Source: Herpetosiphonaceae bacterium (GTDB lineage Bacteria > Chloroflexota > Chloroflexia > Chloroflexales > Kallotenuaceae). Taken from it: a stretch of 64,000 nt of DNA. How positions within the stretch are numbered: position 1 is the first letter of the stretch; every line of letters begins with the position of its first letter. Under the pieces are notes generated by a model, which made no database searches, was not told where the DNA came from, and saw only the letters and a list, made by a program, of their open reading frames with translations. Positions 1 to 64,000 of this stretch are shown here, one piece after another. Made by a program: the position numbers and the translations under genes. The stretch covers positions 1,730-65,729 of the forward strand of contig DASWTW010000024.1 in assembly GCA_036401895.1 (NCBI GenBank), given 5' to 3'.

Positions 1-2
1 AG

Positions 3-638
3 GTGGAGGGCATCGAGATTGCAAGCGTGGTCACCAACGATGATGTCGCGGTCAAGGATAGCCTCTACACAGCCGGGCGGCGCGGCGTCGGCGTGACGGT
101 GCTGCTGGAAAAGATCTGTGGCGGCGCGGCGGAGGCCGGCCTGTCGCTGGCAGAGGTCACGCGGATCGCGCAGAAAGTCAACGGTCAGGGCCGCTCGATG
201 GGCATGGCTCTGACCTCGTGCGCGGTTCCGGCGGCGGGCAAGCCGACCTTTGAGATCGGCGACGACGAGATGGAGATCGGCATCGGCATTCATGGCGAGC
301 CCGGACGCAAGCGCATGAATCTTCAGTCGGCGCGCGAGATCACCGAGATGCTGGCCAGCGCTGTACTCGACGATCTGCCGTTCAATCGCGGCGATCAGGT
401 GCTGGCGTTTGTCAACGGCATGGGCGGCACGCCACTGATCGAGCTGTACGTCGTTTACAATGAGCTGGTCAGCCTGTGCAAAGATCGCGGCGTGACCATC
501 AGCCGCAACCTGATCGGCAACTACATCACCTCGCTGGAGATGGCCGGCTGCTCGATCACGCTGCTCAAACTCGACGACGAGCTGACGCGCTTCTGGGACG
601 CGCCGGTGCATACGGCCGGGCTGCGGTGGGGGAGATAG
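3..638 (+). CDS. dhaK: Dihydroxyacetone kinase DhaK subunit, C-terminal part (5' end lies outside window)
   Basis: Translation contains DhaK/Dak1-type motifs ([18 protein letters not shown]); immediately followed by dhaL; no start codon in window. Confidence 0.85.
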
Positions 639-759
639 AAGAACCTAGAACCTAGAACTAAGAACCTAAAGATCAGAATTAAGAATTCCATTCACTGGTT
701 CCCTAGGTCTCTTGTTCTTTTGTTTGTCCTTGGTTCTAGGTTCTGGGTTCTAGGTTCTC
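637..759. repeat. Palindromic array of 7-bp GAACCTA-type heptamers: GAACCTA GAACCTA GAACTAA GAACCTA ... centre GAATTC ... GGTTCTA GGTTCTG GGTTCTA
   Basis: Direct reading shows 7-bp periodicity and inverted symmetry; lies intergenic between dhaK and dhaL; same unit recurs in at least 10 other intergenic gaps in this window. Confidence 0.75.
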
Positions 760-775
760 GTACTTTGGAGGCTTC

Positions 776-1426
776 ATGCGCATCACTGCCGAACACGTTA
801 TTCGCTTCATCGAGACGATCGCCGCGCGCGTGAAGGAGCAGCGAGCCTATCTGACCGAGCTGGACTCGGCGATCGGCGATGCCGACCACGGGATCAACCT
901 CGACCGCGGCTTTAGCGCGGTGCTCGCCAAGCTGCCGACCGTGGCCGACAAAGACATCGGCACGATCCTCAAGACCACGGGCATGACGCTGGTCTCGACC
1001 GTGGGCGGCGCGTCGGGGCCGCTCTACGGCACGGCGTTTCTGCGCGCGAGCATGGCGCTGGCCGATCGCTACGAGTTCAACGAGGACGATCTGACCGCCG
1101 CGCTGGAGGCGGCGCTGGAAGGCATCATGATGCGCGGCAAGGCCCAGCGCGGCGAGAAGACCATGATCGACACGATTGCGCCGGCGATCGATGCGCTGAA
1201 AACGGCTCGCTCACGCGATGTCGACGCGCACGCCGCGCTGCGGGAATCGCTGGCTGCCGCCGAGGAAGGCATGAAGTCCACGATCCCGATGCTGGCGACC
1301 AAGGGCCGGGCCTCGTATCTCGGCGAGCGCTCGATCGGCCACCAAGATCCCGGCGCGACCTCGGCCTATCTCATAGCGACCGTCCTGGTGGAGACAGTGG
1401 AGTCGATCCAACCGGAAGAAGGATGA
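776..1426 (+). CDS. dhaL: Dihydroxyacetone kinase ADP-binding subunit DhaL
   Basis: N-terminus carries the ...[15 protein letters not shown]... DhaL signature; AGGAGG-like RBS (ttggaggcttcATG). Confidence 0.85.
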
Positions 1427-1475
1427 TCGGGCGCTCCATGCCACGATCATCTTTTCACATGCAAGGAGGCAGTTC

Positions 1476-2999
1476 ATGACGAAATACGTTGCCGCAATCG
1501 ACCAGGGTACGACCAGCACTCGCTGTATGATTTTTGATCACGCCGGCCGAGTGATCGCCTCCGATCAGCGCGAGCATGAGCAGATCTTTCCGAAGCCCGG
1601 CTGGGTGGAGCATAACACCGAGGAGATCTGGCAGCGCACGCAGGGCGTCGTGCAGGGCGCGCTGCAAAAGGCCAATCTGACCCACTCCGATCTTGTCGCC
1701 GTGGGCATCACCAACCAGCGCGAGACCACGGCGGTCTGGAACAAAAAGACCGGCAAGCCCGTGTACAACGCGATCGTCTGGCAGGACACGCGCACGGATC
1801 AGATCGTGAACCGGCTGGCGCGCGACGGCGGACAGGATCGCTTCCGCGAAAAAGTTGGCCTGCCGCTGGCAACCTACTTCTCTGGCCCCAAGATTCGCTG
1901 GATTCTCGATAATGTCGACGGCGCGCGCGCGCAGGCCGAGGCGGGCGAGCTGGCCTTCGGCAACATGGACACGTTTCTGGCCTGGTGGCTCACCGGCGGC
2001 CCCAACGGCGGCGTGCATATCACCGATGTCAGCAATGCCAGCCGCACAATGCTGATGAACATGGAGACGCTGGACTGGGACGAGGAGATCATGGGCATTA
2101 TGGGTGTGCCGCGCTCGATGCTGCCCGAGATCAAATCGTCGAGCGAGGTGTACGGCGAGTGCGGAGGCGTCCTGCAAGGCGTGCCGCTGTCCGGCATCCT
2201 CGGCGATCAGCAGGCGGCCACTGTGGGACAGGCCTGCTACGACACCGGCGAGGCCAAGAACACCTACGGCACCGGCAACTTTATGCTGATCAACACCGGC
2301 ACCAGCCTGGTCCACTCCAAGTCGGGGCTGCTGACCACGCCGTGCTACAAGTTCGGCGACAAAGAAACCGTCTGGGCGCTGGAAGGCTCGATCGCGGTGA
2401 CTGGCTCGCTGGTGCAGTGGCTGCGCGATAACCTGGGCCTGATCAGCACCGCCTCGGAGGTCGAAGATCTGGCGCGCAAAGTCGAGGATAACGGCGGCAT
2501 GTATATTGTGCCGGCCTTCTCGGGATTGTTCGCGCCCTACTGGCGCAGCGACGCGCGCGGCGTGATGGTCGGCATGACGCGCTACATCAACAAGAATCAT
2601 ATCGCCCGCGCGGTGCTTGAAGCCACGGCCTACCAGACCCGCGAGGTGCTCGACGCGATGGAAAAAGACTCGGGCGTCACGCTCAAGGCGCTCAAAGTCG
2701 ACGGCGGCATGGTCTACAACGACACACTGATGCAGTTCCAGTCCGACATTCTGGGCGTGCCGGTCGTGCGGCCCAAAGTTGCGGAGACCACAGCGCTGGG
2801 CGCGGCCTACGCCGCCGGCCTAGCCACCGGCTACTGGAAGAACACCGACGAGATGCGCGCCAACTGGGGCATGGATAAGACCTGGGAGCCGCGCATGAGC
2901 GATGATCAGCGCGAGTCGCTCTACGCCGGCTGGAAGAAGGCCGTCACGCGCACCTTCGACTGGGTGGAAGAGGAGCGGGAGGCCGAGGCCAGCGCATAG
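1476..2999 (+). CDS. glpK: Glycerol kinase
   Basis: 507 aa; N-terminus [16 protein letters not shown]... and full-length FGGY kinase architecture; RBS aaggagg 8 nt upstream. Confidence 0.95.
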
Positions 3000-3005
3000 G
3001 CCGGA

Positions 3006-3053
3006 GGCGGGCGAGCACATGCGAACCTGAATCAGCGTGTGTGCTCGCCCGCC
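3006..3053. other. Perfect 14-bp inverted repeat (GGCGGGCGAGCACA / TGTGCTCGCCCGCC) with 20-nt loop, immediately 3' of glpK; no U-tract
   Basis: Read directly; located between the glpK stop (2999) and dhaM start (3087); candidate terminator, attenuator, RNA processing site or protein-binding site. Confidence 0.5.
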
Positions 3054-3086
3054 AGCCGGGAGCAAACGTTCACTGCCGACATTAGG

Positions 3087-3497
3087 ATGGAGGGAGGAGC
3101 TGCCGTGATCGGTTTGCTGATCGTCTCGCATAGCGCCAAAATCGCCGATGGAACCCTGGAGCTGGCCGAGCAGATGACGCGCGGACAAGTTCCGATCGCG
3201 GCGGCCGGCGGCACAGAGGATGGCTCGCTCGGCACCAGCGCCGACCTGATTCGCACGGCGGCGGAGCGGCTGGTGGCAAACGGCGCAGAGGGGCTGCTGG
3301 TGCTGGTCGATCTCGGCAGCGCCGTGATGAGCGCCGAGATCGCGCTGGAAGATTTTCCCCGGCCCTATCGCCTGAGCAATGGCCCGCTGGTCGAAGGCGC
3401 GCTGATGGCGGCGGTTGAAGCCTCGATCGGTGCGAATCTGGAGCAGGTCGCGGCGGTCGCGGTGCAGACCAAAGATCTGCTCAAAGTCCATGATTGA
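3087..3497 (+). CDS. dhaM: PTS-dependent DHA kinase phosphotransferase subunit DhaM, EIIA(Man)-like domain only
   Basis: VIGLLIVSHSAKIADG motif typical of the DhaM/EIIA-Man His-containing domain; GTG at 3105 is an alternative start; RBS GGAGGGAGGAG. Confidence 0.7.
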   Translation: MEGGAAVIGLLIVSHSAKIADGTLELAEQMTRGQVPIAAAGGTEDGSLGTSADLIRTAAERLVANGAEGLLVLVDLGSAVMSAEIALEDFPRPYRLSNGPLVEGALMAAVEASIGANLEQVAAVAVQTKDLLKVHD

Positions 3498-3533
3498 TAC
3501 GCTGCCTTCCCCTACGCAGAAAGGCGCTGGCCT

Positions 3534-3824
3534 ATGATCGAGCAGCACGAATTAATCCTGACGATCGACCACCCCTCAGGGCTGCATCTCAGGCCAGCGG
3601 CCCTGTTTGTCAAAACCGCCGCCAGCTTTCAAAGCGACATCCGCATCACCAATCTGGACCGCGAAGGACAGGCCGAGAGCGACGCCAAGAGCATGTTCGG
3701 CGTCATGCAGCAGGCTGTCTCGCAGGGCCATCGCGTGCGTGTGCGCGCCGAAGGCCCCGACGCCGACGACGCCCTGGCCGGCCTGCAACAGCTCGTCGAT
3801 AGCCGGTTCGAGGCCGAGGCATGA
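3534..3824 (+). CDS. ptsH: HPr-like phosphocarrier protein
   Basis: 96 aa with HPr active-site context HPSGLHLRPAA (His-15); stop overlaps the ptsI start (ATGA). Confidence 0.8.
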   Translation: MIEQHELILTIDHPSGLHLRPAALFVKTAASFQSDIRITNLDREGQAESDAKSMFGVMQQAVSQGHRVRVRAEGPDADDALAGLQQLVDSRFEAEA

Positions 3825-5494
3825 GCCGGCTGCGTGGTCTCGTCGGCTCGCCCGGCATTGCGATCGGCACAATCACGCATCTGGCGCATACAACAGCCCA
3901 CGCAGATACCAAAAGCTCCGATCCACAAACCGATCGTCAGCGGCTGCTCACGTCGCAGGCCGAGGTTGCCGCTCAGCTTCAGCGGCTGGCTGCCGAGCTG
4001 CGCGCCGAGGACAAGCCCGACGAGGCCGGGATCTTCGAGGCGCAGGCGCTGCTGGCCGGCGACTCCGCGCTGGTCTCCGAGGTCGAGCGGCTGCTCGCGG
4101 AGGAGCAGCTAGCGCTGCCTGAGGCTGTGCGCCGCGCTAGCGAGGCCATGGCGGCAACTTTGAGCCGAATCGACGATCCGTACCTGCGTGAGCGCGCCGC
4201 CGATGTGGAGGCGATCGGACAGCAGATTATCGCGACGCTGCAAGGCGTGACCCTCGATCTGCGCTTGCCCGAAGGCGCGATCGTGATCGCCCGCGACCTG
4301 ACGCCGGCCCAAACCGCTAGTCTGCGCGGTCTGGGCATCGCGGGCTTTGCCACGGCGGGCGGCACAGCTACGGGCCACGTCGCGATTCTGGCGCGGGCGC
4401 TCGATATTCCCGCAATCGTGGGGCTCAGCGATGCGCTGCTGGAGCTACCTGACGGAGCGACCGCGATTCTGGATGCCGCCGAGGGCCTGCTGATCGTGGA
4501 GCCGGATGAGGAGGAGCTAGCCACCTACTCCGCGCTGTACACGTCGCGGCAGGAAGATGCGGAGCGCCGCCACGGGCTGCTGAGCCTGCCCGCCGAAACC
4601 AGCGACGGTCAGCGCGTCGAGCTGTGGGCTAACATCGGCCATCCCGACGAAGTGCAGCGCGCGCTTGAGGTCGGCGCCGAGGGCATCGGCCTGTTTCGGA
4701 CCGAGTTTTTATTCCTTGAGCGCTCCGCGCCGCCTGACGAGGACGAGCAGTACGCCGCGTACACAGCCGCGCTGCGGGCGATGGCCGGCCAGCCGGTGGT
4801 GATCCGCACGCTCGACATCGGCGGCGACAAGCCGATTCCGTATCTGGAAGCGATGCAGGAGGCCAATCCTTTTCTCGGCTGGCGCGGCCTTCGCTTTGCG
4901 ATGCGCTTCCGTCAGCTGTTCCAGGTCCAGCTGCGGGCGCTGCTGCGCGCTGCCACCGAGGGCGATCTGCGCATCATGCTGCCGATGGTCGCCACGCCCG
5001 ACGATGTGGCCTGGGCACGCGCCGAGATCGAAGCGGCGACGGCAAGCTTGGCCCAGGAAGCGACTCCGCACCGAGCGGATGTGCCGCTGGGCATCATGAT
5101 CGAAACGCCGGCCGCCGCGATCACACTGGATCTGCTGGCTGCCGGTCTGCGCTTCTGCTCGATCGGCAGCAACGATCTGACACAATACACGCTGGCGGCG
5201 GATCGCGGTGTGGCCGAGCTGGGCCAGCGCTATCGTCACGACGATCCGGCAGTCTTTCGCATGATGCAACTGGCGGTGAGCGAGGCGCGCAGGCTGGGGC
5301 TGGAGATCAGCATCTGCGGCGAGCTGGCATCCGAGCCGGCGGCGGCGCTGGCGCTGGTGGGAATGGGCATCGAAAAGCTCAGCATGACTCCCGCTGCGCT
5401 GCCGGTCGTCAAAGAAGCCATCCGCTCGGCGTCGAGCGAGGAGGCGCGGCAGCAATCACAGCTGTACTTGCAGCGTACGCAGGCAGAAGTTTAG
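3821..5494 (+). CDS. ptsI: Phosphoenolpyruvate-protein phosphotransferase (Enzyme I)
   Basis: 557 aa; N-terminus ...GSPGIAIG..., PEP-utilizing domain, GIGLFRTEFLF signature. Confidence 0.9.
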   Translation: MSRLRGLVGSPGIAIGTITHLAHTTAHADTKSSDPQTDRQRLLTSQAEVAAQLQRLAAELRAEDKPDEAGIFEAQALLAGDSALVSEVERLLAEEQLALPEAVRRASEAMAATLSRIDDPYLRERAADVEAIGQQIIATLQGVTLDLRLPEGAIVIARDLTPAQTASLRGLGIAGFATAGGTATGHVAILARALDIPAIVGLSDALLELPDGATAILDAAEGLLIVEPDEEELATYSALYTSRQEDAERRHGLLSLPAETSDGQRVELWANIGHPDEVQRALEVGAEGIGLFRTEFLFLERSAPPDEDEQYAAYTAALRAMAGQPVVIRTLDIGGDKPIPYLEAMQEANPFLGWRGLRFAMRFRQLFQVQLRALLRAATEGDLRIMLPMVATPDDVAWARAEIEAATASLAQEATPHRADVPLGIMIETPAAAITLDLLAAGLRFCSIGSNDLTQYTLAADRGVAELGQRYRHDDPAVFRMMQLAVSEARRLGLEISICGELASEPAAALALVGMGIEKLSMTPAALPVVKEAIRSASSEEARQQSQLYLQRTQAEV

Positions 5495-5709
5495 GGCGTC
5501 TGCTTGTAGTACATCACCGGCTGGCCGCGCACCTGCGACTGAAGCGAGAGCACCGGCTTGCGCTCGACATGCAGCCTGCACGAATAATCGAACGGCACGC
5601 GGCTAGGATGGTTGCGCGGGTGAGCGCAGCTGCCAAGATATGAGCTAAGCTGGCCCTGCCAGTGGACGCAGGTCTCGCAGAGCGCCTTGCTCCGAGAATA
5701 CATATTCAT
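5491..5709 (-). CDS. Hypothetical small Cys-rich protein (72 aa; C-x2-C ... C ... C)
   Basis: Internal Met (MNMYSR...) of track ORF 5491..5868 is preceded by AAGGA; local GC dip at the start; convergent with ptsI and overlaps its 3' end by 4 bp; no recognisable family. Confidence 0.25.
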   Translation of the reverse strand: MNMYSRSKALCETCVHWQGQLSSYLGSCAHPRNHPSRVPFDYSCRLHVERKPVLSLQSQVRGQPVMYYKQTP

Positions 5710-5915
5710 AGCTATTAGTTCCTTCAGCCTCTCAAGTACTCCCCTGATTCGCGGCGCTAAAGCAAATACTATGCCGAGCAGCGGTGGCTCCGGCCCCCGC
5801 GCCTGACATGTGCAGTCTGTATCGCCTCGGCTGGCTGGAGAGCGAATCAAGTGCCAGCGTGGATGCAACGGATCGATCGGGCTGCGCGTATGTAGGTGAA
5901 TGAAACGGACAAGGA

Positions 5916-7032
5916 GTTAACTGAGGCGTGGTCATAATTGATCACGCGGCTTTCAGACAGGCTTTTAAGCCCACGCGGAGGTCGAGCCCGTGCTCCCAGC
6001 GATACCACAGTAGGAGTTGATACACCACGATCGCCCCGAGCACAAAGCGGCGGGTATTGGTCAACCCTTTGGTGGGGACCTGACCATGGCCATCGAACAT
6101 CCCTTTGAACTGTTCGTTGAAGTTCTCGATCGTGCTGGAACGCAGTTTATGGAAGATGCGTCGGACCTCCACCCCGCCATCGCGATGCGGGTAGCGGCCA
6201 TAGCGCGACGTGATGAGCAGGCGCTCATCTTCGGCGCACACCGCATGGAGGTCGGGCGTGTTGTAATGCCGATCGCCCAACACCACGCGCACGTCTGCGG
6301 GCAGAGCACAGATCAGGGCTGGGGCACGTTCGCTATCAGCCGTGTTAGCGGTTGTCAGTTCCGCCGCCAGTGGAATCCAGACGGCGGCAACCGTCGCGGC
6401 GAGATGCAATTTCCAGCCATAGACCCAGCCATGCCAGCCCGACTTGGTCCAATGGGCTTCGGTATCAATCGATGTGTGGGGTACGGTGTTGGCGGCGCGG
6501 TCCTTCTGATGCCAGACACCGCCACGCGCACGTAACAGCGTGCTCTCCACGGCGACGGCACGACCAGAGCGCGCCCACGGCTGGATCACGCTGACGAGCA
6601 CTCGGCCCAAGCAGGCAATCTGCGCGGGCAAGGTGACAGGCAGGGCGTGCAAGCGGCGTTCCCAGGTCCGACGACTGGGAAACTGTCCGTTGACGGTAAG
6701 CAGTTGGCGCAGGCAGATCATCTCGCTGGTCGGCTGGGCTAACACACTCAACAACTCATGCACGGTATGCAGGTGACGCACAAGCATGATCACCACGGCT
6801 TTCAAGAACAACCGATCGGTATACACGTTGGGTCGACCGGGACCGCGTTTGGGAAGCGGGAGCATCGGCACCCGGTCCACGAATCGGACCAACGTGACAA
6901 GTAGCGTCTCTTGGCCTATCATAACGGCACCTCCGTTTCATGCTGGTGTGGTAACCGTTATGATGCGGTGGGAGCCGCGTTGTGGTCAAGTCCGCACGCG
7001 GCTTTTTGAATTATGACCAACCCTCAGTTAAC
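5916..7032 (-). mobile_element. IS5-family insertion sequence (about 1.1 kb) with about 24-bp imperfect terminal inverted repeats; TTAA present at both junctions
   Basis: Left end GTTAACTGAGGCGTGGTCATAATT (5916-5939); right end reverse-complement GTTAACTGAGGGTTGGTCATAATT (7009-7032); a single 326-aa DDE transposase gene lies inside. Confidence 0.8.
5942..6922 (-). CDS. DDE transposase, IS4/IS5 superfamily
   Basis: 326 aa; DDE_Tnp_1-like sequence with C-terminal ...TIENFNEQFKGMF... motif; RBS GGAGGTG 7 nt upstream of the ATG. Confidence 0.85.
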   Translation of the reverse strand: MIGQETLLVTLVRFVDRVPMLPLPKRGPGRPNVYTDRLFLKAVVIMLVRHLHTVHELLSVLAQPTSEMICLRQLLTVNGQFPSRRTWERRLHALPVTLPAQIACLGRVLVSVIQPWARSGRAVAVESTLLRARGGVWHQKDRAANTVPHTSIDTEAHWTKSGWHGWVYGWKLHLAATVAAVWIPLAAELTTANTADSERAPALICALPADVRVVLGDRHYNTPDLHAVCAEDERLLITSRYGRYPHRDGGVEVRRIFHKLRSSTIENFNEQFKGMFDGHGQVPTKGLTNTRRFVLGAIVVYQLLLWYRWEHGLDLRVGLKACLKAA

Positions 7033-7033
7033 T

Positions 7034-7210
7034 ATGCAGGAACCACAGCGAGATAATCCTCAACTGCAGCACGGTACGGGCATTGGGCTTGGTCTGACAC
7101 TCGGCGCCGCAATTGGCCTCGCCCTCGGCAATATAGCCATCGGCATAGCGGTCGGTATCGCCATTGGAGCGGCCATGGAGGCCAGGCGCGCAAACCAGGA
7201 CAAAAGCTGA
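7034..7210 (+). CDS. Small glycine-zipper membrane peptide (58 aa), hypothetical
   Basis: GLGLTLGAAIGLALGNIAIGIAVGIAIGAA contains repeated GxxxG/AxxxG; ATG lies 2 nt after the IS right end; no SD seen, so low confidence. Confidence 0.35.
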   Translation: MQEPQRDNPQLQHGTGIGLGLTLGAAIGLALGNIAIGIAVGIAIGAAMEARRANQDKS

Positions 7211-7235
7211 TACCGTATGCGCACCAGCCGGCTCC

Positions 7236-7300
7236 GAGATCGCGTGGTGATGGTTGGGGACGAGTCGCCGCATGGTGAGCGTCCCCAACCCGACCAGCCG
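7236..7300. other. Extended imperfect palindrome GTGGTGATGGTTGGGGACG-(17 nt)-CGTCCCCAACC...CACCAC
   Basis: Read directly; inner 11-bp perfect stem; lies in the 310-bp untranslated gap upstream of the DAHP synthase gene. Confidence 0.4.
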
Positions 7301-7461
7301 CACCACAGGCTCAGATCCACCCTTCTCACATGCACCGCCTTGAGCTTCCGGCTTTAAGCTACACCCTCGAACCGATGCCTGCCACCAACACCCGAGGCGG
7401 AACATCCGTCCGCTAACCTTGATCCTGATTGTGACGCATGATACAATTAGCCCAACAGATA

Positions 7462-7501
7462 GATCGTGCGACCCCAAGCAGCCTGCGGCCGCTGGGGTTT
7501 T
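7462..7501 (+). terminator. Rho-independent terminator-like hairpin (CCCCAAGCAGCC...GCCGCTGGGG) followed by T7
   Basis: GC stem plus TTTTTTT run ending about 20 nt before the DAHP synthase ATG; could terminate upstream transcript or act as an attenuator. Confidence 0.5.
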
Positions 7502-7522
7502 TTTGTAAGTTTTGAGGCTACC

Positions 7523-8569
7523 ATGCTGATCGTCATGGACTCACATGCTAGCGACGCGCATATCAAGCGAGTTTGTGAAGAAATCGAAGCCATGGGCTAC
7601 GTTCCGCACCCCATGCCCGGCCCAACACGGACCGCCATCGGAGTCACGGGGAATGAAGGGGCGATCGTGCAAACATCTCGAATCCAGATGTTGCCCGGAG
7701 TCGCTGAGGTTATCCGGGTAACGAAGCCATACAAGCTGGTCTCGCGCGAGTTCAAGGAGCTTGACACCATCGTTCGGGTCGGCGACATCACGATCGGCGG
7801 CGCGGGCGTGGTCGTGATCGCCGGGCCATGCACCATCGAAAGCCGCGAGCAGCTGTTCCATACCGCCGAAGCCGTGATCGCGCATGGCGCCACGATCATT
7901 CGCGGCGGCGCATACAAGCCGCGCACGTCGCCCTACAGCTTCCAGGGCCTGGGCGAAGAAGGCCTACGCTATCTGGCCGAGGTCCGCGAAACGCTGGGCA
8001 CGCCGGTGATCACCGAGGTCATGGACACCGAGACCGTGCCGCTGGTCGAGCACTACGCCGATATTTTGCAGATCGGCGCGCGCAACATGCAGAACTACCC
8101 GCTGCTGCGCAAAGTCGGCCGCTCGCATCGTCCGGTGATGCTCAAGCGCGGCCTGGCGGCGACGGTTAAAGATCTGCTGCTGGCGGCCGAGTACATCATG
8201 GCCGAGGGCAACAAGCAGGTCATTCTGTGCGAGCGCGGCGTGCGCACCTTCGACGATCACTCGCGATTCACGCTGGACCTGGGCGCGATCCCGGTGCTCA
8301 AGTCGCTGACGCATCTGCCGGTGATCGTCGATCCCAGCCATGCCTCGGGCTACGCCGATCGGATCATCCCGATGTCGCGGGCGGCGATCGCGGCGGGCGC
8401 CGACGGCCTGATCGTCGAAGTTCATCCCGACCCGGCGTTCGCGGTGTGTGACGGCGAGCAGTCGCTGATCCCGGAGCGCTTCGGCGAGATGATGCAGCAG
8501 GTCGAGCGAATCGCGGCGGCTGTAGATCGATCGGTGATCGGTCGCGAGCCGATGCGGGCTGAGGTATAA
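7523..8569 (+). CDS. 3-deoxy-7-phosphoheptulonate (DAHP) synthase, type I-beta with N-terminal ACT/ferredoxin-like regulatory domain
   Basis: Core IAGPCTIES...[11 protein letters not shown] motifs; about 80-aa N-terminal regulatory domain as in Thermotoga-type enzymes; the upstream part of the track ORF translates the terminator and is rejected. Confidence 0.9.
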
Positions 8570-8575
8570 TGTTGA

Positions 8576-10150
<1,575 letters not shown>

Positions 10151-10415
10151 ACGAAGAACCAAGAACTTAGAACCTAGAACTGGGGAAACGAACAAGAGAA
10201 CAAACGAACAAGAAAACAAAGGATAAAGAGACTTCGCCAGACTCCCCCTCGCCTGTGCCGTAGGCAACCGAGGGGGAAGCCTGCCGAGGTTCGGGGAAGG
10301 GGGAAGGCACGGCAGTGCCAGGGGATGAGGGCCTGTCAAGGACCAACGAAACCTAGAACCTAGAACCAAGAGAAAACGACGTTAGGTTCTGGGTTCTAGG
10401 TTCTTCAAGGAAACT
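10151..10415. repeat. Composite intergenic repeat: GAACNNN heptamer array, then a GC-rich hairpin module (CCCCCTCGCC...GGGGATGAGGGCC), then an inverted heptamer array (GAACCTA x2 ... GGTTCT x3)
   Basis: Read directly; same architecture as the elements at 11570, 21340, 41662, 49836, 54001 and 61070. Confidence 0.7.
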
Positions 10416-11558
10416 ATGCCAATCTCATATGCAGAACCTGTGTCGCTGACGTGTCCGCGCTGCCAGACGCCGTTCATCAACGACACCTTTATCATCGTGG
10501 ATGGCGTCGAGCGGCCGGACCTGGTCGCGCGCATTCTGGACGATACGCTCCACGACGCTCGCTGTCCCAGCTGCCAGCAGGTTGGCCGCGTGCCGGCGCC
10601 GCTGCTCTACCACGACGGACGCAACGCCCGCGTGTTGCTTGGCGTGCCGCCCGACATGTCGGAGGCCGAGTGGCGCGGGGTAGGGCAGACGCTGCTGTGG
10701 ACGCTGATCGGCGCGCTGCCGGAGCAGGCCCGGCTGCCCTACCTGGGCGATGTCCAGGCCGAGGCCGGAGTCGCCGGCGTGGCGCAGATTATCCGCAGCG
10801 AGAAGCTGGCCGGATCGGATGAGGACGAGACCGAAGCGCTGCCGCCGATCGTGATCGCGATCCAGGCGCTGCTCGAAGCCCGAGGCGCGGCCGAGCTTCA
10901 GCAGACGCTCGCTCAGCACCCGATCTTGAACGAGCCGCAGTCGGTGACGATTATGCAGGAGCTGGCGGCGGAGGCGATCAAGCACGGACAGATCGAGGCC
11001 GCGAATGGCTTTGCTCGTGCCGCGGAGCTGCTGGATCAGGTCAAGCAGATGCGCTCGCAGGCGCCCACGGTCGCCGTCGATCTGGGAGCCGATGCGCAGC
11101 GCCTGACGCCTGAAGAGCTGGAGTCGCTGGCGTTTGCTCTGCTGCGCAGCACGACAGGACAGGAGCTGGCGCGCACAGTCGACGAGCATCCTGAGCTGCT
11201 GGAAGACTGGATCGACAGCGCGCTGGCCGCCTACGCCGCGCAGGCCCGTCGCGAGGACAAGCCGCGCATCGCCGATGGCCTGGACGAGCGCCGCGTCGCC
11301 CTGGGGGAGATGCGCGAGCAGTACCGCGCCCAGCAGCCGGTGCTCGAAGCGCTTCAGAGCTATTTGCAGGCCGAGAGCGGCGACGAGATCGAGGCCATCG
11401 TGCTGGAAAACGAGCTGCTGACGACCGACGCCGCCGATCAAGCCCTGGCGCGACTTGCCGAGAGTGCGCGCGCCGACAACGATCAGGACTTCGCCGCGTT
11501 TGTCGAGGAGCGCCGCCGCTTCTTGCAGCAGGTTCGCGCCGCCCTGGAAGAAGAATAA
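10416..11558 (+). CDS. CpXC-type zinc-ribbon (CPRC...CPSC) protein with helical C-terminal region, hypothetical
   Basis: Two CxxC pairs in the first 55 aa; remainder is acidic and helical; the long antisense ORF 10425..11441 is rejected. Confidence 0.5.
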   Translation: MPISYAEPVSLTCPRCQTPFINDTFIIVDGVERPDLVARILDDTLHDARCPSCQQVGRVPAPLLYHDGRNARVLLGVPPDMSEAEWRGVGQTLLWTLIGALPEQARLPYLGDVQAEAGVAGVAQIIRSEKLAGSDEDETEALPPIVIAIQALLEARGAAELQQTLAQHPILNEPQSVTIMQELAAEAIKHGQIEAANGFARAAELLDQVKQMRSQAPTVAVDLGADAQRLTPEELESLAFALLRSTTGQELARTVDEHPELLEDWIDSALAAYAAQARREDKPRIADGLDERRVALGEMREQYRAQQPVLEALQSYLQAESGDEIEAIVLENELLTTDAADQALARLAESARADNDQDFAAFVEERRRFLQQVRAALEEE

Positions 11559-11569
11559 GCAGTACCTCG

Positions 11570-11750
11570 CTAAGCCCCTTCTCCTGCCGCAACCGAGGCG
11601 GAAGCTCGCCGAGGTTCGGGGAAAGGGGTTGGGGATGAGAGCCTGAGGACCAACGAACGAACAAAAGAACTAGCGAACAAGGGAACAAAGGGTTGCGATT
11701 CCTACGGTTTTGTTCCTTTGTTTCCTTGTTCCTTTGTTCCATAAACCGTC
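11570..11750. repeat. Composite intergenic repeat (GC-rich module CCCTTCTCCTGCCGCAACCGAGGCGGAAG...GGGGATGAGAGCC plus inverted GAACAAAG/CTTTGTTC heptamer arrays)
   Basis: Read directly. Confidence 0.65.
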
Positions 11751-11828
11751 CTTCACACCACGATCGCGCGATTTGCTATAATGAGCGCGATTTGATCGCG
11801 CCATAATTATCTGTAAAGGGAGGCGGCG

Positions 11829-13076
11829 ATGGCGAATAGACCCCGTGTGGTAGTCACCGGATTAGGCGCTGTGACGCCGCTGGGCTTGGATGTTGCCAGC
11901 TTGTGGAGCGGCATCAAAGAAGCGCGCAGCGGCATCGGGCCGATCACGCGCTTCGATGCCAGCGACTTCGATACCAAAATTGCCGCCGAGGTTAGCGGCT
12001 TCGATCCGCTCACGGTCCTCGATCGGAAAGAGGCGCGGCGCACCGACCGCGTGATTCAGCTGGCGATCGCGGCGACCGACGAGGCGCTGCGCCATGCGGA
12101 GCTTAAGATCACCGAGGCCAACGGCGATCGCGTCGGCGTGCTGATCGGCAGCGGCATTGGCGGCATCGAGACGATCAGCGACAACATGGACGCGCTGCGC
12201 TCACGCGGTCCCGGCCGGGTCAGCCCGTTTACCGTCCCGATGATGATCGCGGACATGCCAGGCGGCATGGTCTCAATCCGCTACGGCGCGAAAGGTCCCA
12301 ACTACGCGCCGGTCTCAGCCTGCGCCACGTCGGGCAACGCGATCGGCGAGGCGGCGGCGATCATCCGGCGCGGCGATGCCGATGTCATGATCGCGGGTGG
12401 GACCGAGGCCGGGATTGTGCCGATTGCGATCGCGGCCTTCAATGCGGCCAAAGCGCTCTCGACACACAACGATCATCCTGAGTCGGCCTCGCGGCCCTTC
12501 GACAAAACGCGCGACGGCTTTGTGATGGGCGAAGGTGCGGGGATTCTGATCCTTGAGCGGCTGGAGCACGCGCTGGAGCGGGGAGCGCCGATCCTGGCCG
12601 AGATCCTGAGCTACTCCACTACCGCCGACGCCTACCATATCACGATGCCCGACGAGCTCGGCTCGGGAGCGGCCAAGGCCATGCAGAACGCGCTGAACTT
12701 TGCCGGGCTCCAGCCAGGCGACATCGACTATTTGAACGCACACGGCACCTCGACGCAGGCCAACGACCGGCTCGAAACCCTGGCGATCAAAACCGTCTTT
12801 GGCGAGACCGCCAGGCACGTGCCGGTCAGCTCATCCAAATCGCAGTTTGGGCATCTGCTCGGCGCGGCCGGCGCGGTCGAAGGTGTGATCTCGATCCTGG
12901 CGATCCGCGAGGGCTTGCTGCCCGCGACGATCAACTACACCACGCCCGATCCCGAGTGCGATCTTGACTATGTGCCGAATACGCCGCGTCGTGCGACAGT
13001 CAAGCGAGTGATGTCCAACTCGTTCGGCTTTGGCGGCCACAACGTTAGCCTGATCTTTGGCAGCTACGAGTCATGA
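11829..13076 (+). CDS. fabF: 3-oxoacyl-[acyl-carrier-protein] synthase II
   Basis: 415 aa; N-terminus RVVVTGLGAVTPLG, active-site Cys context SACATSGNAIG, His-His motifs. Confidence 0.95.
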   Translation: MANRPRVVVTGLGAVTPLGLDVASLWSGIKEARSGIGPITRFDASDFDTKIAAEVSGFDPLTVLDRKEARRTDRVIQLAIAATDEALRHAELKITEANGDRVGVLIGSGIGGIETISDNMDALRSRGPGRVSPFTVPMMIADMPGGMVSIRYGAKGPNYAPVSACATSGNAIGEAAAIIRRGDADVMIAGGTEAGIVPIAIAAFNAAKALSTHNDHPESASRPFDKTRDGFVMGEGAGILILERLEHALERGAPILAEILSYSTTADAYHITMPDELGSGAAKAMQNALNFAGLQPGDIDYLNAHGTSTQANDRLETLAIKTVFGETARHVPVSSSKSQFGHLLGAAGAVEGVISILAIREGLLPATINYTTPDPECDLDYVPNTPRRATVKRVMSNSFGFGGHNVSLIFGSYES

Positions 13077-13135
13077 TCCTACCAGCGTTCTGATGCGCAC
13101 GGGCAAACAGCTATCGGAACGTCCAACAAAAGTGT

Positions 13136-13879
13136 ATGCCTGCGGTTGAAAAACTTATGTCCGCGCTCCGCGTGCAGTTCAAAGATCCCGATCTGCTCCT
13201 GAGTGCGCTCACTCATCGCTCCTACGTCCATGAGCACTACCAGACCTCGCTCCAGCCCAACGAGCGGCTAGAGTTTCTGGGCGACTCGGTGCTCAATTTT
13301 TTGACGGCGCAGTTTTTGTATCAGACCTTTCCGCAGCGCGGCGAGGGTGAGCTGACTGCGATGCGCGCCTCGCTGGTGCGCACCGGTATGCTGGCTCGCT
13401 TTGCGCGGCAGCTTGAGCTGGGCAGCTTTCTCAAGCTCGGCAAAGGCGAGGAGCACAGCGGCGGTCGCGAGCGCGACAATCTGCTGGCCGATGCCTTCGA
13501 GGCCGTGATCGCCGCGATCTATCTCGATCAGGGCATGGAGGCGGCGCATCGTTTTCTGCTGCCGTATCTCGAATCCGAGGCCGCGCGCATCGTCGTTCAT
13601 GGGCTCCAGCTCGACGATAAAAGCCGCTTGCAGGAGCGCGTCCAATCCGAGCGCAACCAGACGCCGCGCTATCGCACCGTGAGCGCGGAAGGGCCGGATC
13701 ACAATCGGGTCTTTACGATCGAGGTGCAGGCGGGCGGCGACCGGCTGGGCGTTGGCGTCGGCAACAGCAAGCAGGCGGCAGCGCAGGCGGCGGCGCGAGC
13801 AGCGCTAGAGTACCTGGACTCGCTTGAGTCGCAGAGCAGCAAAGCCGACGGCAAAGCTGAAGGACCTGCGAGCGAATGA
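13136..13879 (+). CDS. rnc: Ribonuclease III
   Basis: ALTHRSY...ERLEFLGDSVL RNase III signature plus C-terminal dsRBD; start could also be the ATG at 13157. Confidence 0.9.
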   Translation: MPAVEKLMSALRVQFKDPDLLLSALTHRSYVHEHYQTSLQPNERLEFLGDSVLNFLTAQFLYQTFPQRGEGELTAMRASLVRTGMLARFARQLELGSFLKLGKGEEHSGGRERDNLLADAFEAVIAAIYLDQGMEAAHRFLLPYLESEAARIVVHGLQLDDKSRLQERVQSERNQTPRYRTVSAEGPDHNRVFTIEVQAGGDRLGVGVGNSKQAAAQAAARAALEYLDSLESQSSKADGKAEGPASE

Positions 13880-14724
13880 GCGGCACGCTGTTGATCACCG
13901 GCGCGAGCGGCTATCTGGGCCGTGAGCTGGCGCGTCAGGCGGTCCAGGCAGGCTGGCAGACGGTCGGCACCTTTCGGCGCGCATCGCTGGCAATCCCCGG
14001 CGTTCGCTGGCAGCCGCTCGACGTCCGCGATCGAGCGGAGGTCGACGCGTGTGTCGCCGAGATCCGGCCCGACGCGATCGTTCATGCCGCAATCGCTGAG
14101 CCAACCGAGTGGACGACCAACGCCGACGGCGCGGCGCATGTGGCGCTGGCAGCTCGCGATCACGGCACTCGGCTGGTACACGTTTCCAGCGATGCGATCT
14201 TTAGCGGCGCGCCTCAGCCCTACGACGAGAGCGCCGCGCCCGATCCGATCACACCTTACGGCGCGTCCAAAGCCGCCGCCGAGACCGCCGTCAGCGCGAT
14301 CCTGCCCACGGCGGCGATCGTGCGCACGTCGCTGATCATCGGCGCGGAGCCGTACAAACATGTGCGTATGGTGCTGGATATGCTGACCGGCCAGCGCTCC
14401 GACGCGCTCTTCAGCGACGAGATTCGCTGTCCCGTGGCGGTGGCAGATCTGGCAGCGGCGCTGCTGGAGCTGGCACATAACGACTACGCGGGCGTGCTCA
14501 ACGTCTCGGGCGCCGATGCGCTGAGTCGCTATGAGCTTGGCGTGCTTATTGCTCGGCGCTGGCAGTATGATCCGGCGCGGCTGAGCGCCATCACCACCGT
14601 CGAAAGCGGGCTGCGACGGCCGACCAACGTGCGTCTGGATATTCGACGCGCGCAACGATTGCTTCAAACCCAGCTGCGGGGAGCGACGAGCTTTATCGCC
14701 AGCCTGGAGATCGAAAAGAGTTAA
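13876..14724 (+). CDS. NAD(P)-dependent sugar-nucleotide reductase, RmlD (dTDP-4-dehydrorhamnose reductase)-like SDR
   Basis: N-terminal LLITGASGYLG Rossmann motif, YGASKAAAE catalytic motif; start overlaps the rnc stop (ATGA). Confidence 0.6.
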   Translation: MSGTLLITGASGYLGRELARQAVQAGWQTVGTFRRASLAIPGVRWQPLDVRDRAEVDACVAEIRPDAIVHAAIAEPTEWTTNADGAAHVALAARDHGTRLVHVSSDAIFSGAPQPYDESAAPDPITPYGASKAAAETAVSAILPTAAIVRTSLIIGAEPYKHVRMVLDMLTGQRSDALFSDEIRCPVAVADLAAALLELAHNDYAGVLNVSGADALSRYELGVLIARRWQYDPARLSAITTVESGLRRPTNVRLDIRRAQRLLQTQLRGATSFIASLEIEKS

Positions 14725-14740
14725 CATTTAGGAAGCGAAC

Positions 14741-15712
14741 ATGAGTCGTTTTGACGAGCTGCGGATTTTTAGCAGTACCGGCCATCCAGGGCTGGCTGAG
14801 GCGATCTGCTCGTATATCGGCGTGCAGACCGCAGGCATTCACGTTGAAAAGTTTCCCAACGATAACATTTTTGTAAAGCTTTCCGAGAGCGTGCGCGAGC
14901 AGGATGTGTTCATCGTGCAGTCGCTGCACACGCCGCTCAGCGATCGGATCATGGAGCTGCTGCTGACGATCGACGCCTGCAAGCGCGATTCGGCCGGCCG
15001 GATCACGGCGGTGCTGCCCTACTACGCCTACAGCCGCACCGACAAGCGCGATCAGCCGCGTGTGCCGATCAGCGCCCGTCTGCTGGCCGACATGATCGAG
15101 GTGGCCGGCGCGAACCGTGTGCTGACGCTTGATCTGCACGCCGGCCAGATCCAGGGCTTTTTCCGCATTCCGTTCGACGAGATGAGCGCGATGCATCTGC
15201 TGCTTCAGCGTGTTCGTGAGCTGGATCTGGAGAACGCTACGGTGGTCGCCCCGAGCCTGGGCTTTGCCAAGCGCGCCCGCAATTTCGCCGAGCTGCTGGG
15301 CATGCCGCTGGCGCTGGTCGAGCGCCGCCACGATCTCAAAGAAACCGAGGTCAGGCATCTGAATCTGCTGGGCGATGTCACCGGCCGCGCCTGTATTATC
15401 GTCGACGACGAGGTAGCTACCGGCAAGACGATGCTGCGGGTGGCCGAGCTGCTCAAGGAAAAAGGCGCGGAGCGGCTGATCGGCGCGACGATCCACCCGC
15501 TGCTGTGCGACGGCGCGATCGAGCGCTTCAAGCAGGGCTCGATCGAGATGCTGATCACCACCGACTCGATCCCGCATCCCGAGGAGACCTGGAGCGGCCT
15601 CAAGGTGTCGTCGGTCGCGCCACTGTTGGGCGAGACGATCCTGCGTATCCACAAGGGCATCTCGGTGGGCGCGATGTTCGCGGATGGTCACGCGCAGCTT
15701 GGCCGCTGGTAA
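14741..15712 (+). CDS. prs: Ribose-phosphate pyrophosphokinase
   Basis: 323 aa with a PRPP synthetase architecture and PRPP-binding loop (IIVDDEVATGKT). Confidence 0.95.
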   Translation: MSRFDELRIFSSTGHPGLAEAICSYIGVQTAGIHVEKFPNDNIFVKLSESVREQDVFIVQSLHTPLSDRIMELLLTIDACKRDSAGRITAVLPYYAYSRTDKRDQPRVPISARLLADMIEVAGANRVLTLDLHAGQIQGFFRIPFDEMSAMHLLLQRVRELDLENATVVAPSLGFAKRARNFAELLGMPLALVERRHDLKETEVRHLNLLGDVTGRACIIVDDEVATGKTMLRVAELLKEKGAERLIGATIHPLLCDGAIERFKQGSIEMLITTDSIPHPEETWSGLKVSSVAPLLGETILRIHKGISVGAMFADGHAQLGRW

Positions 15713-15802
15713 GATCGACATTTGGGCAATCTGGCTGGGTGGCGCGTCGATCGACGCGCCATCGACGTTTATGTAGGTAGCGATCAGGTTGAAGGATTTA
15801 GA

Positions 15803-16264
15803 ATGAAGTGGCCGCGTTTCCGCTCCGGCAAATCGGCTGACAGGCCAAGCAGGCTGCCGCCGCCCGCGCTGCTCGACCGGCTGTATCCACGCGTGCTGGG
15901 CTTTGCTTATCAGGTGCTGGGCGATGCCGAGCTGGCAGCGCAGGCAGCCGAGACGATCTTTGTGCGGCGCGATCCGGCCCAAAATGAGCTTGCGGTCTGG
16001 ACGGCCGCCGTGGCCACGATGCGCAGCTACATTGCGCGCGGCTTTGTGGTCCGGCCGCTGGTGCCGCAGACCCAGAGCTGGCAGACCGATCTGCTGAGGC
16101 GGCTGGCGCAGCTAGAGCCGATGGAGCGCGCGCTGCTGCTTTTGCGGTATCATGAGGATCTTGAGCCGGCAGATCTGGCGCAGGTGCTGGGGATTTCCGA
16201 GGATGAGCTGCGCAAGCAGGTGGCGCTGGCACGCGGAAAGCTGCTGGATCTCGCGAATATGTGA
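15803..16264 (+). CDS. ECF-type RNA polymerase sigma factor (sigma-70 region 2 and 4), region 2 degenerate
   Basis: Region-4 HTH RALLLLRYHEDLEPADLAQVLGISEDELRKQ; RBS GAAGGA; followed by an overlapping anti-sigma gene. Confidence 0.6.
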   Translation: MKWPRFRSGKSADRPSRLPPPALLDRLYPRVLGFAYQVLGDAELAAQAAETIFVRRDPAQNELAVWTAAVATMRSYIARGFVVRPLVPQTQSWQTDLLRRLAQLEPMERALLLLRYHEDLEPADLAQVLGISEDELRKQVALARGKLLDLANM

Positions 16265-16599
16265 TGGTTAGTTGTACCGATATTGAGCCGCTGCTCTCCG
16301 ACTACGCCGACGGCATTGCAGATGAGCGCGCCCGGCGGATCGTCGAGCGCCATGTGCAGCTGTGCTCCCGCTGCCGTCAGCGCGTGCAGGCGGCGCATCA
16401 GGTCGCGCAGCAACTGCGGCGCTTGCCGCTGCTGCCGGCCGGTGTGTCGAGCCGGGCGGCGCGCTTTAAGCGGCGGATGGAGGCCCGAGCCATGCGCGAT
16501 CCACGGCGGCTTGAGCACTACCCGTTCTTTGTTTCGGCGCTGCTGGCCTCGCTGCTGATCCTGATCATGCTGCTGGCACTGTTCTACCTCGGCATTTGA
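16261..16599 (+). CDS. Zinc-finger (HxxxCxxC, ZAS-type) anti-sigma factor with C-terminal TM helix
   Basis: HVQLCSRCRQ motif; hydrophobic C-terminus; start overlaps the sigma gene stop (ATGTGATGG). Confidence 0.55.
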   Translation: MMVSCTDIEPLLSDYADGIADERARRIVERHVQLCSRCRQRVQAAHQVAQQLRRLPLLPAGVSSRAARFKRRMEARAMRDPRRLEHYPFFVSALLASLLILIMLLALFYLGI

Positions 16600-16602
16600 G
16601 TG

Positions 16603-16848
16603 CTAGCGATCGCGGTTGCGCCGCTCCTCAGCCAGCTCTTGCTCGTCGCCCCGCAGCAGCCGCACGATCTCGTCGTCGCGCCGCCGGTTCGCCTGCCGCT
16701 CGTTGAGCGAGGCCATCCGCCGCTCCAGGTCTTCCTCCTCCTGCGACATGTTGAGCTGCGACTCCCAGTAGCGCCGGATCGCGAGAAACACCACCACCAG
16801 CAGCGCCGCCACGACCACAAACACGATATTCAGCATCTCTTGGCTCAT
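16603..16848 (-). CDS. Small single-pass membrane protein (81 aa) with strongly charged E/R-rich C-terminal tail, hypothetical
   Basis: N-terminal TM helix IVFVVVAALLVVVFLAI then RRYWES...EEEDLERR...RRRDDE; lies 80 bp downstream of the CHAT-STAND gene on the same strand; the longer start at 16926 is also possible. Confidence 0.4.
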   Translation of the reverse strand: MSQEMLNIVFVVVAALLVVVFLAIRRYWESQLNMSQEEEDLERRMASLNERQANRRRDDEIVRLLRGDEQELAEERRNRDR

Positions 16849-16929
16849 GGTACCAATCCTTAATCGCCATCCCCGGCGATCTCGATCATCTGTTGGAAAT
16901 GTACCATAAACCAGCATAGATGCCACGCG

Positions 16930-19900
16930 CTACGTCTTGCCCTGCATCGCTGCCTGAATATCTGCGATCAGTTGCTGTGTCTTCTGGATCTTGTCCGCTG
17001 CACCTGTACCATAAGGCTCAAAGTTGCGCAGCGCAGCCTGGGCGTAAAGCAATGCATCGTCGAGCCGACCAGCATTAGCGAGAGCAAAGGCAACATTTTG
17101 ACGAGCTTGACCTGCATCATAGAAATTACTTGCCACTTCCAGATAACGGATTGCTTCGCGGTAATGGAATAAAGCCAGGTCCAGATTGCCAACTTTATCG
17201 TAGATATTGCCCAATCCATTATGGGTCACCGCCAGATCACTCACCGCATTTGGTGGCAACAATTCAAGACCTTGAATATAGAATTGGAGTGCAGTATTGA
17301 GATACCTAATCAATTCTTGATGTGGCTGGTTCACAACGTACGCTTCCTTGAAACGCTCATAGGCCACATTCCCTAACGCAATCAAGCACTGAGATCGATC
17401 ATGCTTTACCAACTCTTCAGATATATCCAAACTGTGCTGGTACCAGTGTTCGGCCTGTTCTAAATCGCGAATAGCAACAATATCCTTATAAGCATGACCA
17501 AGGTTGAAGGCGATTAGTGCTTCTTCCTGCTTGTCACCTATTCTCTGACATAGTGCAATTCCGTCTTCGTAAGATACAACACATTCAGACTTGTTTTGTT
17601 CCCGCAGAATGCTACCCAAATTCTCTACTGAGACAGCAAGCGAACGAATATTATTTCGCTGATTTTCATCCAACACTTCCACCGGCAAGGAAAGAGCATC
17701 AGAGGCAAGATGGCGATTCCACTCAACGCGAGAGCGTTGCAATCGCTCAGCATTTATCCAGTCACGCGCTTTGAGAGCTAACCGCACGCGGTACTGACCA
17801 AGTAGCCTCCATTGGTCCTCGCGTCCAGCTAACGGACCGCCACTAACTGGGTCCACAAAGTCTGGCACGATATCGTCCACTAACCACTGTAACTCAGCTA
17901 AGCGGTTTGTGCGGTCGTACAGTAAATATAAGCCTTGCATCGTCCTGATCACCAGGTGCCACCAGCCGTTGTTGTGAGCAATTTGTCGAGCATAAAGAAG
18001 GTTAGCTGCTTCGAGTTTCAGCACGTTGATCGCATCGCGGTTGCCCTGTACGAATTGGGCAGTGTAATAGCTTGACAAGTCGCCCATTGATTCCACATAG
18101 GCACGAGTCGTACCTTGTTGTTGCTCGTTCGTCAAGTAATACTGCTCAAACAGGCTCTTGAAATACCATGGCAGCACGGGGTGAATAGCATAGTAGCCAC
18201 CATATACAGCGAGCAAGCCAACCTCAGCGGCACGGTCTAGCAGCCTGATGCCTGTCTCACGAGTCAATTCGCGTACTTCGGGTAGATCACCAATTTCGGG
18301 ATTACCCATGGCTTGCAGCGTAGCTATCTGCACAAAACCTTGGAAGAAATGCAGCAGCGCGAGGATCTTGCGCTCGTCGTCGGTGAAGGCGTGCTCGAAG
18401 CCGTAGCTCAGGGATGCGCCCAACGATTTCGTGCGGCCTTCGGTTGTTTCGTCCTCGAAAGCTGCCTCGCCTGCGCGGAGTTTGGCGACGAAATCATCGA
18501 TCTGCTTGGTAGTGCGGAGGCCATCGCGAATCGCCTGACCTACGAGAACGGTGATCGTCAGCGGGTTGCCCTGCGTGTACACCAGCAGCGGGTTGAGCAC
18601 TCCAATTTCCTTCTGCTTCCAGCCGTGCTTCTCAGCCAGCGCCCGAGCCAGCTGCTTGCGCTCTTGCAGCGGCATCGGCGGAACCTGGATGCGGGCCGGA
18701 AGATCGCCGAGCCAGCCGCGCTCATCTCGCCGTGAGGTCAGCAGGAATTTTGCCTGGGTTTGCCGCGCCGCCCGTAGAAAATCGGCTAGCTCGCGCTGCT
18801 CCTGCTCGCTCCATGAGGATTGTGTACCAGATGGAAAGCCTGCGACTGGCTCGACGTTGTCCCAGATCCACAGCACCGGAATCTGGCGCAGCACTTGCAG
18901 TGCGACAGCCTGCCGCTGCTCATCTGTCAGCGTGAGCCAGTGGATGTTGTTCTGCTCAAGCAGCGGCTCGAACACACGGCCCAGCGTATCCAGCACACGC
19001 GGCAGCGGCGTGTACTGCTCGAACGAGGTCCACAGCACCGGCCCCTTGATGCCACCCGTCAGCTTATACCAGCGCGCAAACTCGGCCGCAGTCGTGGTTT
19101 TGCCGCTGCCGGCGTAGGCGTGGAGCAGTACCACTTGCTGCGTATCAAACGCGCGATCCAGCGCCAGCAGCGTCTCGTCGCGGCCAAAGAAGCCGGCATC
19201 CGGCTCCGGCGGCACGTTCGCAACGCCCGACTCAGCCGTGGGCGTGGCAGCGGCAGGCTCGAGTTTGATCGCGAGCTTCTGGCTGCGCTTGGGCTTGGGA
19301 AACAATTTGACCGGCTCGGCCTCGTACACGATCGGCACGGGCCAGTCGGCGAGCGGAATAGGCTTAGACACCACCTCACGCAGCGGCCGATCGGCCAGAT
19401 TCTTGCGGCCACGCGACACCGCCTCGCCGAGAGTCAGACCCTGCGTCAAGGTGGCGTACAGCTCGGCCACGAACTGCGCCGCCGTCACCACATACACGTT
19501 GTAGCGCATCGCCACCACGCCGGCCGCGCCCGCGTCCATGACCTCCTGCGCCAGCGAGCCGAACGCCCGCACCTGCTCATGTGGACTAGACGTATCGTCG
19601 GCTGGCGATGCGGAGATTGCAGCGTCTATCGCTGATTGGGAATCGGACGTATGCTCGGCGTGAGCTGAGCGGCAGGCATTCAGCACCAGCACCGGCACGC
19701 CAGTTTCGACCAGCAGATTTCCCAGCGCAGGACCGTCGACGGGCTCGAAGTTGTCGGGCAGCGCGTGGTTCTCGAAGGCCAGGTAGCCATGCTTGCCCGG
19801 CCGGTGGTCGGTGAAGATGTCGGAACCAAATCCACCGCCCACGTTCTGATACTCGCCATAGACGCCGTGCCCATCGAAATGCACGACGTGATAGGGCTCG

Positions 19901-20568
19901 CCGCGATCTCTGGCATCGTGCAGCTCACGGGAAAGCTGCTCGAATGTTGGTGGGCGCAGCACATGCAGATCGAATGCGGCGCGCGCCTCCTTGCTCAACC
20001 CCTTGATCAAACGGCTGGCAACCGAGCGAAACGGCACATCGCTGCGACCACCAGGGCGGCAGATGACCAGCAAGATGCGGATCGGGCCGGATGCACCCGG
20101 CAATCTGGGCGGCTGAGCCGGATTAGAAAGCGTGCGCACAAAGGATTGAGCGCGCAAGGCCAGCGGCCGATCAGTCTGTGGATCGTGGAGCAACTCCCAG
20201 GGAATCGCTGTAGCGTCGCGAACATCGGTGACAATCTCGACCCGCGTTTTTTGCAGATGCTCATACATGCGTGACCAAAGCCGCGTCACGTCGCGATTGG
20301 ACTCGAAAAGCTTGTGAAACAGCTCAGCCCCGATCTCGCGCATCCGCTTTTCGACACGTGCGGCGATCGACGGATTCGGATCATAGGGATGCTGAAGATA
20401 TTCTTCCAGATACCAGCGCAGCTCATTCCGATCTGTGTCGTTGAGCGCAAAAGCAAAACGAGCGACCGCAGTCTGTCGTGATCCGACACCTTCCAGCGCA
20501 AGCTCCACTCGATAGTGATCCGAGCTTTCGGCGAACTGCGTCAGGCGCAACGTCAGACGATCAGGCAT
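16930..20568 (-). CDS. CHAT-domain (caspase-like Cys protease) - NB-ARC/STAND P-loop NTPase - TPR-repeat protein (1212 aa)
   Basis: CHAT His/Cys dyad contexts VVHFDGHG and LVLNACRSA; FFGRDETL...HAYAGSGKTTTA Walker A and LWIWDNVEP Walker B; C-terminal TPR-like helical repeats; RBS AAGGA 8 nt upstream. Confidence 0.85.
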   Translation of the reverse strand: MPDRLTLRLTQFAESSDHYRVELALEGVGSRQTAVARFAFALNDTDRNELRWYLEEYLQHPYDPNPSIAARVEKRMREIGAELFHKLFESNRDVTRLWSRMYEHLQKTRVEIVTDVRDATAIPWELLHDPQTDRPLALRAQSFVRTLSNPAQPPRLPGASGPIRILLVICRPGGRSDVPFRSVASRLIKGLSKEARAAFDLHVLRPPTFEQLSRELHDARDRGEPYHVVHFDGHGVYGEYQNVGGGFGSDIFTDHRPGKHGYLAFENHALPDNFEPVDGPALGNLLVETGVPVLVLNACRSAHAEHTSDSQSAIDAAISASPADDTSSPHEQVRAFGSLAQEVMDAGAAGVVAMRYNVYVVTAAQFVAELYATLTQGLTLGEAVSRGRKNLADRPLREVVSKPIPLADWPVPIVYEAEPVKLFPKPKRSQKLAIKLEPAAATPTAESGVANVPPEPDAGFFGRDETLLALDRAFDTQQVVLLHAYAGSGKTTTAAEFARWYKLTGGIKGPVLWTSFEQYTPLPRVLDTLGRVFEPLLEQNNIHWLTLTDEQRQAVALQVLRQIPVLWIWDNVEPVAGFPSGTQSSWSEQEQRELADFLRAARQTQAKFLLTSRRDERGWLGDLPARIQVPPMPLQERKQLARALAEKHGWKQKEIGVLNPLLVYTQGNPLTITVLVGQAIRDGLRTTKQIDDFVAKLRAGEAAFEDETTEGRTKSLGASLSYGFEHAFTDDERKILALLHFFQGFVQIATLQAMGNPEIGDLPEVRELTRETGIRLLDRAAEVGLLAVYGGYYAIHPVLPWYFKSLFEQYYLTNEQQQGTTRAYVESMGDLSSYYTAQFVQGNRDAINVLKLEAANLLYARQIAHNNGWWHLVIRTMQGLYLLYDRTNRLAELQWLVDDIVPDFVDPVSGGPLAGREDQWRLLGQYRVRLALKARDWINAERLQRSRVEWNRHLASDALSLPVEVLDENQRNNIRSLAVSVENLGSILREQNKSECVVSYEDGIALCQRIGDKQEEALIAFNLGHAYKDIVAIRDLEQAEHWYQHSLDISEELVKHDRSQCLIALGNVAYERFKEAYVVNQPHQELIRYLNTALQFYIQGLELLPPNAVSDLAVTHNGLGNIYDKVGNLDLALFHYREAIRYLEVASNFYDAGQARQNVAFALANAGRLDDALLYAQAALRNFEPYGTGAADKIQKTQQLIADIQAAMQGKT

Positions 20569-21205
20569 GGGCGTTTCCTTTATCGTTCTCTGGGGTTATG
20601 TCGAGCATACCACAGCAGGCGCGGGAAAAACAATCTCAGGCCCGGCACCAAAGCACAGCCACAGCCAGGCGAGCAGGGTCATAGGAACTGTTATCGACCA
20701 GAGGATCAACTGGAAAAAGCGAAGCTGTTACAGGAGATTCAGGTAGCGGCGCAGGCGAAAGAGCGGCTTGCGCCGCTGGTTTGCCCAATCGTGGATGAGG
20801 AGAAGATGCTGCGCGTTGCCGCGAACGGTTGCATAGCGCCGCTCGATCCGCGCCCACGTGAGTCGTTGTGGATCGCTGTCATCGAGCGTACGAGACTCTG
20901 TACGTGCGTGAGTCTCTAAAGCTTCTGCACGCCGAATAATATCGACAAGCTGCGCGCGGTAGTTTGCCCCACTTTTACGATGGTCAGGAACCATCATAAA
21001 TGACCACCTCGCGTCTAAAACTATCGACAGTATAGCGTAAATTACGTACAGCGTGAAGCGATTGAATCCTTCATTTAGCAATCTTAACTGGATGTTGACA
21101 ATTTTATACTTTACTACAGTACGTAATACATCTATCAGAACATGAATTCGTTCTCGACACCCAACATACGCCTTTGTACCGCGACTGGACGCAGCGACGC
21201 GCACG

Positions 21206-21234
21206 AAAAAGCGACACTCCCTAAGGAGTGTCGC
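21206..21234 (-). terminator. Perfect 10-bp hairpin GCGACACTCC-ttag-GGAGTGTCGC followed by UUUUU (minus-strand sense), 3 nt after the tRNA 3' end
   Basis: Read directly. Confidence 0.7.
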
Positions 21235-21237
21235 TGG

Positions 21238-21314
21238 TGGTGGGCGATACTGGACTCGAACCAGTGACCTCTGCCGTGTGAAGGCAGCGCTCTAACCAAC
21301 TGAGCTAATCGCCC
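21238..21314 (-). tRNA. tRNA-Val: tRNA-Val (anticodon CAC), 3' CCA encoded
   Basis: Reverse complement GGGCGATTAGCTCAGTTGGTTAGAGCGCTGCCTTCACACGGCAGAGGTCACTGGTTCGAGTCCAGTATCGCCCACCA folds as a canonical cloverleaf (7-bp acceptor, anticodon loop TTCACAC, T-loop TTCGAGT). Confidence 0.95.
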
Positions 21315-21339
21315 GCGTGTGGCAGAAAGTATAGCATGG

Positions 21340-21530
21340 AAGTATCTTTCGTGCAAGGAGCGCGAAGCACCAAGAACCAAGAACAAAGGAACAAAGAAAC
21401 AAGCGAACAAACGGAGAACTGAGAACACAGAACCAAAAGCAGAACTGCAAAGTACCAGATTCCCCTCTCCTGCGGCGGCGGGAGAGGGGGTGCCGAACAA
21501 CGTGAGGCGGGGGTGAGGGCCTGCCCAAAC
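21340..21530. repeat. Composite intergenic repeat (GAACNNN heptamer array plus GC-rich module CCCCTCTCCTGCGGCGGCGGGAGAGGGGG...GGGGGTGAGGGCC)
   Basis: Read directly; lies between tRNA-Val and the YcaQ-like gene. Confidence 0.65.
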
Positions 21531-21531
21531 C

Positions 21532-22749
21532 TCATGCCCGTACTGCCGCCTGCAAGACCGCCTGTAGCTGCGCCGGCTCGCTCCTGTCGATCACAACCTC
21601 GGGCGTGCGATGCCACCGCGCGCAAGACAGCAGCATCTGAGCAAGATCCGCCACCACCGCATCGTCGAGGGTGACGTGCGGCTCAAGATAGATCGCCTTG
21701 ACCCGAAACACGCCGGCTTTGCGCTCGGCCTTGGCATCCAGCCGCCCGACCAGATCGCCGCGCCGCAGGATCGCCAGCACGAAGTAGCCGTAGCGCCGCT
21801 TGGGCTCGGGGACGTAGCACTCCAGCACATATTCAAAGCCCCACAGATCCCTCGTGCGATCGCGATGCCAGATCAGGCTGTCGAAGGGCGTCAGCAGCGT
21901 GGTGTGCTCCGGCGTGGGCAGGCCGCTCGTAAATTGCTGCCAGCTACCGCGATGAACGTAAACGGGCGCGGACCAATCCGCCACCTGCACGCGCTCGGCC
22001 AGCCCCTCGCCGACAAGCGACTCAAGCACCTGGGCTAATCCGGCCTGCTTCTGGCGAAAATAATCGGCCAGCTGGCGCGTCGTAGCCAGCCCCATCGCCT
22101 GGAGCGCGATCTCCGCCAGCCGCCGCCGTCGCTCCTCCTCGGTGGGAAGCTGCGAGTCGTCCCAGCCGGGCAGGAGCCGCTCACGCAGATCGTAGCGCCG
22201 GTGGAAGTTCACCCGCCGCTCGATCATCAGCTCGCCGCTGGTCCACAGCGCGTCAAGCGCGATCTTAGCGGGCTTCCAGTCCCACCAGCCGCCGCCTTTA
22301 TGTCCCGAAGGCGCTTCGAAATCGGCCGCGCCCAGCGGCCCACGCTCGCCGATCTGAGCCAGCACATGCTCCATAACTTCGGCGTTCTCGGCGCGCCACT
22401 TCGCCCACCCGCCGCTCTCACCGTTCGCATACTCAAGCATCCGGCTGCGAAAAAGCGGCCAGTGCTCGATCGGAATGATGCTGGCGGCGTGCGCCCAGTA
22501 CTCGAACACCTGCCGATCGGGATACAGCAACTCGTCCAGCCAGGCCGGATCGTACTCGCCGAGGCGGCTCCACAGCACAAAGTAAGGGCTGCGCGCCACC
22601 ACATGAATCGTATCGATCTGAAGGCAGCCGAGCCGCCGGATCACATCCAGCACATCGGCCTTTGTTGCAGTGTCAGGCCGACGATCCAGCGCCTGAGCCG
22701 CGACCGCAATCCGCTGCGCTTCGGTCAGCGTAAGATTGGTTGTTGACAT
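21532..22749 (-). CDS. Winged-helix DNA-binding protein of the YcaQ/DUF1006 family (putative DNA glycosylase)
   Basis: 405 aa; overall similarity in pattern (conserved W/Y-rich core, C-terminal wHTH) recalled from this family; not verifiable here. Confidence 0.45.
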   Translation of the reverse strand: MSTTNLTLTEAQRIAVAAQALDRRPDTATKADVLDVIRRLGCLQIDTIHVVARSPYFVLWSRLGEYDPAWLDELLYPDRQVFEYWAHAASIIPIEHWPLFRSRMLEYANGESGGWAKWRAENAEVMEHVLAQIGERGPLGAADFEAPSGHKGGGWWDWKPAKIALDALWTSGELMIERRVNFHRRYDLRERLLPGWDDSQLPTEEERRRRLAEIALQAMGLATTRQLADYFRQKQAGLAQVLESLVGEGLAERVQVADWSAPVYVHRGSWQQFTSGLPTPEHTTLLTPFDSLIWHRDRTRDLWGFEYVLECYVPEPKRRYGYFVLAILRRGDLVGRLDAKAERKAGVFRVKAIYLEPHVTLDDAVVADLAQMLLSCARWHRTPEVVIDRSEPAQLQAVLQAAVRA

Positions 22750-22860
22750 TGATCTCCCATACGGCTAAGCACGAAAGTGACGAGCCCAGCATCCAACTTG
22801 CTCGTCACCAATGCTCCCTGATGATCAAAGACTGCCGAACACAGTACGCTTGTGAAACGG

Positions 22861-24201
22861 CTAGCTGCGGATGAAGCTGAGCACCTCGTCGCGCTTCTGC
22901 TCCATCTTGTCTTTTGACAGCGCCTCAAGATTCAGGCGCAGCAGCGGCTCGGTGTTGGATGCGCGAACATTGAAGTGCCAGTCGTCGTACGAGACCGAGA
23001 TACCGTCGATGTGCTCGACCTTGCCGTCGCTGTAGTGCTGAGCAAGCTCCTGCATCTTGGCCTGCGCGTCCGGCACCGTCGAGTTAATCTCGCCCGACAC
23101 AAAATACTTGGCCTCGATCGGCGCCAGCAGCTCGCTGAGCTTCTTGCCGCTGGTGGAGAGCATCTCCAGGATCAGCAGCGACGGAATCATGCCCGAGTCG
23201 GCATAGTTGAAATCGCGGAAATAGTAGTGGCCCGAAACCTCGCCCGCGAAGACCACGTTTTCGTCGGCCATGCGGCGCTTGATAAAGGCGTGGCCCACAC
23301 GCTCGATCAAGGGCGTGCCGCCGACAGCTTTGACCATATCCGAGACCGCCCACGAGGCGCGCACATCATAGACGATCTTTTCGTTGGGCTGCTTGCGCAA
23401 AATATACTCGGCCAGCAGCGCGGTCATAAAATCGCCGGGCACGAAATCGCCGCGATCGTCGATCACAAAGAAGCGGTCGCCGTCGCCGTCAAAAGCAAAG
23501 CCAATATCCGCGCCCTCGTCCTTGACGCGCTGCTCTAGCTCGGCGCGATTCTCGGGCTGAAGCGGGTCGAGGCCGTGGTTCGGCAGGTTGCCGTCAGGCT
23601 CGAAGTACATCGGCGTGAGCTGTACCGGCAGCTGCGCGTAGAGCTTTTCGAGCGCCGGCCCGACCATACCGTTGCCGGTGTCGGCGATCACCTTGAGCGG
23701 CTTGATCGCCGACACATCGATCAGCTTGAGCAGCGAGTCGACAAACTCGTCCATCAGATCGACCTCGCGCATCTCGCCCTGCCGCGTGGCCTCGGGAAAC
23801 TCGCCGGCCTGCGCCAGCCGCCGCAGATCTTGAATGCCTTCGTCGCCGCTGAGCAGATAGGGCATGCGCTTGACCATCTTGAAGCCGTTGTAGGCCTTGG
23901 GATTGTGCGAGGCCGTCACCATCATGCCGGGCTTGTCGAACTTCGCGCAGGCGTAGTAATATTGATCGGTGCTGACCATGCCGACGTTGATCACATCTGC
24001 GCCCTGCTCGCGAATGCCGGCCGTGACAGCGGCGAAGAGCGACGGCCCCGAGGTGCGCATGTCGCGTCCCACGACCACCGTATCGGTCTGCAAAAACGTT
24101 ACAAACGCCCGACCGATCAACCGCGCAGTTTCTTCGTTGAGCTGGTCTGGATAGATTCCACGAATGTCATAGGCTTTGAAAATCTTCGGATCGACGTTCA
24201 T
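22861..24201 (-). CDS. Phosphomannomutase/phosphoglucomutase (alpha-D-phosphohexomutase)
   Basis: N-terminus FKAYDIRGIYP, phosphoserine loop TASHNP, metal-binding DGDGDR. Confidence 0.9.
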   Translation of the reverse strand: MNVDPKIFKAYDIRGIYPDQLNEETARLIGRAFVTFLQTDTVVVGRDMRTSGPSLFAAVTAGIREQGADVINVGMVSTDQYYYACAKFDKPGMMVTASHNPKAYNGFKMVKRMPYLLSGDEGIQDLRRLAQAGEFPEATRQGEMREVDLMDEFVDSLLKLIDVSAIKPLKVIADTGNGMVGPALEKLYAQLPVQLTPMYFEPDGNLPNHGLDPLQPENRAELEQRVKDEGADIGFAFDGDGDRFFVIDDRGDFVPGDFMTALLAEYILRKQPNEKIVYDVRASWAVSDMVKAVGGTPLIERVGHAFIKRRMADENVVFAGEVSGHYYFRDFNYADSGMIPSLLILEMLSTSGKKLSELLAPIEAKYFVSGEINSTVPDAQAKMQELAQHYSDGKVEHIDGISVSYDDWHFNVRASNTEPLLRLNLEALSKDKMEQKRDEVLSFIRS

Positions 24202-24362
24202 CCACTACGCTCCTTCTACGCGCCGATCTTGCAAACGCGGCACGCTTGAGACGATACTATAACACTACCGTCACATCTGGGTTACGCGCGAGAGTGCTGT
24301 CGGAAATCGGCTTCCGTGGTACGATAGCTTAGGCAAACGGTTGTGTAGCAGGTAGGATGCAC

Positions 24363-26075
24363 ATGAGCGAGATACGCGAGCAGCAACTAGCCCAGGCAGA
24401 GCAGATTCAGTGGGATATTATCGTGATCGGCGGCGGCATCAATGGTGCGGGCATCGCGCGTGACGCGGCGCTGCGCGGTCTGCGTACGCTGCTGGTCGAG
24501 CGCGGCGACTGGGGCAGCGGCACGACGAGCTGGTCGACGCGCCTGATCCATGGCGGCCTGCGCTACCTGGAGTACGCCGAAATCCCGCTGGTGCGCGAGT
24601 CGCTGCGGGAGCGCGAGATCTTGCTGCGGATCGCGCCGCATCTGGTGGAGCCGCTGGCGTTTGTGCTGCCGGTCTATGCCGGAAAGAACTTCCATACGAT
24701 CCCGATCATGCGCGGCCTGCGCTACAGTCTGCCCGACATGTACGCCGCCATGCTGGCGTATGACATCTTGTCGTACGATAAAAGTTTGCCGCGCTACAAG
24801 ACCTACAGCAGTCAGGGCCTGCGCGAGGTCGAGCCCGGCCTTTCAGCCAAAGGGCTGCGCGGCGGCGCGATCTACTATGATGGACAGGTAACCTATCCCG
24901 AGCGGCTGTGCCTTGAGTCGGTGCTGGATGCCGTCGATCACGGTGCGATCGCGCTCAACTATGTCGCCGCCGGCAAGCTGCACCACAAGGACGGTCAGGT
25001 GCAGGCGGTCATGCTCCACGACACACTGGGCGATCGCAGCGTCACCGCGCGGGGCCACACGATCATCAACTGCGCCGGGCCATGGGTCGATCAGGCGCTG
25101 CGCGAGCTGGGCGTTGCGGCCAAACGGCAGATCGGCGGCACCAAAGGCAGCCATATTGTCGTCCGCTCGTTCCCCGGCGCTCCCCAGCGCGCGCTCTACA
25201 TCGCCGCGCCCGACGATAGCCGGCAATTCTTCATCGTGCCGTGGCATGGGCTGTATCTGATCGGCACCACCGACACGCACTTCGAGGGCGATCTCGGCGA
25301 TGTTCACGCCACCGGCGAAGAAGTCGAGTATCTGCTGCGCGCGACCAATCACACGATCCCGGACGCCGGGCTCACCGCCGACGATGTACTCTACACCTAC
25401 TCGGGCGTGCGCCCCCTGCCGTACGTGAAGGAAGGCGCGGCCGGCGGCATCACGCGGCGGCACGTCCTCTACGATCACGGCAAGCACGATAACCTACACG
25501 GGCTGATCTCGATCATCGGCGGCAAGATCACCACCTACCGCAGCCTGGCCGAGCACGCGGTCAATGCGGTTTGCCGGCAGCTGAAGCGCAAGATCCCGGC
25601 GCGCACCGCGACCACGCCGCTGCCTGGCGCTGCCTGGGGCGATCCCAAAACGATCGTGCAGGCGCATGGGCCGCAGCTTCAGCAGCGCTACAGCCTGGAC
25701 CAGCCGACGATCGAGCGACTGGCACATCTCTACGGCTCGCAGCTGGCGCCGCTACTGGCGCTGGCCGACGATCGGCCCGAGCTCACGCGCCGCCTGTCGA
25801 CCGAGCAGCCGCTGATCGGCGCGGAGCTGGTGTATGCGATGGAGCGGGAGCAGGCGCTGTCGCTCACCGACGTGCTGTTCCGCCGGACTATGACGGCCTA
25901 TCAGGCCGATCGCGGCCTGGACATCGCCGACGATGCCGCCGCCGTGCTGGGCGCGTACTTCGGCTGGCCGCCCGAGCGTATCGCGCAGGAGACCGAGGCG
26001 TATCGTGCTATGGCTGAGCGGCTTCTGCCACGGTCGCAAGCGCTGGTTGCGACAGCCGACGAGCGTGTGGCGTAA
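24363..26075 (+). CDS. glpD: FAD-dependent glycerol-3-phosphate dehydrogenase
   Basis: DIIVIGGGINGAGIARDAALRGL FAD-binding fold and GlpD/GlpA-like length; RBS AGGTAGG favours the second ATG at 24363 (the first is at 24357). Confidence 0.9.
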   Translation: MSEIREQQLAQAEQIQWDIIVIGGGINGAGIARDAALRGLRTLLVERGDWGSGTTSWSTRLIHGGLRYLEYAEIPLVRESLREREILLRIAPHLVEPLAFVLPVYAGKNFHTIPIMRGLRYSLPDMYAAMLAYDILSYDKSLPRYKTYSSQGLREVEPGLSAKGLRGGAIYYDGQVTYPERLCLESVLDAVDHGAIALNYVAAGKLHHKDGQVQAVMLHDTLGDRSVTARGHTIINCAGPWVDQALRELGVAAKRQIGGTKGSHIVVRSFPGAPQRALYIAAPDDSRQFFIVPWHGLYLIGTTDTHFEGDLGDVHATGEEVEYLLRATNHTIPDAGLTADDVLYTYSGVRPLPYVKEGAAGGITRRHVLYDHGKHDNLHGLISIIGGKITTYRSLAEHAVNAVCRQLKRKIPARTATTPLPGAAWGDPKTIVQAHGPQLQQRYSLDQPTIERLAHLYGSQLAPLLALADDRPELTRRLSTEQPLIGAELVYAMEREQALSLTDVLFRRTMTAYQADRGLDIADDAAAVLGAYFGWPPERIAQETEAYRAMAERLLPRSQALVATADERVA

Positions 26076-26132
26076 CCAGCGACGAAAGATATTCAAGCTC
26101 GTAGGGACGTGATAAATCACGCCCGGTTAAGC

Positions 26133-26179
26133 CAAAACGCGCGTTGTCTCAACTACGAGGACAACGCGCGTATTTTTTG
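26133..26179. terminator. Bidirectional terminator: AAAA-ACGCGCGTTGTC-(11 nt)-GACAACGCGCGT-ATTTTTT between convergent glpD and PAS-STAS genes
   Basis: Perfect 12-bp stem flanked by an A-run and a T-run, read directly. Confidence 0.75.
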
Positions 26180-26192
26180 ACGACAGCCGGCG

Positions 26193-27455
26193 CTACGAGA
26201 GCACGTGAGCGATCCCGCTCTGGAGCGTTCCCGCCGTATGAAGATCGCTCAGATCGACGCCCAGGCTGATCAGCGTATGCGCCACCTCGGGCCGAATCCC
26301 GGTCAGCATCACGCGCGCACCCAGCAGCCGCACCGCCCGCGCGGCCTGGATCAAGGTGTTAGCAACCTGCGTATCGACAACCTTGATACCGGTGATGTCC
26401 ACGATCACGATCTGGGCCTGCCGCTCCGCCACACCGTTCAGCAGCGTTTCCAGCACTTGCTGTGTTCGCTGTGTATCCAGCGCGCCAATCAGCGGCAGCA
26501 CCACCACCCGATCGCTGATTGGAATCAGTGGCGTGGAAAGCTCGGCCAGAGTGGCGGCCTGCATCTGGATCATCGATTCCTGGAGCTGCTGCTGCTCGAT
26601 CAGCGCCTGCTTACGCTCGGTCTCATCCGCCAAAAAGCCGACGATTTGCTCAGTCTGGCCCTCGGCATTGCGCATCGGCATCGAGGTTGCGCTAATCCAA
26701 CGCACACCGCCGTCAGGTCGCACAATCCGGTACTCGAAGTCCATCTTGGTCTGGCTGAGCATTCTGAAGATTTTGGTCGTCTCGGGGAGATCGTCGGGAT
26801 GGATCGCTTCGATCCAGGCGCGTGGATTTGCCTCTAGCTCGGCGATCGTCCGGCCCCAGATCGTCTCGTAGGCGGGGCTGATGTACACGAGCTTGCCACT
26901 GGCGTCGCGCATAAAAAAGGCGATCGGCAGGGTGTCGACCAGCAGCCGGAAGCGCTCGTCGCTGGTCTTAAGCGCCGATTCGGCGTAGGAGCGATCGGTA
27001 ATATCGTGTGCAACCACCACCACTTGCACGACCTTACCCTCGGCATCGCGGATCGGCGATTTCATTGTATTGAAGAGCCGGGCCGTACCGTCATGCGCGG
27101 TAACGGATTGCTGGTGAATCACGAATCTCTGGCCGGTCGCTAAAACTTGCTCATCGCTGGATGCGCCGCTGGGCGCGTGCGGAGCGGCATCTACGGTGCC
27201 CCGCACTTCGTCGGGTGATAGCCCGTGAAAATCACAAAATGCTTTGTTCGCATAGACCACGCGACTCTCTGCATCTTTGACAAAGACGATGTCGGGAACA
27301 GCATCAAATGCCTGGGTGTACATCGCCACATCGCTTTGGAGAGCACGAATGGTGGTCTCGTGCGCGCGCTGTTGCTCTTCAAGCTCGGCAATCCGCTGCC
27401 TGAGAAGACGATTATCTGCTTCCAGCTCGTGAAGCGTAGATGGAGAATCGGTCAC
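26193..27455 (-). CDS. PAS-PAS sensor protein with C-terminal STAS (anti-sigma-factor-antagonist-like) domain
   Basis: Two PAS-like blocks; STAS-like C-terminus (IVIVDITGIKVVDTQVANTLIQ...); GTG start at 27455 has AGGAG 7 nt upstream, with the ATG at 27524 as an alternative. Confidence 0.7.
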   Translation of the reverse strand: MTDSPSTLHELEADNRLLRQRIAELEEQQRAHETTIRALQSDVAMYTQAFDAVPDIVFVKDAESRVVYANKAFCDFHGLSPDEVRGTVDAAPHAPSGASSDEQVLATGQRFVIHQQSVTAHDGTARLFNTMKSPIRDAEGKVVQVVVVAHDITDRSYAESALKTSDERFRLLVDTLPIAFFMRDASGKLVYISPAYETIWGRTIAELEANPRAWIEAIHPDDLPETTKIFRMLSQTKMDFEYRIVRPDGGVRWISATSMPMRNAEGQTEQIVGFLADETERKQALIEQQQLQESMIQMQAATLAELSTPLIPISDRVVVLPLIGALDTQRTQQVLETLLNGVAERQAQIVIVDITGIKVVDTQVANTLIQAARAVRLLGARVMLTGIRPEVAHTLISLGVDLSDLHTAGTLQSGIAHVLS

Positions 27456-27798
27456 TGTGGTACTCCTGCTGGCTGACAAAAACGAGCGATGAGCCAGTGA
27501 TCTCTGGTTGTATGCAAGCAACACATGCTGTCTGCGGCTCTGCTCAATCGTTCCAAAAGCGTTCCATCAATCGTGGGCTGACTCACGATCGCGCTACCAA
27601 TGTCGAGCTTCAGCATGAGTGACTGGTTGAGATTTAGCGCAGCCCTGGCATTGTAGCAAGAATCACCTGGTGCACGAAATTACTTTCCCAACCTTACCTG
27701 GTATAGTCAATTAGTTTGCCGGAGAGTAGGCCCCAAATACAAAGCCGGGCCGTCTCACAGGGTTGCGAAACGACCCGGCTGTCTGTGAGCAAAATGTG

Positions 27799-28875
<1,077 letters not shown>

Positions 28876-28917
28876 ACCTGCGCCGTTTCTCCCAGGAGAG
28901 CCGATGCTCTCGCCGCT

Positions 28918-29997
28918 TTAGACCTGTGCAAACGCTTCAACGCTGATCCGGCCCGCCAGATTACGTGCCACATCGCGGAACGCGTTCGCGTACGCTTCCG
29001 GCTGCTCACTGGTAACAGCCGGCTTGCCGCTGTCGCCGCCCTCGCGGATCGCCAGGCTGAGCGGGATCTCGCCCAGGAACGGCACGCCGAACTGCTGGCT
29101 GGCACGAGCCGCGCTGCCGTGCGAGAAGATCTCGGAGCGATGGCCGCAGCTCGGGCAGCAGAAGTAGCTCATGTTCTCGATCAGGCCCAGGATCGGCACG
29201 TTGAGCTTCTTGAACATCTCGATCCCGCGCGTCACGTCCGCCATCGCAACATCCTGCGGCGTCGTGACGATTACGGAGCCCGAGAGCGGGATCGCCTGCG
29301 AGAGCGTCAGCTGAATGTCGCCGGTGCCGGGCGGCAGATCGACAACCAGATAGTCAAGCTCGCCCCAGTCGACCTCGTACAGGAACTGGCGCAGCATTGA
29401 CGAAATGATCGGGCCACGGAAGATCAGCGGCTGGTTCTCCGGCACCATAAAGCCGACCGAGATCGTTTTGATGCCGTGAGCTTCCAGCGGCACCATCTTG
29501 TTGTTCTGCACCATCGGCTGCTGGTTTTTCAGGCCAAGCATAATCGGCGCCGACGGGCCGTACACATCCGCGTCCAGGAGGCCAACCCGCGCGCCCTCCT
29601 GCATCAGCGCGATCGCCAGGTTGGTCGCGACGGTGCTCTTGCCGACGCCGCCCTTGCCCGAGGCGACCGCCAGCACATGCGCCACGCCGGGCACCGAAGC
29701 TTTATCGAAGAGTCCTGGCCGCTGCCGAACCGTGGCCGTAAACTCAACCGCCACCTCTTGCACGCCGCTGACCTGCATCACCGCAGCGCGGACCTCGTCC
29801 TGGATCTGATCTTTGAGCGGACAGGCTGGCGTTGTCAGATCGACGACGATGCTCACCCGGCCGCCGTCGATCTTGACATCTTTGATCATCTTGCGGCTGA
29901 CCAGATCGCCGCCTAGCTCGGGCTCCTGCACCGTGCTGAGCGCCCGCATCACTGCGTCTTCGTTGACTGTTGGATTGCGCCGAGAAAATATATTCAT
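28918..29997 (-). CDS. apbC: Mrp/ApbC/NBP35-family Fe-S cluster carrier ATPase
   Basis: N-terminal DUF59-like domain; deviant Walker A SGKGGVGKST; C-terminal CxxC (CPSCG). Confidence 0.9.
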   Translation of the reverse strand: MNIFSRRNPTVNEDAVMRALSTVQEPELGGDLVSRKMIKDVKIDGGRVSIVVDLTTPACPLKDQIQDEVRAAVMQVSGVQEVAVEFTATVRQRPGLFDKASVPGVAHVLAVASGKGGVGKSTVATNLAIALMQEGARVGLLDADVYGPSAPIMLGLKNQQPMVQNNKMVPLEAHGIKTISVGFMVPENQPLIFRGPIISSMLRQFLYEVDWGELDYLVVDLPPGTGDIQLTLSQAIPLSGSVIVTTPQDVAMADVTRGIEMFKKLNVPILGLIENMSYFCCPSCGHRSEIFSHGSAARASQQFGVPFLGEIPLSLAIREGGDSGKPAVTSEQPEAYANAFRDVARNLAGRISVEAFAQV

Positions 29998-30237
29998 GAA
30001 GGAATGAACTCCTTAAAAGGATGAGAAAAGCATTACGCATTAGGACGTATACATCAACTATACATAGTATAACATGCTGTCACCGACGAACGGTGCAAGC
30101 CTGAATAGTTCGATCGGCGGGTACGCGCAGCCGGTCAATTGAGTATCATCCAGCCATTCCCGCGAAATTATCCTCATATCGGTCAGAGCATAGTGCTCCT
30201 GGCGCGACAAGCTTAGCACTCGAAAGAAGGTTTCCAT

Positions 30238-30990
30238 ATGGCTGGTACATTCGACGGCAAAATCGCGCTGGTCACCGGCGGCGCGACTGGCATCGGTCTG
30301 GGAACGGCGCAGGCGTTTGCACGCGCAGGCGCGACGGTTGTTATCGCCGCACGACGCGCAGATCGTGGTGAGCAGGCAGTGGAGTCGATCCGCAGCGAAG
30401 GCGGCAAAGCTTTGTTTATTCAGACCGATGTCGCTCAAGAAGAGCAGGTCGAGGCGCTGATCTCACAGATCATGGAGCGCTTCGGGCGCCTGGACTGCGC
30501 CTTCAACAACGCCGGCAAGCTAACCATGAAGCCGCTGACCGATTTTACGCTCGCCGAGTGGAACGAGCTTATCGCGACGAATCTCACCGGCATCTGGCTG
30601 GGCATGAAGTACCAGATTCCGGCGATGCTTGAGCATGGGCGCGGCGCGATCGTCAACATGGCATCGGTCTCAGCAGTAGCCGGTATGAGCTATACATCCG
30701 CTTACGCCGCAACCAAAGGCGGCATCGTCTCGCTGACGATCGCGTCGGCTGTCGAGTACGCTCGCCAGGGCATTCGGGTCAACGCCGTCAGCACCGGCGC
30801 GGTCAGGACCGAGATGACCGATCCGTTCATGTCGGCGGAACGGGAAGCGCAGACCGGCGCGATCTATCCGCTGGGACGAATCGGCAAGCCGCAGGATGTT
30901 GCCGACGCCGTGCTCTTCCTGTGCTCGGACGCGTCGAGCTTTATCACGGGCCAAAACTTGATGGTCGACGGCGGCTTCACCATCCAGTAG
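30238..30990 (+). CDS. Short-chain dehydrogenase/reductase (SDR) family oxidoreductase
   Basis: TGGATGIG cofactor motif, NNAG, YxxxK (YAATKGG). Confidence 0.85.
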   Translation: MAGTFDGKIALVTGGATGIGLGTAQAFARAGATVVIAARRADRGEQAVESIRSEGGKALFIQTDVAQEEQVEALISQIMERFGRLDCAFNNAGKLTMKPLTDFTLAEWNELIATNLTGIWLGMKYQIPAMLEHGRGAIVNMASVSAVAGMSYTSAYAATKGGIVSLTIASAVEYARQGIRVNAVSTGAVRTEMTDPFMSAEREAQTGAIYPLGRIGKPQDVADAVLFLCSDASSFITGQNLMVDGGFTIQ

Positions 30991-31074
30991 CGATTGCCAG
31001 AAATAGCGAGCGATTAAACGTTGTAGGGACACGCTACCGGCGTGTCCCTACTATTTTTGTGCTTCTACCTTTGC

Positions 31075-31701
31075 CTAGCCCGTGCCGAACTGCCGATCGC
31101 CTGCGTCGCCGAGGCCGGGCACGATATACGCGTGGTCGTTCAGGCGCTCGTCAAGCGCGGCAAGATGGATCGGCACGTCGGGATGCGCCTCACGCAGCCG
31201 CTTCACACCCTCGGGGGCGGCGATCAGACCCAGAAACTTGATCCGCTGCGCGCCCCATTGTTTGAGCACATCGACCGCCGCCGTAGCCGAGCCGGCTGTC
31301 GCCAGCATGGGATCGAGGATCAGGCAGAGATCGACGTCGGCCTGCGGTGGCAGCTTGTTGTAGTACGCGATCGGCTCTAGCGTCTTGGTGTCGCGGTACA
31401 GGCCCAGATGCCAGACGCGCACCGTGGGGATCATCTCCAGCACCGGCTCGACCATGCCCAGACCGGCGCGCAGAATCGGCACCAGTCCGATGCGATCGCC
31501 GATCTCCTTGCCGGCATAGGGCGCCAGCGGCGTCTCGACGGGCTTTTCCGTCAGCTGAAGATCGGCGGTCGCCTCGTAGATCAAGAACTGCGTGATCTCG
31601 CGCACCAGCTCACGAAACTTCTTGGGCTCGGTCTCGACGCGGCGCAGCAACGTCAATTTATGCTGAACCAGCGGATGGTTCGACACATACACCTGTTCCA
31701 C
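31075..31701 (-). CDS. upp: Uracil phosphoribosyltransferase
   Basis: GTG start gives [16 protein letters not shown] (canonical Upp N-terminus) with AGGGAGG 5 nt upstream; the track ORF's extra N-terminal 14 aa are rejected; PRPP-binding [11 protein letters not shown]. Confidence 0.9.
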
Positions 31702-31755
31702 AACAGCCTCCCTTAGTTGATCTTGATGTGCATAGATTAACACATCGGCGGCAGG

Positions 31756-32703
31756 CTATTTGCGGCGTCGGCGGCGCGGTCGATCGTCGAGCGGACGCAG
31801 CAGCCGGATGCTGAAGAAGACCAGCACGGCGCTCAGCACGACGGCCTCGATCGTATAGATCAGCCAGGGCTGCGGCAGCATAAAGTTTTGCAGCGCGCCG
31901 TTGCGATCGAACACTGGAATAAACGGAATCGTGTTTTGGGAAACTGGAAAGAACAGCCCGGTTTCGCCCGCCGACAGCAGAAGCTCGCTGGAGCCGAGCG
32001 CGATAAACGGGTGCAGCGACAGGAACATCGTCCAAAGATACAGAAAGATCGGGCTGCTGGCCCACCGCGGCTCCGTCGAGCGCGACAAAAACAGGATCGC
32101 GAAGACCGCCAGCAAGAACGGAATGCCTAGCAGCACCACTACACTGGTCGCCTGCGTAACGATCGTCGCGGCCAAACTGCGGCGCATAATCACCGACCAC
32201 AGAATGCCGATCGAGCCAAACAGCATCACCGTCACAAACAGGCCCAGCAGCGCCAGCAAAAACTCCTGGATCGTCACGCCGCCGAAGAGAAACGAGACCG
32301 CCATGAATGGGATCACCGCCACGATCAGCAGCAGCGCGTAGGCCAGCGCGGCTACCAGCTTGCCGAGAATAATCTTCCAGGGCGGCAGCAGCGTTGAGAT
32401 CAGCAGATCGTAGGTCTCGCTTTCTTTCTCGGAGGTGATCGCGCTGGCCGCCTGGCCCGGCACAACGATCATGATCTGGATCAGCGCGATCGAGACAATG
32501 CCGATGAACAGGCTCTTGCCGATGTACTGCCCGGCGCTGAAGGGATCGTAGCGCACGGTTTCGGCAACCGACAGGTAGATCAGCACGGTCGGCACGGCCA
32601 GGATCAGCAGAAACACGGTCAGAATAATAAACGCTCGTGCGCCGCGCATCCGCCCACGCAGCTCTTTGACCAGCACCGGATTAGCGTTCGATAGCCAGCT
32701 CAT
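31756..32703 (-). CDS. ABC-2 type transporter permease
   Basis: 315 aa with 6 predicted TM helices; start overlaps the ATPase stop. Confidence 0.7.
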   Translation of the reverse strand: MSWLSNANPVLVKELRGRMRGARAFIILTVFLLILAVPTVLIYLSVAETVRYDPFSAGQYIGKSLFIGIVSIALIQIMIVVPGQAASAITSEKESETYDLLISTLLPPWKIILGKLVAALAYALLLIVAVIPFMAVSFLFGGVTIQEFLLALLGLFVTVMLFGSIGILWSVIMRRSLAATIVTQATSVVVLLGIPFLLAVFAILFLSRSTEPRWASSPIFLYLWTMFLSLHPFIALGSSELLLSAGETGLFFPVSQNTIPFIPVFDRNGALQNFMLPQPWLIYTIEAVVLSAVLVFFSIRLLRPLDDRPRRRRRK

Positions 32704-33746
32704 TGCGTCACTCCCCGCGTCACCTGCATAAAGATGTCTTCCAGATCGCTGACCTGGCTGGCGAAATGCACGACCGGCACGTTGGCGAGCGCCAGGCCAT
32801 GCACCAGCGTGCTCAGGCCCCCGTCATCGCCGACATAATCGACGTAGAGCACGGCCCGCTCGGCAACATCGGGCAGCGCATCGACGACGGCGACAGCCTG
32901 GCCGTCGGCTGCTACCGCTGCCACTGCCTGCGCCGGGCTCACGCCTTCGGCCGCCGTGTCCAGCCGCCGCACCTCGCGCACGCCCGGCAGCTGGCTCAAG
33001 ATCAGCTGCGCGCGCTCGGCGTCCGCCAGCACATGCACCTCGATCGTGCGGTGCGGCTGGAGCGAGGCCAGAATCTGATTAACCTCGCCGGTGACAAGCA
33101 GCTTGCCGGCCTCGATAATTCCGATATGCGTACACATCTCGGCTAGCTCGGTCAAAATATGCGACGAGATCATGATCGTCTTGCCGAGCGCGCGCAGCTC
33201 TTTGAGCAGCTCGCGCAGCTCGATGCGGGCGCGCGGGTCTAGGCCCGAGGCCGGCTCGTCGAGGATCAGCAGGCGCGGATCGTGAGCCATCGTGCGCGCC
33301 AGCGAGAGCCGCTGCTTCATGCCCCGGCTCAGGCCCATCACGTACTCGTCGCGCTTGCCGGCCAGATCGACCAGCTCCAGCAACTCGTCGATCTGCTGCT
33401 TGCGCCGCTGCTCCGGCACGCCATAGGAGGCCGCGAAAAAGTCCAGATATTCCCAGGCTTTCATGTTGTCATACACGCCGAACGAGTCGGGCATCCAGCC
33501 GACCAGCCGGCGGATCGCCTTGGGCTCGCGCGTGACCTCGGCGCCGGCGACCCAGGCCTCGCCCGACGACGGCTTGAGCAGCGCGGTCAAAATACGCATG
33601 GTTGTGGTCTTGCCCGCGCCGTTAGGCCCGATAAAGCCATAGATCGCGCCCTCGGGGATCGTCAGATTGAGATGATCGAGCGCGACCAGATTTTCATAGC
33701 GCTTGGTGAGATCACGGGTTTCAACGATCGCGGTCACGTTATTGCT
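32700..33746 (-). CDS. ABC transporter ATP-binding protein
   Basis: Walker A GPNGAGKTT, signature LSRGMKQRL, Walker B LLILDEP; GTG start at 33746 has AGGAG 7 nt upstream. Confidence 0.9.
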   Translation of the reverse strand, partial: SNNVTAIVETRDLTKRYENLVALDHLNLTIPEGAIYGFIGPNGAGKTTTMRILTALLKPSSGEAWVAGAEVTREPKAIRRLVGWMPDSFGVYDNMKAWEYLDFFAASYGVPEQRRKQQIDELLELVDLAGKRDEYVMGLSRGMKQRLSLARTMAHDPRLLILDEPASGLDPRARIELRELLKELRALGKTIMISSHILTELAEMCTHIGIIEAGKLLVTGEVNQILASLQPHRTIEVHVLADAERAQLILSQLPGVREVRRLDTAAEGVSPAQAVAAVAADGQAVAVVDALPDVAERAVLYVDYVGDDGGLSTLVHGLALANVPVVHFASQVSDLEDIFMQVTRGVTQ

Positions 33747-35889
33747 CCTTCTGGGCGGTCCACACATAGAGGCTCTCGCCGGCGACCTCAGCCGGGCTGC
33801 CGTTCAGCTGCATCTCGACCGGAGCTTTCGCCTCCCAGGCCAGCACATACCAGACTTGCTGTGCATCGACCTGCGGTGCCGGAACCGGCTGGGGCATATC
33901 GGGCGCAGGAGCGGCCGGCGCCATCGTCGGCACCACCTGCTCGGCCGCTAGCGCCGTCGGCGTAGGCAAGATGGCTGTTCCTGTTGGGAGCTGTGGACCA
34001 GGTGTCCCGGTTGGACCGCCCGGCGTCGGCGTGAATGTCGGCGTGATCACCTCGACCGGATCTAGCTGTGGTGGTGGCGGATACGCAGCCGCCGGCACCG
34101 CAGGCTCGGCGACTCCCATACCTGGAGCCATGAACTCGCCGAAGCCCTTGGGCTGAAGCACGCTCCCCATCTGGCGGATGACAGCCTGGCGCTGGACGGT
34201 CTCACCATCCGAGATCTGCAAGAAATCATAGAAGGAGTGATCCGGATTCAGCACTACCGTGCGATCAGCGCCCGGCTCAAGCACGTCGATCTCCTGAACC
34301 TGGCCATCGCCCCGGAAGAGCACGATGTCTACCAGCCGCCGATCGCTCAGGTTGCGCAGCGTCATCTGCTGCTGGCCGTTGACCTCACGTATCGTCGCCG
34401 AGACCTTGGGCGCGGCAACCGGCTGCTCCACCGCCAGCAGGCTGATGCCGCCGACATCAACCGACAGATCCGGCACCTCGACGCCGCCCTCGGCATAGAC
34501 TACGTCGAAATCCTCGGGGATGCGCTCCCACTGGTTTGCGCCGTCGGATACCAGCGCGTTGGATGGAAAGCCCAGATTGTAGGTCGAGCGCGTCGGCGAG
34601 AAGAGCGAGACATAGGTCAGCGCCTTGCCCTGCTCGGCCTCCTGCGGCACAAGCACGATCGCCAGCTGGTTGATCAGCGTCGAGCTGCCACGGCCGAGCG
34701 TGCCCCAGGCGTACGCGCCGATGCTAAACACAACCACCCACAGCGGAATCGTCAGGTAGGCCCACTCGCGGCGATTGAAACGCCGCAGGATCAGGTAGTT
34801 GATCGGGCCGACGATCAGGATATACAGGCTGAGAAAGCCGAAGAGGCCCAGTGCGGAAAGAAAGCTAAGCTGCGGCAGCCTCAGGGACTCGCGCAGAATC
34901 GAAAAGCCCTGGTTGCGCAGACTCTCGGAGAGCGACATCTGCTCCTGGTTCAGCGACAACAGCGATACCCACAGCCCAACCGGATTGCCCACATCGCGCA
35001 GGACTTGCAGATCGAACGCCGTCTGGATGATCGAGCCGGCGCCGAAAGCGCGCCGAACGATCAGCGGCTGTCCACCCTCGCCGGTAGCAACTACCCGAGC
35101 ACCATCGGCGGGCGCAAGCTGAAGCAGCGGCACCTGGCGCTCGTTATCTCGCAGCGCCCAGCCGGCCGCCTTCAAGCCCTGAAGATTGCTCGGGCTGCCC
35201 GCGCCGGCGACAGCTGCCGGCAGCAGATCGGCAAGGCCGCGCGTCATGCGCTCATCGCCGCCGACAATCAGCTGGCCGCCGCTGTCGATCCAGGCGCGCA
35301 GCACCTGGCGCTGCTGCTCGGTCCAGGCTGTGGTGTCGACCGCCTGAACAAACAGCGCATCCAGCGCTTGCAGCATCTCGACGCGATCCGGCAGCTCCGT
35401 GCCTTTGAGACGGACCAGCGAGGTCGGCGAGGCGTTACGCTCCTCGAAGGTGCTTAGCTCGGCCAGCGCGCCATCTTCATTGCTGATCACGCCGATCACA
35501 TTCCAGCCGATGCCGATGGGCTTGGCCATCACACTTTCGGTGCGGATCACGCGTGTGCCGTCGCGCAGCGTCACATCAAGGCGGGTATTACCAAAGTTAT
35601 CGCTGCCGCTGATCACCGGCACCACCAGCCGCTTGTTGGCGCCGCTGGGCAGATCCACCGGCTGGCGATAGGCCGTGCTCGCGCCGCGAAACGCCACCGA
35701 GAGAGTCGCGTTGACATCGGGGCCGCTGTTGGAGATCGTAACAACAACCGGAAACCAGTTTTCGGCCTTGAAGGAGCCATCGAAGCCAACCGTAATATCC
35801 CAGCTAATCGCTTGCTGCTGCGCGCTGGCATGGCCTGTACCGAAGATCAGCATGAGACACAGCAGTGGATATAACCAACGTATGTTCAA
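33739..35889 (-). CDS. Secreted/membrane ABC-transporter-associated auxiliary protein (GldG/DUF4350-like?), with signal peptide, two TM helices and Pro-rich C-terminus
   Basis: TTG start with GGGAGG 8 nt upstream gives a signal peptide (NIRWLYPLLCLMLIFGTGHASA); sits upstream of the ABC ATPase and permease in the same operon; family assignment is tentative. Confidence 0.4.
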   Translation of the reverse strand: MNIRWLYPLLCLMLIFGTGHASAQQQAISWDITVGFDGSFKAENWFPVVVTISNSGPDVNATLSVAFRGASTAYRQPVDLPSGANKRLVVPVISGSDNFGNTRLDVTLRDGTRVIRTESVMAKPIGIGWNVIGVISNEDGALAELSTFEERNASPTSLVRLKGTELPDRVEMLQALDALFVQAVDTTAWTEQQRQVLRAWIDSGGQLIVGGDERMTRGLADLLPAAVAGAGSPSNLQGLKAAGWALRDNERQVPLLQLAPADGARVVATGEGGQPLIVRRAFGAGSIIQTAFDLQVLRDVGNPVGLWVSLLSLNQEQMSLSESLRNQGFSILRESLRLPQLSFLSALGLFGFLSLYILIVGPINYLILRRFNRREWAYLTIPLWVVVFSIGAYAWGTLGRGSSTLINQLAIVLVPQEAEQGKALTYVSLFSPTRSTYNLGFPSNALVSDGANQWERIPEDFDVVYAEGGVEVPDLSVDVGGISLLAVEQPVAAPKVSATIREVNGQQQMTLRNLSDRRLVDIVLFRGDGQVQEIDVLEPGADRTVVLNPDHSFYDFLQISDGETVQRQAVIRQMGSVLQPKGFGEFMAPGMGVAEPAVPAAAYPPPPQLDPVEVITPTFTPTPGGPTGTPGPQLPTGTAILPTPTALAAEQVVPTMAPAAPAPDMPQPVPAPQVDAQQVWYVLAWEAKAPVEMQLNGSPAEVAGESLYVWTAQKEQ

Positions 35890-36094
35890 GGTACGAACCT
35901 CCCTTGCCCGGTTGTGCGCGTCGCAGACGCGGTTTGAAATGAATGGAGCGTGCGTGTCACCAGCGTAGCATAGATTCAGCCCTGGATTATGTTCTTGGAT
36001 CTGAAAGCTGGCTGAGATAATCGGGCGCGGCGGCACATAAACAAGCTCCACGATCCGCGGCGATCGTGGTAAAAACCGTACGCAGATTAACGCG

Positions 36095-37330
36095 CTAGGG
36101 CTGGGAGGAGTTCCCACGCTGGTAGATCTGCTGATACACCTCAAGAATATCGAGCGTGCTGTTCCAGTCGCGCTCACGCTGCTGCCACTTGAAGCGCTCG
36201 CGATACTCAAACACCATTCGCTGCACCTGATCCGGGTCAGGCACATGGTCGAAGGTAAAGTTGCCGCCGACGCCGGCGGTCTCGATCGTTACATCGCCGT
36301 AGCCAAAGATCCGCGCGACCACGTTGGGGCTGCTGGCATTGACGTTCTGGATCACGCCCAGCGTCGCCTCACGGCGGTCTTCATACAGGCCAAAGGGCAG
36401 CCGCTGCACGTCGATGACCTTGGACGGCTCCAGAATATAAATATCGTTGCGCCAGTCCTCGTACTGCCAGTAGAAATACAGCACAACGGCGGCAAAGGTC
36501 AGAAACAGCACGATCGGCGCGATCGTCGGATCGAAGAGGTCGAAGCGCGGAATAACATACAGCAGCAGCAGCCACAGGAGCAGCGCAACGCTCGGACCGA
36601 TCATATTTTTGAGCAGCACGACCCAGTGCCGGTGCCAGGTGATAATGCCGTTCTGGATCAGCGGGCCGAAAGGCAGCGCCGCCTGGAGTGGCGTATGAAT
36701 GGTGCTGGCGCGCTGGAAGATCGGCACCGGCAGCGTTACCACCGGCGGCGCCTGGGGATCGACGCGGCGGGCGACAGTCGCCTCAAGATAGCGCCGCTCC
36801 TGGTTGCGCTTCTCGCGCTGAACCTCGCCCAGAATCTGGCGCTGCACATTGGCCGGGCACTCGACGCGCAAAAACACGATCGGCTCAGTCGGGCCGGCAG
36901 CCTGGATCTCGATCCGGCCATACTTGAGCGTGTACTGAAACACATTCTCGATGCGCACGTTGACGTTCTGGATCTGCTCCAGCGGAATGGTCTCGTAGAT
37001 GTACGACAGCCAGAGCGTACGATCTTCGTGGATAATCCGCTTGTTGGAGACGATCAGATGATCGTTGCGCCAGTCGAACCAGATATAGACCAGCACCGCC
37101 AGCATGACGAGCACAGCGACGAGCAAAAGGGCATTCAGGGGATCGAGCAGCGGCGGCGGCTGTCCAAAAAAATCCGGCTCACGGCTGAGCGCGCGGCCGG
37201 CAACCACGATCACCGCGATCAAGCTGACCAGCGCCGGGATCAGGCCACGGATCAGCAGCGCAACCCAGTGCCGGTGCGCGATGTAGATAAAGCGCTCGTC
37301 TTGATCTGGCCGAATGTTGACCTTTGCCAT
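36095..37330 (-). CDS. Membrane protein with two TM-hairpin + bacterial PH (bPH_2/YdbT-like) modules
   Basis: Two repeats of paired TM helices, each followed by a roughly 100-aa beta-rich domain; pattern typical of YdbT-like proteins. Confidence 0.55.
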   Translation of the reverse strand: MAKVNIRPDQDERFIYIAHRHWVALLIRGLIPALVSLIAVIVVAGRALSREPDFFGQPPPLLDPLNALLLVAVLVMLAVLVYIWFDWRNDHLIVSNKRIIHEDRTLWLSYIYETIPLEQIQNVNVRIENVFQYTLKYGRIEIQAAGPTEPIVFLRVECPANVQRQILGEVQREKRNQERRYLEATVARRVDPQAPPVVTLPVPIFQRASTIHTPLQAALPFGPLIQNGIITWHRHWVVLLKNMIGPSVALLLWLLLLYVIPRFDLFDPTIAPIVLFLTFAAVVLYFYWQYEDWRNDIYILEPSKVIDVQRLPFGLYEDRREATLGVIQNVNASSPNVVARIFGYGDVTIETAGVGGNFTFDHVPDPDQVQRMVFEYRERFKWQQRERDWNSTLDILEVYQQIYQRGNSSQP

Positions 37331-37356
37331 TAGCCGCTCACACTATGAGTTAGCAA

Positions 37357-38103
37357 CTATTCCTCACGCCTGGCTGCCGCCATCACGGGATCAGCCGCGC
37401 TCACAGAATCGCTATCCTCCGGCGCCGGCAGCAGCGGGCTCGGCTCAGCCGGCGCGGCATCGGGAGCCAGGCGCGCCCGGTACACGCCACGATAGCCCGG
37501 CGGCAGCAGATCGGCGACACGCGCCATGACCTCCTGGGCGATCAGATCGCGGTTCTGGCGCGTTACCTCGCCGAGATCGGAGAGCATGAACGGCGCGCCG
37601 AAGGTCATCTCCACGCGCACCCGGCGATACCACGGAAACCGTTTGCTAAAAACGCGCTCGGTGCCGCTGATCGCGACCGGCACGATCGGGCAGCTAGCGC
37701 GCGAGGCGAGATAGACCACGCCTGCGCGGGCTTCCTGAGCCTCGCCGGCTTTGGCGCGCGTGCCTTCGGCGTAGATCGCAACCGGATCGCCGCCTTTGAG
37801 ATATTGCTCGGCAAGGCGCAGCGCCTGGCGATCGGCGCGGCCACGGTGGACCATGATCGGCTTGCCGGGCGGCAGCAGGAAGCTCAGCGGCCACTGCTCC
37901 GACAGCTCGGCCTTGGTCATAAAATGCACATGGCGCGGCACATACGCCAGCAAGCAGATCGGATCGATCATGCTGAGATGGTTGCCGACGATCAAACACG
38001 GCCCGGTCTTAGGAACATGATGCAGCCCGCGCACTTTGATGTAGATCGCCGTAGGAACCACCGCGCGCAGCGCATAATGCCAGGCTCGATAATACAAATT
38101 CAT
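37357..38103 (-). CDS. plsC: 1-acyl-sn-glycerol-3-phosphate acyltransferase (lysophospholipid acyltransferase family)
   Basis: HxxxxD motif GNHLSMIDP and AEGTR motif. Confidence 0.8.
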   Translation of the reverse strand: MNLYYRAWHYALRAVVPTAIYIKVRGLHHVPKTGPCLIVGNHLSMIDPICLLAYVPRHVHFMTKAELSEQWPLSFLLPPGKPIMVHRGRADRQALRLAEQYLKGGDPVAIYAEGTRAKAGEAQEARAGVVYLASRASCPIVPVAISGTERVFSKRFPWYRRVRVEMTFGAPFMLSDLGEVTRQNRDLIAQEVMARVADLLPPGYRGVYRARLAPDAAPAEPSPLLPAPEDSDSVSAADPVMAAARREE

Positions 38104-38105
38104 GC

Positions 38106-39032
38106 TTACATCTCTAGCTGAGCATACAAATAATCCAGGCTCAGGTCGGGCGTGACCGTCTCGGGCGATTTGAGCGTGACGATCGCGGCGATCTGCCCGA
38201 GCTGCACCGACTCTGCCAGCGGAATATTATGTGTCAAACCATAGATCACGGTTGCCGCCAGCGCATCGCCGGCACCCGTGGGATCGACGATCTCGGTTGG
38301 GATGCCGGGCAGATGACCAACCTCATCCGCCGACGCGTAGACGATGCCCGAGGCTGCCAGGCTGATCAGCGCCACACCCACGCCCAGCGATACCAGTTTT
38401 TGTGCCGCCGCAATCGCCGTCGGCACGTCGCGGACCGGCAGCCCGGAGAGCGCCTCGGCCTCAAGATCGTTGGGTGTGACCAGGAAAAAGCGCCCAACCT
38501 GCTGGCGAAAGCGATCGGCCAGCCCGAACGCGACCGGCTCGAATGCGACCGGCACGCGGGCGTTCTCACAGATCGACAGAATCGTCTCGGCGGTAGCGCG
38601 CGCGACGTTGGCATCGATCACGACCATGTCGGCGTTTTCAAGCAGCTCGGTGCGCTCCCGAATATGCTCAGGCGTGATCGCACGGCCGGCGGCGCTATCG
38701 TCAAGGCCAGCCAGCAGGCTGCCGTCGTGGCTGAGGATCGCGATGTAGCTCGACGAGCGCTGCTCGCCGGTCAGCATACAGCTCATATCCACGCCCGACG
38801 CCTCGGTCTGCTGCAAAATCGCTCGACCGAAATCGTCTTCACAGACCGCCGAGATCAGCGCGACCGATGTGCCGAGCCGGGCCAGATTTTCGGCGATGTT
38901 GCGGCCCACGCCGCCGACGCTCATCTGGATCGCTGCGGGATTCGAGGTTCCAGGAATAAAGTCGCGCCGCAGACGGCCCTTGATGTCAAGCGACGCGCCG
39001 CCGACAACGACGATGGAAGGTTGGCTGCCCAA
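38106..39032 (-). CDS. PfkB-family carbohydrate kinase (ribokinase-like)
   Basis: N-terminal GG motif VVGGASLD; C-terminal DPTGAGDA anion-hole motif. Confidence 0.8.
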   Translation of the reverse strand: MGSQPSIVVVGGASLDIKGRLRRDFIPGTSNPAAIQMSVGGVGRNIAENLARLGTSVALISAVCEDDFGRAILQQTEASGVDMSCMLTGEQRSSSYIAILSHDGSLLAGLDDSAAGRAITPEHIRERTELLENADMVVIDANVARATAETILSICENARVPVAFEPVAFGLADRFRQQVGRFFLVTPNDLEAEALSGLPVRDVPTAIAAAQKLVSLGVGVALISLAASGIVYASADEVGHLPGIPTEIVDPTGAGDALAATVIYGLTHNIPLAESVQLGQIAAIVTLKSPETVTPDLSLDYLYAQLEM

Positions 39033-39098
39033 TGGTTACACCTCAACTGAAGATCGAATTGGTAATATATTGCCGGCTGCACCCCTGGCGTGCGGGCG

Positions 39099-40298
39099 TT
39101 ATTGGCGCGGCGGCTGCTGTGGATTGGACGGAGCGGGCGACGTGCCGCTCACCTGCGCGCCTGTCGCGCCGGCCTGAGCGACATCGCGGAAGAAACCGCT
39201 CAGCTGCTGCTGATCCGACATGCGCTGCATCGCCGTGATCACAATGCGCTCGATGTCATCGGTAGAAAGCGTCGTGCCCTGCTCCTGAAGCGTGCGCACC
39301 ATCTCCGCGACCAGCCGCGCGGTTGCCTCGGCCTGCGCCTGGCCCAGCGTCCGAATCTCGTCGGCGCGAATCTCGGCCACCCGCTGCGCGTCTTCGCGCT
39401 GGCGCTGAATCTTGAGATCGCGATACTTCATGCTGATACGATCGGGATTAATCCTGACATCCAGCACGCGGAAATCGAGAATTCTAATGCCCCAGCGCGA
39501 CACCGAGTTTTGCAGCCGCTTCTGGATATGCCGCGCGTGAATCTCGCGGTCTTGCGCCAGATCGGTGGGGCCGCCGATGTTGGCGATCTCGGTGCGCACG
39601 CTTTGCTCGATCTCTAGCTTCATCTGGCGCAGGATCAGCTCGGTCCAGAACGCCACCTGCTCGTCGGTATCGGTCTCGCGTGGCTCACCGCGCTCTTTGA
39701 GCAAGAACTCATAGGCCTGCTCGCGGTTGGGAAAGCAAAAGACCACGTCGCGCGGCTGATCGACTTTGTAGCGCACCAGCACCTTGACCGTATCGATGTT
39801 GTAGAGCGAGCGCGTGTTGAGATTCTCGATGTACAGCTCAAGATCCAGCTCATACGCGGGCAGCGCCGCCATACGTCGCTCGACGATCGGCTTGAGCGGC
39901 CGGTGTAATCCTTCAGTCCAGACCAGTGCGCGATTCTCGGGCAGCTGGTTGATCACCAGGATCTGGCCGCGCTCGACAAAGACGGTGCGCCGGAAGAGCA
40001 GGGCGCCCGCGCCGATGAGCGCCAGAATCCACAGCCCGACGAAGCAGTAGCCGCCGTTGACGCTGCCGGTGAGCAGCCGGCCCCAGAAGGCCACGCCCAC
40101 AAGCGAGAGCGCGGCGGTCAAGCCGATCAGCACCTCGACACCGCGCGGCTGGTTGGTGTAGACCAGAAAAAAGCCTGCCGCCAGCAGCGCGATCCCCAGC
40201 ACCAGCACCTGCTGCGATCTGGTCTGCTCATAGATCGGCAGCAAGAAGAAGAGCATTAATAGTAAGAGCAGGTTGGGCAACATGCGACGCATACGCAA
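39099..40298 (-). CDS. SPFH/band-7 (stomatin/flotillin-like) membrane protein
   Basis: N-terminal TM helices, then an SPFH-like core and a long coiled-coil/Gln-rich C-terminus. Confidence 0.55.
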   Translation of the reverse strand: MRMRRMLPNLLLLLMLFFLLPIYEQTRSQQVLVLGIALLAAGFFLVYTNQPRGVEVLIGLTAALSLVGVAFWGRLLTGSVNGGYCFVGLWILALIGAGALLFRRTVFVERGQILVINQLPENRALVWTEGLHRPLKPIVERRMAALPAYELDLELYIENLNTRSLYNIDTVKVLVRYKVDQPRDVVFCFPNREQAYEFLLKERGEPRETDTDEQVAFWTELILRQMKLEIEQSVRTEIANIGGPTDLAQDREIHARHIQKRLQNSVSRWGIRILDFRVLDVRINPDRISMKYRDLKIQRQREDAQRVAEIRADEIRTLGQAQAEATARLVAEMVRTLQEQGTTLSTDDIERIVITAMQRMSDQQQLSGFFRDVAQAGATGAQVSGTSPAPSNPQQPPRQ

Positions 40299-40584
40299 TC
40301 CTTCATCCGGCAGCGTTCGGCTACTATTCGATTGGATTTGAGCCTACCGGCTCGTCAGCCGCAAGAGTTGAGCCACCGCCCTATGTCAAGTTGAAAAAAT
40401 CTGTCGCAAGCGATCCGGCGTTGGCGGCCAGAGAGGAGCATAACGCCCGTGCCAGAATAACGAGGGCGCGATCCCAAGCGCAACAGCGGTATTCGAATGC
40501 ATGAGCAGCGGCTGATCTATTTTACCGACGATTATACAGGAGATTTCTCCGGCTGACGTACCGATCTGCGATGCTGTACAGGCT

Positions 40585-40700
40585 ATACTTACTAAAGAAC
40601 AAAGGAGCCGAGAACCGAGAACCGAGAACCAAAGCAACCAGTGCCCGACGTGCAACCGCGGATGAGTGTTCATGCTCTATTCTTTGTTCTTTGTTTAGCT
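40585..40700. repeat. Intergenic GAACNNN heptamer palindrome (AGAACAAAGGAGCCGAGAACCGAGAACCGAGAACCAAAG ... TTCTTTGTTCTTTGTTTAGCTGTTCTTCC)
   Basis: Read directly; upstream of fmt. Confidence 0.65.
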
Positions 40701-40725
40701 GTTCTTCCGATGAAGGGATACTACC

Positions 40726-41658
40726 ATGCGTATAGTTTTTTTGGGAACGCCCTCGTTTGCCGCGATCCCGCTGCGCGCGCTTGTCGAGTCCGGGCATGAG
40801 GTTGTCGGCGTGGTGACGCAGCCGGATCGTCCGGCCGGCCGCTCGAAAACGCCGCAGGCTCCGCCGGTCAAAGTTGCCGCCGTGGAGCTGGGATTGCCCA
40901 TTCTTCAGCCGCCAACGCTGCGCGATCCCGAGGTTGTCGAGCAGCTGCGCGCGCTGCGGCCGGATGTCGGCGTTGTGGCGGCGTATGGCGAGATCCTGCG
41001 CAAGAATGTGCTGGAGATTCCGCCGCTGGGCTATCTCAACGTCCATCCGTCGCTGCTGCCGCTCTACCGTGGCCCAACGCCGGTCGCGGCTGCGATTCTG
41101 GCCGGCGATGAGATCACGGGCGTGTCGATCATTCGCCTGATTCGCGCCATGGACGCTGGCCCGATCGTCGCGCAGGCCACGCTGACAATGCCGCCCGCTG
41201 CTCGCGCGGGCTCGCTGACCGACGAGCTGTTCGAGATCGGATCACAGCTGCTGGTCGGGGCGCTGCCCTTGTATGCCAGCGGCGAGCTTCAGCCGCAGCC
41301 GCAGGACGAGTCGCAGGCCAGCTACTGCTCGCTGCTGCGCAAGGAAGACGGCCAGATCGACTGGACGAAGCCGGCGCTGGTGATCGAGCGGGCGATTCGC
41401 GCCTATGATCCATGGCCGGGCGCGTTCACCACCTGGCAGGGCCAGCCGCTCAAGATTCGCACCGCCCGCGTCGACGCCGATTGGAATGGCGCAGAGGAGC
41501 CGGGAACGATCCTCGATCGGCCTACACTGCACGTCGCGACCGGCAGCGGCGCGCTGGAGCTGGTGGAGATTCAGCCGGCCGGAAAGCGGATGATGCCGGC
41601 GCAGGAATGGCTGCGCGGGCAGCGTGGTCTGGCGGGTCAGCGGCTGGGCGTGGAGTAG
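40726..41658 (+). CDS. fmt: Methionyl-tRNA formyltransferase
   Basis: N-terminus MRIVFLGTPSFA and formyltransferase core HPSLLPLYRG. Confidence 0.95.
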   Translation: MRIVFLGTPSFAAIPLRALVESGHEVVGVVTQPDRPAGRSKTPQAPPVKVAAVELGLPILQPPTLRDPEVVEQLRALRPDVGVVAAYGEILRKNVLEIPPLGYLNVHPSLLPLYRGPTPVAAAILAGDEITGVSIIRLIRAMDAGPIVAQATLTMPPAARAGSLTDELFEIGSQLLVGALPLYASGELQPQPQDESQASYCSLLRKEDGQIDWTKPALVIERAIRAYDPWPGAFTTWQGQPLKIRTARVDADWNGAEEPGTILDRPTLHVATGSGALELVEIQPAGKRMMPAQEWLRGQRGLAGQRLGVE

Positions 41659-41661
41659 GAT

Positions 41662-41785
41662 GGATTAAAGGCCCTCATCCCCCAACCCCTTCTCCCGTTG
41701 CCACAGGAGAAGGGGGAGAGAGTTGTACTTCTTTGTTCTGTTGTTCTTTGTTCTCGCCTTGGTTCTAGGTTCTAGGACTCTTTGA
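41662..41785. repeat. Composite intergenic repeat (GGCCCTCATCCCCC...CCCCTTCTCCCGTTGCCACAGGAGAAGGGGG hairpin plus CTTTGTTC/GGTTCTAGG heptamers)
   Basis: Read directly; between convergent fmt and the acyl-CoA dehydrogenase gene. Confidence 0.65.
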
Positions 41786-42917
41786 GCAGCTCGCGGCTGA
41801 TCACGAGGCGCTGAATCTCGCTGGTGCCCTCGTAGATCTCGGTAATCTTGGCGTCGCGGAAGAAGCGCTCGACGGGATATTCCTTCGAGTAGCCGTTGGA
41901 GCCAAAGATCTGCACGGCCTTGGTCGCCGTCCACATTGCGGTCTCGGAGGCGAAGACCTTGGCCATCGACGCGGCTGCAACGTAATCCTCGCCGCGATCT
42001 TTGCGCGCTGCGGCTTCCCAGGTCAGCAGCCGTGCCGCCTTGATGCGGGTCGCCATGTCGGCCAGCGTAAAGCCAATGGCCTGGAACTGTGCGATCGGCT
42101 GGCCGAACTGCTCGCGGATTTTGGCATAGTCACGCGCGGCCTCGAACGCGCCCTGCGCGATGCCGATTGCCTGGGACGCGATGCCGATGCGACCGGCGTT
42201 GAGGATCGTCATAGCGATCTTGAAGCCCATGCCCTCGCCACCCAGCACGCGATCTTTGTGGACGCGGTAGTTGTCGTAGGCCATCTGCGCCGAGTGCGCC
42301 GAGCGAATGCCGAGCTTATCCTCGTTCTTGACGACGCTGACGCCCACCTGGTGCGTATCGACGATGAAGCAGGTGATGCCTTTGTAGCCCTTGCTCGGAT
42401 CGGTCATCGCCATGAGTAGGATTGTATCGGCGTGCGGGCCGTTGGTGACCCAGTTTTTGATTCCGTTGATAACGTAGTAGTCGCCATCTTTGACCGCCGT
42501 GGTCTTCTGCGCGGCTGCATCGGAGCCCGCGCCCGGCTCGCTCAGTGAGAACGCGCCCAGCTTCTGGCCCGAGGCCAGCGGCGCCAGAATCTCTTGCTTC
42601 TGCTCCTCGCTGCCGAACTTCTCAAGGCCGTAGCAGACCAGCGAGTTGTTCACCGAAGCGATCACGCCCAGCGAGGCATCCACCCGCGACAGCTCCTCGA
42701 TCACGATCGAGTATGAGATATAGTCCAGCCCGGAGCCGCCGTAGTCCTCGCCGACGGCAATGCCCATGAAGCCGAGCTCGCCCATCTGCCGCACCAGGTC
42801 GGCGGGCCAGATCCGATCGTGGTCGCGCTCGGCCGCCGTGGGCTTGATCGCCTTCTCGGCAAAATCGCGCGCCGTCTTGCGAATAAATATCTGATCCTCG
42901 GTCAGTTGAAAATCCAT
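41772..42917 (-). CDS. Acyl-CoA dehydrogenase (short/branched-chain type)
   Basis: 381 aa; ACAD N-terminal, middle and C-terminal domains with catalytic Glu near the C-terminus (YEGTSEIQ). Confidence 0.9.
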
Positions 42918-42959
42918 GGCCTATACTCCTATCACGTCATTGTGAGCATATGTTCTTGG

Positions 42960-43078
42960 CGCCATTATAGCACCTACGCCGGATCGGCTTAGAGAACAAA
43001 GGAACAAAGGAACCAAAGAACAAACGCAAAGCGACACAACCCAACAATCTTCTGTTCTTTGTTCTTTGTTCGCCCAAA
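42960..43078. repeat. Intergenic GAACAAAGG heptamer palindrome (AGAGAACAAAGGAACAAAGGAACCAAAGAACAAACG ... TTCTGTTCTTTGTTCTTTGTTCG)
   Basis: Read directly. Confidence 0.65.
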
Positions 43079-43184
43079 GGGCATTCGGTTCTTCCATCAG
43101 GTATAATCGCAGCCAGACATGACTTCAGCGCCGCAGCGGGGAAGCGATCCGGGCGGCTGCAAGCAATAAACGGCTGGTACACGC

Positions 43185-44333
43185 ATGAATACTCGACGCT
43201 GGCAAGATTTCAATATGTACTTGATGATAAGTGTGCTGGTGCTGCTCGGCTTTGGAGCGGCGATGGTCTACAGCACCACAATCGGCAACAACTATGGGGG
43301 CGACGTGTGGAGCTTGAGCAGCCCATTCGCCAAGCATTTTATCTGGCTAGGCATCGGCGGCTGCGCTATGCTGTTTCTCACGATCTTCGACTACCACAAC
43401 CTCCAGATCTTCTCGCGCCCGATGTACATCTTTATGCTGCTGCTGCTGGGCTACACGCTGGCGGCAGGGCGGATCGCCAGTGGCGCGCAGAGCTGGCTGC
43501 TGGGCGAGTCGAGCGGTCAGCCCTCCGAGCCGGCCAAGCTGCTGCTGATCATTAGCCTGGCGGCGTGGTGGGCTCAGCGCGACGAGCAGCAAAGCTCCTG
43601 GTTTACGCTGGGTAGCTCGCTGCTGCTGGCAGGTGGGCCGCTGCTGCTGGTGTTGCTCCAGCCCGATCTCGGCACGGCAATGGTGATCGGCGTGATCTGG
43701 CTGGCGATGGCCTGGTCGGGCGGCATGACCTGGAAGCAGCTCGGCATTCTGGCGCTGATCGCGGTGCCGGTGCTCTACATCGGCTGGAACTATGTGCTGG
43801 AGCCGTACCAGAAAGGCCGTTTGATCGCCTTCACAATGACCCGCGAGGAGATCGAGCATATCACCGACCCCAAGGTCTACGACGCCGTGACCCGCGTCTT
43901 CTACAACGTCGACGCCTCCAAGGTGGCGGTCGGCAACGGTGGGCTGACAGGCCAGGGCCTGCTCAATGGCATTCAAAGCCAGCGCAACTTCTTGCCCGTG
44001 CAATACACCGATTTCATCTTCGCGGTCACAGCGGAGGAGCTAGGCTTTGTCGGAGCGACGGCGATGCTGGCCTTTCTGTGCATGGTGCTCTGGCAAGCGA
44101 TCACGATCGCCAGTCGCGCCAAAGATACGTTCGGGCGCTTGATCGCGGTTGGGATCTTCGCCATGCTGCTGATCCACACCTTTGAGAACGTCGGCATGAA
44201 CATCGGGATTATGCCCGTGACCGGCATTCCGCTGCCGTTCATCTCCTACGGCGGCTCGTTCACGGTCACAGTGCTGGCGGCGGTTGGCCTGCTGCAAAGC
44301 ATCAGCCTGCGGCATCGCTCGCTGTCGTTCTAG
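43185..44333 (+). CDS. SEDS-family peptidoglycan glycosyltransferase (RodA/FtsW-like)
   Basis: 382 aa with 10 predicted TM helices and conserved SEDS motifs (PSEPAKL, QPDLGTA, GIPLPFISYGGS). Confidence 0.85.
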   Translation: MNTRRWQDFNMYLMISVLVLLGFGAAMVYSTTIGNNYGGDVWSLSSPFAKHFIWLGIGGCAMLFLTIFDYHNLQIFSRPMYIFMLLLLGYTLAAGRIASGAQSWLLGESSGQPSEPAKLLLIISLAAWWAQRDEQQSSWFTLGSSLLLAGGPLLLVLLQPDLGTAMVIGVIWLAMAWSGGMTWKQLGILALIAVPVLYIGWNYVLEPYQKGRLIAFTMTREEIEHITDPKVYDAVTRVFYNVDASKVAVGNGGLTGQGLLNGIQSQRNFLPVQYTDFIFAVTAEELGFVGATAMLAFLCMVLWQAITIASRAKDTFGRLIAVGIFAMLLIHTFENVGMNIGIMPVTGIPLPFISYGGSFTVTVLAAVGLLQSISLRHRSLSF

Positions 44334-44361
44334 TTGACAGAATTGTCGTAAGGATCGTGCT

Positions 44362-44532
44362 ATGAATTTTATAATCGAGATTGAGCAAGAAGACGACGGA
44401 AGGATCATCGCCGAAATTCCAACGCTCCCTGGCGTGCTTGTTTACGGACAATCACGAGAAGAGGCGATTGCGCGAGCCAAAGCGCTGGCACTACGAGTAT
44501 TGGCCGAGAAATTGCATGAGCGGAACAAGTGA
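44362..44532 (+). CDS. HicB-like (UPF0150-type) antitoxin-family small protein, 56 aa, with no cognate HicA identified
   Basis: MNFIIEIEQEDDGRIIAEIPTLPGVLVYGQSREEAIARAKALALRVL matches the HicB/UPF0150 N-terminal pattern; lies in a low-GC segment; below the 60-aa cutoff of the supplied track. Confidence 0.5.
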   Translation: MNFIIEIEQEDDGRIIAEIPTLPGVLVYGQSREEAIARAKALALRVLAEKLHERNK

Positions 44533-44869
44533 ATTACAAACTCAATTCACAATAGACAATAAAAAGCCCTGGACTACTCATAGAGATTTCACGCACCCCT
44601 ATCAATACGTAGTGTCTATGTAGCGAGACTCCCATCTCTTACACATCACCCCAAATCACCCCTAACTGAGCGGCGCAATCTGTCTTAGTGGCAGATAGGA
44701 CCGCCGTGCATGCCGCCCGCGATCGTCGATTTCTATAATGCTCCGTACCTGGAAGTAGCGCATCAGGTGGATCGTTGTTGGGTTGGCAGAGGCTGCTTTA
44801 TTTTCTGCACTTATTTTTTGATTGTCGCCCAACCATCCTTGAGCTTTTGTATTCATCAGGGAGGGCGGC

Positions 44870-46897
44870 ATGTCGTTGCTCAAAAAAGGTGGCACGACCA
44901 AAGGGATCTCGCTCCCTCAGTCTGTGACTGCGCCCGCTGCGAAGGAGGCAACCGACTCACCTGCACCCGCTTCGGTTGGCTCCATTCCCCGGCCGGCAAC
45001 CGGCTTTGGCACGGGCAGCATTCGGCGCGCAACAACTCAGCTGCAAACGTTGCCCAGCGGCACCGTCTTGCAAGGCCGCTACGCCGTCGAGACGGTGCTG
45101 GGCGTTGGCGGCATGAGCCTGGTTTATCGCGGACGCGATCTGCGGTTCAAAGATGTGGTACGAACCTGCGCGATCAAAGAAATGTATCAGAGCGCGCCGG
45201 ACTCGCACACGCGTCTGCTGACGCTCAAAAACTTCGAGCGTGAGTCGGGGCTGCTGGCCACGCTGAGCCACACGGCGATTCCGAAGGTGTACGACTTCTT
45301 CGAGGAGAACGATCGGATCTATCTGATCATGGAGCTGATTCCAGGCCGTGATCTTGAGGCCACGCTGGATCAGATGAAGGAGCCGATCGGCGAGCAGCGC
45401 GCCGGAAACTGGGCGCTCCAGATCTGTGATGTGCTGCACTACCTGCACAGCCACACGCCCGAGCCGATTATCTTCCGCGACATGAAGCCGTCGAATGTGA
45501 TCGTCACGCCGGAAGACCGCATCGTGATGATCGACTTCGGCATCGCGCGAATCTTTGAGCAGAACCAGCGCAAGGGCACGATGATTGGCACTGAGGGCTA
45601 CGCGCCGCCGGAGCAATATCGCGGTATTGCCGACCCACGCGGCGATGTGTACGCCCTGGGCGCGACGCTGCACCATCTGCTGACCAACGTCGATCCGCGC
45701 ACCGAGACGCCTTTCACCTTCCACGAGCGCCCGATCCGTCAGATCAATCCGCAAGTCTCGGCAGAGATGGAAGCCGTCGTGATGCAGGCGCTGGAGTACG
45801 ATCCGACGCAGCGACCGCAGACCGCCGCCGAGTTCAGGTCGCAGCTGCTGAGCATACCCACGCTGAGAGGATCGAGCGCGCATGTAGCGGCTCCGGTAGC
45901 CGCGCCCGCGATCAATGTTCGCACCGGCAAGGGCACAACTACCGACCTGCTCTGGCGCTTTGCCTGCGAGGACGAGGTGCGCTCCTCGCCGCATGTCCGC
46001 GACAGCATGGTCTATGTCGGCAGCTACGACACCAACCTCTACGCCCTGGACGCCATGAGCGGCGAGTTCCGCTGGAAGCGCGCCACCCTGGGCGGCGTCT
46101 CGTCGTCACCAGCCACCTGGAGCGATCTGGTGATCGTCGGCTCGGAGGATGGGCAGGTGTACGCCATCGATGCGCGCAAAGGCAACGTGAAGTGGACCTT
46201 CCGCACCGGCCGCGCTGTGCGATCGTCGCCGCGCATCGAGGATCGCATCATCTATGTCGGCTCCGACGACCAGCATATCTACGCGATCGACGGCCAGAAC
46301 GGACGGCAGCTGTGGAAATATCGGGCCTGGATGCCGGTACGATCGTCGTGCGGCATCGGCCAGGGCATGGTTGCGGTCGGCTCGTCGGATGGCCACGTGT
46401 ACGGGCTGGATGCCTTCAACGGCGGCCTGCGCTGGAAGCATCGCGCGCAGCAGGGCGTGATCTCGTCGCCCGTGATCAGCGACGGCCTGGTCTTCGTCGG
46501 CTCGATGGACAACACGCTCTACGCGCTGGACGGCGAAGGCGGCTGGCCGGTGTGGCGCTTCAAAACCGGCCACTACGTCAACGCATCGCCGGTGGTGGTG
46601 GGGACGCGCGTCTTCGTCGGCAGCGTGGACGGCTCGTTCTACGCGCTGGAGGCCAAGACCGGCAAGCTGCACTGGAAGTACGAGAGCGGCACGCAGATCA
46701 CGTCGTCGGCCCGCGTTATCGATGGCAAGGTGTATTTTGGCGGCGTGGACGGCAAAGTCTACTGCCTCGACGCGTCGAGCGGCTCGCTGATCTGGCAATA
46801 CCAGACCGAAGGCGCCGTCGTTTCGTCACCCGCCGTCGCCAACAACATCGTCTATATCGGCTCGCTCGACCATCATCTGTACGCACTGAAAGCCTAG
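44870..46897 (+). CDS. Ser/Thr protein kinase with C-terminal PQQ-like beta-propeller repeats
   Basis: Hanks kinase motifs (VAIKEM-like Lys, HRDMKPSNV, DFG, APE) followed by about 8 repeats of the ...VYVGSxDxxLYALDAxxG... type. Confidence 0.85.
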   Translation: MSLLKKGGTTKGISLPQSVTAPAAKEATDSPAPASVGSIPRPATGFGTGSIRRATTQLQTLPSGTVLQGRYAVETVLGVGGMSLVYRGRDLRFKDVVRTCAIKEMYQSAPDSHTRLLTLKNFERESGLLATLSHTAIPKVYDFFEENDRIYLIMELIPGRDLEATLDQMKEPIGEQRAGNWALQICDVLHYLHSHTPEPIIFRDMKPSNVIVTPEDRIVMIDFGIARIFEQNQRKGTMIGTEGYAPPEQYRGIADPRGDVYALGATLHHLLTNVDPRTETPFTFHERPIRQINPQVSAEMEAVVMQALEYDPTQRPQTAAEFRSQLLSIPTLRGSSAHVAAPVAAPAINVRTGKGTTTDLLWRFACEDEVRSSPHVRDSMVYVGSYDTNLYALDAMSGEFRWKRATLGGVSSSPATWSDLVIVGSEDGQVYAIDARKGNVKWTFRTGRAVRSSPRIEDRIIYVGSDDQHIYAIDGQNGRQLWKYRAWMPVRSSCGIGQGMVAVGSSDGHVYGLDAFNGGLRWKHRAQQGVISSPVISDGLVFVGSMDNTLYALDGEGGWPVWRFKTGHYVNASPVVVGTRVFVGSVDGSFYALEAKTGKLHWKYESGTQITSSARVIDGKVYFGGVDGKVYCLDASSGSLIWQYQTEGAVVSSPAVANNIVYIGSLDHHLYALKA

Positions 46898-46986
46898 CTT
46901 GATCGCCGGCGGCCGGATACGCTGCCGGCTGCTGGCGATCGCACCCACCGATCACCCCCCGTGTTGGTCCCCGAAAGGAGCCGCCG

Positions 46987-48042
46987 ATGTCGGCCTGGCG
47001 AGAAATGCTGGCGCGCTTTCGCAAAGACGCGCCGAATCGTCCCAATTCTACAACCGCGCCGAGCGTTGCCCCGGTCGAGAGCACCCTGGATCAGCCGGTT
47101 GTAGCTGTCGTCGAGGAGCCGGCTGTGGCCGTCGCCGAGGCGGAGCCCGAGGTCACACAGGCCGCGCCGGCGATCGCTGCGGAGCCCGACGAGACGCGGC
47201 GCTTCGGCGATACGACGCGCTCACTGGCGTCGGCTGCGCCACTGCTGACGGTGCTACAAGGCGAGCGTGTGCTGAGCGCGGCAGCGCTGCGGGATATTGG
47301 CCGCGAGCGACAGGAAAATCAGGATCACTGCTACGCCCAGATTCTATCGTTTCCCAGCGATCACAGCGCTCTTGCGCTCGGCCTGTTCGTGGTCGCCGCC
47401 GGCATGGGCGGCCACCACGACGGCGGCTACGCCTCCAAGCTGGCGCTGACGACGGTTGTGCAGTCGGTGCTGGCGGAGTTTGTCAGCCCGCTGCTGAACG
47501 GTGAGCGTCGCGCGCCGCAGCCGGTGATGCAGGCGGCGGTGCAGGCCGCTAATGCCGCCGTGTTTGCCGCCGGACAAGAGGTCGGCAGCGATATGGGCAC
47601 AACCTGCACGGCGGTGCTGCTCGACGGCCAGCAGCTGATCACGGCGCATGTCGGCGACTCGCGGGCGCTTCTGTTCGGCGGCGGCGTGAAGCAGCTAACT
47701 ACCGATCACACTGCGGTTGGTCGCCTGATCGCGATCGGCGCGCTCACGCCCGAGGAGGCGCTGGATCACCCGCTGCGCAGCCATCTGTATCGCAGCATCG
47801 GCCAGACCGCCGACGTAACCGTCGACGTGGTCACAACGACGATCCACGACGAAAGCCATCTGCTGCTCTGCTCGGATGGGCTGTGGGGCCTGGTCGGCGA
47901 TGCCGAGATCGCGGATATTGTCACGGAAGCGCCGACCGCTCACATGGCGGCGCGGCATCTGATCGCGCGGGCGAATCTGCTGGGCGGTCACGACAACATT
48001 TCGGCGGTTGTGGTGACGCTGCCAGCCGGATCTAGAGGCTAA
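46987..48042 (+). CDS. PP2C-family Ser/Thr protein phosphatase
   Basis: GMGGHHDG, GDSRA, LLCSDGLW and GGHDNISAVV motifs; about 90-aa low-complexity N-terminus. Confidence 0.8.
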   Translation: MSAWREMLARFRKDAPNRPNSTTAPSVAPVESTLDQPVVAVVEEPAVAVAEAEPEVTQAAPAIAAEPDETRRFGDTTRSLASAAPLLTVLQGERVLSAAALRDIGRERQENQDHCYAQILSFPSDHSALALGLFVVAAGMGGHHDGGYASKLALTTVVQSVLAEFVSPLLNGERRAPQPVMQAAVQAANAAVFAAGQEVGSDMGTTCTAVLLDGQQLITAHVGDSRALLFGGGVKQLTTDHTAVGRLIAIGALTPEEALDHPLRSHLYRSIGQTADVTVDVVTTTIHDESHLLLCSDGLWGLVGDAEIADIVTEAPTAHMAARHLIARANLLGGHDNISAVVVTLPAGSRG

Positions 48043-48045
48043 GCT

Positions 48046-49278
48046 ATGACGGCTCCGATAACTCTTCACATCCAGCCGGCGCGTCAGGCGCTCCAGGTAT
48101 CCAGCGAGCCGCAGATGGTGTATCTGCTGGTAACAGGACGCACGGCGACGACCACGCAGAAGCAGCTGCCGCTCAACCTGTGCCTGGTGCTGGATCGCTC
48201 CTCGTCGATGCGCGGCGAGCGGCTGTTTCAGGTCAAAGAAGCGGCGCGGCAGGTGATCAGCCAGATGCAGAGCAGCGATGCCTTCGGTCTGGTCACGTTC
48301 AACGATCGGGCCGAGGTCGTGGTGCCCTCGCAGATGGTGCGCGATCCCGAGTCGATCAAGACGCAAATCATGAGCCTGGATGCGCGCGGCGGCACCGAGA
48401 TGGCGCAGGGCCTAGCGCTGGGACTTCAGGAGATCGAGCGACCCAAGATCAACGGCATCAACCGGCTGGTGCTGCTGACCGACGGCCGCACCTACGGCGA
48501 CGAGCACGCCTGCGTCGAGCTGGCGCGGCGGGCGCAGCGGCGCGGCATCGGCCTGACGACGCTGGGCGTGGGCACCGAGTGGAACGAGGATCTGCTGGAA
48601 ACGATGACCGCCGGTCCCAACAGCCGCACGCAGTACATCACGGCGGCCAGCGAGATCGGCAAGGTGTTTTCGGCAGAGCTGAGCCGGCTGCACGCGACGG
48701 TCGCGCAGAGCGTCGAGCTGGCGCTGGCCGTATCGCCCGAGGCCCAGATTCAAGCCTGCTACCGGGTGCAGCCGTTTATCGCGCAGCTCTACCCGCAGTC
48801 GTCGGGCAACGGCATCTGGCGCGTGCCGATCGGCGAGTGGGCGGCGAACGAAGAGCAGACCTTTATCATCGAGATGGTGATTCCGCCAGCTACTACCGGC
48901 ACACACACGATCGCGCGGCTCGACCTCCGCTATGAGGCGGTGGGCAACATGGCGCCGCAGAGCACGTCGGCGGTGGTGCAGATGCCGGCGATCGTCGGCG
49001 AGGAGCAGCAGGTTGCGCCAGAGGTGCGCCGGGCGCTGGAGCGGATGGTCGCCTACCAGCTGCAAACACGCGCCTGGCAGGCCGTCGCCGAGGGCAAGAT
49101 CGACGATGCGACCAAGCGTCTGCGGATGGCGGGAACGCATCTCTTCAACTCCGGCGAGGTTGCGCTGGCTGAGATGGCACACGCCGAGGCGACGCGGCTG
49201 CTTCAGGGCGGCACGACCAGCGCTGACGGCCGAAAACGGATCAAGTACGGAACGCGCGGACTCATCGTCGGGCGTTAG
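48046..49278 (+). CDS. von Willebrand factor type A (vWA) domain protein
   Basis: MIDAS-like LVLDRSSSM...TDGRTYGDE and an about 200-aa C-terminal helical region. Confidence 0.75.
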   Translation: MTAPITLHIQPARQALQVSSEPQMVYLLVTGRTATTTQKQLPLNLCLVLDRSSSMRGERLFQVKEAARQVISQMQSSDAFGLVTFNDRAEVVVPSQMVRDPESIKTQIMSLDARGGTEMAQGLALGLQEIERPKINGINRLVLLTDGRTYGDEHACVELARRAQRRGIGLTTLGVGTEWNEDLLETMTAGPNSRTQYITAASEIGKVFSAELSRLHATVAQSVELALAVSPEAQIQACYRVQPFIAQLYPQSSGNGIWRVPIGEWAANEEQTFIIEMVIPPATTGTHTIARLDLRYEAVGNMAPQSTSAVVQMPAIVGEEQQVAPEVRRALERMVAYQLQTRAWQAVAEGKIDDATKRLRMAGTHLFNSGEVALAEMAHAEATRLLQGGTTSADGRKRIKYGTRGLIVGR

Positions 49279-49330
49279 CAGTGGGACGGCGCAGAGGGCT
49301 GCGGTGTTTCCTCCATGAACGGCAAAGATC

Positions 49331-49834
49331 ATGATCTGCCATAGCTGTCACAGCAATAATATTCGCGGCACGCTTTTTTGTGCCAACTGTGGCATCAGCA
49401 TGATGTCTCAGGATCGATCGCGCGATACAAGTGCGCTGGGCAGTCGTCCCGTGACGCGCTCAACGCAGGAACGATTGCCCAGGCTTGAAGTCCAGCCGCC
49501 CAGTGGTGAGCGGCGCTTCTGCGCGACGGTGCTTAATAGTGGCCGGCGGGTAAGCCTGGCGCTGGCTGCGCCGATTCTGATCGGCCGGCAAGACGCCGCG
49601 CGTGGTCATTATCCCGAGCTGGATCTGAATACCGACGGCGGCTACGACACCGGCGTGAGTCGCCGCCACGCGCGGATCATGCTGATGGAGGCGACAACCT
49701 ACATCGAAGATCTGGATAGCGCGAACGGCAGCTTTATCAACGATCAGCGGCTCCAGCCGCGCACCTCATATCGCATTCAGCCCGGAGATGAGCTGCGGCT
49801 TGGCTCGCTGATTCTGCGCATCGAAAAGGTCTAA
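49331..49834 (+). CDS. Zinc-ribbon + FHA domain protein
   Basis: N-terminal CHSCHSN...CANCG ribbon; FHA signature GRQ...VSRRHARI...DLDSANGSFIN. Confidence 0.75.
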   Translation: MICHSCHSNNIRGTLFCANCGISMMSQDRSRDTSALGSRPVTRSTQERLPRLEVQPPSGERRFCATVLNSGRRVSLALAAPILIGRQDAARGHYPELDLNTDGGYDTGVSRRHARIMLMEATTYIEDLDSANGSFINDQRLQPRTSYRIQPGDELRLGSLILRIEKV

Positions 49835-49835
49835 G

Positions 49836-49940
49836 AACAGCGAAACAAAGAACAGGCCCTCACCCCCAGCCCCTCTCCCGCTGCGGCAGGCGAGGGGAGT
49901 GGTGTACTTCTTTGTTCTCTGTTCCTTTGTTCTTTGTTCT
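49836..49940. repeat. Composite intergenic repeat (GGCCCTCACCCCCAGCCCCTCTCCCGCTGCGGCAGGCGAGGGGAG hairpin module flanked by GAACAAAG heptamers)
   Basis: Read directly; immediately 3' of the FHA gene, so it could act as a terminator. Confidence 0.65.
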
Positions 49941-49963
49941 CTACCCATTCACCCGAGGAGTCT

Positions 49964-50212
49964 ATGGCACGCACAGTGATTGTACATATTGTCGGCGAAG
50001 ATCCGGTGATCGCCGAGATGGACCAGGAGCCGCAGCCGACGGATACCTTCATTCACGTCACGAACATTCGCAAGCGTGACGGCAAGGAAGTGCATTATCT
50101 TTCGCCGGGCGTGCAGTCGGTCATGTTTCCGTGGAGCCGCATCACCTTTTTGGAGATCATGGTCGACGAGGAAGAGCGCGGCAAGGTGATCGATTTCTTC
50201 CGCCTCGATTAG
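49964..50212 (+). CDS. Hypothetical small protein (82 aa)
   Basis: ORF with GAGGAG upstream (spacing short at 3 nt); acidic, no recognisable family; the longer start at 49934 lies inside the repeat. Confidence 0.3.
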   Translation: MARTVIVHIVGEDPVIAEMDQEPQPTDTFIHVTNIRKRDGKEVHYLSPGVQSVMFPWSRITFLEIMVDEEERGKVIDFFRLD

Positions 50213-50272
50213 CCAGGTGCCGAGTCCAGAAGAGCAGCCCCTGTGGGCTGCTCTTTTGCGCTTAAAGCCAGG

Positions 50273-50512
50273 CTACTGGATCGGGCTGTCGGGCGGCGGC
50301 AGCTGGAAGCCACGGCTGCGCTCGACAGCAGCAACACCCTCGATCCGATCCAGCTTGGCGATGTTGTCCGAGTCGATCGAGCCGGTGATGACGCCGATCG
50401 TGTCGAGCTGCTGATCGACCGTGAGCCCGGCCTGCTCGATGCGCTTCACAACATCGGCGAAACGATCCAGGAATTCGTCGGACACCGATATACTGACCTG
50501 CTCAGTGTGCAT
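50273..50512 (-). CDS. Hypothetical small protein, possible peptidase-inhibitor I9-like/ACT-like fold, downstream of the S8 protease gene
   Basis: MHTEQVSISVSDEFLDRF...AGLTVDQQLDTIGVITGSIDSDNIAKLDRIEGVAAVE resembles the beta-alpha-beta-beta-alpha-beta pattern of subtilase propeptides; weak. Confidence 0.3.
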   Translation of the reverse strand: MHTEQVSISVSDEFLDRFADVVKRIEQAGLTVDQQLDTIGVITGSIDSDNIAKLDRIEGVAAVERSRGFQLPPPDSPIQ

Positions 50513-50601
50513 TACGACTCCTCGCGTGGCGCCACAATAGCCGCACGCGCACACGTGCAGCTACTATGGTTAGATTAGGCGTATAAGCAAGGCGTGCAAG
50601 A

Positions 50602-52053
50602 TCAGGGCGCCTGCACCAATCCGGCGCCGGCGTCCTGCGCCGACAGATCCAGCCGCCGCGCGCTTTGCAGCAGCAGCCAGCCCAGGCTGCCGCCGCGAAC
50701 ATCCGGGTTTTGCTCCGCCAGCAGCGCCGCGATCCCGGCGACATGCGGTGTGGCCATGCTGGTGCCGCTGATCGTGCGGTAGAGCAGCGGACGCGGCCAG
50801 CTTGAGCGAACGGCCACGCCAGGCCCGGCGATGTCGACCTGGCCACCCTGGAAGGTCAGGCCGCCACACGAGAACGCCGCGACTTGCAGGTTGGAATCCA
50901 GCGCAGCAACCGCCATAATCGAGGGGCAGTTGGCCGGATGCGAGACCGGATTGATCTGTCCCGGCCGTCGGCTCTCGTTGCCGGCCGCGGCGACGATCAG
51001 CGTACCGGCTGCCAGCGCTCGCTTCGCGACTGTCTCGTAGACGCGCGAGAAGGCCTGGCCCGGCTCGGTCGCCGCGCCCAGCGACATCGAGATCACCGCA
51101 CATTTATTGGCGATCGCCCACTGGATACCGGCAAGAATACTGGCGTCGGTGCCGCTGCCGCGATTGCTGAGCACCTTGCCGACAAAGATCTCGGCATCGT
51201 AGGCGACGCCGTAGCGCGGCAGCTGGCCGCCCTGCTTCGGACCGCAGGCCGTGCCGATGCAGTGGGTGCCGTGGCCGTGTCCATCCTGCGCGGTTTCGCC
51301 GGCAACAAAGGATTGCGCAGTGATCATCCTGCCGATGAAATCGGGATGTCGCAGATCGAAGCCGGTGTCGAGCACAGCAACGCGCACGCCTTTGCCGGTA
51401 TAGCGCGACTCGGCAACTTTGGTGGCTTGCAGGCCCCAGGTGAGATCGGTCTCAGGCTCAAAGATCGAGCGCGTCATGCCGCCGCCAACAGCACTGGTGC
51501 TGCTGCTTCCGCCCAGCACCTGATCGACGACATGATTCACGGCGTCGCGGTAGCCGCGCAGATAGTCATGCGGCATCGCCGGAGAGGGAACGCTCACAGG
51601 ACCGGGAGGCAGCGCCTGCCCAAGCGATACGCCGCCCGACAAGGGAGCGCTGGTCTCGACCATCCGATCGAAGATCGCGTAGACCACGCGCTCAGGCTCG
51701 ATCGCCAGAATGCCGTTGTCCTCACTCGCCATCGTGCTCAGCGAACGAAATTGATCCGGCGGCGTATCAACTACCGCAACTGCCAGGTCGTCAAAGACGA
51801 TCGCGCTGCCGCTGGTGAGCGCATCGGTGTCAACCGCGCCGGACTCGAAGTCCGCCGAGCGGGTAACGTTCAAGCCAACGCGATCACTCAACGCACTGAT
51901 GCCCGCGTCCATGGCATCCTGACGCATCAGCACCAGATACCGGCCGGTGTAACCTGGCGCAACCGCTCCATCGGAGGAGTTGCCGTCCATTCCAGCACGC
52001 AGATTTTCATTGTCGTCGGCGCTTCCACGCCCGTTGCCTTTTGATGGAGCCAC
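50602..52053 (-). CDS. Subtilisin-like serine peptidase (S8) with N-terminal I9-like propeptide
   Basis: Catalytic triad contexts VAVLDTG, HGHGTHC, GTSMATPHVAG; GTG start with GGAAGGAGGA 5 nt upstream. Confidence 0.9.
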   Translation of the reverse strand: MAPSKGNGRGSADDNENLRAGMDGNSSDGAVAPGYTGRYLVLMRQDAMDAGISALSDRVGLNVTRSADFESGAVDTDALTSGSAIVFDDLAVAVVDTPPDQFRSLSTMASEDNGILAIEPERVVYAIFDRMVETSAPLSGGVSLGQALPPGPVSVPSPAMPHDYLRGYRDAVNHVVDQVLGGSSSTSAVGGGMTRSIFEPETDLTWGLQATKVAESRYTGKGVRVAVLDTGFDLRHPDFIGRMITAQSFVAGETAQDGHGHGTHCIGTACGPKQGGQLPRYGVAYDAEIFVGKVLSNRGSGTDASILAGIQWAIANKCAVISMSLGAATEPGQAFSRVYETVAKRALAAGTLIVAAAGNESRRPGQINPVSHPANCPSIMAVAALDSNLQVAAFSCGGLTFQGGQVDIAGPGVAVRSSWPRPLLYRTISGTSMATPHVAGIAALLAEQNPDVRGGSLGWLLLQSARRLDLSAQDAGAGLVQAP

Positions 52054-52383
52054 AGTGATCCTCCTTCCTTCGAACACAGGGGAGTGTGTTAAAGGCACGT
52101 GTGATACAGACAGCACAAGAGCTTGTGCCGGCAGTGACGGGAAACGAACACCTCCAATCACTTATAAGTAAGGGCAAGATGCGCGCAGAAAGCTTGCAGT
52201 TGGTATCGCCGCAGGACAAGCAACTTGTGGAGGAGCGATGCAGGGGAATGTGGTTCGGTGAATCTATACTACGCGTTCGGCAGGACTACGTCAAGACTTT
52301 TAGATTAAAAAATGCCGCTCCGAAACAGGGCAGAGAACCGGCCCGCGCTGATCCTCTGCGTCTGTCTCCTGTTTATGCGGCGC

Positions 52384-53991
52384 CTAGCGCTCTTCCCATA
52401 CGCTGCGCCCGCCGACAAAGGTTTGCGCAACTTCCATCTGCCACAGATCGTCGGGGTTGCTCTGGTACGGATCGGCGTTGAGCACCACCAGATCGGCGCG
52501 CAATCCCGGCGTAAGCGGTCCTTTCAGCGCGGTCTCACCGGAGGCGATCGCCGGGCCGACAACATACGACCACAGCGCGGCGTCCAGGCTCAAGGCCAGC
52601 TCCCGATGCCAGCCGTCAGGCGGCTGTCCATCCTGGCGCTTGCGCGTGACGGCGGCGTGAATGCCGGCCCACGGATCGAGCGTCTCGACAGGCGCGTCCG
52701 AGCCGAAGGCCAGCACCGCGCCCGACTGGCGCAGCGGCTGCCAGGCGTAGGACCAGCAGCAGCGCTCATCGCCCAGCAGCCGCTCAGCGATGTCGATGTC
52801 GGAAGTGGCGTGGATGGGCTGCATCGAGGCGATGACGTTGAGCGCGGCAAAGCGCGGCACGTCGGCCGGATCGAGGTGCTGCGCGTGCTCGATGCGATTC
52901 CGCAGCACAGGTTTAATCACATCTTCGCCGATGGTGGCAAAAAGCTGCTCCTGCGCCGCGATCGCGTCCAGCACGGTACGGTTCGCCCGATCGCCGATCG
53001 CGTGGACGGCCACGGAGATGCCGTTGGAATTAGCTTTGCGCACGGCTTCGTACAGCTCCTCTTCGGGAATCGTCGGGATGCCGTAGTTGGATGTGCTGCC
53101 GGCGAAGGGCGAGAGCATGTGGCAGGTACACGAGCCGAGCGAGCCGTCGCTGAAGATTTTCACGCCGCCGATGCGCAGCCACTCGTCGCCGAAGCCGGAG
53201 CGCACGCCCAGCGCGATGTAGTCGTCGAGCTGGCGGTAGGGCAGATGATACAAGCAGCGCGCGTCGAGCTGTCCCGCGCCGTACAGCACCTGAAGCGCCG
53301 CGAGCGTCGACGCTCCCTCGGGCATGTGCAGGCTGGTCAGGCCGCGCTGGTTACAGGCCCGGATGATCCGGCGCAGTGCCTGGACGTTTTCCGCCAGCGA
53401 CGGCTCGGGCACGATGGAGTAGATCAGATCGTTGGCGTTTTCCAGCAAGATTCCAGTGGGCTGTCCCAGCTCGTCACGCTGGATCAGGCCGCCGTCAGGA
53501 TCCGGCGTTTGCTCGTCGATGCCCGCGACGACCAGCGCCCGGCTGTTGACCCAGACTGAGTGGCCGTCTTTGCGCGACAGGATCGCGGGATGGCCCTGTG
53601 TCACACGATCCAGCTCCACAGCCGTCGGCCAGCGATAGTCCCAGAGCGCGTGATTCCAGCCATGGCCGCGCAGCCACGCGCCTTCGGGCAGCTGCTCGGC
53701 GTGTCGCCGGATCATCTCCAGCGCCTCGTCAAGCGAGCGCACACCATCGAGATTAACATTCTGGCTGTGGATGCCGGTCCAGAGCAGATGGATATGCGCG
53801 TCGGTCAGGCCGGGAACAACGGCTCGCCCACCGAGCGAGATGTCCTCGTAGCCGGGCCGCAGATGCTCGCGCACATCGGCAGCCGCGCCCGCCGCCACGA
53901 TCGTTTCGTCGCGAACCAGCAGCGCTTCGACCTGCGGCTGCTGCGGATCAAGCGTGTAGATCGCGCCGCCGTGAAAAAGTAGATCAGGCAT
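52384..53991 (-). CDS. Amidohydrolase-3 (YtcJ-like) metal-dependent hydrolase
   Basis: N-terminal HGGAIYT...VVPGLTDAHIHL metal-binding His pair; AGGAG 6 nt upstream of the ATG at 53991; the upstream part of the track ORF translates the repeat and is rejected. Confidence 0.8.
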   Translation of the reverse strand: MPDLLFHGGAIYTLDPQQPQVEALLVRDETIVAAGAAADVREHLRPGYEDISLGGRAVVPGLTDAHIHLLWTGIHSQNVNLDGVRSLDEALEMIRRHAEQLPEGAWLRGHGWNHALWDYRWPTAVELDRVTQGHPAILSRKDGHSVWVNSRALVVAGIDEQTPDPDGGLIQRDELGQPTGILLENANDLIYSIVPEPSLAENVQALRRIIRACNQRGLTSLHMPEGASTLAALQVLYGAGQLDARCLYHLPYRQLDDYIALGVRSGFGDEWLRIGGVKIFSDGSLGSCTCHMLSPFAGSTSNYGIPTIPEEELYEAVRKANSNGISVAVHAIGDRANRTVLDAIAAQEQLFATIGEDVIKPVLRNRIEHAQHLDPADVPRFAALNVIASMQPIHATSDIDIAERLLGDERCCWSYAWQPLRQSGAVLAFGSDAPVETLDPWAGIHAAVTRKRQDGQPPDGWHRELALSLDAALWSYVVGPAIASGETALKGPLTPGLRADLVVLNADPYQSNPDDLWQMEVAQTFVGGRSVWEER

Positions 53992-54000
53992 GGGAACTCC

Positions 54001-54235
54001 TGGGAAGAACAAACGAACAAACGAACAAACGAACAAAGCAGAGCCGAGAACCAAGAACAACAGAACAAAGAACAGAGAAGAACGGATCTTCCCCCTCGCC
54101 TGCCGCAACCGACGGGTACCCTCTGGGTGCAGCCCGCCGAGGTGTGGGGCAGGGGGAAGCGGGGCTGAGAGCCTGCCAGCTACTCTTTTGTTCCCTTGTT
54201 TCCTTGTTCCTTTGTTCTCGCGATAGCTACCGCCA
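54001..54235. repeat. Composite intergenic repeat: (GAACAAAC)x4-like heptamer array, then GC-rich module (CCCCCTCGCCTGCCGCAACCGACGGGTACCCTCTGGGTG...GGGGCTGAGAGCC), then inverted CTTTGTTCC heptamers
   Basis: Read directly; the 3' codons of psuG read into it. Confidence 0.7.
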
Positions 54236-55118
54236 CCTGCGCCGCCACCCGCGTATTGTTGTGCAGCAGCGCGATATTCGTCTCCAGGCTGCGACCGCCG
54301 GTTTCTTGCAGCATGGCCGCCAGCAAAAAGGGCGTGACCTGCGCGCCTTGCACGCCGGCCAGATTCGCCTCAGCCAGCGCACGAGTGATCGCGGCCTCGA
54401 CCTCCTCCGTAGGCAGCGCGGCCTCTGCGGGCGGCGGCACGGCCAGCACCATTCCGCCACCACCACCGATCCAGCGGTGGGCCTGCCACAGCGCGGCGAC
54501 CTCCTCGGGCGTGTCGGCGCGGGCGGTCACGCGCAGGCCGCTCGACTCCGAGTAGAAGGCCGGGAACGCGTCGGTGCCGTAGCCGACCACGGGCACGCCC
54601 AGCGTTTCGAGCACCTCAAGCGTCGCGGACAGATCCAGGATCGATTTGGCTCCCGCGCAGACGACCAGCACCGGCGTGCGGCCAAGCTCGGTCAGATCGG
54701 CGGACACGTCCCAGCTCTCGGTTGCGCCGCGATGCACGCCGCCGATGCCGCCCGTAGCAAAAACCTCGATGCCTGCGGCGTGAGCCAGCGCCATCGTTCC
54801 GGCGACCGTGGTCGCGCCGTCCTGCCGGGTCGCGATCGCCAGCGCGAGATCACGGCGCGACAGCTTGAGCACGTTCTGGCCCAGCGCAAACCGCTCGATC
54901 GTCGCGTCGTCCAGGCCGATCGAGGGCACGCCGCGCACCACGCCGATCGTCGCGGGCTGCGCGCCATGCTCGCGCACCGTGGCCTCAAGCGCGTAGGCCG
55001 TCTCCAGGTTGCGCGGATGCGGCAGTCCATGCGCGATCACCGTCGATTCGAGCGCGACAACCGCGCCGCCTGCCGTCAGCGCCTGCTGAATAGCGGGTTG
55101 TATCTCTAGTCGTGTCAT
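54180..55118 (-). CDS. psuG: Pseudouridine-5'-phosphate glycosidase
   Basis: N-terminus MTRLEIQPAIQQALTAGGAVVALESTVIAHGLP is typical of PsuG (IndA family); the start is chosen at the third in-frame ATG of the track ORF on SD spacing grounds. Confidence 0.8.
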   Translation of the reverse strand: MTRLEIQPAIQQALTAGGAVVALESTVIAHGLPHPRNLETAYALEATVREHGAQPATIGVVRGVPSIGLDDATIERFALGQNVLKLSRRDLALAIATRQDGATTVAGTMALAHAAGIEVFATGGIGGVHRGATESWDVSADLTELGRTPVLVVCAGAKSILDLSATLEVLETLGVPVVGYGTDAFPAFYSESSGLRVTARADTPEEVAALWQAHRWIGGGGGMVLAVPPPAEAALPTEEVEAAITRALAEANLAGVQGAQVTPFLLAAMLQETGGRSLETNIALLHNNTRVAAQVAVAIARTKEQGNKGTKE

Positions 55119-55516
55119 AGGTTCCATCCTTTGGCGCAAGTGTACTCATACCCAGGCGAGTGTGCAACTTGCTTGACAAGCGCCATGCCAGCCGCTATGA
55201 TTCGCGCCAACGACCATGACGGAGACTAGTACGCTGGACGCCAGCACACAGCGAGCCGCCGATAGTGCAAGTGCGGCAGCCGGAACCAGCCGAATCCACT
55301 CCCGAGTCGAAGATGTACCAGCCGGAGCGACATCTTTTCCAGCCGCATCCTTGATCGCTCAGCTCTAAGTCTTTTCCGGTTCGCCTCCGTTAGCGGGCGC
55401 TTCAAGGTCGTCGATCGCGCGGTCGGCGGCGAATGAGGGTGGCACCACGAAGATCAATCCTTCGTCCTTCACGGACGGAGGTTTTTTTAATTGCTGGCAA
55501 GTGGAGAAACAAGGAC

Positions 55517-56527
55517 ATGATCAGTACGCAACCGCTGCGACGCGGCGCGGCCTCGCAGGCAACCGCCCATCCGGTAATCTCGGTCGTTGCTCCGGTCTAT
55601 AACGAGGCGCCAACGCTGCCGCTATTCTGTGAGCGGGTGATCGCGGCGCTGGAGCCCCTGGGCGAGCCATTCGAGGTTGTGTTGATCAATGACGGCAGCC
55701 GCGACGGCTCGATGGACGTGATGCGCGAGCTGCACGCCGCCGACGATCGGATCAAGGCCGTGAACTTTTCGCGGAACTTCGGTCATCAGCTGGCGATCAC
55801 CGCCGGCATCGACTATGCGCGCGGCGATGCCGTGGTCGTGATCGACTCGGACCTGCAAGATCCGCCCGAGGTCATCCCGGAGCTGGTGGCGAAGTGGCGC
55901 GAGGGCTACGGCATCGTCTTTGCGCAGCGCTCGGAGCGTGAGGGCGAGACCTGGTTCAAGAAGGCGACGGCCTCGTTCTTCTACCGGCTGATCCGCAAGA
56001 TCACCAATGTCAACATCCCGGTCGATACCGGCGACTTCCGGCTGATGGATCGCAAGGTGGTCGATGCGCTGACGCAGATGCGCGAGCATCATCGCTTTAT
56101 GCGCGGGCTGTCGGTGTGGGTCGGCTTCAAGCAGACCGGCGTGGAGTACCGTCGCGCGCCGCGTCATGCCGGCGAGACCAAGTACCCCATCAGCAAGATG
56201 GTCCGCTTTGCGCTCGACGGCATCACTAGCTTTTCGTATCTGCCGCTTCAACTGGCGACCTACTTCGGCTTTTTCGTGGCGTTGATCAGCATGATCGCGC
56301 TGGTGGCGGTGATTATTCTGCGTCTGACCGGATCGCAGGCTAATTTCTACGGTCAGGCTTCAACGCTGGTGAGCGTGCTGTTTCTGGGCGGCATTCAGCT
56401 AATCTTCCTGGGCATCATCGGCGAGTACCTGGGCCGGATCTACGACGAGGTCAAACGCCGGCCGCTCTACATCGTCTCGGATGTGCTGGGCATGGACCAG
56501 AAGCAGGAACAGGAAAGCGATCTATGA
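55517..56527 (+). CDS. Family-2 glycosyltransferase (polyprenyl-phosphate sugar transferase-like) with two C-terminal TM helices
   Basis: [10 protein letters not shown]...DGSRDGS...DSDLQDPPE motifs (DXD); C-terminal TM pair; the upstream portion of the track ORF is rejected. Confidence 0.85.
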
Positions 56528-57015
56528 GCGGCTACACACCGATTCTGGCCACGCTGGGCTATATCGTCTCGCCGGATGGCAGCCAGGTGCTGCTGGTGCA
56601 TCGCAACAAGCGTCCCGACGATCTGCATTATGGCAAGTACAACGGCCTGGGCGGCAAGCTCGATCGCGACGAGTCCGTGACCGACTGCATGAAGCGCGAG
56701 ATTCTTGAAGAGTCCGGCCTGCACGTCGAGGCGATGACGCTGCGCGGCATGATCAACTGGCCCGGCTTCGGCAAGAACGAGGAGGACTGGTTCGGCTTTA
56801 TCTTTCGCATCGATCGCTGGAGCGGCACGCCGCACGCGGGCAACCACGAGGGCACGCTGGAATGGATCGATCGTGAGCGGCTGCTGGATCTGCCGATGTG
56901 GGAGAGCGATAAGCATTTTCTGCCGATGGTCTTTGACGATTCGCCGGCCGTGTTTCATGGCGTGATGCCTTACCAGAACGGTCATATGGTGGCGTGGAGC
57001 TATGAGCGTTATTAA
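56524..57015 (+). CDS. NUDIX hydrolase
   Basis: Nudix box [24 protein letters not shown]; start overlaps the GT2 stop (ATGA). Confidence 0.8.
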
Positions 57016-57032
57016 GCGAAGGAATCACTACT

Positions 57033-58307
57033 ATGCTGGACATCAAATTAATCCGTGAGCAGACCGAGCAGGTCAAAGAAGGCATTCGCCGGCGCGGCGA
57101 TGATCCCGCGATGGTCGACGAGGTGCTGCGGCTGGATGCCCGCCGTCGCGAGTTGCTGAGCGAGGTTGAGCGGCTCAAAGCCGAGAAGAACGCGGCCTCC
57201 AAGGCGATCGGCAAGATCAAAGATGCCGAGGAGCGTGCCCAGGCGATCGCCGCGATGCGTAACCAGGGCGATCGCATTCCCGAGCTAGACAAGGAGGTTG
57301 CGGAGGTCGAGGCGGCGCTGCAAGCGCTGATGCTGGTGCTGCCGAATCTGCCGCATCCCGACGTGCCGGTCGGCACCAGCGAAGACGACAACATCGTCGT
57401 GCGCACCGAGGGCACGCCGCGCGAGTTTGGCTTCACGCCCAGGCCGCACTGGGAGCTGGGCGAGCAGCTCGGCATCATCGACTTTGAGCGCGGCGTGAAG
57501 CTGAGCGGTAGCCGCTTCTTTGTGCTCAAGGGCGCGGGCTCTCGGCTTCAGCGCGCGCTGATCACCTGGATGCTCGACGTACACATCAGCCAGCACGGCT
57601 ACACCGAGATCACGCCGCCGTACGTGGTGAAAGAAGAAGTGCTGGTCGGGACGGGCAATCTGCCCAAGTTCGGCGAGAATCTGTTTCGGATCGAGGGCGT
57701 GGACCTGACGCTGATTCCGACCGCCGAGGTGCCGGTGACGAACCTGTACCGCGAGGAGATTCTCGCTCCGGGCACGCTGCCGATCTATCACGTCGCGTAC
57801 ACGCCCTGCTGGCGCAACGAGCAGATCAGCGCCGGACGCGATGTGCGCGGCATTAAGCGCGTGTACCAGTTCGATAAAGTCGAGATGGTCAAGTTTGTCA
57901 CGGCAGAGACCAGCTACGACGAGCTGACGACGCTGGTCGACAACGCTGAGGATATTTGCAAGGCGCTCAAGATTCCCTACCGGCTGCTTCAGCTCTGCAC
58001 CGCCGACCTGGGTGTCGCAGCCATGAAGTACGATCTTGAGCTGTTCGCGCCCGGCTGCGGCGAGTGGCTGGAGGTCAGCTCCTGCGCCAACTTCGGCGAC
58101 TACCAGGCACGCCGCGCGAACATCCGCTATCGCCCTGAGCCGAACGCCAAGCCTGAGTTTGTACACACGCTCAATGGCTCCGGCCTAGCGCTGCCCCGCG
58201 TGGTGATCGCGATCATGGAGAACTACCAGCGCGAAGACGGCTCGATCGAGGTGCCCGAGGTGCTGCGGCCATACATGGGCGGCATCGAGGTAATCACGGC
58301 GCAGTAG
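57033..58307 (+). CDS. serS: Seryl-tRNA synthetase
   Basis: N-terminal coiled-coil arm and class II core motifs; 424 aa. Confidence 0.95.
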
Positions 58308-58326
58308 CAGATCGACAGGAACCGGA

Positions 58327-58361
58327 AGCGGCGATCAGGACGTGCCTGGTCGCCGCTTTTT
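58327..58361 (+). terminator. Terminator hairpin AGCGGCGATCAGG-acgtg-CCTGGTCGCCGCT followed by TTTTT, 3' of serS
   Basis: 13-bp stem with one mismatch plus T-run, read directly; convergent with the MBL-hydrolase gene. Confidence 0.6.
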
Positions 58362-58364
58362 GAT

Positions 58365-59228
58365 TCAGGAATGATTCGGCAGCCCGGCCAGAAATTCCCC
58401 GAGAATATCGATATGATCTTCGTTGAGCGGCTCGGCCAGCGCCGCGGGCAGCGCCGCCAGGATCGCCTCACGATCCGCGCCGTGCTCGTCCACCAGGCCG
58501 CCGATCGTGCGCAGCAGCGCGGCCTCGGTCTGCATCTCAGCGCGCGTCATCGGCTGGGGATGATGGCCGGCCAGGTAGCACTCGGCGTCGAAGCTCAGCA
58601 GCCGATCCAGCAGCGGAAACAGCTTCGGCGTGGTGTAGTGCCGCGCGGGAGCGTAGATCGCCGGGTAGAGGCAATCGCCCAGAAAGACGATGCGATCCTC
58701 GGGCACATGCACGACCACCGAGTCCGCCGAGTGGTCGCCGCCCACATGCACGATGTGACAGGTGACGCCGCCCAGATCCAGCTCGATCTGGTCACGAAAG
58801 CTGATCTCGGGCGGACGAATCACCAGATCCGCGCGATCCGGCAGCTCAGCCTTGATCATATCGCGACAAAACTCGATCTCGACACCAGCCGCGACTCGCG
58901 CGTCCAGCGCGGCATCGCTCCAATCCAGCGTCGCCATCTCGGTTACGACCCGGCGCGTCTCCGCGTGGGCAAAGGTCGGCAGATCGAGCGCGGCCGTGCC
59001 AAACACATGATCCCAGTGCCAGTGCGTCAGCGCCACAAACGACGGCGTGACACGAATGCGCGACAGCTCGCTCAGCAGAACGTGAGCATGAGCCACCGAG
59101 TTTCCCGCATCGACAAGTAATGTGCCGCGCTGACCGATGATCGCGCCCAGCGTCGGCCGATCCGTGGTCGAGTCGGGCGAAAGCCAGTAGGTGTGCTCGG
59201 CGATTCGATTGAAGGTATGGTTGATCAC
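58365..59228 (-). CDS. MBL-fold metallo-hydrolase
   Basis: HWHWDH zinc-binding motif. Confidence 0.8.
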   Translation of the reverse strand: MINHTFNRIAEHTYWLSPDSTTDRPTLGAIIGQRGTLLVDAGNSVAHAHVLLSELSRIRVTPSFVALTHWHWDHVFGTAALDLPTFAHAETRRVVTEMATLDWSDAALDARVAAGVEIEFCRDMIKAELPDRADLVIRPPEISFRDQIELDLGGVTCHIVHVGGDHSADSVVVHVPEDRIVFLGDCLYPAIYAPARHYTTPKLFPLLDRLLSFDAECYLAGHHPQPMTRAEMQTEAALLRTIGGLVDEHGADREAILAALPAALAEPLNEDHIDILGEFLAGLPNHS

Positions 59229-59249
59229 AGGTAATTTCCAAATCCTATG

Positions 59250-60047
59250 CTAAAGCATTGATGTGCGTACTTGCGGCTTGCCCCATACGATCTCGGCGAT
59301 GATCCGCAGCTCGACGAGCGTGTGTTGCTCCTGAGCGAGCACCTCTCGAACAGCCTGATCAAACGCCGCTGCCGCTTCGGGCGACATGCGCTGCCGCGAA
59401 AATGAGGCCCGACCATGAAACGACTCGATATAGGTATCTACCGGTTGCCGAATCGCTACAGGCCTGGTGCGGTGCCTGCCGATAGGCGTAAATAGTCCAC
59501 GCCGCTCCAGCTCTGCAATGAGGTTAAGCGGCTGGTACTCCTGATTTGTCGAATAGCGGCGAATGAGCGATGCTAAAGCCGCATCCCAGGGGAGTAGAAG
59601 TTGTCCCAGCTCGATAATCGCCAGATAGCCATTGGGCGTCAGCATCCGGGCAAATCGTGGAAGAGCAATATCCCAATCCAGCCAGTGAAAGCTTTCGCCC
59701 GCCGTGATCATGCTATACGGCGGATCGAGCGGAGCATCCTCCGCTCGGCCAACTATCCAGCGCAGGTTTGGCGCATCGCCATGCGGTAATCGCTGGCCCT
59801 CGGCGATCATAGGTACCGAAATATCCACAGCATCGACATGCTCGACGAGCTGCGTTAATGGCCGCGCTAAGAAGCCAGTCCCGCATCCAACATCCAGCAC
59901 TCGACGAGGCGTATCGCCGGCGAGCCGGGCCAGAAACGCCAGCACTTCTTCAGGATAGCCTGGCCGGTGCTGGTAGGCAGCAACAACACTTGACTCTTGA
60001 AATGCGGATGCGTGCTGCTGGCTCCACTGGCGCGGTTTTGGCTGCAT
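59250..60047 (-). CDS. Class I SAM-dependent methyltransferase
   Basis: VLDVGCGTG motif I; ATG at 60047 has AGGAG 7 nt upstream; the track ORF's N-terminal extension is rejected. Confidence 0.75.
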   Translation of the reverse strand: MQPKPRQWSQQHASAFQESSVVAAYQHRPGYPEEVLAFLARLAGDTPRRVLDVGCGTGFLARPLTQLVEHVDAVDISVPMIAEGQRLPHGDAPNLRWIVGRAEDAPLDPPYSMITAGESFHWLDWDIALPRFARMLTPNGYLAIIELGQLLLPWDAALASLIRRYSTNQEYQPLNLIAELERRGLFTPIGRHRTRPVAIRQPVDTYIESFHGRASFSRQRMSPEAAAAFDQAVREVLAQEQHTLVELRIIAEIVWGKPQVRTSML

Positions 60048-60207
60048 GATCTTCTCCTGGCACCATTGTACGTGAGGCGAGAAACAGCCGCCAGGAATTT
60101 TGCCTGCGGATTGTAGCACGGCCTTCAATCTGGTCCTGAAATTGCTATACCAGCAGCAGCGACTACACACTTCTACAGCTTTATTCGCACTCAAAAGGAT
60201 CAAAAAT

Positions 60208-61068
60208 ATGAGACAGGCCGGCTCATCTGTGCGGCAGGCGACGGATCAGGCGGAACAAGCGGCGCGGCAGGCGGCGGCGAATCCCTGGGTGGAGCGACTG
60301 GCGCGGCTGGGCTTCGTGGCGAAGGGGATTGTGTATATCACGATCGGCGCACTGGCAACACGGGCGGCGCTCGGCTCGGGCGGCGCAACCACGGACTCGC
60401 GCGGCGCGATCGAGACGCTGAGCCAACAGCCGTTTGGCCGCGTGCTGCTCGGTGTGCTGGCGGTGGGCCTACTTGGCCACGCGCTGTGGCGCTTCGTCGA
60501 GGCGGCAGTCGATCCCGAACGGAGCGGCACTGACGCGAAAGGTCTGGCCAAGCGCATCGGCTACGCGGTCATCGGCGTGGCGTATATTGGCCTGGCGCTG
60601 ACGGCGGTGCAGCTTATGCGCGGTGCGAACGACGCCGGCGGCGACTCGACGGCGGACTGGACCGCGCGGCTGATGGGGCAGCCCTTTGGCCGCGTGCTGG
60701 TTGGTCTGGTCGGGCTGGGTGTGATCGGCATCGGGCTGTACCAGTTCTATCAGGCGTACAGCGCGAAGTTTAAAGAGAAGCTTAAGCTGGGCGAGATGAG
60801 CCGCACCGAGCAGGAGTGGACGATCCGCAGCGGGCGCTTTGGCCATGCTGCGCGCGGCGTGGTCTTCGGCATCGTCGGCGGCTTCCTGGTGCAGGCGGCG
60901 CTCCAGTATGATCCGCAAAAAGCTCAGGGTCTGGGCGGCGCGCTTCAGACGCTGGCGGCGCGACCGACGCTCGGCCCGTGGCTGCTGGGGATCGTGGCGG
61001 TGGGGCTGGTTGCCTACGGCGTGTATATGCTAATCAGCGCGCGCTACCGGCGGATTTTTTACGGGTAG
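60208..61068 (+). CDS. DUF1206-like triple-repeat integral membrane protein
   Basis: Three repeats of about 70 aa, each with a paired TM pattern (KGIVY..IG..A....G / GRVL.G..A.GL..H..W), as recalled for DUF1206; ATG at 60208. Confidence 0.55.
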   Translation: MRQAGSSVRQATDQAEQAARQAAANPWVERLARLGFVAKGIVYITIGALATRAALGSGGATTDSRGAIETLSQQPFGRVLLGVLAVGLLGHALWRFVEAAVDPERSGTDAKGLAKRIGYAVIGVAYIGLALTAVQLMRGANDAGGDSTADWTARLMGQPFGRVLVGLVGLGVIGIGLYQFYQAYSAKFKEKLKLGEMSRTEQEWTIRSGRFGHAARGVVFGIVGGFLVQAALQYDPQKAQGLGGALQTLAARPTLGPWLLGIVAVGLVAYGVYMLISARYRRIFYG

Positions 61069-61069
61069 A

Positions 61070-61345
61070 GCTGGCCCTCACCCCTGGCCTACGGCCTCCC
61101 CCTCTCCCGTTGCGACAGGAGAGGGGGAAGATCTAAACCTCTTTGTTTCGTTAGCAGGCCCTCACCCCTGATGCTTTGCATCTTCCCCTCCCCGAACCTC
61201 GGCAGGCTTCTACACCCAGAGGGTACCCGGGTTGCGACAGGAGAGGGGATTTTTGGTACTTTCTTTGTTCCCTTGTTCGGCTCTTGGTTTGCTTCGTTAG
61301 GTTCTAGGTTCTTGGTTCTCCGTTCTCCGTTCTCCGTCGAACCGT
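61070..61345. repeat. Composite intergenic repeat containing two GC-rich modules in opposite orientations (61073-61130 short form; 61143-61255 long form) followed by a CTTTGTTCC / GGTTCTAGGTTCTTGGTTCTCCGTTCTCCGTTCTCCG heptamer array
   Basis: Read directly; 61143-61255 is the reverse complement of the 54093-54178 type. Confidence 0.7.
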
Positions 61346-61442
61346 TTCCCGCGATCGGCGGTATACTTAAGTAAAATCGATCGCAGCGACCAGTCCCCCC
61401 AAAACGGCTTCGCGATCGAAATCCCCAGCGGCAGGAGGACCA

Positions 61443-64000
61443 GTGACAACATATCCTTGGCGTGCTGCGCTGACGCGGTGGGGCGATGCACTTTTCAGGC
61501 TTGCTCTGCTGCTCACCGATGACCGAACAGCCGCTGAGCGTGCAACAATTCAGGCTTTCACGCGAAGCTTTGCCAGTCCAAGCGAAGACCCCGAGACGGC
61601 GCTCTACGCCGCGCTGCTTCAGCACAAGCTAGGGCGGCGCAATCCGCTGCGGCGTCGCAGCTTGCCGCGCGTCCTGGATCGCGTCGCGCCGACGGACCGC
61701 GTGCTGCTGGGAGCGTGGCTGCTGCGCGACATCGACGGGCCGCGCCTGCTGGCGATTGCGGGACAGCCGGCTGAGGTCGTGCTGCCGCGTCTGGCAGCGG
61801 CCGTTGAGCCGTTTCTCGACGTCGAAGACTCGTCGGCCGCCGACACCGATTCCCGCCAGATGTTCGAGCACTGGCTACGGCGACGGCTGGGCTTAGCCCC
61901 GGCCACAGCGGTCGAAGGGACGGCCTACGATCGGGCGCAGAGCAACGAGTGGCAGGCCGCGCTGGACGAGCTGCGGCAAACATTGCGTGAGGCCGTCGGC
62001 AAGCAGCACCTCCCGACAACCTGCGTCGAGCAGATCGAGATCGAGATGCTTGAGCCGCGTACGGACGAGCAGACGCGCTGGTGGCAGCAGCGCGCGGCGC
62101 TGATCGGCGCGCTGGCGGTGGTGCTCGCGCTGATCTGGATCGTCAAGCCGTGGCAGCAGGGCCTGAATGGGCCGGCCGGCGCCGCGCTCACTTCCAAGGA
62201 GCTGATTCAGAAAACCCTCGATGGCTGGACGACCATGCCGGTCACCGGCACGCTGCACCTGAAAGTTGTCGCGAGCGAGCCGCGTCTTGGGCAGCGGCCA
62301 CTAACGACCGATGTCTGGCTGACCGCCGAGAGCGCGCAGCATCGCGTCGAGGTGCGCAACGGCAACTCATTGATCGAGTGGCAGATCGGCGATGACAAAA
62401 ATAAGCTCAGCTACGCCGCCTTTCCGCTCTCCTCCTCCTGTGAGTGGGCCGTCGAAGCCTCGGTGCTGGATCAAACGGCGCGCACCTTTTCACTTTCGGC
62501 GGAGCAGCAGCGCGCAGCACGTGATGCGGCCCTGACGCGCGGCGCGTACGGACAGGGCTATCTCGCGCTTCAGGACGCGCTGGCCGCGCCCGACCTGCGC
62601 TCGTTCGGCACGCGCATCGAGGGCAAAACTACGCTGCTGGTGCTCGGCTTCACCGATCGTCGCAGCACGCCGGAGCGCAAGCTGCTGCTGTGGATCGATC
62701 CCGCCAGCTACACGCTGCACGCGGTGCGCGAGGTCGCGGATGCCGGCGGACAGTCGAATGCGCACGATCTGTGGCGGCTGCAAAGCAGCGAAGAGCTGGA
62801 GAGCAAGATCTCATCAGTGCCGCCGTCGTGGCCCGGACAAAAGCAGCAGCGAGAGCAGCTGCTGGACCCACGCTGTCCTGGTCTTGATCAAGACCATATC
62901 TTGAGCCTGCGCTCGTTTTTGAGTAGCCGCTGGTGGAACTTTCAGCAGTGGTATCTGCCTGCCGAGCCGCCGAAAGACACCGAATTCGCCGCGCTGGTCA
63001 CACCTTCTTTTGCTGCGTCGGGCATCCTCGACAGCGGCCTGGTCAGCGCGATCTTTGTCAGCGATGATCGCTGGCTCCAGCTGCAAATGGTTGCCCGCGA
63101 TTCGAGCCCATCCACCGGCATCGATCGCAATGGCTGGCGCGTGAGATTCGATGAGGATAGCAGCATTGTGCGCGGCAGCGCTTGCCGGCGCTTCACCGAC
63201 ACACGCAGCGGCTTTTGTATCCCATCGATCAGCTTCAGGGCGCAGGGCTGGACGCAGGAAGAGCTGCTGACGCTGATCGAGTCGTTCAGGCCGCTCGATG
63301 GCCAGGCCTGGCTACAATATAACGATCTATTCCTCGATCCGCAGCCGCTCACCGCCGACGCTCAAACAGTGGTGGAGCAGTCGGTCGCCGCAATTCAGCA
63401 GCTCAAGCAGGGATCGCTCTACAGCGTCGCCGAGGGCCGCGCCCGCGTCGATCCTAATCAGCCCAGGTTTCAAGATCCCTATCACATCCCGCTGGAGCTG
63501 GTGTATCCCGATCATATGACCCACGAGCAGTGGCTGGTTTTTGCCGACGCTCAGGTCGCACAGTATCGCAGTATCACCAAGAATCTTCAGGGAGCGCTGC
63601 TTTCTACCCAGATCAACGATGGCAAGCAGTACAGCGAATATCACCTGGCCACGAGTACGCTGTGGCGCACTCCTGCGCAGAGCTTCGACGGCTACAGGCC
63701 GTCAACATCCTGGATCGGCGAAGAGCTGCTCTTCTCGCTGATCACGAGCCGGGAGCCGATTACCGCGCGCAAAGACAACGACGGCTGGGTGCTGGAGCAG
63801 GCGTTTTATGAGCAGCCGAATCAGGATGGTTGGTTCGACGATCGCTATATCAGCGTATCGAACGTGAGAGCCTGGATTGAAGATCTAACGGTTCGTGAGT
63901 TCATCCGTCGCATCTGGATCGATCCTGTAACTTCGCTACCGCTTAAGACGGCGATTGTTCAGCGTGACGCACAGGGCAATGAGCTTGAGATCCTGGCTAT
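61443..64000 (+). CDS. Large membrane-anchored protein (over 850 aa; 3' end outside window): N-terminal degenerate ECF sigma-70 r2/r4-like region, single TM helix, large C-terminal extracytoplasmic domain
   Basis: Hand translation from GTG 61443 (AGGAGG 4 nt upstream) to the window end shows no in-frame stop. The N-terminus resembles sigma region 2 (...ALFRLALLLTDDRTAAERATIQAF...) and region 4 (...PTDRVLLGAWLLRDIDGPRLLAIAGQP...). A TM helix follows (LIGALAVVLALIWIV). This ORF is absent from the supplied track, which instead lists antisense shadows. Confidence 0.5.
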   Translation, partial: MTTYPWRAALTRWGDALFRLALLLTDDRTAAERATIQAFTRSFASPSEDPETALYAALLQHKLGRRNPLRRRSLPRVLDRVAPTDRVLLGAWLLRDIDGPRLLAIAGQPAEVVLPRLAAAVEPFLDVEDSSAADTDSRQMFEHWLRRRLGLAPATAVEGTAYDRAQSNEWQAALDELRQTLREAVGKQHLPTTCVEQIEIEMLEPRTDEQTRWWQQRAALIGALAVVLALIWIVKPWQQGLNGPAGAALTSKELIQKTLDGWTTMPVTGTLHLKVVASEPRLGQRPLTTDVWLTAESAQHRVEVRNGNSLIEWQIGDDKNKLSYAAFPLSSSCEWAVEASVLDQTARTFSLSAEQQRAARDAALTRGAYGQGYLALQDALAAPDLRSFGTRIEGKTTLLVLGFTDRRSTPERKLLLWIDPASYTLHAVREVADAGGQSNAHDLWRLQSSEELESKISSVPPSWPGQKQQREQLLDPRCPGLDQDHILSLRSFLSSRWWNFQQWYLPAEPPKDTEFAALVTPSFAASGILDSGLVSAIFVSDDRWLQLQMVARDSSPSTGIDRNGWRVRFDEDSSIVRGSACRRFTDTRSGFCIPSISFRAQGWTQEELLTLIESFRPLDGQAWLQYNDLFLDPQPLTADAQTVVEQSVAAIQQLKQGSLYSVAEGRARVDPNQPRFQDPYHIPLELVYPDHMTHEQWLVFADAQVAQYRSITKNLQGALLSTQINDGKQYSEYHLATSTLWRTPAQSFDGYRPSTSWIGEELLFSLITSREPITARKDNDGWVLEQAFYEQPNQDGWFDDRYISVSNVRAWIEDLTVREFIRRIWIDPVTSLPLKTAIVQRDAQGNELEILA

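Follow-up and report, generated by a model that had tools for sequence, protein, structure and literature searches.

GAAC-cored heptamer and octamer arrays of a Herpetosiphonaceae genome as a variant of repeat-built extragenic palindromes

In a Herpetosiphonaceae metagenome-assembled genome (Chloroflexota), the gap between dhaK and dhaL is filled by a palindrome of tandem heptamers with a GAAC core, and arrays with the same core lie in other gaps of the window, by which we mean the whole 64-kb stretch of DNA analysed here. What kind of element is this, how does it change among relatives, and what might it do? Our best reading is that the GAAC arrays are one lineage's version, a 'GAAC dialect', of a widespread class of extragenic palindromes made from tandem 7-8-nt modules.

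Units and placement of the arrays

The initial annotation of the window had described arrays of 7-bp units as too dense for chance, and an array is present at every coordinate it named. The GAAC(N3)x3 pattern (GAACNNNGAACNNNGAAC) has 13 matches in the 64-kb window, against 0.00 in 100 dinucleotide shuffles, and the 8-nt version, GAAC(N4)x3, has 7 matches, again against 0.00 in shuffles. Successive cores in non-coding DNA lie almost exclusively 7 nt apart (23 times) or 8 nt apart (13 times), and the density of GAAC/GTTC is 6-8.5 per kb in non-coding but 2.3 per kb in coding DNA. TRF finds period-7 and period-8 arrays of 3-5 or more copies, and every such array of at least three copies in the window is GAAC-based. 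The units are of two kinds, 7-nt A-GAAC-[C/A]-N and 8-nt GAAC-A-A-R-N. The heptamers described at first are real, but octamers (GAACAARN) make up about a third of the units. The A before GAAC is a fifth conserved base of the heptamers (54/56 units). One GAAC core is common to all ~20 arrays of the window, whereas 3-4 of the 7-8 unit positions are variable. Unit types are homogeneous within a locus; spacers and loops are unrelated from locus to locus, copies sharing only the core of 4-5 nt.

In an element, a complementary T-rich arm comes after a purine-rich one of (AGAACMN or GAACAARN)n; each arm has 3-5 units, the two are 18 to ~180 nt apart, and together they span from the stop codon of the upstream gene to the Shine-Dalgarno sequence (SD) of the downstream gene. 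The T-rich arm ends 2-22 nt 5' of the start codon, directly before the SD, in 5/10 loci; several arms are 86-113 nt away from the start codon with a -10-like box intervening. These boxes (TATAAT or TGCTATAAT) were read by eye, without a -35 match, and count as inferred only. The elements of the window are as follows.

640-668, + strand: 5' (GAAC) arm of the dhaK|dhaL element, AGAACCT x4, beginning 2 nt past the dhaK stop (636-638)
697-758, + strand: 3' (GTTC) arm of the dhaK|dhaL element, with degenerate units at 697-731 and (TAGGTTC)x4 at 732-758; it ends 17 nt 5' of the dhaL ATG (776), the SD GGAGG being at 765-769
10151-10231, + strand: GAAC arm 3' of the IMPDH stop (10150), heptamers 10156-10183, octamers 10190-10231
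10240-10333, - strand: REP-like GC-rich element (GGCCCTCA... as read on the - strand), between the GAAC arm and the following palindrome
10345-10406, + strand: small palindrome, (GAACCTA)x2-3 ... (TAGGTTC)x3, ending 9 nt before ATG 10416 (CpXC-domain protein)
11563-11643, - strand: REP-like element that begins 4-6 nt past a stop (11558); it lacks a T-rich tail, as it lies directly against the gene end
11655-11742, + strand: palindrome upstream of fabF (ATG 11829), octamer GAAC arm 11655-11690, GTTC arm 11709-11742; a TGCTATAAT box (~11778) lies between it and fabF
21365-21445, + strand: single GAAC arm; the same arm read on the - strand is a T-rich GTTC arm that follows a REP-like element and precedes tRNA-Val by 50-60 nt
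21455-21521, - strand: REP-like element, joined to the 21365-21445 arm by GGTACTTT
40597-40705, + strand: palindrome upstream of fmt, GAAC arm 40597-40632 (GAACCGA x3), GTTC arm 40668-40705, ending 20 nt before ATG 40726
41670-41722, + strand: REP-like element 3' of the fmt stop (41658)
41729-41780, + strand: GTTC arm in a convergent gap, linked to the REP by GTACTT and overlapping the acyl-CoA dehydrogenase gene (- strand) in its final 3 codons
42992-43072, + strand: palindrome in a divergent gap, (GAACAAAG)x4 at 42992-43026 and (TTTGTTC)x3 at 43050-43072, flanked by two conserved divergent -10-like boxes
49835-49941, + strand: composite element of a short GAAC arm (49835-49854), a REP-like part (49855-49903) and a GTTC arm (49906-49941); its first base directly follows a stop and it ends 22 nt before ATG 49964
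54005-54219, - strand: composite element, in - strand order GAAC arm 54219-54186 (overlapping the last codons of a psuG-like gene), REP-like part 54176-54088 and GTTC arm 54085-53994 (abutting the SD and ATG, 53991, of an amidohydrolase gene)
61073-61252, + strand: two tandem REP-like elements, 61073-61130 and 61157-61252, after the stop (61068) of a DUF1206 gene
61256-61337, + strand: GTTC arm, joined to the second REP by GGTACTTTC, with five strict heptamers at 61301-61335

The arrays occupy 10-11 intergenic gaps within 64 kb, and tandem, divergent and convergent gaps are used alike, as is an operon interior without space for a promoter. Strict intergenic placement holds after correction of the gene map with Pfam, two arms overlapping a gene's last 3-13 codons (41772-41780 and 54188-54217). 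Copies in conserved coding regions, which the initial annotation had named as counter-evidence, number zero in the window. The dhaK|dhaL element had been described as almost perfectly symmetric around a GAATTC centre. It is indeed a palindrome, with arms at 640-666 and 732-758 that are 27 nt each, 89% complementary and 65 nt apart, but its axis lies near 699 and not at the GAATTC of 683-688. We also observed that gene-callers over-extend open reading frames owing to arrays (for example, 52384-54108), and that short-read assemblies break at arrays (L001-L003).

Arm order, a GC-rich companion and folding

The arms have a fixed polarity. The order 5'-GAAC arm ... GTTC arm-3' is found in 6/6 adjacent inverted pairs of the clade, with none reversed, and in a further 5-6 octamer pairs from metagenomes. 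Other phyla show the opposite order, with the GTTC arm first, at 23:0 among the matches listed. Many arrays are also physically joined to a second element: a GC-rich REP-like hairpin, then GGTACTT, then a GTTC array is the arrangement in 16/18 oriented REP copies. This companion is a 20-40-nt imperfect palindrome conserved among copies, unlike the GAAC arms, with a GGTAC motif 3-10 nt 3' of the hairpin. It looks like a genuine REP. Neither the arrays nor the GC-rich hairpin, aligned in 18 copies, has a GTAG/CGTC tag at its base, and a Pfam scan of the open reading frames of the 64-kb window returned only a DDE_Tnp_1 transposase (5942-6922) and no Y1_Tnp/RAYT protein. REP presence differs between otherwise similar arrays (42992-43026 of the window versus L199).

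The initial annotation had proposed a MITE/REP-like element. In the broad sense, REP-like is apt: the arrays are dispersed, extragenic, imperfectly palindromic, hairpin-forming and fused to a GC-rich REP-like hairpin family. We rejected the MITE identity. Inverted arms exist, but internal and loop sequences are unrelated between copies, no target-site duplication is visible, and orthologous sites show turnover of units and copy number rather than clean presence or absence.

The RNA fold of 636-780 reaches -56.3 kcal/mol (z -5.4), and the L005 ortholog of this dhaK|dhaL element has a z of -5.0. Folds at other loci are weaker (42992-43072, z -3.0; 40590-40730, z -1.0). In L004, arms at 12347-12417 have non-complementary spacers, and the palindrome is located past a convergent gene's canonical terminator; this copy and that at 42992-43072 probably lie outside transcripts. 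Neither strand of the GAAC elements folds consistently better: the window favours the sense strand by 7.3 kcal/mol, and L130, L005 and L127 favour the antisense strand. The sense strand is the better one in about half of the GAAC elements, and a sense advantage is clear only in non-GAAC hairpins of relatives. At the dhaK|dhaL junction of more distant Chloroflexia, the sense strand folds better in L252 (-39.6 sense vs -21.8 antisense), Kallotenue (-69.7 vs -53.6) and L256 (-61.6 vs -49.9). Core variants are as rare in one arm as in the other and follow the same pattern, which agrees better with a duplex-DNA or symmetric constraint than with selection on RNA alone.

Several familiar identities were discarded. 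Intrinsic (Rho-independent) terminators, short GC-rich stem-loops with a U tract directly behind, do not account for the arrays: the consensus scan found no terminator-like site at them, with no hit in 40200-43300 and with 12 hits in 1-20000, none at an array, where shuffles gave 12.7. Canonical sigma-70 promoters are absent from the arrays of the window, and Rfam at the gathering threshold returned tRNA-Val alone for the whole window, with no known RNA family at the arrays. A LexA/SOS box (GAAC-N4-GTTC) does not match, since the cores repeat directly every 7-8 nt and a distance of 18-180 nt separates the innermost cores of the arms. HutP-like UAG-N4 triplets, CsrA GGA motifs and SD/anti-SD mimicry each suit one unit type only (CTA heptamers or AAAG octamers). 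Nor is it a general rule that the 7-nt period places stop codons in every reading frame, because GAACAAAG and CTTTGTTC units have no stop codon. A literature search with exact array strings returned unrelated primer matches only, and a search on Herpetosiphon repeats found no paper.

Orthologous sites in relatives

We then compared orthologous sites. In a sister genome at 94-96% identity, the elements are ~50% identical, against 88% for flanking non-coding DNA. Core (GTTC) positions of orthologs changed in 0/36 cases and spacer and flank positions in 14/60 (p=8e-4). Units and copy number turn over much faster than the adjacent non-coding DNA, but the site and its 4-nt core are retained.

The window shares the dhaK|dhaL palindrome with L130, L005 and L127, the last with 84% DhaL identity and a gap enlarged to 360 nt. 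Its arm units are CTA/TAG in the window and AAAG/CTTT in L130 and L005, both arms having altered together. More distant Chloroflexia have other structures at the same junction: different heptamer-repeat hairpins in L252 and in the Kouleothrix-like L258, a small hairpin of heptamer-like units in L251, a palindrome of decayed GAACAAAG type in L256 and a GC-rich hairpin in Kallotenue; several of these contain G.U pairs. The sole empty site, in L128, is too divergent for defining insertion borders. A sister lineage has GAGT-cored arrays at the same operon junctions, and a contig whose DhaL is identical to that of the cultured Kouleothrix aurantiaca has heptamer-repeat hairpins there as well.

The family had been thought genome-specific. 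It recurs in sister MAGs and metagenome contigs, and the genome matches listed include inverted pairs of GAAC-cored heptamer arrays from many phyla, so that this label falls. Taxonomic frequencies from the genome and metagenome scans are samples among the matches listed and not censuses. The metagenome matches listed for GAACAAAGGAACAAAGGAAC are mostly generic simple repeats in low-GC, probably eukaryotic DNA, and only 6-8 belong to this clade.

Known repeat families and candidate roles

Several described systems resemble the arrays. Cyanobacterial STRR (short tandemly repeated repetitive) sequences likewise consist of tandem 7-bp units with many intergenic copies per genome, include inverted copies that form hairpins between cistrons of one operon, and keep their structure while sequences differ among relatives. 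The STRR hairpins between hupS and hupL have a proposed role in transcript stability or translational coupling (PMC2670836). On the other hand, the host here is a Chloroflexota MAG and not a (heterocystous) cyanobacterium, the units (AGAACMN and GAACAARN) differ from the STRR consensus, and GAAC arrays mix 7- and 8-nt units, have one invariant core and a fixed arm polarity, and are fused to a GC-rich REP-like hairpin. Geobacter metallireducens has paired tandem hepta-, octa- and nonanucleotide sites of classes 1-3, described as 'putative global regulator binding sites' (Aklujkar et al. 2009, PMC2700814). Like the GAAC arrays, these comprise 3-5 tandem 7-9-nt units in intergenic opposite-strand pairs at variable distance; there are dozens of copies, one of them within an operon, at proB|proA (compare dhaK|dhaL), and they are lineage-specific, not being found in G. 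sulfurreducens (PMC2700814), a trait in which we liken the two. The Geobacter units (GTTGCTYN, TCTCCGTS[Y] and MTYCTGA) are not GAAC-cored, however, several unrelated classes share that genome where we see one core, and their association is with ISGme8/9 insertions rather than with a REP-like hairpin.

Proteobacterial REP/BIME/REPIN elements are similar in being extragenic, imperfectly palindromic, hairpin-forming mosaics of inverted modules, which often start a few nt from stop codons and form lineage-specific sequence families. Their unit is a unique 20-40-nt palindrome, whereas GAAC arms are tandem 7-8-nt modules with only a 4-5-nt core in common. The TAACTGA repeats of Beggiatoaceae, cyanobacteria and Bacteroidetes comprise 169 direct sets and one inverted set with a fully conserved 7-mer (MacGregor 2015, PMC4679880). 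These intergenic heptamer arrays (2-6 copies) often lie directly 5' of start codons, have a patchy phylogeny, and have prompted discussion of candidate single-strand binders (PMC4679880), as do the GAAC arrays; the latter differ in being mostly inverted pairs with 3-4 of 7-8 positions variable. The GAAC arrays are a fast-evolving variant of the heptamer-repeat elements described in cyanobacteria and Geobacter, and no peculiarity of one genome.

We consider the most probable role, at roughly 45%, to be that of STRR/REP-BIME-like repeat-built extragenic palindromes which act mainly as stem-loops at cistron boundaries, with a core that is read by a trans-acting factor or homogenised. Judging from the sequences, transcribed arms would pair into long stem-loops of up to 27 bp at these boundaries. 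Such stem-loops would protect the 3' end of the upstream mRNA, offer an RNase III-type processing site and modulate the downstream ribosome-binding site through access or coupling; copies outside transcripts would be tolerated by-products. The invariant core at all ~20 arrays, set against free spacers, implies that a trans-acting factor recognises the sequence specifically or that copies are homogenised, and this activity may be what spreads or maintains the REP and array composite.

The data can be read in other ways. The initial annotation had also suggested repeated binding sites for one DNA-binding protein, which is compatible with our observations and partly favoured by them. Its full form, operator arrays in duplex DNA, holds that a small lineage-specific protein, a nucleoid-associated or global regulator perhaps of ribbon-helix-helix type, sits on each GAAC core every 7-8 bp and polymerises along the arm, the inverted arms setting polarity or allowing bridging, and that it alters local transcription or supercoiling or insulates neighbouring genes. 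Operators with 7-8-bp spacing are known for the omega repressor (7-bp heptads), MetJ (8-bp metboxes) and ParG (ACTC boxes every 8 bp), and the GAAC arrays resemble them in having a 4-5-bp core every 7 or 8 bp in two inverted arms. Binding at that spacing, the single core of all arrays in the window, its invariance while spacers diverge between orthologs, the shared variant spectrum of both arms, the non-complementary spacers of some arm pairs and the copies outside likely transcripts all speak for such operators, and Aklujkar et al. took the analogous Geobacter repeats as regulator sites (PMC2700814). Yet many elements are near-perfect palindromes even in their spacers, with both arms changing together, a symmetry that duplex binding does not need; elements occupy every gap type, including the operon interior without promoter space; no candidate binding protein was found in the window; and the sequence-unrelated, partly G.U-paired hairpins of related lineages at the same junction point to structure rather than a shared operator. 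We regard operators as somewhat unlikely to be the main function. A selfish or neutral origin, in which a MITE/REPIN-like non-autonomous element is co-mobilised with the REP-like hairpin, or slippage with palindrome-templated correction leaves by-products that accumulate wherever tolerated without host benefit, would explain the strictly extragenic location, the very fast turnover, the occupation of tandem, divergent and convergent gaps alike, the fixed-orientation fusion to a REP-like family that is present or absent beside similar arrays, the locally homogeneous unit types expected from slippage, and the breaks of short-read assemblies. It is unlikely, since neutral decay predicts equal erosion of core and spacers, contrary to the 0/36 versus 14/60 changes, and strict arm order demands a mechanism; moreover, no shared internal sequence, recognisable target-site duplication or transposase partner was found within 64 kb, and the dhaK|dhaL palindrome is kept down to 84% DhaL identity, with other hairpins beyond.

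The position of the T-rich arm directly before the SD in half of the loci raises the idea of a single-strand RNA platform, in which the U-rich arm, (YUUUGUUC / CUAGGUUC)n, binds an OB-fold protein such as a cold-shock protein or S1, so that the hairpin melts and downstream translation or antitermination is tuned. The preferred 7-nt site of B. subtilis CspB, GTCTTTG/T (PMC1904285), is close to GTTCTTTG, and S1, Csp and CsrA were listed as candidates for heptamer repeats beside start codons, in a similar proposal for the TAACTGA repeats (MacGregor 2015, PMC4679880). Single-arm loci in a co-directional context have the T-rich arm on the sense strand in 4/4 independent cases, but this orientation evidence is weak (p~0.06), because palindromic elements put a T-rich arm 3' on either strand. 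Several arms lie, moreover, at 86-113 nt from the start codon beyond a -10-like box, one is in a convergent gap, and the TAGGTTC and TCCGTTC units are not particularly Csp-like. Such a platform seems very unlikely to us.

One further reading is more speculative. Tetranucleotide-cored 7-8-nt arrays could be the cis half of a phylum-spanning system in which a lineage-specific 'reader' or 'writer' protein detects a 4-nt core recurring every 7-8 nt and continually rewrites arrays at gene boundaries. We think this improbable on the sequences at hand; if true, it would account for the single GAAC core of the clade, the GAGT-cored arrays at the sister lineage's same junctions, the opposite strict polarities (GAAC-first in Chloroflexota, GTTC-first in other phyla) and the excess of heptameric repeats in bacteria, which was noticed long ago.

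Observations of heptamer repeat arrays go back to 1990 in cyanobacteria, with Geobacter and Beggiatoaceae following later, and we know of no demonstrated function or partner for any of them. Compared with earlier descriptions, the GAAC arrays add new comparative handles: an invariant core with free spacers, an arm polarity that is fixed here and opposite in other phyla, the physical joining to a REP-like hairpin, and cistron junctions of the dha operon where such hairpins recur across Chloroflexia, each lineage having its own unit. The contrasts between GAAC, GAGT and no arrays are suited to phylogenetic profiling for a trans-acting factor. Since heptamer-repeat hairpins are present on a contig with a K. 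aurantiaca-identical DhaL, the cultured K. aurantiaca may serve as an experimental model.

Anatomy and placement of the GAAC arrays

The motif GAACN3GAACN3GAAC matches the window 13 times and GAACN4GAACN4GAAC seven times, against 0.00 for each in dinucleotide-preserving shuffles. Core-to-core spacing in the non-coding DNA of the window is almost exclusively 7 or 8 nt, and all period-7/8 tandem arrays of at least three copies reported by TRF there are GAAC-based. All eleven array sites of the initial annotation are confirmed; its interpretation is only partly supported. Placement had been called strictly intergenic. After two over-extended ORFs were corrected with Pfam, the arrays proved to be extragenic except for two arms, which overlap a gene's final 3-13 codons. 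The corrected map puts the start of the amidohydrolase gene at 53991 and the end of the psuG-like gene at 54180.

ORFs around the 54005-54219 element
52384-54108 (-), amidohydrolase ORF, over-extended through the element; likely ATG at 53991
54144-55109 (+), 321-aa ORF with no Pfam match, shadowing the true - strand psuG-like gene

The heptamer unit is A-GAAC-[C/A]-N, with A preceding GAAC in 54 of 56 units, and the octamer unit is GAAC-A-A-R-N. In the window and sister contigs, a purine-rich GAAC arm precedes a T-rich GTTC arm in all six inverted pairs spaced by at most 200 nt, with no reversed case. The elements take up the intergenic space: either the first arm or the REP-like element begins 0-11 nt past the upstream stop codon, and at five loci the T-rich arm comes within 2-22 nt of the start codon, with room only for a Shine-Dalgarno sequence.

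A second dispersed family, a GC-rich REP-like hairpin (GGCCCTCACCCC...CCCTCTCCCGTTGCGACAGGAGAGGGG), is physically joined to the arrays. Its 5' junction is CA|GGCCC and its 3' junction is GGTACTT. In 16 of 18 oriented copies from the window and its relatives, the hairpin runs into GGTACTT(C)TTT, with a GTTC array next. In two-arm elements the hairpin usually lies in the loop, adjoining the T-rich arm. Pfam scans of the ORFs in the 64-kb window gave no gene for a REP-associated Y1 transposase (RAYT).

REP-like copies in the window
10240-10333; 11563-11643; 21455-21521; 41670-41722
49855-49903; 54088-54176; 61073-61130; 61157-61252

Other features of the window
5942-6922 (-), DDE_Tnp_1 (IS4/IS5-type) transposase gene, its ends without GAAC arrays; ahead of its DAHP synthase gene, the sister contig L130 has different genes at this position (GmrSD_N, HEPN_RiboL-PSP)
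16930-20568 (-), 1212-aa CHAT protease/STAND NTPase (AAA_16, NACHT)/TPR protein, in the part of the window with the lowest GC (0.55 vs 0.62); apparently an acquired gene for defence or signalling
~11775-11785, ~42955-42965 (-) and 43103-43108, perfect -10-like boxes (TGCTATAAT, TATAAT), conserved in the sister contig L004 and adjoining arrays, without recognisable -35 hexamers, which may bear on promoter architecture in this lineage

Scans within the window placed no canonical terminator or promoter at the arrays.

The dhaK-dhaL element and its counterparts in Chloroflexia

The element at 637-759 consists of (AGAACCT)x4, a 65-nt spacer and (AGGTTCT)x4, with arms of 27 nt each (640-666 and 732-758) that are 89% complementary. 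It had been described as symmetric around a GAATTC centre; the axis lies near 699, so GAATTC at 683-688 is off-centre. Predicted folding is strong (z -5.4, and -5.0 for the L005 ortholog). Three independent short-read assemblies (Logan contigs L001-L003, starting inside window 729-733) break exactly within the GTTC arm, so that arrays fragment assemblies and are expected to be under-represented in MAGs.

The dhaK-dhaL gap by contig, with DhaL identity to the window
Window, 100%: (GAACCTA)n...(TAGGTTC)n palindrome
L130, 99%: (GAACAAAG)n...(CTTTGTTC)n
L005, same 90% cluster: (GAACAAAG)n...(CTTTGTTC)n
L127, 84%: 360-nt gap filled by a nested GAAC/GTTC version
L252/L253, 82%: (GAGTATC/GAGTGTT)n...(TAATACT)n
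L251, 82%: AGTGACG hairpin
L254, 82%: 58-nt gap, array absent
L256, 80%: GAACAAAG-type palindrome, decayed
Kallotenue (L129), 80%: GC-rich hairpin
L128, 79%: 9-nt gap, element absent
Kouleothrix-like L258, 74%: (GGAGTCA...)/(ATTCTGA...)

Several non-GAAC hairpins in this gap contain G.U pairs, and their folding is much stronger in the sense than in the antisense strand (-39.6 vs -21.8 kcal/mol in L252, -61.6 vs -49.9 in L256, -69.7 vs -53.6 in Kallotenue). In L252 the 5' arm has a strict GAGT core and the 3' arm reads ACTY, giving G.U pairs. The MIP-dhaK and dhaL-glpK junctions of L251, L252 and L258 also carry heptamer-repeat hairpins (z -2.4 to -9.7). Units at the dha junctions of these contigs, one of which has a DhaL with the same sequence as the protein of cultured Kouleothrix aurantiaca, include GAGTATC/GAGTGTT, AGTGACG, GGAGTCA and AGTGTTG.

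Heptamer-repeat hairpins at dha junctions
L252: 2892-3000, 3625-3725
L258: 6070-6187, 6830-6927
L251: 1820-1938, 2941-3000, 3640-3746

Thus, cistron junctions across Chloroflexia habitually carry predicted heptamer-repeat stem-loops, and what is peculiar to the window's clade is a single core, GAAC, at all arrays.

Turnover among relatives and occurrence in other phyla

Proteins encoded in the window match, without differences, those of a MAG labelled Herpetosiphonaceae bacterium (Chloroflexota). Orthologous loci were drawn from sister MAGs and metagenomes. Contigs with nucleotide identities to the window of 94-96% (L004), about 91% (L005 and L130) and about 85% (L127) have arrays in the corresponding gaps, differing in unit type and copy number; the unit type has switched in both arms together. 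Element columns are 50% identical between the window and L004, flanking non-coding columns 88%. In the three arms aligning without gaps, 0 of 36 GTTC core positions changed, against 14 of 60 in spacer and flank (Fisher p=8e-4). In these alignments, therefore, array site and core persist while the remaining element sequence changes faster than adjacent non-coding DNA. Degenerate interior cores amount to about 4-5%, mostly AAAC, of the same kind in both arms.

The arrays had been considered genome-specific. This is wrong, as GAAC heptamer arrays in inverted pairs are found across many phyla. A scan for four GAACN3 units, with one genome per GTDB species, gave at least 120 matches; those listed include about 30 from Acidobacteriota, others from Planctomycetota, Verrucomicrobiota, Bacteroidota, Cyanobacteria and Geobacteraceae, and, within Chloroflexota, Roseiflexus, Oscillochloris and a MAG of the window's clade. 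Among the matches listed, inverted pairs of other phyla are GTTC-first in 23 cases, opposite to the window (for example, L010 7795-7868, L021 2918-3074, L107 4103-4179 and L110 1527-1590, among L007-L126), and the sole GAAC-first pair, L065, belongs to the window's clade. Listed metagenomic pairs of the octamer GAACAAAG are GAAC-first in 5-6 cases and reversed in none. The listed pairs of other phyla fill short gaps between genes of every relative orientation (++ 7, +- 5, -- 4, -+ 3). In a Roseiflexus MAG (L028 1294-1560), a ~74-nt unit forms three direct copies, each starting GAGACA-GAACTGA-GAACCAG-GAACCAA, a repeat of higher order made of GAAC heptamer blocks; its spacing is reminiscent of CRISPR arrays, with imprecise copies.

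Possible roles and relation to known elements

The strong folds, the joint change of arms and the unrelated, sense-biased hairpins at the same junction in other lineages support a model of transcribed stem-loops at cistron boundaries. Such stem-loops would likely protect the 3' ends of upstream mRNA, undergo RNase III-type processing of stems of at least 20 bp and govern how accessible the downstream ribosome-binding site is; these roles have also been put forward for the STRR hairpins (short tandemly repeated repetitive heptamers of cyanobacteria) between hupS and hupL (PMC2670836). An RNase III gene, of the enzyme class able to cleave such stems, lies at 13136-13879 (+), a position that is incidental. 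Structure alone is an insufficient explanation. Some elements fold weakly (z -1.0), spacers are non-complementary between some arm pairs, GAAC elements have no consistent sense-strand folding advantage, one copy in L004 sits past a canonical terminator, and another is flanked by two conserved -10-like boxes (42955 and 43103, read by eye). These exceptions and apparently non-transcribed copies, combined with the invariant core, imply sequence-specific recognition or homogenisation, the agent being perhaps a protein that recognises GAAC at intervals of 7-8 bp, or an activity that spreads the REP-array composite.

A combined model of repeat-built extragenic palindromes, joining predicted stem-loops to such an agent, is our leading reading, at a probability of about 0.45. 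Operator arrays in duplex DNA rank next; the invariant core and the weakly folding copies suit them, the sense-biased hairpins at the dha junction do not, and we consider them unlikely. Selfish or neutral DNA, to which fusion to the REP-like hairpin would be congenial and the unchanged cores would not, is more doubtful still. Least probable are single-strand platforms for Csp/S1 proteins, for which the T-rich arms might serve.

A MITE, as the initial annotation had suggested, is rejected, since internal and loop sequence is unshared between copies. The closest known systems are STRR, REP/BIME/REPIN elements, the paired tandem hepta/octanucleotide sites of G. metallireducens (PMC2700814) and TAACTGA repeats (PMC4679880). 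The GAAC arrays resemble these classes in their 7-nt modules, extragenic position, inverted hairpin-forming pairs and lineage-specific sequence. At the sequence level they belong to none of the four, and a literature search gave no match to the exact array strings; what they add to these systems is one shared core, periods of both 7 and 8, a fixed polarity and fusion to the REP. The GAAC arrays are a variant of a known, functionally unsolved element class, not categorically new, and the contrasts they offer between relatives are unusually clean, which should help in the search for the missing trans-acting partner.

Follow-up and report, generated by a model that had tools for sequence, protein, structure and literature searches.

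A Chloroflexota interspersed repeat with three covarying blocks, a probable variant of the BoxC / PIT / TM_ECO class

A GC-rich repeat is present in eight intergenic copies in the 64-kb stretch of Herpetosiphonaceae DNA analysed here (hereafter the window). The copies, measured from the box to the 3' arm, span 43–92 bp, lie four on the plus and four on the minus strand, and are far more numerous than expected by chance. They belong to a repeat family with further members in related genomes, they form hairpins, their three sequence blocks covary, and they are polymorphic for presence and absence among close relatives. The module is probably a non-coding, non-autonomous interspersed repeat of the BoxC / PIT / TM_ECO class, in a Chloroflexota-specific variant for which an intrastrand triplex is predicted. 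Elements of the BoxC/PIT/TM type were already known in the 1990s. To our knowledge they have no agreed function, and the only functional proposal of which we are aware, structure-induced genome instability, is based on comparisons of E. coli strains. What is new here is the Chloroflexota variant of an already described structured repeat of the BoxC type, and not a demonstrated terminator.

Every copy contains a single box and a single 3' hairpin half. With up to two mismatches, the box GGCCCTCAYCCCC has nine matches in the window, eight of which lie inside modules, while the 3' half GYTGCSRCAGGMGARGGGG has 11 matches where 0.67 are expected, a level reached by none of 100 shuffles. The stem sequence CCCCTCTCC occurs six times in the window (0.42 expected), as does GGCCCTCACCCC when one mismatch is allowed (0.44 expected). 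A preliminary description of this DNA had listed eight copies in both orientations, all of which were located where it placed them, and its division into short and long variants is confirmed, the short copies measuring 43–60 bp and the long copies, which carry CCCCGAACCTCGGC..., 69–92 bp. The perfect 9–10-bp CCCCTCTCC/GGAGAGGGG stem that was ascribed to all copies applies to short copies but not to the four long ones. Three copies have it, at 21462, at 61073 and, in a version with a mismatch, at 49855, and the copy at 41670 has the variant CCCCTTCTCC/GGAGAAGGGG. In the long copies the 5' arm reads CCCCCTKCCCC instead, and the hairpin is irregular and of greater length. As to the flanking GGCCCTCACCCC box, two of the boxes read GGCTCTCA. 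It was also overlooked that this box, as a third block, is a mirror image of the stem arms, and that the resulting three-block design matches the BoxC / PIT / TM_ECO intrastrand-triplex motif.

The G-rich strand of a short copy has the sequence CCCCTC(T/G)CC-loop-GGGAGAGGGG-linker-GGGGGTGAGGGCC. The two minimal copies illustrate this organisation most directly. The 43-bp copy at 49855–49897 (+), located 20 nt past the stop codon of an FHA-domain gene, consists on the G strand of CCCCTCGCC-TGCCGCAGC-GGGAGAGGGG-CT-GGGGGTGAGGGCC, with 10 allowed triads and a G.A mismatch like that of the E. coli 'mm' TM_ECO. The 47-bp copy at 41670–41716 (+) lies 11 nt past the stop codon of an fmt-like gene and is convergent with an acyl-CoA dehydrogenase gene; it is made up of the box GGCCCTCATCCCCC, an AA linker and the arms CCCCTTCTCC/GGAGAAGGGGG, and an extra T/A variant in all three blocks gives it 11 contiguous allowed triads. 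The remaining short copies have longer linkers. The copy at 21462–21521 (−; 60 bp) has a linker of 18 nt, its box at 21509–21521 and the stem CCCCCTCTCC/GGAGAGGGG, and is in sense orientation 10 nt past the stop codon of an AlkZ-like gene (21532–22749, −), with a tRNA downstream. The copy at 61073–61127 (+; 55 bp), 4 nt past the stop codon of a DUF1206 gene (60100–61068, +), has the linker hairpin GGCC-TAC-GGCC and an 11-bp stem together with a 2-bp mini-stem.

The four long copies carry an insertion of 25–45 nt that lengthens the hairpin. One of them, at 61157–61248 (+; 92 bp), stands in direct tandem with the copy at 61073; its linker hairpin GATGC-TTT-GCATC is followed by CCCCGAACCTCGG... 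and a ACCCAGAGGGT insert, and its 3' flank consists of ATTTTTGGTACT and TTTGTTC-type arrays. A ACCCAGAGGGT mini-hairpin is also added in the 83-bp copy at 54091–54173 (−), whose box GGCTCTCAGCCCC occupies 54161–54173 and which is in sense orientation 6 nt past the stop codon of an Indigoidine_A-like gene (54180–55139, −). The copy on which the preliminary description centred, at 10244–10333 (−; 90 bp), has its box GGCCCTCATCCCC at 10321–10333 (−). Reading along the minus strand, the box is followed by the spacer hairpin GGCAC-TGCC-GTGCC, the 5' arm with its extension CCCCCTTCCCCGAACCTCGGCAGGCTT..., the atypical loop GTTGCCTACGGCACAGG (10252–10268, −) and the 3' arm CGAGGGGG (10244–10251, −). 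Both neighbouring genes, encoding IMPDH and a CpXC protein, are antisense to this copy. The last long copy, at 11575–11643 (−; 69 bp), has the box GGCTCTCATCCCC (11631–11643, −) followed by CCCCTTTCCCCGAACCTCGGCGAGCTTCCGCCTCG, the loop half GTTGCGGCAGG and the 3' arm AGAAGGGG (11575–11582, −), and it lies between the CpXC stop codon (11558) and the start codon of a ketoacyl synthase gene (11829), antisense to both genes.

Two general statements about the placement of the modules can be refined on this basis. It was thought that they always lie at gene 3' ends or in convergent or divergent gaps. Five sites, counting the tandem pair 61073/61157 once, are indeed in sense orientation 4–20 nt past a stop codon, but the copies at 10244 and 11575 are antisense between co-directional genes. 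It was also thought that they always lie between heptamer arrays; an array is present on at least one side of all eight copies but on both sides of only three, and at one site in a 95%-related genome the module occurs without any heptamer array.

The hairpins are backed by compensatory changes across Chloroflexota MAGs. The structural support comes from this covariation and not from single-sequence folding energies, which range from −21 to −48 kcal/mol and, with z values of −0.2 to −2.3 against shuffles, are not clearly better than those of shuffled sequences. In an alignment of 25 short copies, drawn from the window and from several MAGs, pairing holds for 95.6% of the cells, and in 18 cells both sides have changed; this is matched by none of 500 shuffles, and slid controls are 53–78% paired. 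A set of 13 long copies has 17 pairs, seven of which show compensatory changes, and the 5-bp inner stem of the long form occurs as GGCGG/CCGCC, GGTCG/CGACC, GCCAA/TTGGC and CGCCG/CGGCG. The first loop is conserved and structured (9–12 nt) and contains a 2-bp mini-stem of its own, and the linker is variable, measuring 2–18 nt in short forms and more in long forms (2–30 nt or above overall), and often forms a small hairpin. The arms show a recurrent mismatch of CTCGCC against GGAGAG, seen in 12 of the 25 Chloroflexota copies. An asymmetry between G.U and C.A pairs, which bears on the question of the folding strand, is represented by only a few cases; the frequent U.C mismatch of the C strand, which corresponds to G.A on the G strand, is slight evidence that the latter is the one that folds.

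The third block has been probed through its association with the arms. The box CATCCCC accompanies the arm GAAGGGG in 12 of 13 copies and the box CACCCC accompanies the arm GAGGGG in 19 of 21; this association (Fisher p = 2e-6) persists within genomes, forms and loop types, although the Fisher test, like the shuffle tests, ignores the relatedness of the sequences. The extra base is positioned as an antiparallel third strand needs, in a mirror relation to the arm that is neither direct nor inverted, and the covariation of the third block with the arms in mirror symmetry fits the requirement of a triplex. A natural length variant is informative here: with an additional T/A in each of the three blocks, the sequence is no longer symmetrical in itself, and the third block can be seen to follow the arms as a mirror repeat, an arrangement that is required by a triplex and is not made by templated copying. 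Part of the covariation between box and arm could nevertheless go back to linked variants passed on by a small number of master copies. Of the 26 short copies compared across MAGs, 22 allow 9–12 contiguous triads, and the four short copies in the window allow 10–11 (antiparallel G.G, A.A and T.A, with a stem of at least 8 as the criterion). The long copies allow only 4–7 triads; consequently, a full triplex cannot be what keeps the box in the long forms, which are half of the copies in the window.

The preliminary description had suggested covariation in the stems and a search of related genomes as checks on the element; the former is described above, and the latter revealed more copies in other genomes. 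Genuine copies are found in Herpetosiphonaceae, another Chloroflexota MAG, Thermomicrobiales, Sphaerobacterales, Roseiflexaceae and Anaerolineae. The pattern search of genome contigs was loose, and about two thirds of its 112 stretches are chance matches to the coding DNA of unrelated taxa, recognisable because both the box and the 5' arm are missing. Viral contigs gave a single match, which lies in coding DNA, lacks the arms and is due to chance; no link to phage was found. The ends of the element are conserved, with CAGGCC on the 5' side and GGTACT 5–8 nt past the 3' arm. Most copies of the Herpetosiphonaceae type have T-rich arrays behind the 3' arm; the Thermomicrobiales copies are without them.

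Exact look-ups of the window gene's protein and of its 100% hit returned no record, and orthologous sites were compared in relatives of 95–78% identity. Both sites that flank the CpXC gene hold a long form in the window and a short form in the closest relative (L119, 95% amino acid identity), and both are empty in L120, L001 and L004 (91%, 85% and 78%, respectively). One copy in L119 ends 10 nt before a start codon, and in L104 one copy has its hairpin flipped relative to the box. Related MAGs also contain the element, along with heptamer arrays, in frame inside NRPS ORFs. These copies cluster at one position of the adenylation domains, are in frame in 10 of 10 cases and add 22–74 residues that are apparently translated as an extra surface loop; a search with the translated insert as peptide query returned no candidates.

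Based on these observations, a mechanism can be proposed in which the pyrimidine arm and the purine arm form the hairpin and the GGCCCTCACCCC box (GGGGTGAGGGCC on the G-rich strand), as the mirror image of the arms, is the third block. Once the G-rich strand is exposed as a single strand, for instance in bubbles formed during replication, repair or transcription, the third block may be free to fold back and lie antiparallel on the purine arm, giving a putative purine-motif triplex in vivo (G.GC, A.AT, T.AT). In the long forms the hairpin is extended by the inserted segment, which is supported by covariation. The effect of the module is most likely structural and not gene-specific. The structure may drive the turnover of the element by gain, loss and short-to-long remodelling, and the module would persist at sites that tolerate it, most of them shortly after stop codons, with permissive protein loops, entered in frame, as additional sites in related genomes.

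The element had initially been taken for a terminator or mRNA-stability structure, and in a more specific form of this explanation a hairpin transcribed in the C-rich sense would act with the nearby U-rich TTTGTTC arrays to stop RNA polymerase or to block 3' exonucleases, depending on orientation. Such a function would suit the six of eight window copies that are in sense orientation with the box 4–20 nt past a stop codon (88 nt for the second tandem member), the stability of the hairpins (−21 to −48 kcal/mol) and the T-rich arrays behind the 3' arm in most Herpetosiphonaceae-type copies; an orientation-specific effect would also fit the observation that copies in NRPS ORFs or between co-directional genes are in the opposite, G-sense orientation. 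However, no T-run lies within 0–2 nt of the stem, and a terminator scan of 9000–23000 and 41550–61500, which does detect a tRNA terminator and a T-box terminator, flags no module hairpin itself; a promoter scan of these regions likewise flags none. The two sites that the scan places near a module, at 54097–54074 (−), pair the 3' arm of the copy at 54091–54173 with its downstream flank and do not use the module stem. Among 46 elements, with ORFs filtered by GC3>GC1>GC2, 12 are sense-3' and seven antisense-3', a difference that is not significant. Further points against termination are the antisense orientation of the copies at 10244 and 11575 relative to their flanking genes, the L119 copy upstream of a start codon, the absence of T-rich arrays from Thermomicrobiales copies, the in-frame copies inside NRPS genes of related MAGs, and the lack of terminator activity of E. 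coli PIT elements (PMC4666352). This explanation, which also leaves the conserved, mirror-symmetric box unaccounted for, is unlikely, and the original claim is unsupported. It is equally improbable that the module is moved by a transposase, as a REP/REPIN (RAYT) or MITE type whose hairpin and box are recognised by a trans-acting HUH or other transposase. High copy number, intergenic position, hairpin formation, both orientations, presence/absence polymorphism between close relatives and the conserved ends CAGGCC (5') and GGTACT would all be expected of such an element, and structure-recognising ssDNA transposases tolerate compensatory changes in the stem. Against this, no transposase turned up among those window ORFs that were scanned, the aligned ends contain no terminal inverted repeats, and there is no signal of a target-site duplication, the longest shared flank word averaging 5.7 against a null of 5.2 in 45 elements; a single 9-nt flank repeat in L119 is within the tail of the null. 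In REP superfamilies one end of the palindrome bears a conserved tetranucleotide, GTAG or CGTC (PMC3733652), whereas none of the eight window copies has either head adjoining the stem, the ends being CAGGCC...GGTACT. Furthermore, the window contains no inverted doublets in the style of REPINs, its only pair being a direct tandem, and two orthologous sites show the element remodelled where it stands, without a move. The earlier label "REP-like" holds only loosely, for a short, interspersed, mostly intergenic, hairpin-forming repeat in both orientations, and not for the REP-specific head.

Two further explanations concern what might read or form the structure. The box could be kept for contact with a host protein, with a nucleoid-associated, gyrase/IHF-like or Rho-type factor reading the C-rich box and the stem. 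This would account for the retention of the box in long forms despite their 4–7 triads, for the conservation of the loop GYTGCSRCAGG beyond the needs of pairing, and for the C-rich, G-poor box and 5' arm directly past stop codons at five window sites. It is nevertheless very unlikely, as no candidate protein is known, the hairpin of the L104 copy is flipped relative to the box, a linker varying from 2 to 30 nt or more is awkward for a rigid bipartite site, and covariation of the mirror type is not an obvious expectation of protein binding. A G-quadruplex, in which the four G-runs of the purine arm and the third block fold to a G4 that affects replication or expression, is suggested by the position of the only two canonical motifs (loops of at most 7 nt) in the window, which lie at 41670–41716 and 49855–49897. 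The long linkers or altered arms of the other six copies, however, leave them without a canonical motif. A G4 would also have no need of a pyrimidine arm, yet this arm is conserved and covaries, and the E. coli element forms a triplex and not a G4 by NMR (PMC4666352). These observations make a G-quadruplex element extremely improbable.

The near base-for-base recurrence of the motif in a distant phylum, mismatch included, points to horizontal spread over a very wide range or else to strong convergence in structure, and the similarity to E. coli could reflect such convergence instead of common descent. A bolder and tentative possibility is that BoxC-type motifs form a cross-phylum family of structured repeats whose three blocks co-evolve by the mirror rule of an antiparallel third strand, and that, in Herpetosiphonaceae-like Chloroflexota, also acts as an RPE-like generator of (disordered) NRPS insertions. 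If true, this would be the first comparative, in vivo-relevant evidence of selection on the triplex or on a factor that reads it, and BoxC-type motifs would be no mere enterobacterial or cyanobacterial curiosity. Since the published finders are limited to loops of at most 6 nt, they would miss the variant, and the family is probably under-counted. For genome annotation, the modules should be treated as repeats and not as terminators, small RNAs or genes.

The module can be compared with several known systems. Searches with Rfam covariance models gave no match at the gathering score and none at any module up to an E value of 5, and a search of the literature on Chloroflexi or Herpetosiphon repeats returned nothing relevant. 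Intrinsic terminators and SPRITE elements resemble most window copies in placing a GC-rich hairpin just past stop codons; in contrast to intrinsic terminators, the module has no U-tract adjoining the stem, has an extra conserved box, and also occurs antisense, upstream of start codons and inside ORFs. REP, BIME and REPIN elements are likewise short (20–40 bp core), GC-rich, imperfect palindromes that are extragenic, present in many copies, often near gene 3' ends and subject to lineage-specific expansion, but the module differs from them in lacking both the GTAG/CGTC tag and, in the window, inverted doublets, and in having a third, non-palindromic block. The in-frame repeat in protein-coding genes of related MAGs recalls the Rickettsia palindromic elements (RPE) and other MITE-like repeats within genes (reviewed in PMC10969869), although RPEs are about 150 bp long and unrelated in sequence, and all eight window modules are intergenic.

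The closest likeness is to BoxC / PIT / TM_ECO, an element of E. coli and other Proteobacteria, for which the literature compared comprises Bachellier et al., Hoyne et al. 2000 and Holder et al. 2015 (PMC4666352). In E. coli this element forms a purine-motif intrastrand triplex in vitro, stable by CD and NMR, and is patchily distributed and locally unstable (PMC4666352). A stable triplex was not seen by DMS footprinting in vivo, duplex DNA gave no triplex signal, and E. coli relatives are reported to be without promoter or terminator activity (PMC4666352). The searched text and supplements of Holder et al. 2015 contain no mention of Chloroflexi (PMC4666352). The blocks of TM_ECO are CCCTC(T/G)CCC, GGGAGAGGG and GGGGTGAGGG (Table 1 and consensus), and its pattern has a first loop of 3–6 nt and a second of 3 nt, with 1–6 nt allowed by the ITxF finder (PMC4666352). 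The strict published pattern has no match in the window; relaxing the loops to 9–13 and 1–30 nt gives three matches where none is expected. The loop lengths thus place the module as a variant and not as TM_ECO proper. Its first loop is 9–12 nt long and conserved (CGYTGCSRCAGG), with its own 2-bp stem, as opposed to 3–6 variable nt, and its linker measures 2–18 nt in short forms and often forms a hairpin, as opposed to 3 nt. The long forms with their structured insertion of 25–45 nt and fewer triads, the association with heptamer arrays and the Chloroflexota host are further differences, and related copies lie in frame inside genes, whereas TM_ECO is reported to be always intergenic. Both elements nonetheless share the block order of pyrimidine arm, purine arm and G-rich third block (class II, Y-R-R'). 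The G strand of each of the four short copies in the window can be read as Y-loop-R-linker-R', and the long copies keep this order with an altered Y block. Their core sequences hardly differ (CCCTC(T/G)CC / GGGAGAGGG / GGGTGAGGG), and the block pattern CCCTCNCCC / GGGNGAGGG / GGGNGAGGG is present as CCCCTC(T/G)CC, GGGAGAGGGG and GGGGGTGAGGG in the copies at 21462, 49855 and 61073, with a one-base-longer variant of each of the three blocks at 41670. Also shared are the recurrent G.A mismatch variant and a third block with T where the arm has A, which disfavours an alternative Watson-Crick hairpin. Finally, both are intergenic, multi-copy elements in either orientation without strand bias (4+/4− in the window), and both are patchy among close relatives, with local turnover by indels.

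The GC-rich hairpin module that a preliminary description had read at eight places in the window is common to all eight, at 10244-10333 (-), 11575-11643 (-), 21462-21521 (-), 41670-41716 (+), 49855-49897 (+), 54091-54173 (-), 61073-61127 (+) and 61157-61248 (+); the observation is real, and was partly mis-described. The window has a GC content of 62% and encodes proteins that match a MAG labelled Herpetosiphonaceae bacterium (phylum Chloroflexota). Read on the C-rich strand, every copy has four parts in the order box (GGC(C/T)CTCA(C/T/G)CCC), variable stretch, conserved loop half (G(Y)(Y)GC(S)(R)CAGG) and purine arm ((A/C)GA(R)GGGG). These motifs lie far above chance in the window, with 6 matches to CCCCTCTCC (0.42 expected), 6 to the box with at most one mismatch (0.44 expected) and 11 to the 3' half with at most three mismatches (0.67 expected; attained in 0 of 100 shuffles). 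Each module has one box and one 3' half, giving exactly eight of each.

The proposed perfect stem of 9-10 bp holds for the four short copies (those at 21462, 41670, 49855 and 61073) but not for the four long ones (10244, 11575, 54091 and 61157), which have another 5' arm, CCCCCT(T/G)CCCC followed by GAACCTCGGC. Folded singly, the modules are stable, with energies of -21 to -48 kcal/mol, though not clearly better than those of dinucleotide shuffles (z of -0.2 to -2.3). Covariation demonstrates the hairpins in both forms. When 25 short hairpins were aligned without gaps, standard pairs made up 95.6% of cells, compared with 53-78% in slid controls, and both sides have changed in 18 cells, which none of 500 shuffles attained. 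The main stem shows C-G to U-A exchange in seven sequences, and a 2-bp mini-stem within the loop shows C-G to U-A (eight sequences) and G-C to A-U (two sequences); one stem position carries a U.C mismatch in 12 of the 25 copies. Thirteen long forms share an extended hairpin of 17 pairs with compensatory changes at seven, and their inner 5-bp stem, which encloses a conserved GCTT loop, occurs as GGCGG/CCGCC, GGTCG/CGACC, GCCAA/TTGGC, CGCCG/CGGCG and GACGG/CCGTC. In several copies the linker from box to hairpin is a small hairpin in its own right, with a sequence that differs between copies (GGCC/GGCC, GGCAC/GTGCC, GATGC/GCATC, GTCAC/GTGAC).

The module also occurs in related genomes. A scan with the 3' half, one genome per species, returned 112 stretches. 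About one in three of these is a true module that has both box and 5' arm, and the remainder are chance matches within genes of unrelated taxa. True modules were found in Herpetosiphonaceae SMAG_U3579, Chloroflexota CP_BM_RX_R8_21, four Thermomicrobiales MAGs, and Sphaerobacterales, Roseiflexaceae and Anaerolineae. Single copies with box and stem lie on contigs binned as Candidatus Peribacteria (L009, L090) and Thermoanaerobaculia (L083), and these could reflect either real spread across phyla or mis-binned contigs. A box-anchored search added further copies with variant loops, and the working set comprises 46 elements (26 short, 20 long). No genuine copy was found in the viral contigs searched. 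At L104 7146-7192 (module on the - strand), the arms and loop together are inverted relative to the box, the loop reading TGTCGCAACGG rather than CCGTTGCGACA, which suggests a flip-flop inversion within the palindromic arms.

The box was compared with the 5' arm under the purine-motif rule, in which the box read 5'-3' mirrors the arm read 3'-5' and C/C, T/T and A/T are allowed at each position. Runs of 9-12 contiguous allowed triads occur in 22 of 26 short copies (10-11 in the four short copies of the window), whereas long copies reach only 4-7. A box CAT occurs with an arm GAAG in 12 of 13 copies and a box CAC with an arm GAG in 19 of 21, an association (Fisher p=2e-6) whose p-value overstates independence because the copies are related by descent, and which persists within each genome, form and loop type. 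Since the standard blocks are themselves mirror-symmetric, the mirror rather than direct relation is revealed only by a natural variant in which each arm is one base longer (CCCCTTCTCC/GGAGAAGGGG); its box is CCCTCATCCCC, not CCCTCACCCC, and the extra base sits exactly where an antiparallel third strand requires it. The repeats that templated duplication produces are direct or inverted rather than mirrored. The three blocks covary.

The module turns over at orthologous sites. The CpXC gene beside the copy at 10244-10333 could be followed in relatives of 95%, 91%, 85% and 78% identity, all of which keep the gene order. Both intergenic regions flanking it carry a long-form module in the window and a short-form module in the same place and orientation in the 95% relative, where one module ends 10 nt ahead of the CpXC start codon; neither region has a module in the other three. 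At the site between CpXC and the ketoacyl synthase gene, a heptamer inverted repeat of about 100 nt abuts the box in the window and is lacking in the 95% relative, so arrays and module are separable units. At the IMPDH-CpXC site, an 85% relative shows the array hairpin alone. Ahead of the ketoacyl synthase gene stands an invariant CGATTTGCTATAATGAGCGCG (window 11775-11805; extended -10-like TGCTATAAT), which is conserved in the alignment of relatives down to 85% identity (L119, L120, L001); the insertion of module and arrays lies immediately upstream of it.

Heptamer arrays lie at 640-760, 10150-10231, 10350-10404, 11658-11740, 21365-21411, 40608-40695, 42994-43071, 54005-54217 and 61298-61337, with or without a module. 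Their units of 7-8 nt (GAACAAA, GAACCTA and complements) often form long inverted repeats, as at 11659-11689/11709-11739 and 647-668/737-758. The junction of array and box end is identical at 10334-10350 and 11644-11660 (GGCCTG..AGGACCAACGAA), and, read in the forward direction, many copies from several MAGs have GGTACT 5-8 nt past the 3' arm, before the first TTTGTTC units; the module-array composite may have defined junctions.

A role as a terminator had been proposed, and five sites in the window are in keeping with it, a sense-oriented module lying 4-20 nt past the stop codon of AlkZ-like, fmt-like, FHA-domain, Indigoidine_A-like and DUF1206 genes. Two window copies are antisense between co-directional genes, and at gene 3' ends across all 46 elements the split of 12 sense to 7 antisense is not significant. 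A terminator scan that detected the tRNA and T-box terminators flagged no module hairpin itself, its only matches near one (54097-54074, -) pairing one module's 3' arm with downstream flank. At 21210-21314 (-), a tRNA gene (73 bits) precedes an intrinsic terminator of canonical form (11-bp stem and TTTTT, 21235-21210); ordinary terminators therefore exist in this genome and look unlike the modules. A likely T-box leader spans 55173-55488 (+), with a near-consensus promoter (TTGACA-17-TATGAT, 55173-55201), an Rfam T-box match at 55207-55472 (E=4.9e-13; 69.7 bits, below the gathering score of 93) and a terminator-like hairpin with T7 at 55459-55488, ahead of an ORF starting at about 55433. Also in the window, a 1212-aa ORF (16930-20568, -) whose third-position GC is unusually low (0.64; neighbours 0.78-0.84) may, on composition, have been horizontally acquired.

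Copies inside genes also speak against the module acting as a terminator in general. The two MAGs with the most elements have many copies within long ORFs, the G-rich strand being the coding one. When all frame combinations were searched, ten elements lay between the adenylation-domain motifs LVAYV and LPxYMxP, and all ten are in frame and stop-free; the interval between the motifs is 141-297 nt with the element, compared with 75 nt where a domain of the same protein lacks an insert. Adenylation domains of NRPSs carry module and arrays at L112:282-444 (+), in an ORF whose Condensation, AMP-binding, AMP-binding_C and PP-binding domains mark it as a bona fide NRPS, and at L043, L055, L063, L065 (two), L068, L071, L074, L087, L092 and L100. 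In translation the heptamers read EQRTKNQEP... and the module PPSPAAAGEGG..GEGL, and the inserts resemble in-frame Rickettsia palindromic elements (PMC10969869). In-frame copies also occur in non-NRPS ORFs of 780 aa (L036, (-)819), 658 aa (L110, (-)1813 and 1936, in tandem) and 855 aa (L014 of a Roseiflexaceae MAG, 6032, 6080 and 1816(-)).

No Rfam family matches the modules, which have neither a GTAG or CGTC head nor a detectable target-site duplication. A G4 reading was set aside, canonical G4 motifs being present in two copies only. The box sequence, searched for in full texts, pointed to Holder et al. 2015 (PMC4666352), in which E. coli BoxC, the PIT elements and TM_ECO are the same element, with the pattern 5'-CCCTCNCCC N3-6 GGGNGAGGG N3 GGGNGAGGG-3'. 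TM_ECO is a class II purine-motif intrastrand triplex whose single strand folds stably by CD and NMR; it is always intergenic and without strand bias, has neither promoter nor terminator activity, and shows a patchy distribution and a link with local variability of the genome (PMC4666352). On their G-rich strand the short window copies share this design and have almost identical blocks, as in CCCCTCGCC - TGCCGCAGC - GGGAGAGGGG - CT - GGGGGTGAGGG at 49855-49897 compared with CCCTCGCCCC - TTT - GGGGAGAGGG - CC - GGGGTGAGGGG in E. coli, and the mismatch common in Chloroflexota (CTCGCC opposite GGAGAG) is that of the E. coli "mm" types. Applied strictly, the published pattern has no match in the window (one occurs at L090 2700-2732), and a version with longer loops matches 3 window copies where 0 are expected; the window module is therefore a variant with long, structured loops, which the published triplex-motif finder would miss given its loop range of 1-6 nt (PMC4666352). 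We infer that triplexes may form in vivo and may have some role in instability. The element belongs with the known BoxC/PIT/TM intrastrand-triplex-motif repeats, as a variant in Chloroflexota.

Follow-up and report, generated by a model that had tools for sequence, protein, structure and literature searches.

The CHAT-STAND-TPR architecture has been described bioinformatically since 2002. Related caspase-like Avs proteins, among them KrAvs12 with EACC1, have been characterised (Evans et al., 2025, PMC12642450; Lee et al., 2026, PMC13581612). KrAvs12, a caspase-like STAND protein of Ktedonobacter racemifer, has a structural protein of a phage as its trigger, and a caspase-like protease without a partner guards E. 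coli against phages (PMC12642450). Defence-associated STAND clades include caspase-like Apaf-1 orthologues (PMC13581612).

We analysed a 64,000-nt stretch of DNA from a Herpetosiphonaceae bacterium (GCA_036401895.1; here called the window), which carries a gene of this architecture. Like KrAvs12, its product has an N-terminal caspase-superfamily protease, a STAND module and a large C-terminal sensor, and both hosts belong to Chloroflexota; by analogy, the same logic would be expected for both, with ligand-induced oligomerisation activating the protease. KrAvs12 requires an upstream EACC1 pro-toxin, whereas no conserved small upstream ORF was found across 61 loci of the present family. The catalytic cysteine, compared by description only, is C152 in KrAvs12 and C299 here, within a larger CHAT/separase-like fold. 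Avs1-5/AVAST and bNACHT systems (PADLOC-DB 2.0) share the effector-NTPase-sensor layout, the single-gene form and horizontal spread. An earlier sequence-only reading of the window had called the protein Avs/bNACHT-type; as a statement of membership this fails, since all that the PADLOC scan of the protein returned was PDLC01169, a generic 'TPR' model, and mad8 below threshold, with no Avs, bNACHT or other defence model, and since the NACHT and NB-ARC Pfam profiles score below threshold.

In NOD fold the protein is closest to the Apaf-1/CED-4/NB-ARC group, with the caspase-family output fused here rather than CARD-recruited. A TPR-like sensor stands here in place of a WD40 propeller, and a CHAT protease in place of a p20/p10 caspase; the Pfam NB-ARC score is far below its cut-off. 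PH0952 of Pyrococcus horikoshii (PDB 6mfv; PMC6468293) gives the best structural match, which spans NOD, arm and TPR (E 1.4e-12, 782 aligned columns), and is the model for double autoinhibition by a TPR sensor; it differs in having no protease effector, and sequence identity is only 14%. Over the 450-residue N-terminal region the CHAT fold is shared with Craspase TPR-CHAT/Csx29 (7zoq, 7y84), the SAVED-CHAT filament (8tl0) and DdvA (8rot). Those proteases are activated by an upstream sensor, the switch being a CRISPR effector or target RNA, cyclic oligoadenylate or membrane signalling, whereas here it is the fused STAND NTPase. The locus has no CRISPR, CBASS or Thoeris genes. Assignment to type III-E Craspase was rejected: the gRAMP/Cas7-11, Csx30, Csx31 and RpoE set is not at the locus, and the ECF sigma/zf-HC2 pair that is there also resides in relatives lacking the CHAT gene.

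Domains of the 1212-aa protein

The ORF list and translation place the gene at 16930..20568 on the minus strand (1212 aa, ATG start, TAG stop), bearing out the ORF first proposed. The protein has a 100% database match, annotated 'CHAT domain-containing protein [Herpetosiphonaceae bacterium]'. Its CHAT caspase-like protease domain (aa 109-395; 19384..20244, minus) is defined by Pfam PF12770 (E 6e-16; 59.2 bits vs a curated cut-off of 24), by residue conservation and by fold matches. Motif reading and homologue alignment locate the His motif VVHFDGHG at aa 228-235 (19864-19887, minus) and the Cys motif LVLNACRSA at aa 294-302 (19663-19689, minus). H230 is invariant (120/120 homologues), and H234 and C299 are each present in 118 of 120. 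The fold matches 8rot, 7zoq, 8tl0, 7y84 and separases at E 4e-8 to 1e-6, and caspases just at about 1e-3; the top structural match is the anti-sigma factor DdvA (8rot). The N-terminal model aligns with DdvA, Craspase TPR-CHAT and separase over about 420-450 columns. Judged from sequence, this is a CHAT protease with an intact His/Cys dyad, as first called from the two motifs; proteolysis itself is predicted.

Two further features of the N-terminal half were drawn from the model. Ahead of the protease core, the AF2 model has a beta/alpha domain (aa 1-107; 20248..20568, minus) with strands at residues 5-39 and helices at 44-102, which is probably the pseudo-protease or scaffold half found in CHAT and separase proteins. 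Directly after the catalytic Cys comes a variable, low-confidence loop (aa 303-331; 19576..19662, minus), with pLDDT of 58-69 and column entropy of 1.92 bits vs 0.8-1.0 in the core. Because it occupies the position of the caspase inter-subunit linker, the loop is a possible autoprocessing site by analogy.

The STAND NOD module (aa 459-799; 18172..19194, minus) consists of a P-loop NBD, a helical domain and a winged helix. Walker A, GSGKTT (aa 487-492; 19093-19110, minus), and Walker B, WIWDNVE (aa 567-573; 18850-18870, minus), were found by motif reading, and a GxP motif (GNPL) lies at 18559-18570 (minus). K490 of Walker A is kept in 119 of 120 homologues and D570 of Walker B in all 120. P-loop NTPase Pfam profiles all score below threshold (AAA_16 30.2 vs 32.6, NACHT 20.1 vs 26.7, NB-ARC 13.1 vs 23.5), as do nSTAND1 and nSTAND3; with no STAND-type profile above its gathering score, the NOD represents a divergent clade. 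In structure search the AlphaFold model of aa 440-1212 (pLDDT 87.9) matches STAND PH0952 (6mfv), Apaf-1, CED-4 and plant NB-ARC proteins, and the modelled arrangement of NBD, helical domain and winged helix resembles that of solved STANDs. The proposed NB-ARC/STAND NTPase thus holds for the motifs and the STAND fold but not for the NB-ARC profile.

The helical-repeat (TPR-like) sensor domain spans aa 800-1212 (16933..18171, minus) and is the segment that has been exchanged by recombination (see below). The model is all-helical repeats over this span, and TPR_12 and TPR_1 match at the C-terminus, in agreement with the TPR repeats first noted there. Sequence searches for relatives of solved structure, by single sequence and by family profile, gave generic TPR proteins only. 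Overall the NOD is Apaf-1/CED-4/PH0952-like with Walker A and B intact, and the sensor is a 410-residue TPR-like domain; profiles and models agree that the effector-switch-sensor layout is real.

The insertion site and its resident genes

The CHAT gene site is occupied in the window and in its closest relative (L002), and is empty in four others (L003, L171, L172 and L173), with synteny otherwise conserved. Junction alignments with these empty sites give inserted DNA of ~3.8 kb at 16907..20702 (minus), its boundaries being accurate to about +/-20 bp. The insert contains the CHAT ORF alone with its own 5' leader (20569..20702, minus), which has a conserved block, TTGTTTT...TGTGGTATGCT, and a putative promoter, assigned by reading the sequence and not called by the consensus promoter scan. 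The leader is found in the window and L002 and is missing from the empty sites. GC3 is 0.4-0.75 in the CHAT gene vs about 0.8 in flanking genes, an atypical composition. The gene is therefore accessory: it was acquired horizontally, inserted alone between two small resident genes and, as had been expected, is not a core gene.

These two residents, orf89 and tm81, are context and not part of the module. The conserved 89-aa orf89 (20728-20997, minus) is 92% identical to the L002 copy with dN/dS 0.13, has homologues in 26 clusters (56-96% identity) and is without a TM segment. The 81-aa tm81 (16603-16848, minus) is a single-pass membrane protein with the same distribution as orf89 and no significant Pfam or PADLOC match. 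They adjoin each other in the four relatives without the CHAT gene, and are missing from more than 80 other CHAT-family loci examined. As partners of the CHAT protein both were rejected, for they occur in L002, L003 and L171-L173 irrespective of the CHAT gene and not at the other loci; the tiny membrane protein originally counted in the module falls out with them. An EACC1-caspase two-gene system (Kaur et al., 2020, 'System 4') was also rejected: there is no 5' single-TM EACC1 gene, orf89 having no TM segment and tm81 lying 3' and being resident.

ARAGORN and Rfam (73 bits) agree on the tRNA-Val(cac) already recognised in the first reading, at 21238..21314 (minus), and it is the sole Rfam match in the region. 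Some 670 bp beyond it had been taken as unassigned DNA; they hold the tRNA terminator hairpin (21210-21235, minus; terminator scan), a promoter-like site between tRNA and orf89 (21057-21029, minus) and the conserved orf89 itself. The AlkZ/YcaQ-like gene (21532-22749) had been placed on the opposite strand but is on the minus strand, as is the CHAT gene. Other neighbours are PGM, PRPP synthetase and similar genes, and an adjacent pair of ECF sigma and zf-HC2 anti-sigma genes. A functional tie to this pair, prompted by DdvA and Craspase-Csx30, was considered and rejected, since the pair occurs in relatives without the CHAT gene. Sigma-like neighbours were found at about 4 independent loci in ~85 of the family, roughly chance level, and are not specifically related.

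The sequence-only reading had proposed that unassigned DNA, CHAT gene and membrane protein form a 4.6-kb multi-gene island integrated site-specifically at the tRNA-Val 3' end. The tRNA neighbourhood is indeed variable, in that L003 is without the sigma/anti-sigma pair; L172 has another STAND gene (HTH-NB-ARC-TPR, 907 aa) across the same tRNA, and the CHAT gene is missing from relatives. The insertion point, however, is the short spacer that separates orf89 from tm81, some 535 bp away from the 3' end of the tRNA; in the close relatives the interval proved empty of the CHAT gene with both small genes still in place. No integrase or recombinase gene is in the insert, neither inverted repeats nor target duplication were found at its junctions, and the search for a tRNA 3'-end repeat (attL/attR) gave only a 12-nt match, by chance, inside the CHAT ORF. 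What survives is an insertion, smaller than supposed and not abutting the tRNA, which serves as a landmark of a variable region. We hold the tRNA island to be extremely improbable, and the empty-site alignments refute it.

Sensor exchange and the wider family

Between the window and L002, nine flanking genes have dS of 0.20-0.43. In the CHAT gene dS is 0.39 over aa 1-110, rises to 0.65-0.87 over aa 111-820 and reaches 2.7 over aa 821-1150, with dN/dS of 0.14-0.43 in every segment. Saturated dS in the sensor with such dN/dS means that the sensor part was replaced by recombination with a divergent family member and that the gene is under purifying selection. The breakpoint coincides with the sensor start in the AlphaFold model. 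When aa 801-1212 were searched against the database, no match exceeded ~60% identity, so no sensor donor was identified; the search also missed the protein's own entry, TPR word saturation limiting its sensitivity. The same site, filled in two close genomes and empty in four, is a clean natural experiment, and the breakpoint at the NOD/sensor boundary is direct evidence of modular sensor swaps that leave switch and effector in place.

The family is very large, with 1369 clusters (50% identity) at E<=1e-30 and lengths mostly near 1200 aa. Full-length members at 57-70% identity occur in Chloroflexota, Competibacteraceae, Acetothermia, KSB1 and Acidobacteriota. Most are solitary among housekeeping genes, with occasional copies in phages or integrative elements: a full-length relative (43% identity) is flanked by NinB and TerL genes on a viral contig of 58.6 kb, another (56% identity) adjoins a large serine recombinase and an HsdM methylase, and the Competibacteraceae copy is flanked by TA genes. 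Among 133 immediate neighbours (about 55 loci) no Pfam family appeared more than twice, and PADLOC matches were only sporadic: mad8 (three), mad3 (two) and one each of HEC-01A, PDC-S15, PDC-M07A, AriA and NsnB. On these counts the family seems only weakly tied to defence islands.

Several observations speak against an immune reading: the protein matches no PADLOC defence model, neighbours are mostly housekeeping genes, the sensor is only moderately variable in the family (about 52% mean identity), and GenBank phages and PLSDB plasmids hold no close members, only distant relatives at <=33% identity. A conserved ligand of the cell itself would likewise be compatible with 57-63% identity across phyla.

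About 30% of family loci have, immediately downstream on the same strand, a gene from one of three conserved families, and ~70% are solitary. These families encode proteins of ~220 aa (9-11 of 61 loci), ~305 aa (7-8 of 61, sometimes overlapping the stop codon) and ~200 aa (3 loci); searches of Pfam, PADLOC and PDB gave no match for any of them. An EACC1, Pepco or gasdermin partner was rejected, there being no conserved upstream ORF and the downstream families having no such PADLOC or Pfam match. None of the three is present in the window. The window copy might therefore be an orphan, inert or decaying after loss of a dedicated downstream pro-toxin, and the pairing of protease and latent effector is indeed a common logic (PMC12642450). 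We think this quite unlikely: solitary loci are the majority, the ORF is intact with catalytic and P-loop residues kept and dN/dS low throughout, the insert boundaries leave no room for, or remnant of, a partner gene, and partner-less caspase-like proteases can give phage protection.

Proposed function

On balance we lean towards an NLR-like immune or cell-death sensor with a protease output, as architecture and evolutionary behaviour suggest. The architecture, catalytic residues, NOD fold and protease fold all fit; so do the accessory status, the foreign composition and a sensor exchanged under purifying selection, the wide spread of the family with copies on mobile elements (viral contig, serine recombinase/HsdM, TA genes), and the precedent of KrAvs12 and the partner-less caspase-like protease. 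One self-contained gene would supply both STAND sensor and caspase-like output, in effect an apoptosome in one polypeptide. At rest, the TPR sensor and winged-helix arm would hold the NOD shut in the manner of PH0952, likewise a TPR-STAND protein. A macromolecular ligand, most probably a conserved protein of a phage or mobile element, would bind and open the NOD, and ATP-dependent oligomerisation would gather the N-terminal CHAT domains for proximity activation. Since no dedicated substrate gene is linked at the locus, the target of the protease would be a conserved protein of the host, a protein of the phage or the protease itself, and the infected cell would stop growing or die (abortive infection).

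A non-immune regulatory or cell-fate switch is a reading we consider unlikely though far from negligible. What the protein senses would be endogenous, for instance a peptide, a protein damaged by stress or, in filamentous bacteria, a cue from development or kin; its output would be limited and specific proteolysis of a regulator, in the manner of separase or DdvA, or else allorecognition or developmental cell death. A large number of STAND clades lie outside defence (PMC13581612), and CHAT-NLR architectures are reported to be enriched in multicellular bacteria (bioRxiv 10.1101/2020.01.06.895854). The mostly housekeeping surroundings with no clear defence-island enrichment, the unusually high full-length conservation across phyla, DdvA as the best structural match of the protease and the similarity of the sensor TPR to the peptide-binding TPRs of RapH and PlcR point the same way. 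Such a switch is harder to reconcile with presence and absence varying among very close relatives, a one-gene insertion of foreign composition, the recombinational sensor swap, and copies on a phage contig and beside a serine recombinase and an RM methylase. Moreover, non-filamentous lineages carry the family too, relatives lacking the CHAT gene still have the ECF sigma/anti-sigma pair, and the family shows no enrichment of ECF sigma neighbours.

With the architecture long known and related caspase-Avs proteins characterised, an immune sensor at this locus would extend the known picture and overturn nothing; the window gene is a good, though not unprecedented, example within a very large uncharacterised family. 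More tentatively, and with considerable doubt on our part, the ~1200-aa CHAT-NOD-TPR family may be a major uncharacterised clade of bacterial pattern-recognition receptors in environmental phyla, a 'one-chain apoptosome'. In solitary members, cleavage of a conserved target in host or phage would then be what kills, the three downstream families would be new protease-activated death effectors, and alleles at a fixed chromosomal site would trade sensors as cassettes. The downstream partner genes of the family subsets are candidates for such effectors, and its size, constant length and high conservation make the family a practical target for trigger screens and structural work.

Architecture and family of the CHAT protein

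We found both genes that a sequence-only reading had placed side by side, each on the minus strand: the 1212-aa ORF of the CHAT gene, running from 20568 down to 16930 by ORF list and translation, and tRNA-Val(cac) at 21238-21314. The three-part layout read for the protein (CHAT, NTPase, repeats) is real, because it is borne out by Pfam, by conserved motifs and by AlphaFold models. Profile searches upheld the two ends of the protein: Pfam CHAT scored above its curated cut-off at aa 109-395 (E 6e-16), and the C-terminus matched TPR_12 and TPR_1. The central NTPase was weak by sequence (AAA_16 30.2 bits against a cut-off of 32.6, NACHT 20 bits, NB-ARC 13 bits). The expected motifs are VVHFDGHG (aa 228-235), LVLNACRSA (294-302), GSGKTT (487-492) and WIWDNVE (567-573), and of 120 full-length homologues all carry H230 and D570, while K490 is retained in 119, and H234 and C299 in 118. 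AlphaFold, given an alignment of 115 sequences, returned confident models of aa 1-450 (pLDDT 85.3) and of aa 440-1212 (pLDDT 87.9). The N-terminal model matches the folds of the DdvA anti-sigma factor (8rot), the Craspase TPR-CHAT protein (7zoq, 7y84), the SAVED-CHAT filament (8tl0) and separases, with classical caspases reaching an E of only about 1e-3. From aa 800 to its end the model consists of helical repeats throughout. The protease dyad is intact, as is a P-loop switch (NOD, the STAND ATP-switch module) of the Apaf-1/PH0952 type, and the sensor is a large repeat array. The loop directly after catalytic Cys299 (aa 303-331, window 19576-19662) is modelled with low confidence and, along with aa 236-258 and 421-458, is one of the family's three most variable segments; its position is that of the caspase inter-subunit linker, and autoprocessing may take place there.

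One database entry, annotated as a CHAT domain-containing protein of a Herpetosiphonaceae bacterium, matches the protein at 100% identity, and full-length homologues sharing 57-70% identity with it come from Chloroflexota, Competibacteraceae, Acetothermia, KSB1 and Acidobacteriota. When aa 1-830 served as query in an exhaustive search without profiles, 7698 cluster representatives reached E<=1e-3 and 1369 reached E<=1e-30; the top 150 are mostly 1160-1280 aa long and match across the full span. In the 61 loci where the gene is complete, the family member is usually solitary, amid housekeeping genes; no Pfam family recurs more than two times among the 133 immediate neighbours, and PADLOC matches among them are sporadic. 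Some family copies reside on mobile DNA. A full-length relative of 43% identity (locus L089, 7968-11657) lies on a 58.6-kb IMG/VR viral contig (IMGVR_UViG_2593339134_000005), with a NinB-domain gene on one side and the large terminase gene on the other; a 56%-identical copy (locus L088, 7650-11669; IMGVR_UViG_3300035659_003157) adjoins genes for a large serine recombinase of 666 aa and an HsdM-type methylase; and the Competibacteraceae copy has toxin-antitoxin genes around it. The second Herpetosiphonaceae copy (P0003, GCA_036402055.1; locus L001, 3878-4857) lies in an unrelated setting, with a DDE-transposase HTH_Tnp_4 fragment directly after it; this suggests IS-associated movement in that genome.

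About 30% of family loci carry, directly downstream on the same strand, one of three conserved genes, of about 220 aa (L085:10858-11529, L091:10274-10933, L103:9470-10126 and others), about 305 aa (L098:11703-12626, L100:5024-5938, L169:7193-8113 and others; overlapping the stop codon in some loci) and about 200 aa (L099, L150, L160). Sequence comparison with Pfam, PADLOC and PDB gave no match for any of the three families; their members are candidates for substrates of the protease or for effectors. The window lacks all three, and that the CHAT gene there is an orphaned two-component system, its downstream gene being absent, seems to us quite improbable.

The insertion and its site

The roughly 670 bp between tRNA-Val and the CHAT gene, taken earlier for unassigned DNA, hold the terminator hairpin of the tRNA (21235-21210), a promoter-like site (21057-21029), a small gene for an 89-aa protein (orf89, 20728-20997, minus strand) and the CHAT gene leader of about 135 bp. 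orf89 is conserved, with homologues in 26 clusters (86-90 aa, 56-96% identity) and a dN/dS of 0.13 against the closest relative, and has no match in Pfam, NCBIfam or PADLOC; in all loci examined (L002, L003, L171-L173) it lies directly downstream of tRNA-Val(cac). A short degenerate tandem repeat (21365-21411; about five copies of a unit near GGTTCTT on the minus strand) sits in a T-rich tract upstream of the tRNA-Val promoter, in a stretch poorly conserved against L002 (identity 0.48 for 21500-21401). Both flanking gene sets had been assigned to the strand opposite the CHAT gene; this is right for the ECF-type sigma factor (Sigma70_r4_2) and zf-HC2 anti-sigma genes (plus strand) and wrong for the AlkZ/YcaQ-like gene (21532-22749).

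We compared five related loci that share gene order. In the closest, L002 (ENA ERZ23268497; flanking proteins 87-97% identical), the CHAT gene is present at the site, and the order is DAO, PGM, AlkZ, tRNA-Val, orf89, CHAT gene, tm81 (an 81-aa single-pass membrane protein), anti-sigma, sigma, PRPP synthetase and onward. It is absent from the site in L171 (JGI 3300073980; PGM 92% identical), L172 (GCA_034691565.1; PRPP synthetase 90%) and L173 (GCA_034691575.1; PGM 87%), which run AlkZ, tRNA-Val, orf89, tm80/81, anti-sigma, sigma, PRPP synthetase with just 110-140 bp between orf89 and tm81, and in L003 (MFD02840.bin.2.207; PGM 84%), where 41 bp separate orf86 from tm78. That the site is occupied in the closest pair and empty in all four of the more distant relatives indicates that the CHAT gene is a derived insertion.

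Junction alignments against the empty sites set the limits of the insert near 20702 and near 16907. Its roughly 3.8 kb comprise the leader with a conserved block TTGTTTT...TGTGGTATGCT, the ORF and about 25 nt past the stop codon. A 4.6-kb tRNA-linked island that included the membrane protein had been envisaged; orf89 and tm81 both fall outside the insert, and they are not partners of the CHAT gene, since more than 80 other loci bearing family members lack homologues of either. The insert shows no integrase, inverted repeats or target duplication, and a search for the anticipated direct repeat of the tRNA 3' end gave no att-like copy; that the insert is a tRNA-integrated island is extremely unlikely.

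The interval varies in other ways. The sigma/anti-sigma pair beside tm81 (15722-16599) is present in L002, L171, L172 and L173 and missing from L003 (17125-18415), which of the syntenic relatives is the most distant; here the interval has undergone a second indel, independent of the first. L172 has, between AlkZ and tRNA-Val and thus on the tRNA's other side, a different STAND gene (3570-6293, plus strand; HTH_3-NB-ARC/AAA_16-TPR_MalT, 907 aa) together with an ORF of 329 aa that has no Pfam match (1647-2636, minus strand), so the tRNA-Val neighborhood is a recurrent landing place for STAND-type genes. In L173 a Fic-domain gene and a 128-aa ORF (2608-3406), missing from the window, are inserted between DAO and PGM.

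Exchange of the sensor

Between the window and L002, flanking proteins share 87-97% identity (orf89 92%, tm81 91%) and the CHAT proteins only 70%. At the DNA level, identity falls from about 0.9 in the flanks to about 0.8 over 20600-18100 and about 0.6 over 18100-17100, returning to 0.94 immediately past the stop codon. Nine flanking genes have dS of 0.20-0.43. The CHAT gene has a dS of 0.39 over codons 1-110, 0.87 over 111-440, 0.65 over 441-820 and 2.7 (saturated) over 821-1150, with dN/dS at 0.14-0.43 throughout. Excess synonymous divergence cannot arise from selection on the protein and therefore means that DNA came in from a divergent member of the family. In the AlphaFold model, the breakpoint near aa 785-810 is where the winged-helix domain ends and the helical-repeat sensor starts. 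The window sensor resembles the syntenic L002 copy (54% identity) no more than it does homologues from other phyla (mean 52%, best 61%). GC3 is about 0.40-0.45 in the sensors of the window and L002 copies, compared with about 0.8 for host genes. A database search of limited sensitivity gave no donor match above about 60% identity. The history is one of a single insertion, then recombinational replacement mainly of the sensor, with purifying selection continuing. The gene combines purifying selection, accessory and mobile behavior, and modular sensor exchange.

Probable role and relation to known systems

By analogy with STAND proteins (MalT, PH0952, Apaf-1, Avs) and CHAT proteases, ligand binding by the TPR sensor would release autoinhibition, the NOD would swap ADP for ATP and then oligomerise, and clustering of the CHAT domains would bring about protease activity. 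As there is no dedicated substrate gene, cleavage may be aimed at host proteins, invader proteins or the CHAT protein itself. We moderately favor abortive infection against phages or other mobile elements as the most likely role, with support from KrAvs12, a caspase-like STAND protein whose trigger is a structural protein of a phage, and from a partner-less caspase-like protease that protects E. coli (both PMC12642450). Weak defence-island association, no PADLOC match and unusually high cross-phyla conservation call for caution; a regulatory, cell-fate or kin-recognition role is rather unlikely.

The protein belongs to the CHAT family and, by fold, to the STAND class. It falls outside the curated Avs and bNACHT models, the affinity suggested earlier, and outside the EACC1-caspase system and Craspase. 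The CHAT/caspase-STAND-TPR/WD40 architecture is already noted in bioinformatic surveys; caspase-STAND fusions appear in "System 4" (PMC7159879) and caspase-like Apaf-1 orthologues in PMC13581612. What the present analysis adds is precise empty-site evidence, the size and conservation of the family, unannotated downstream partner genes at related loci, and a dS profile that demonstrates a sensor swap at the NOD/sensor boundary.
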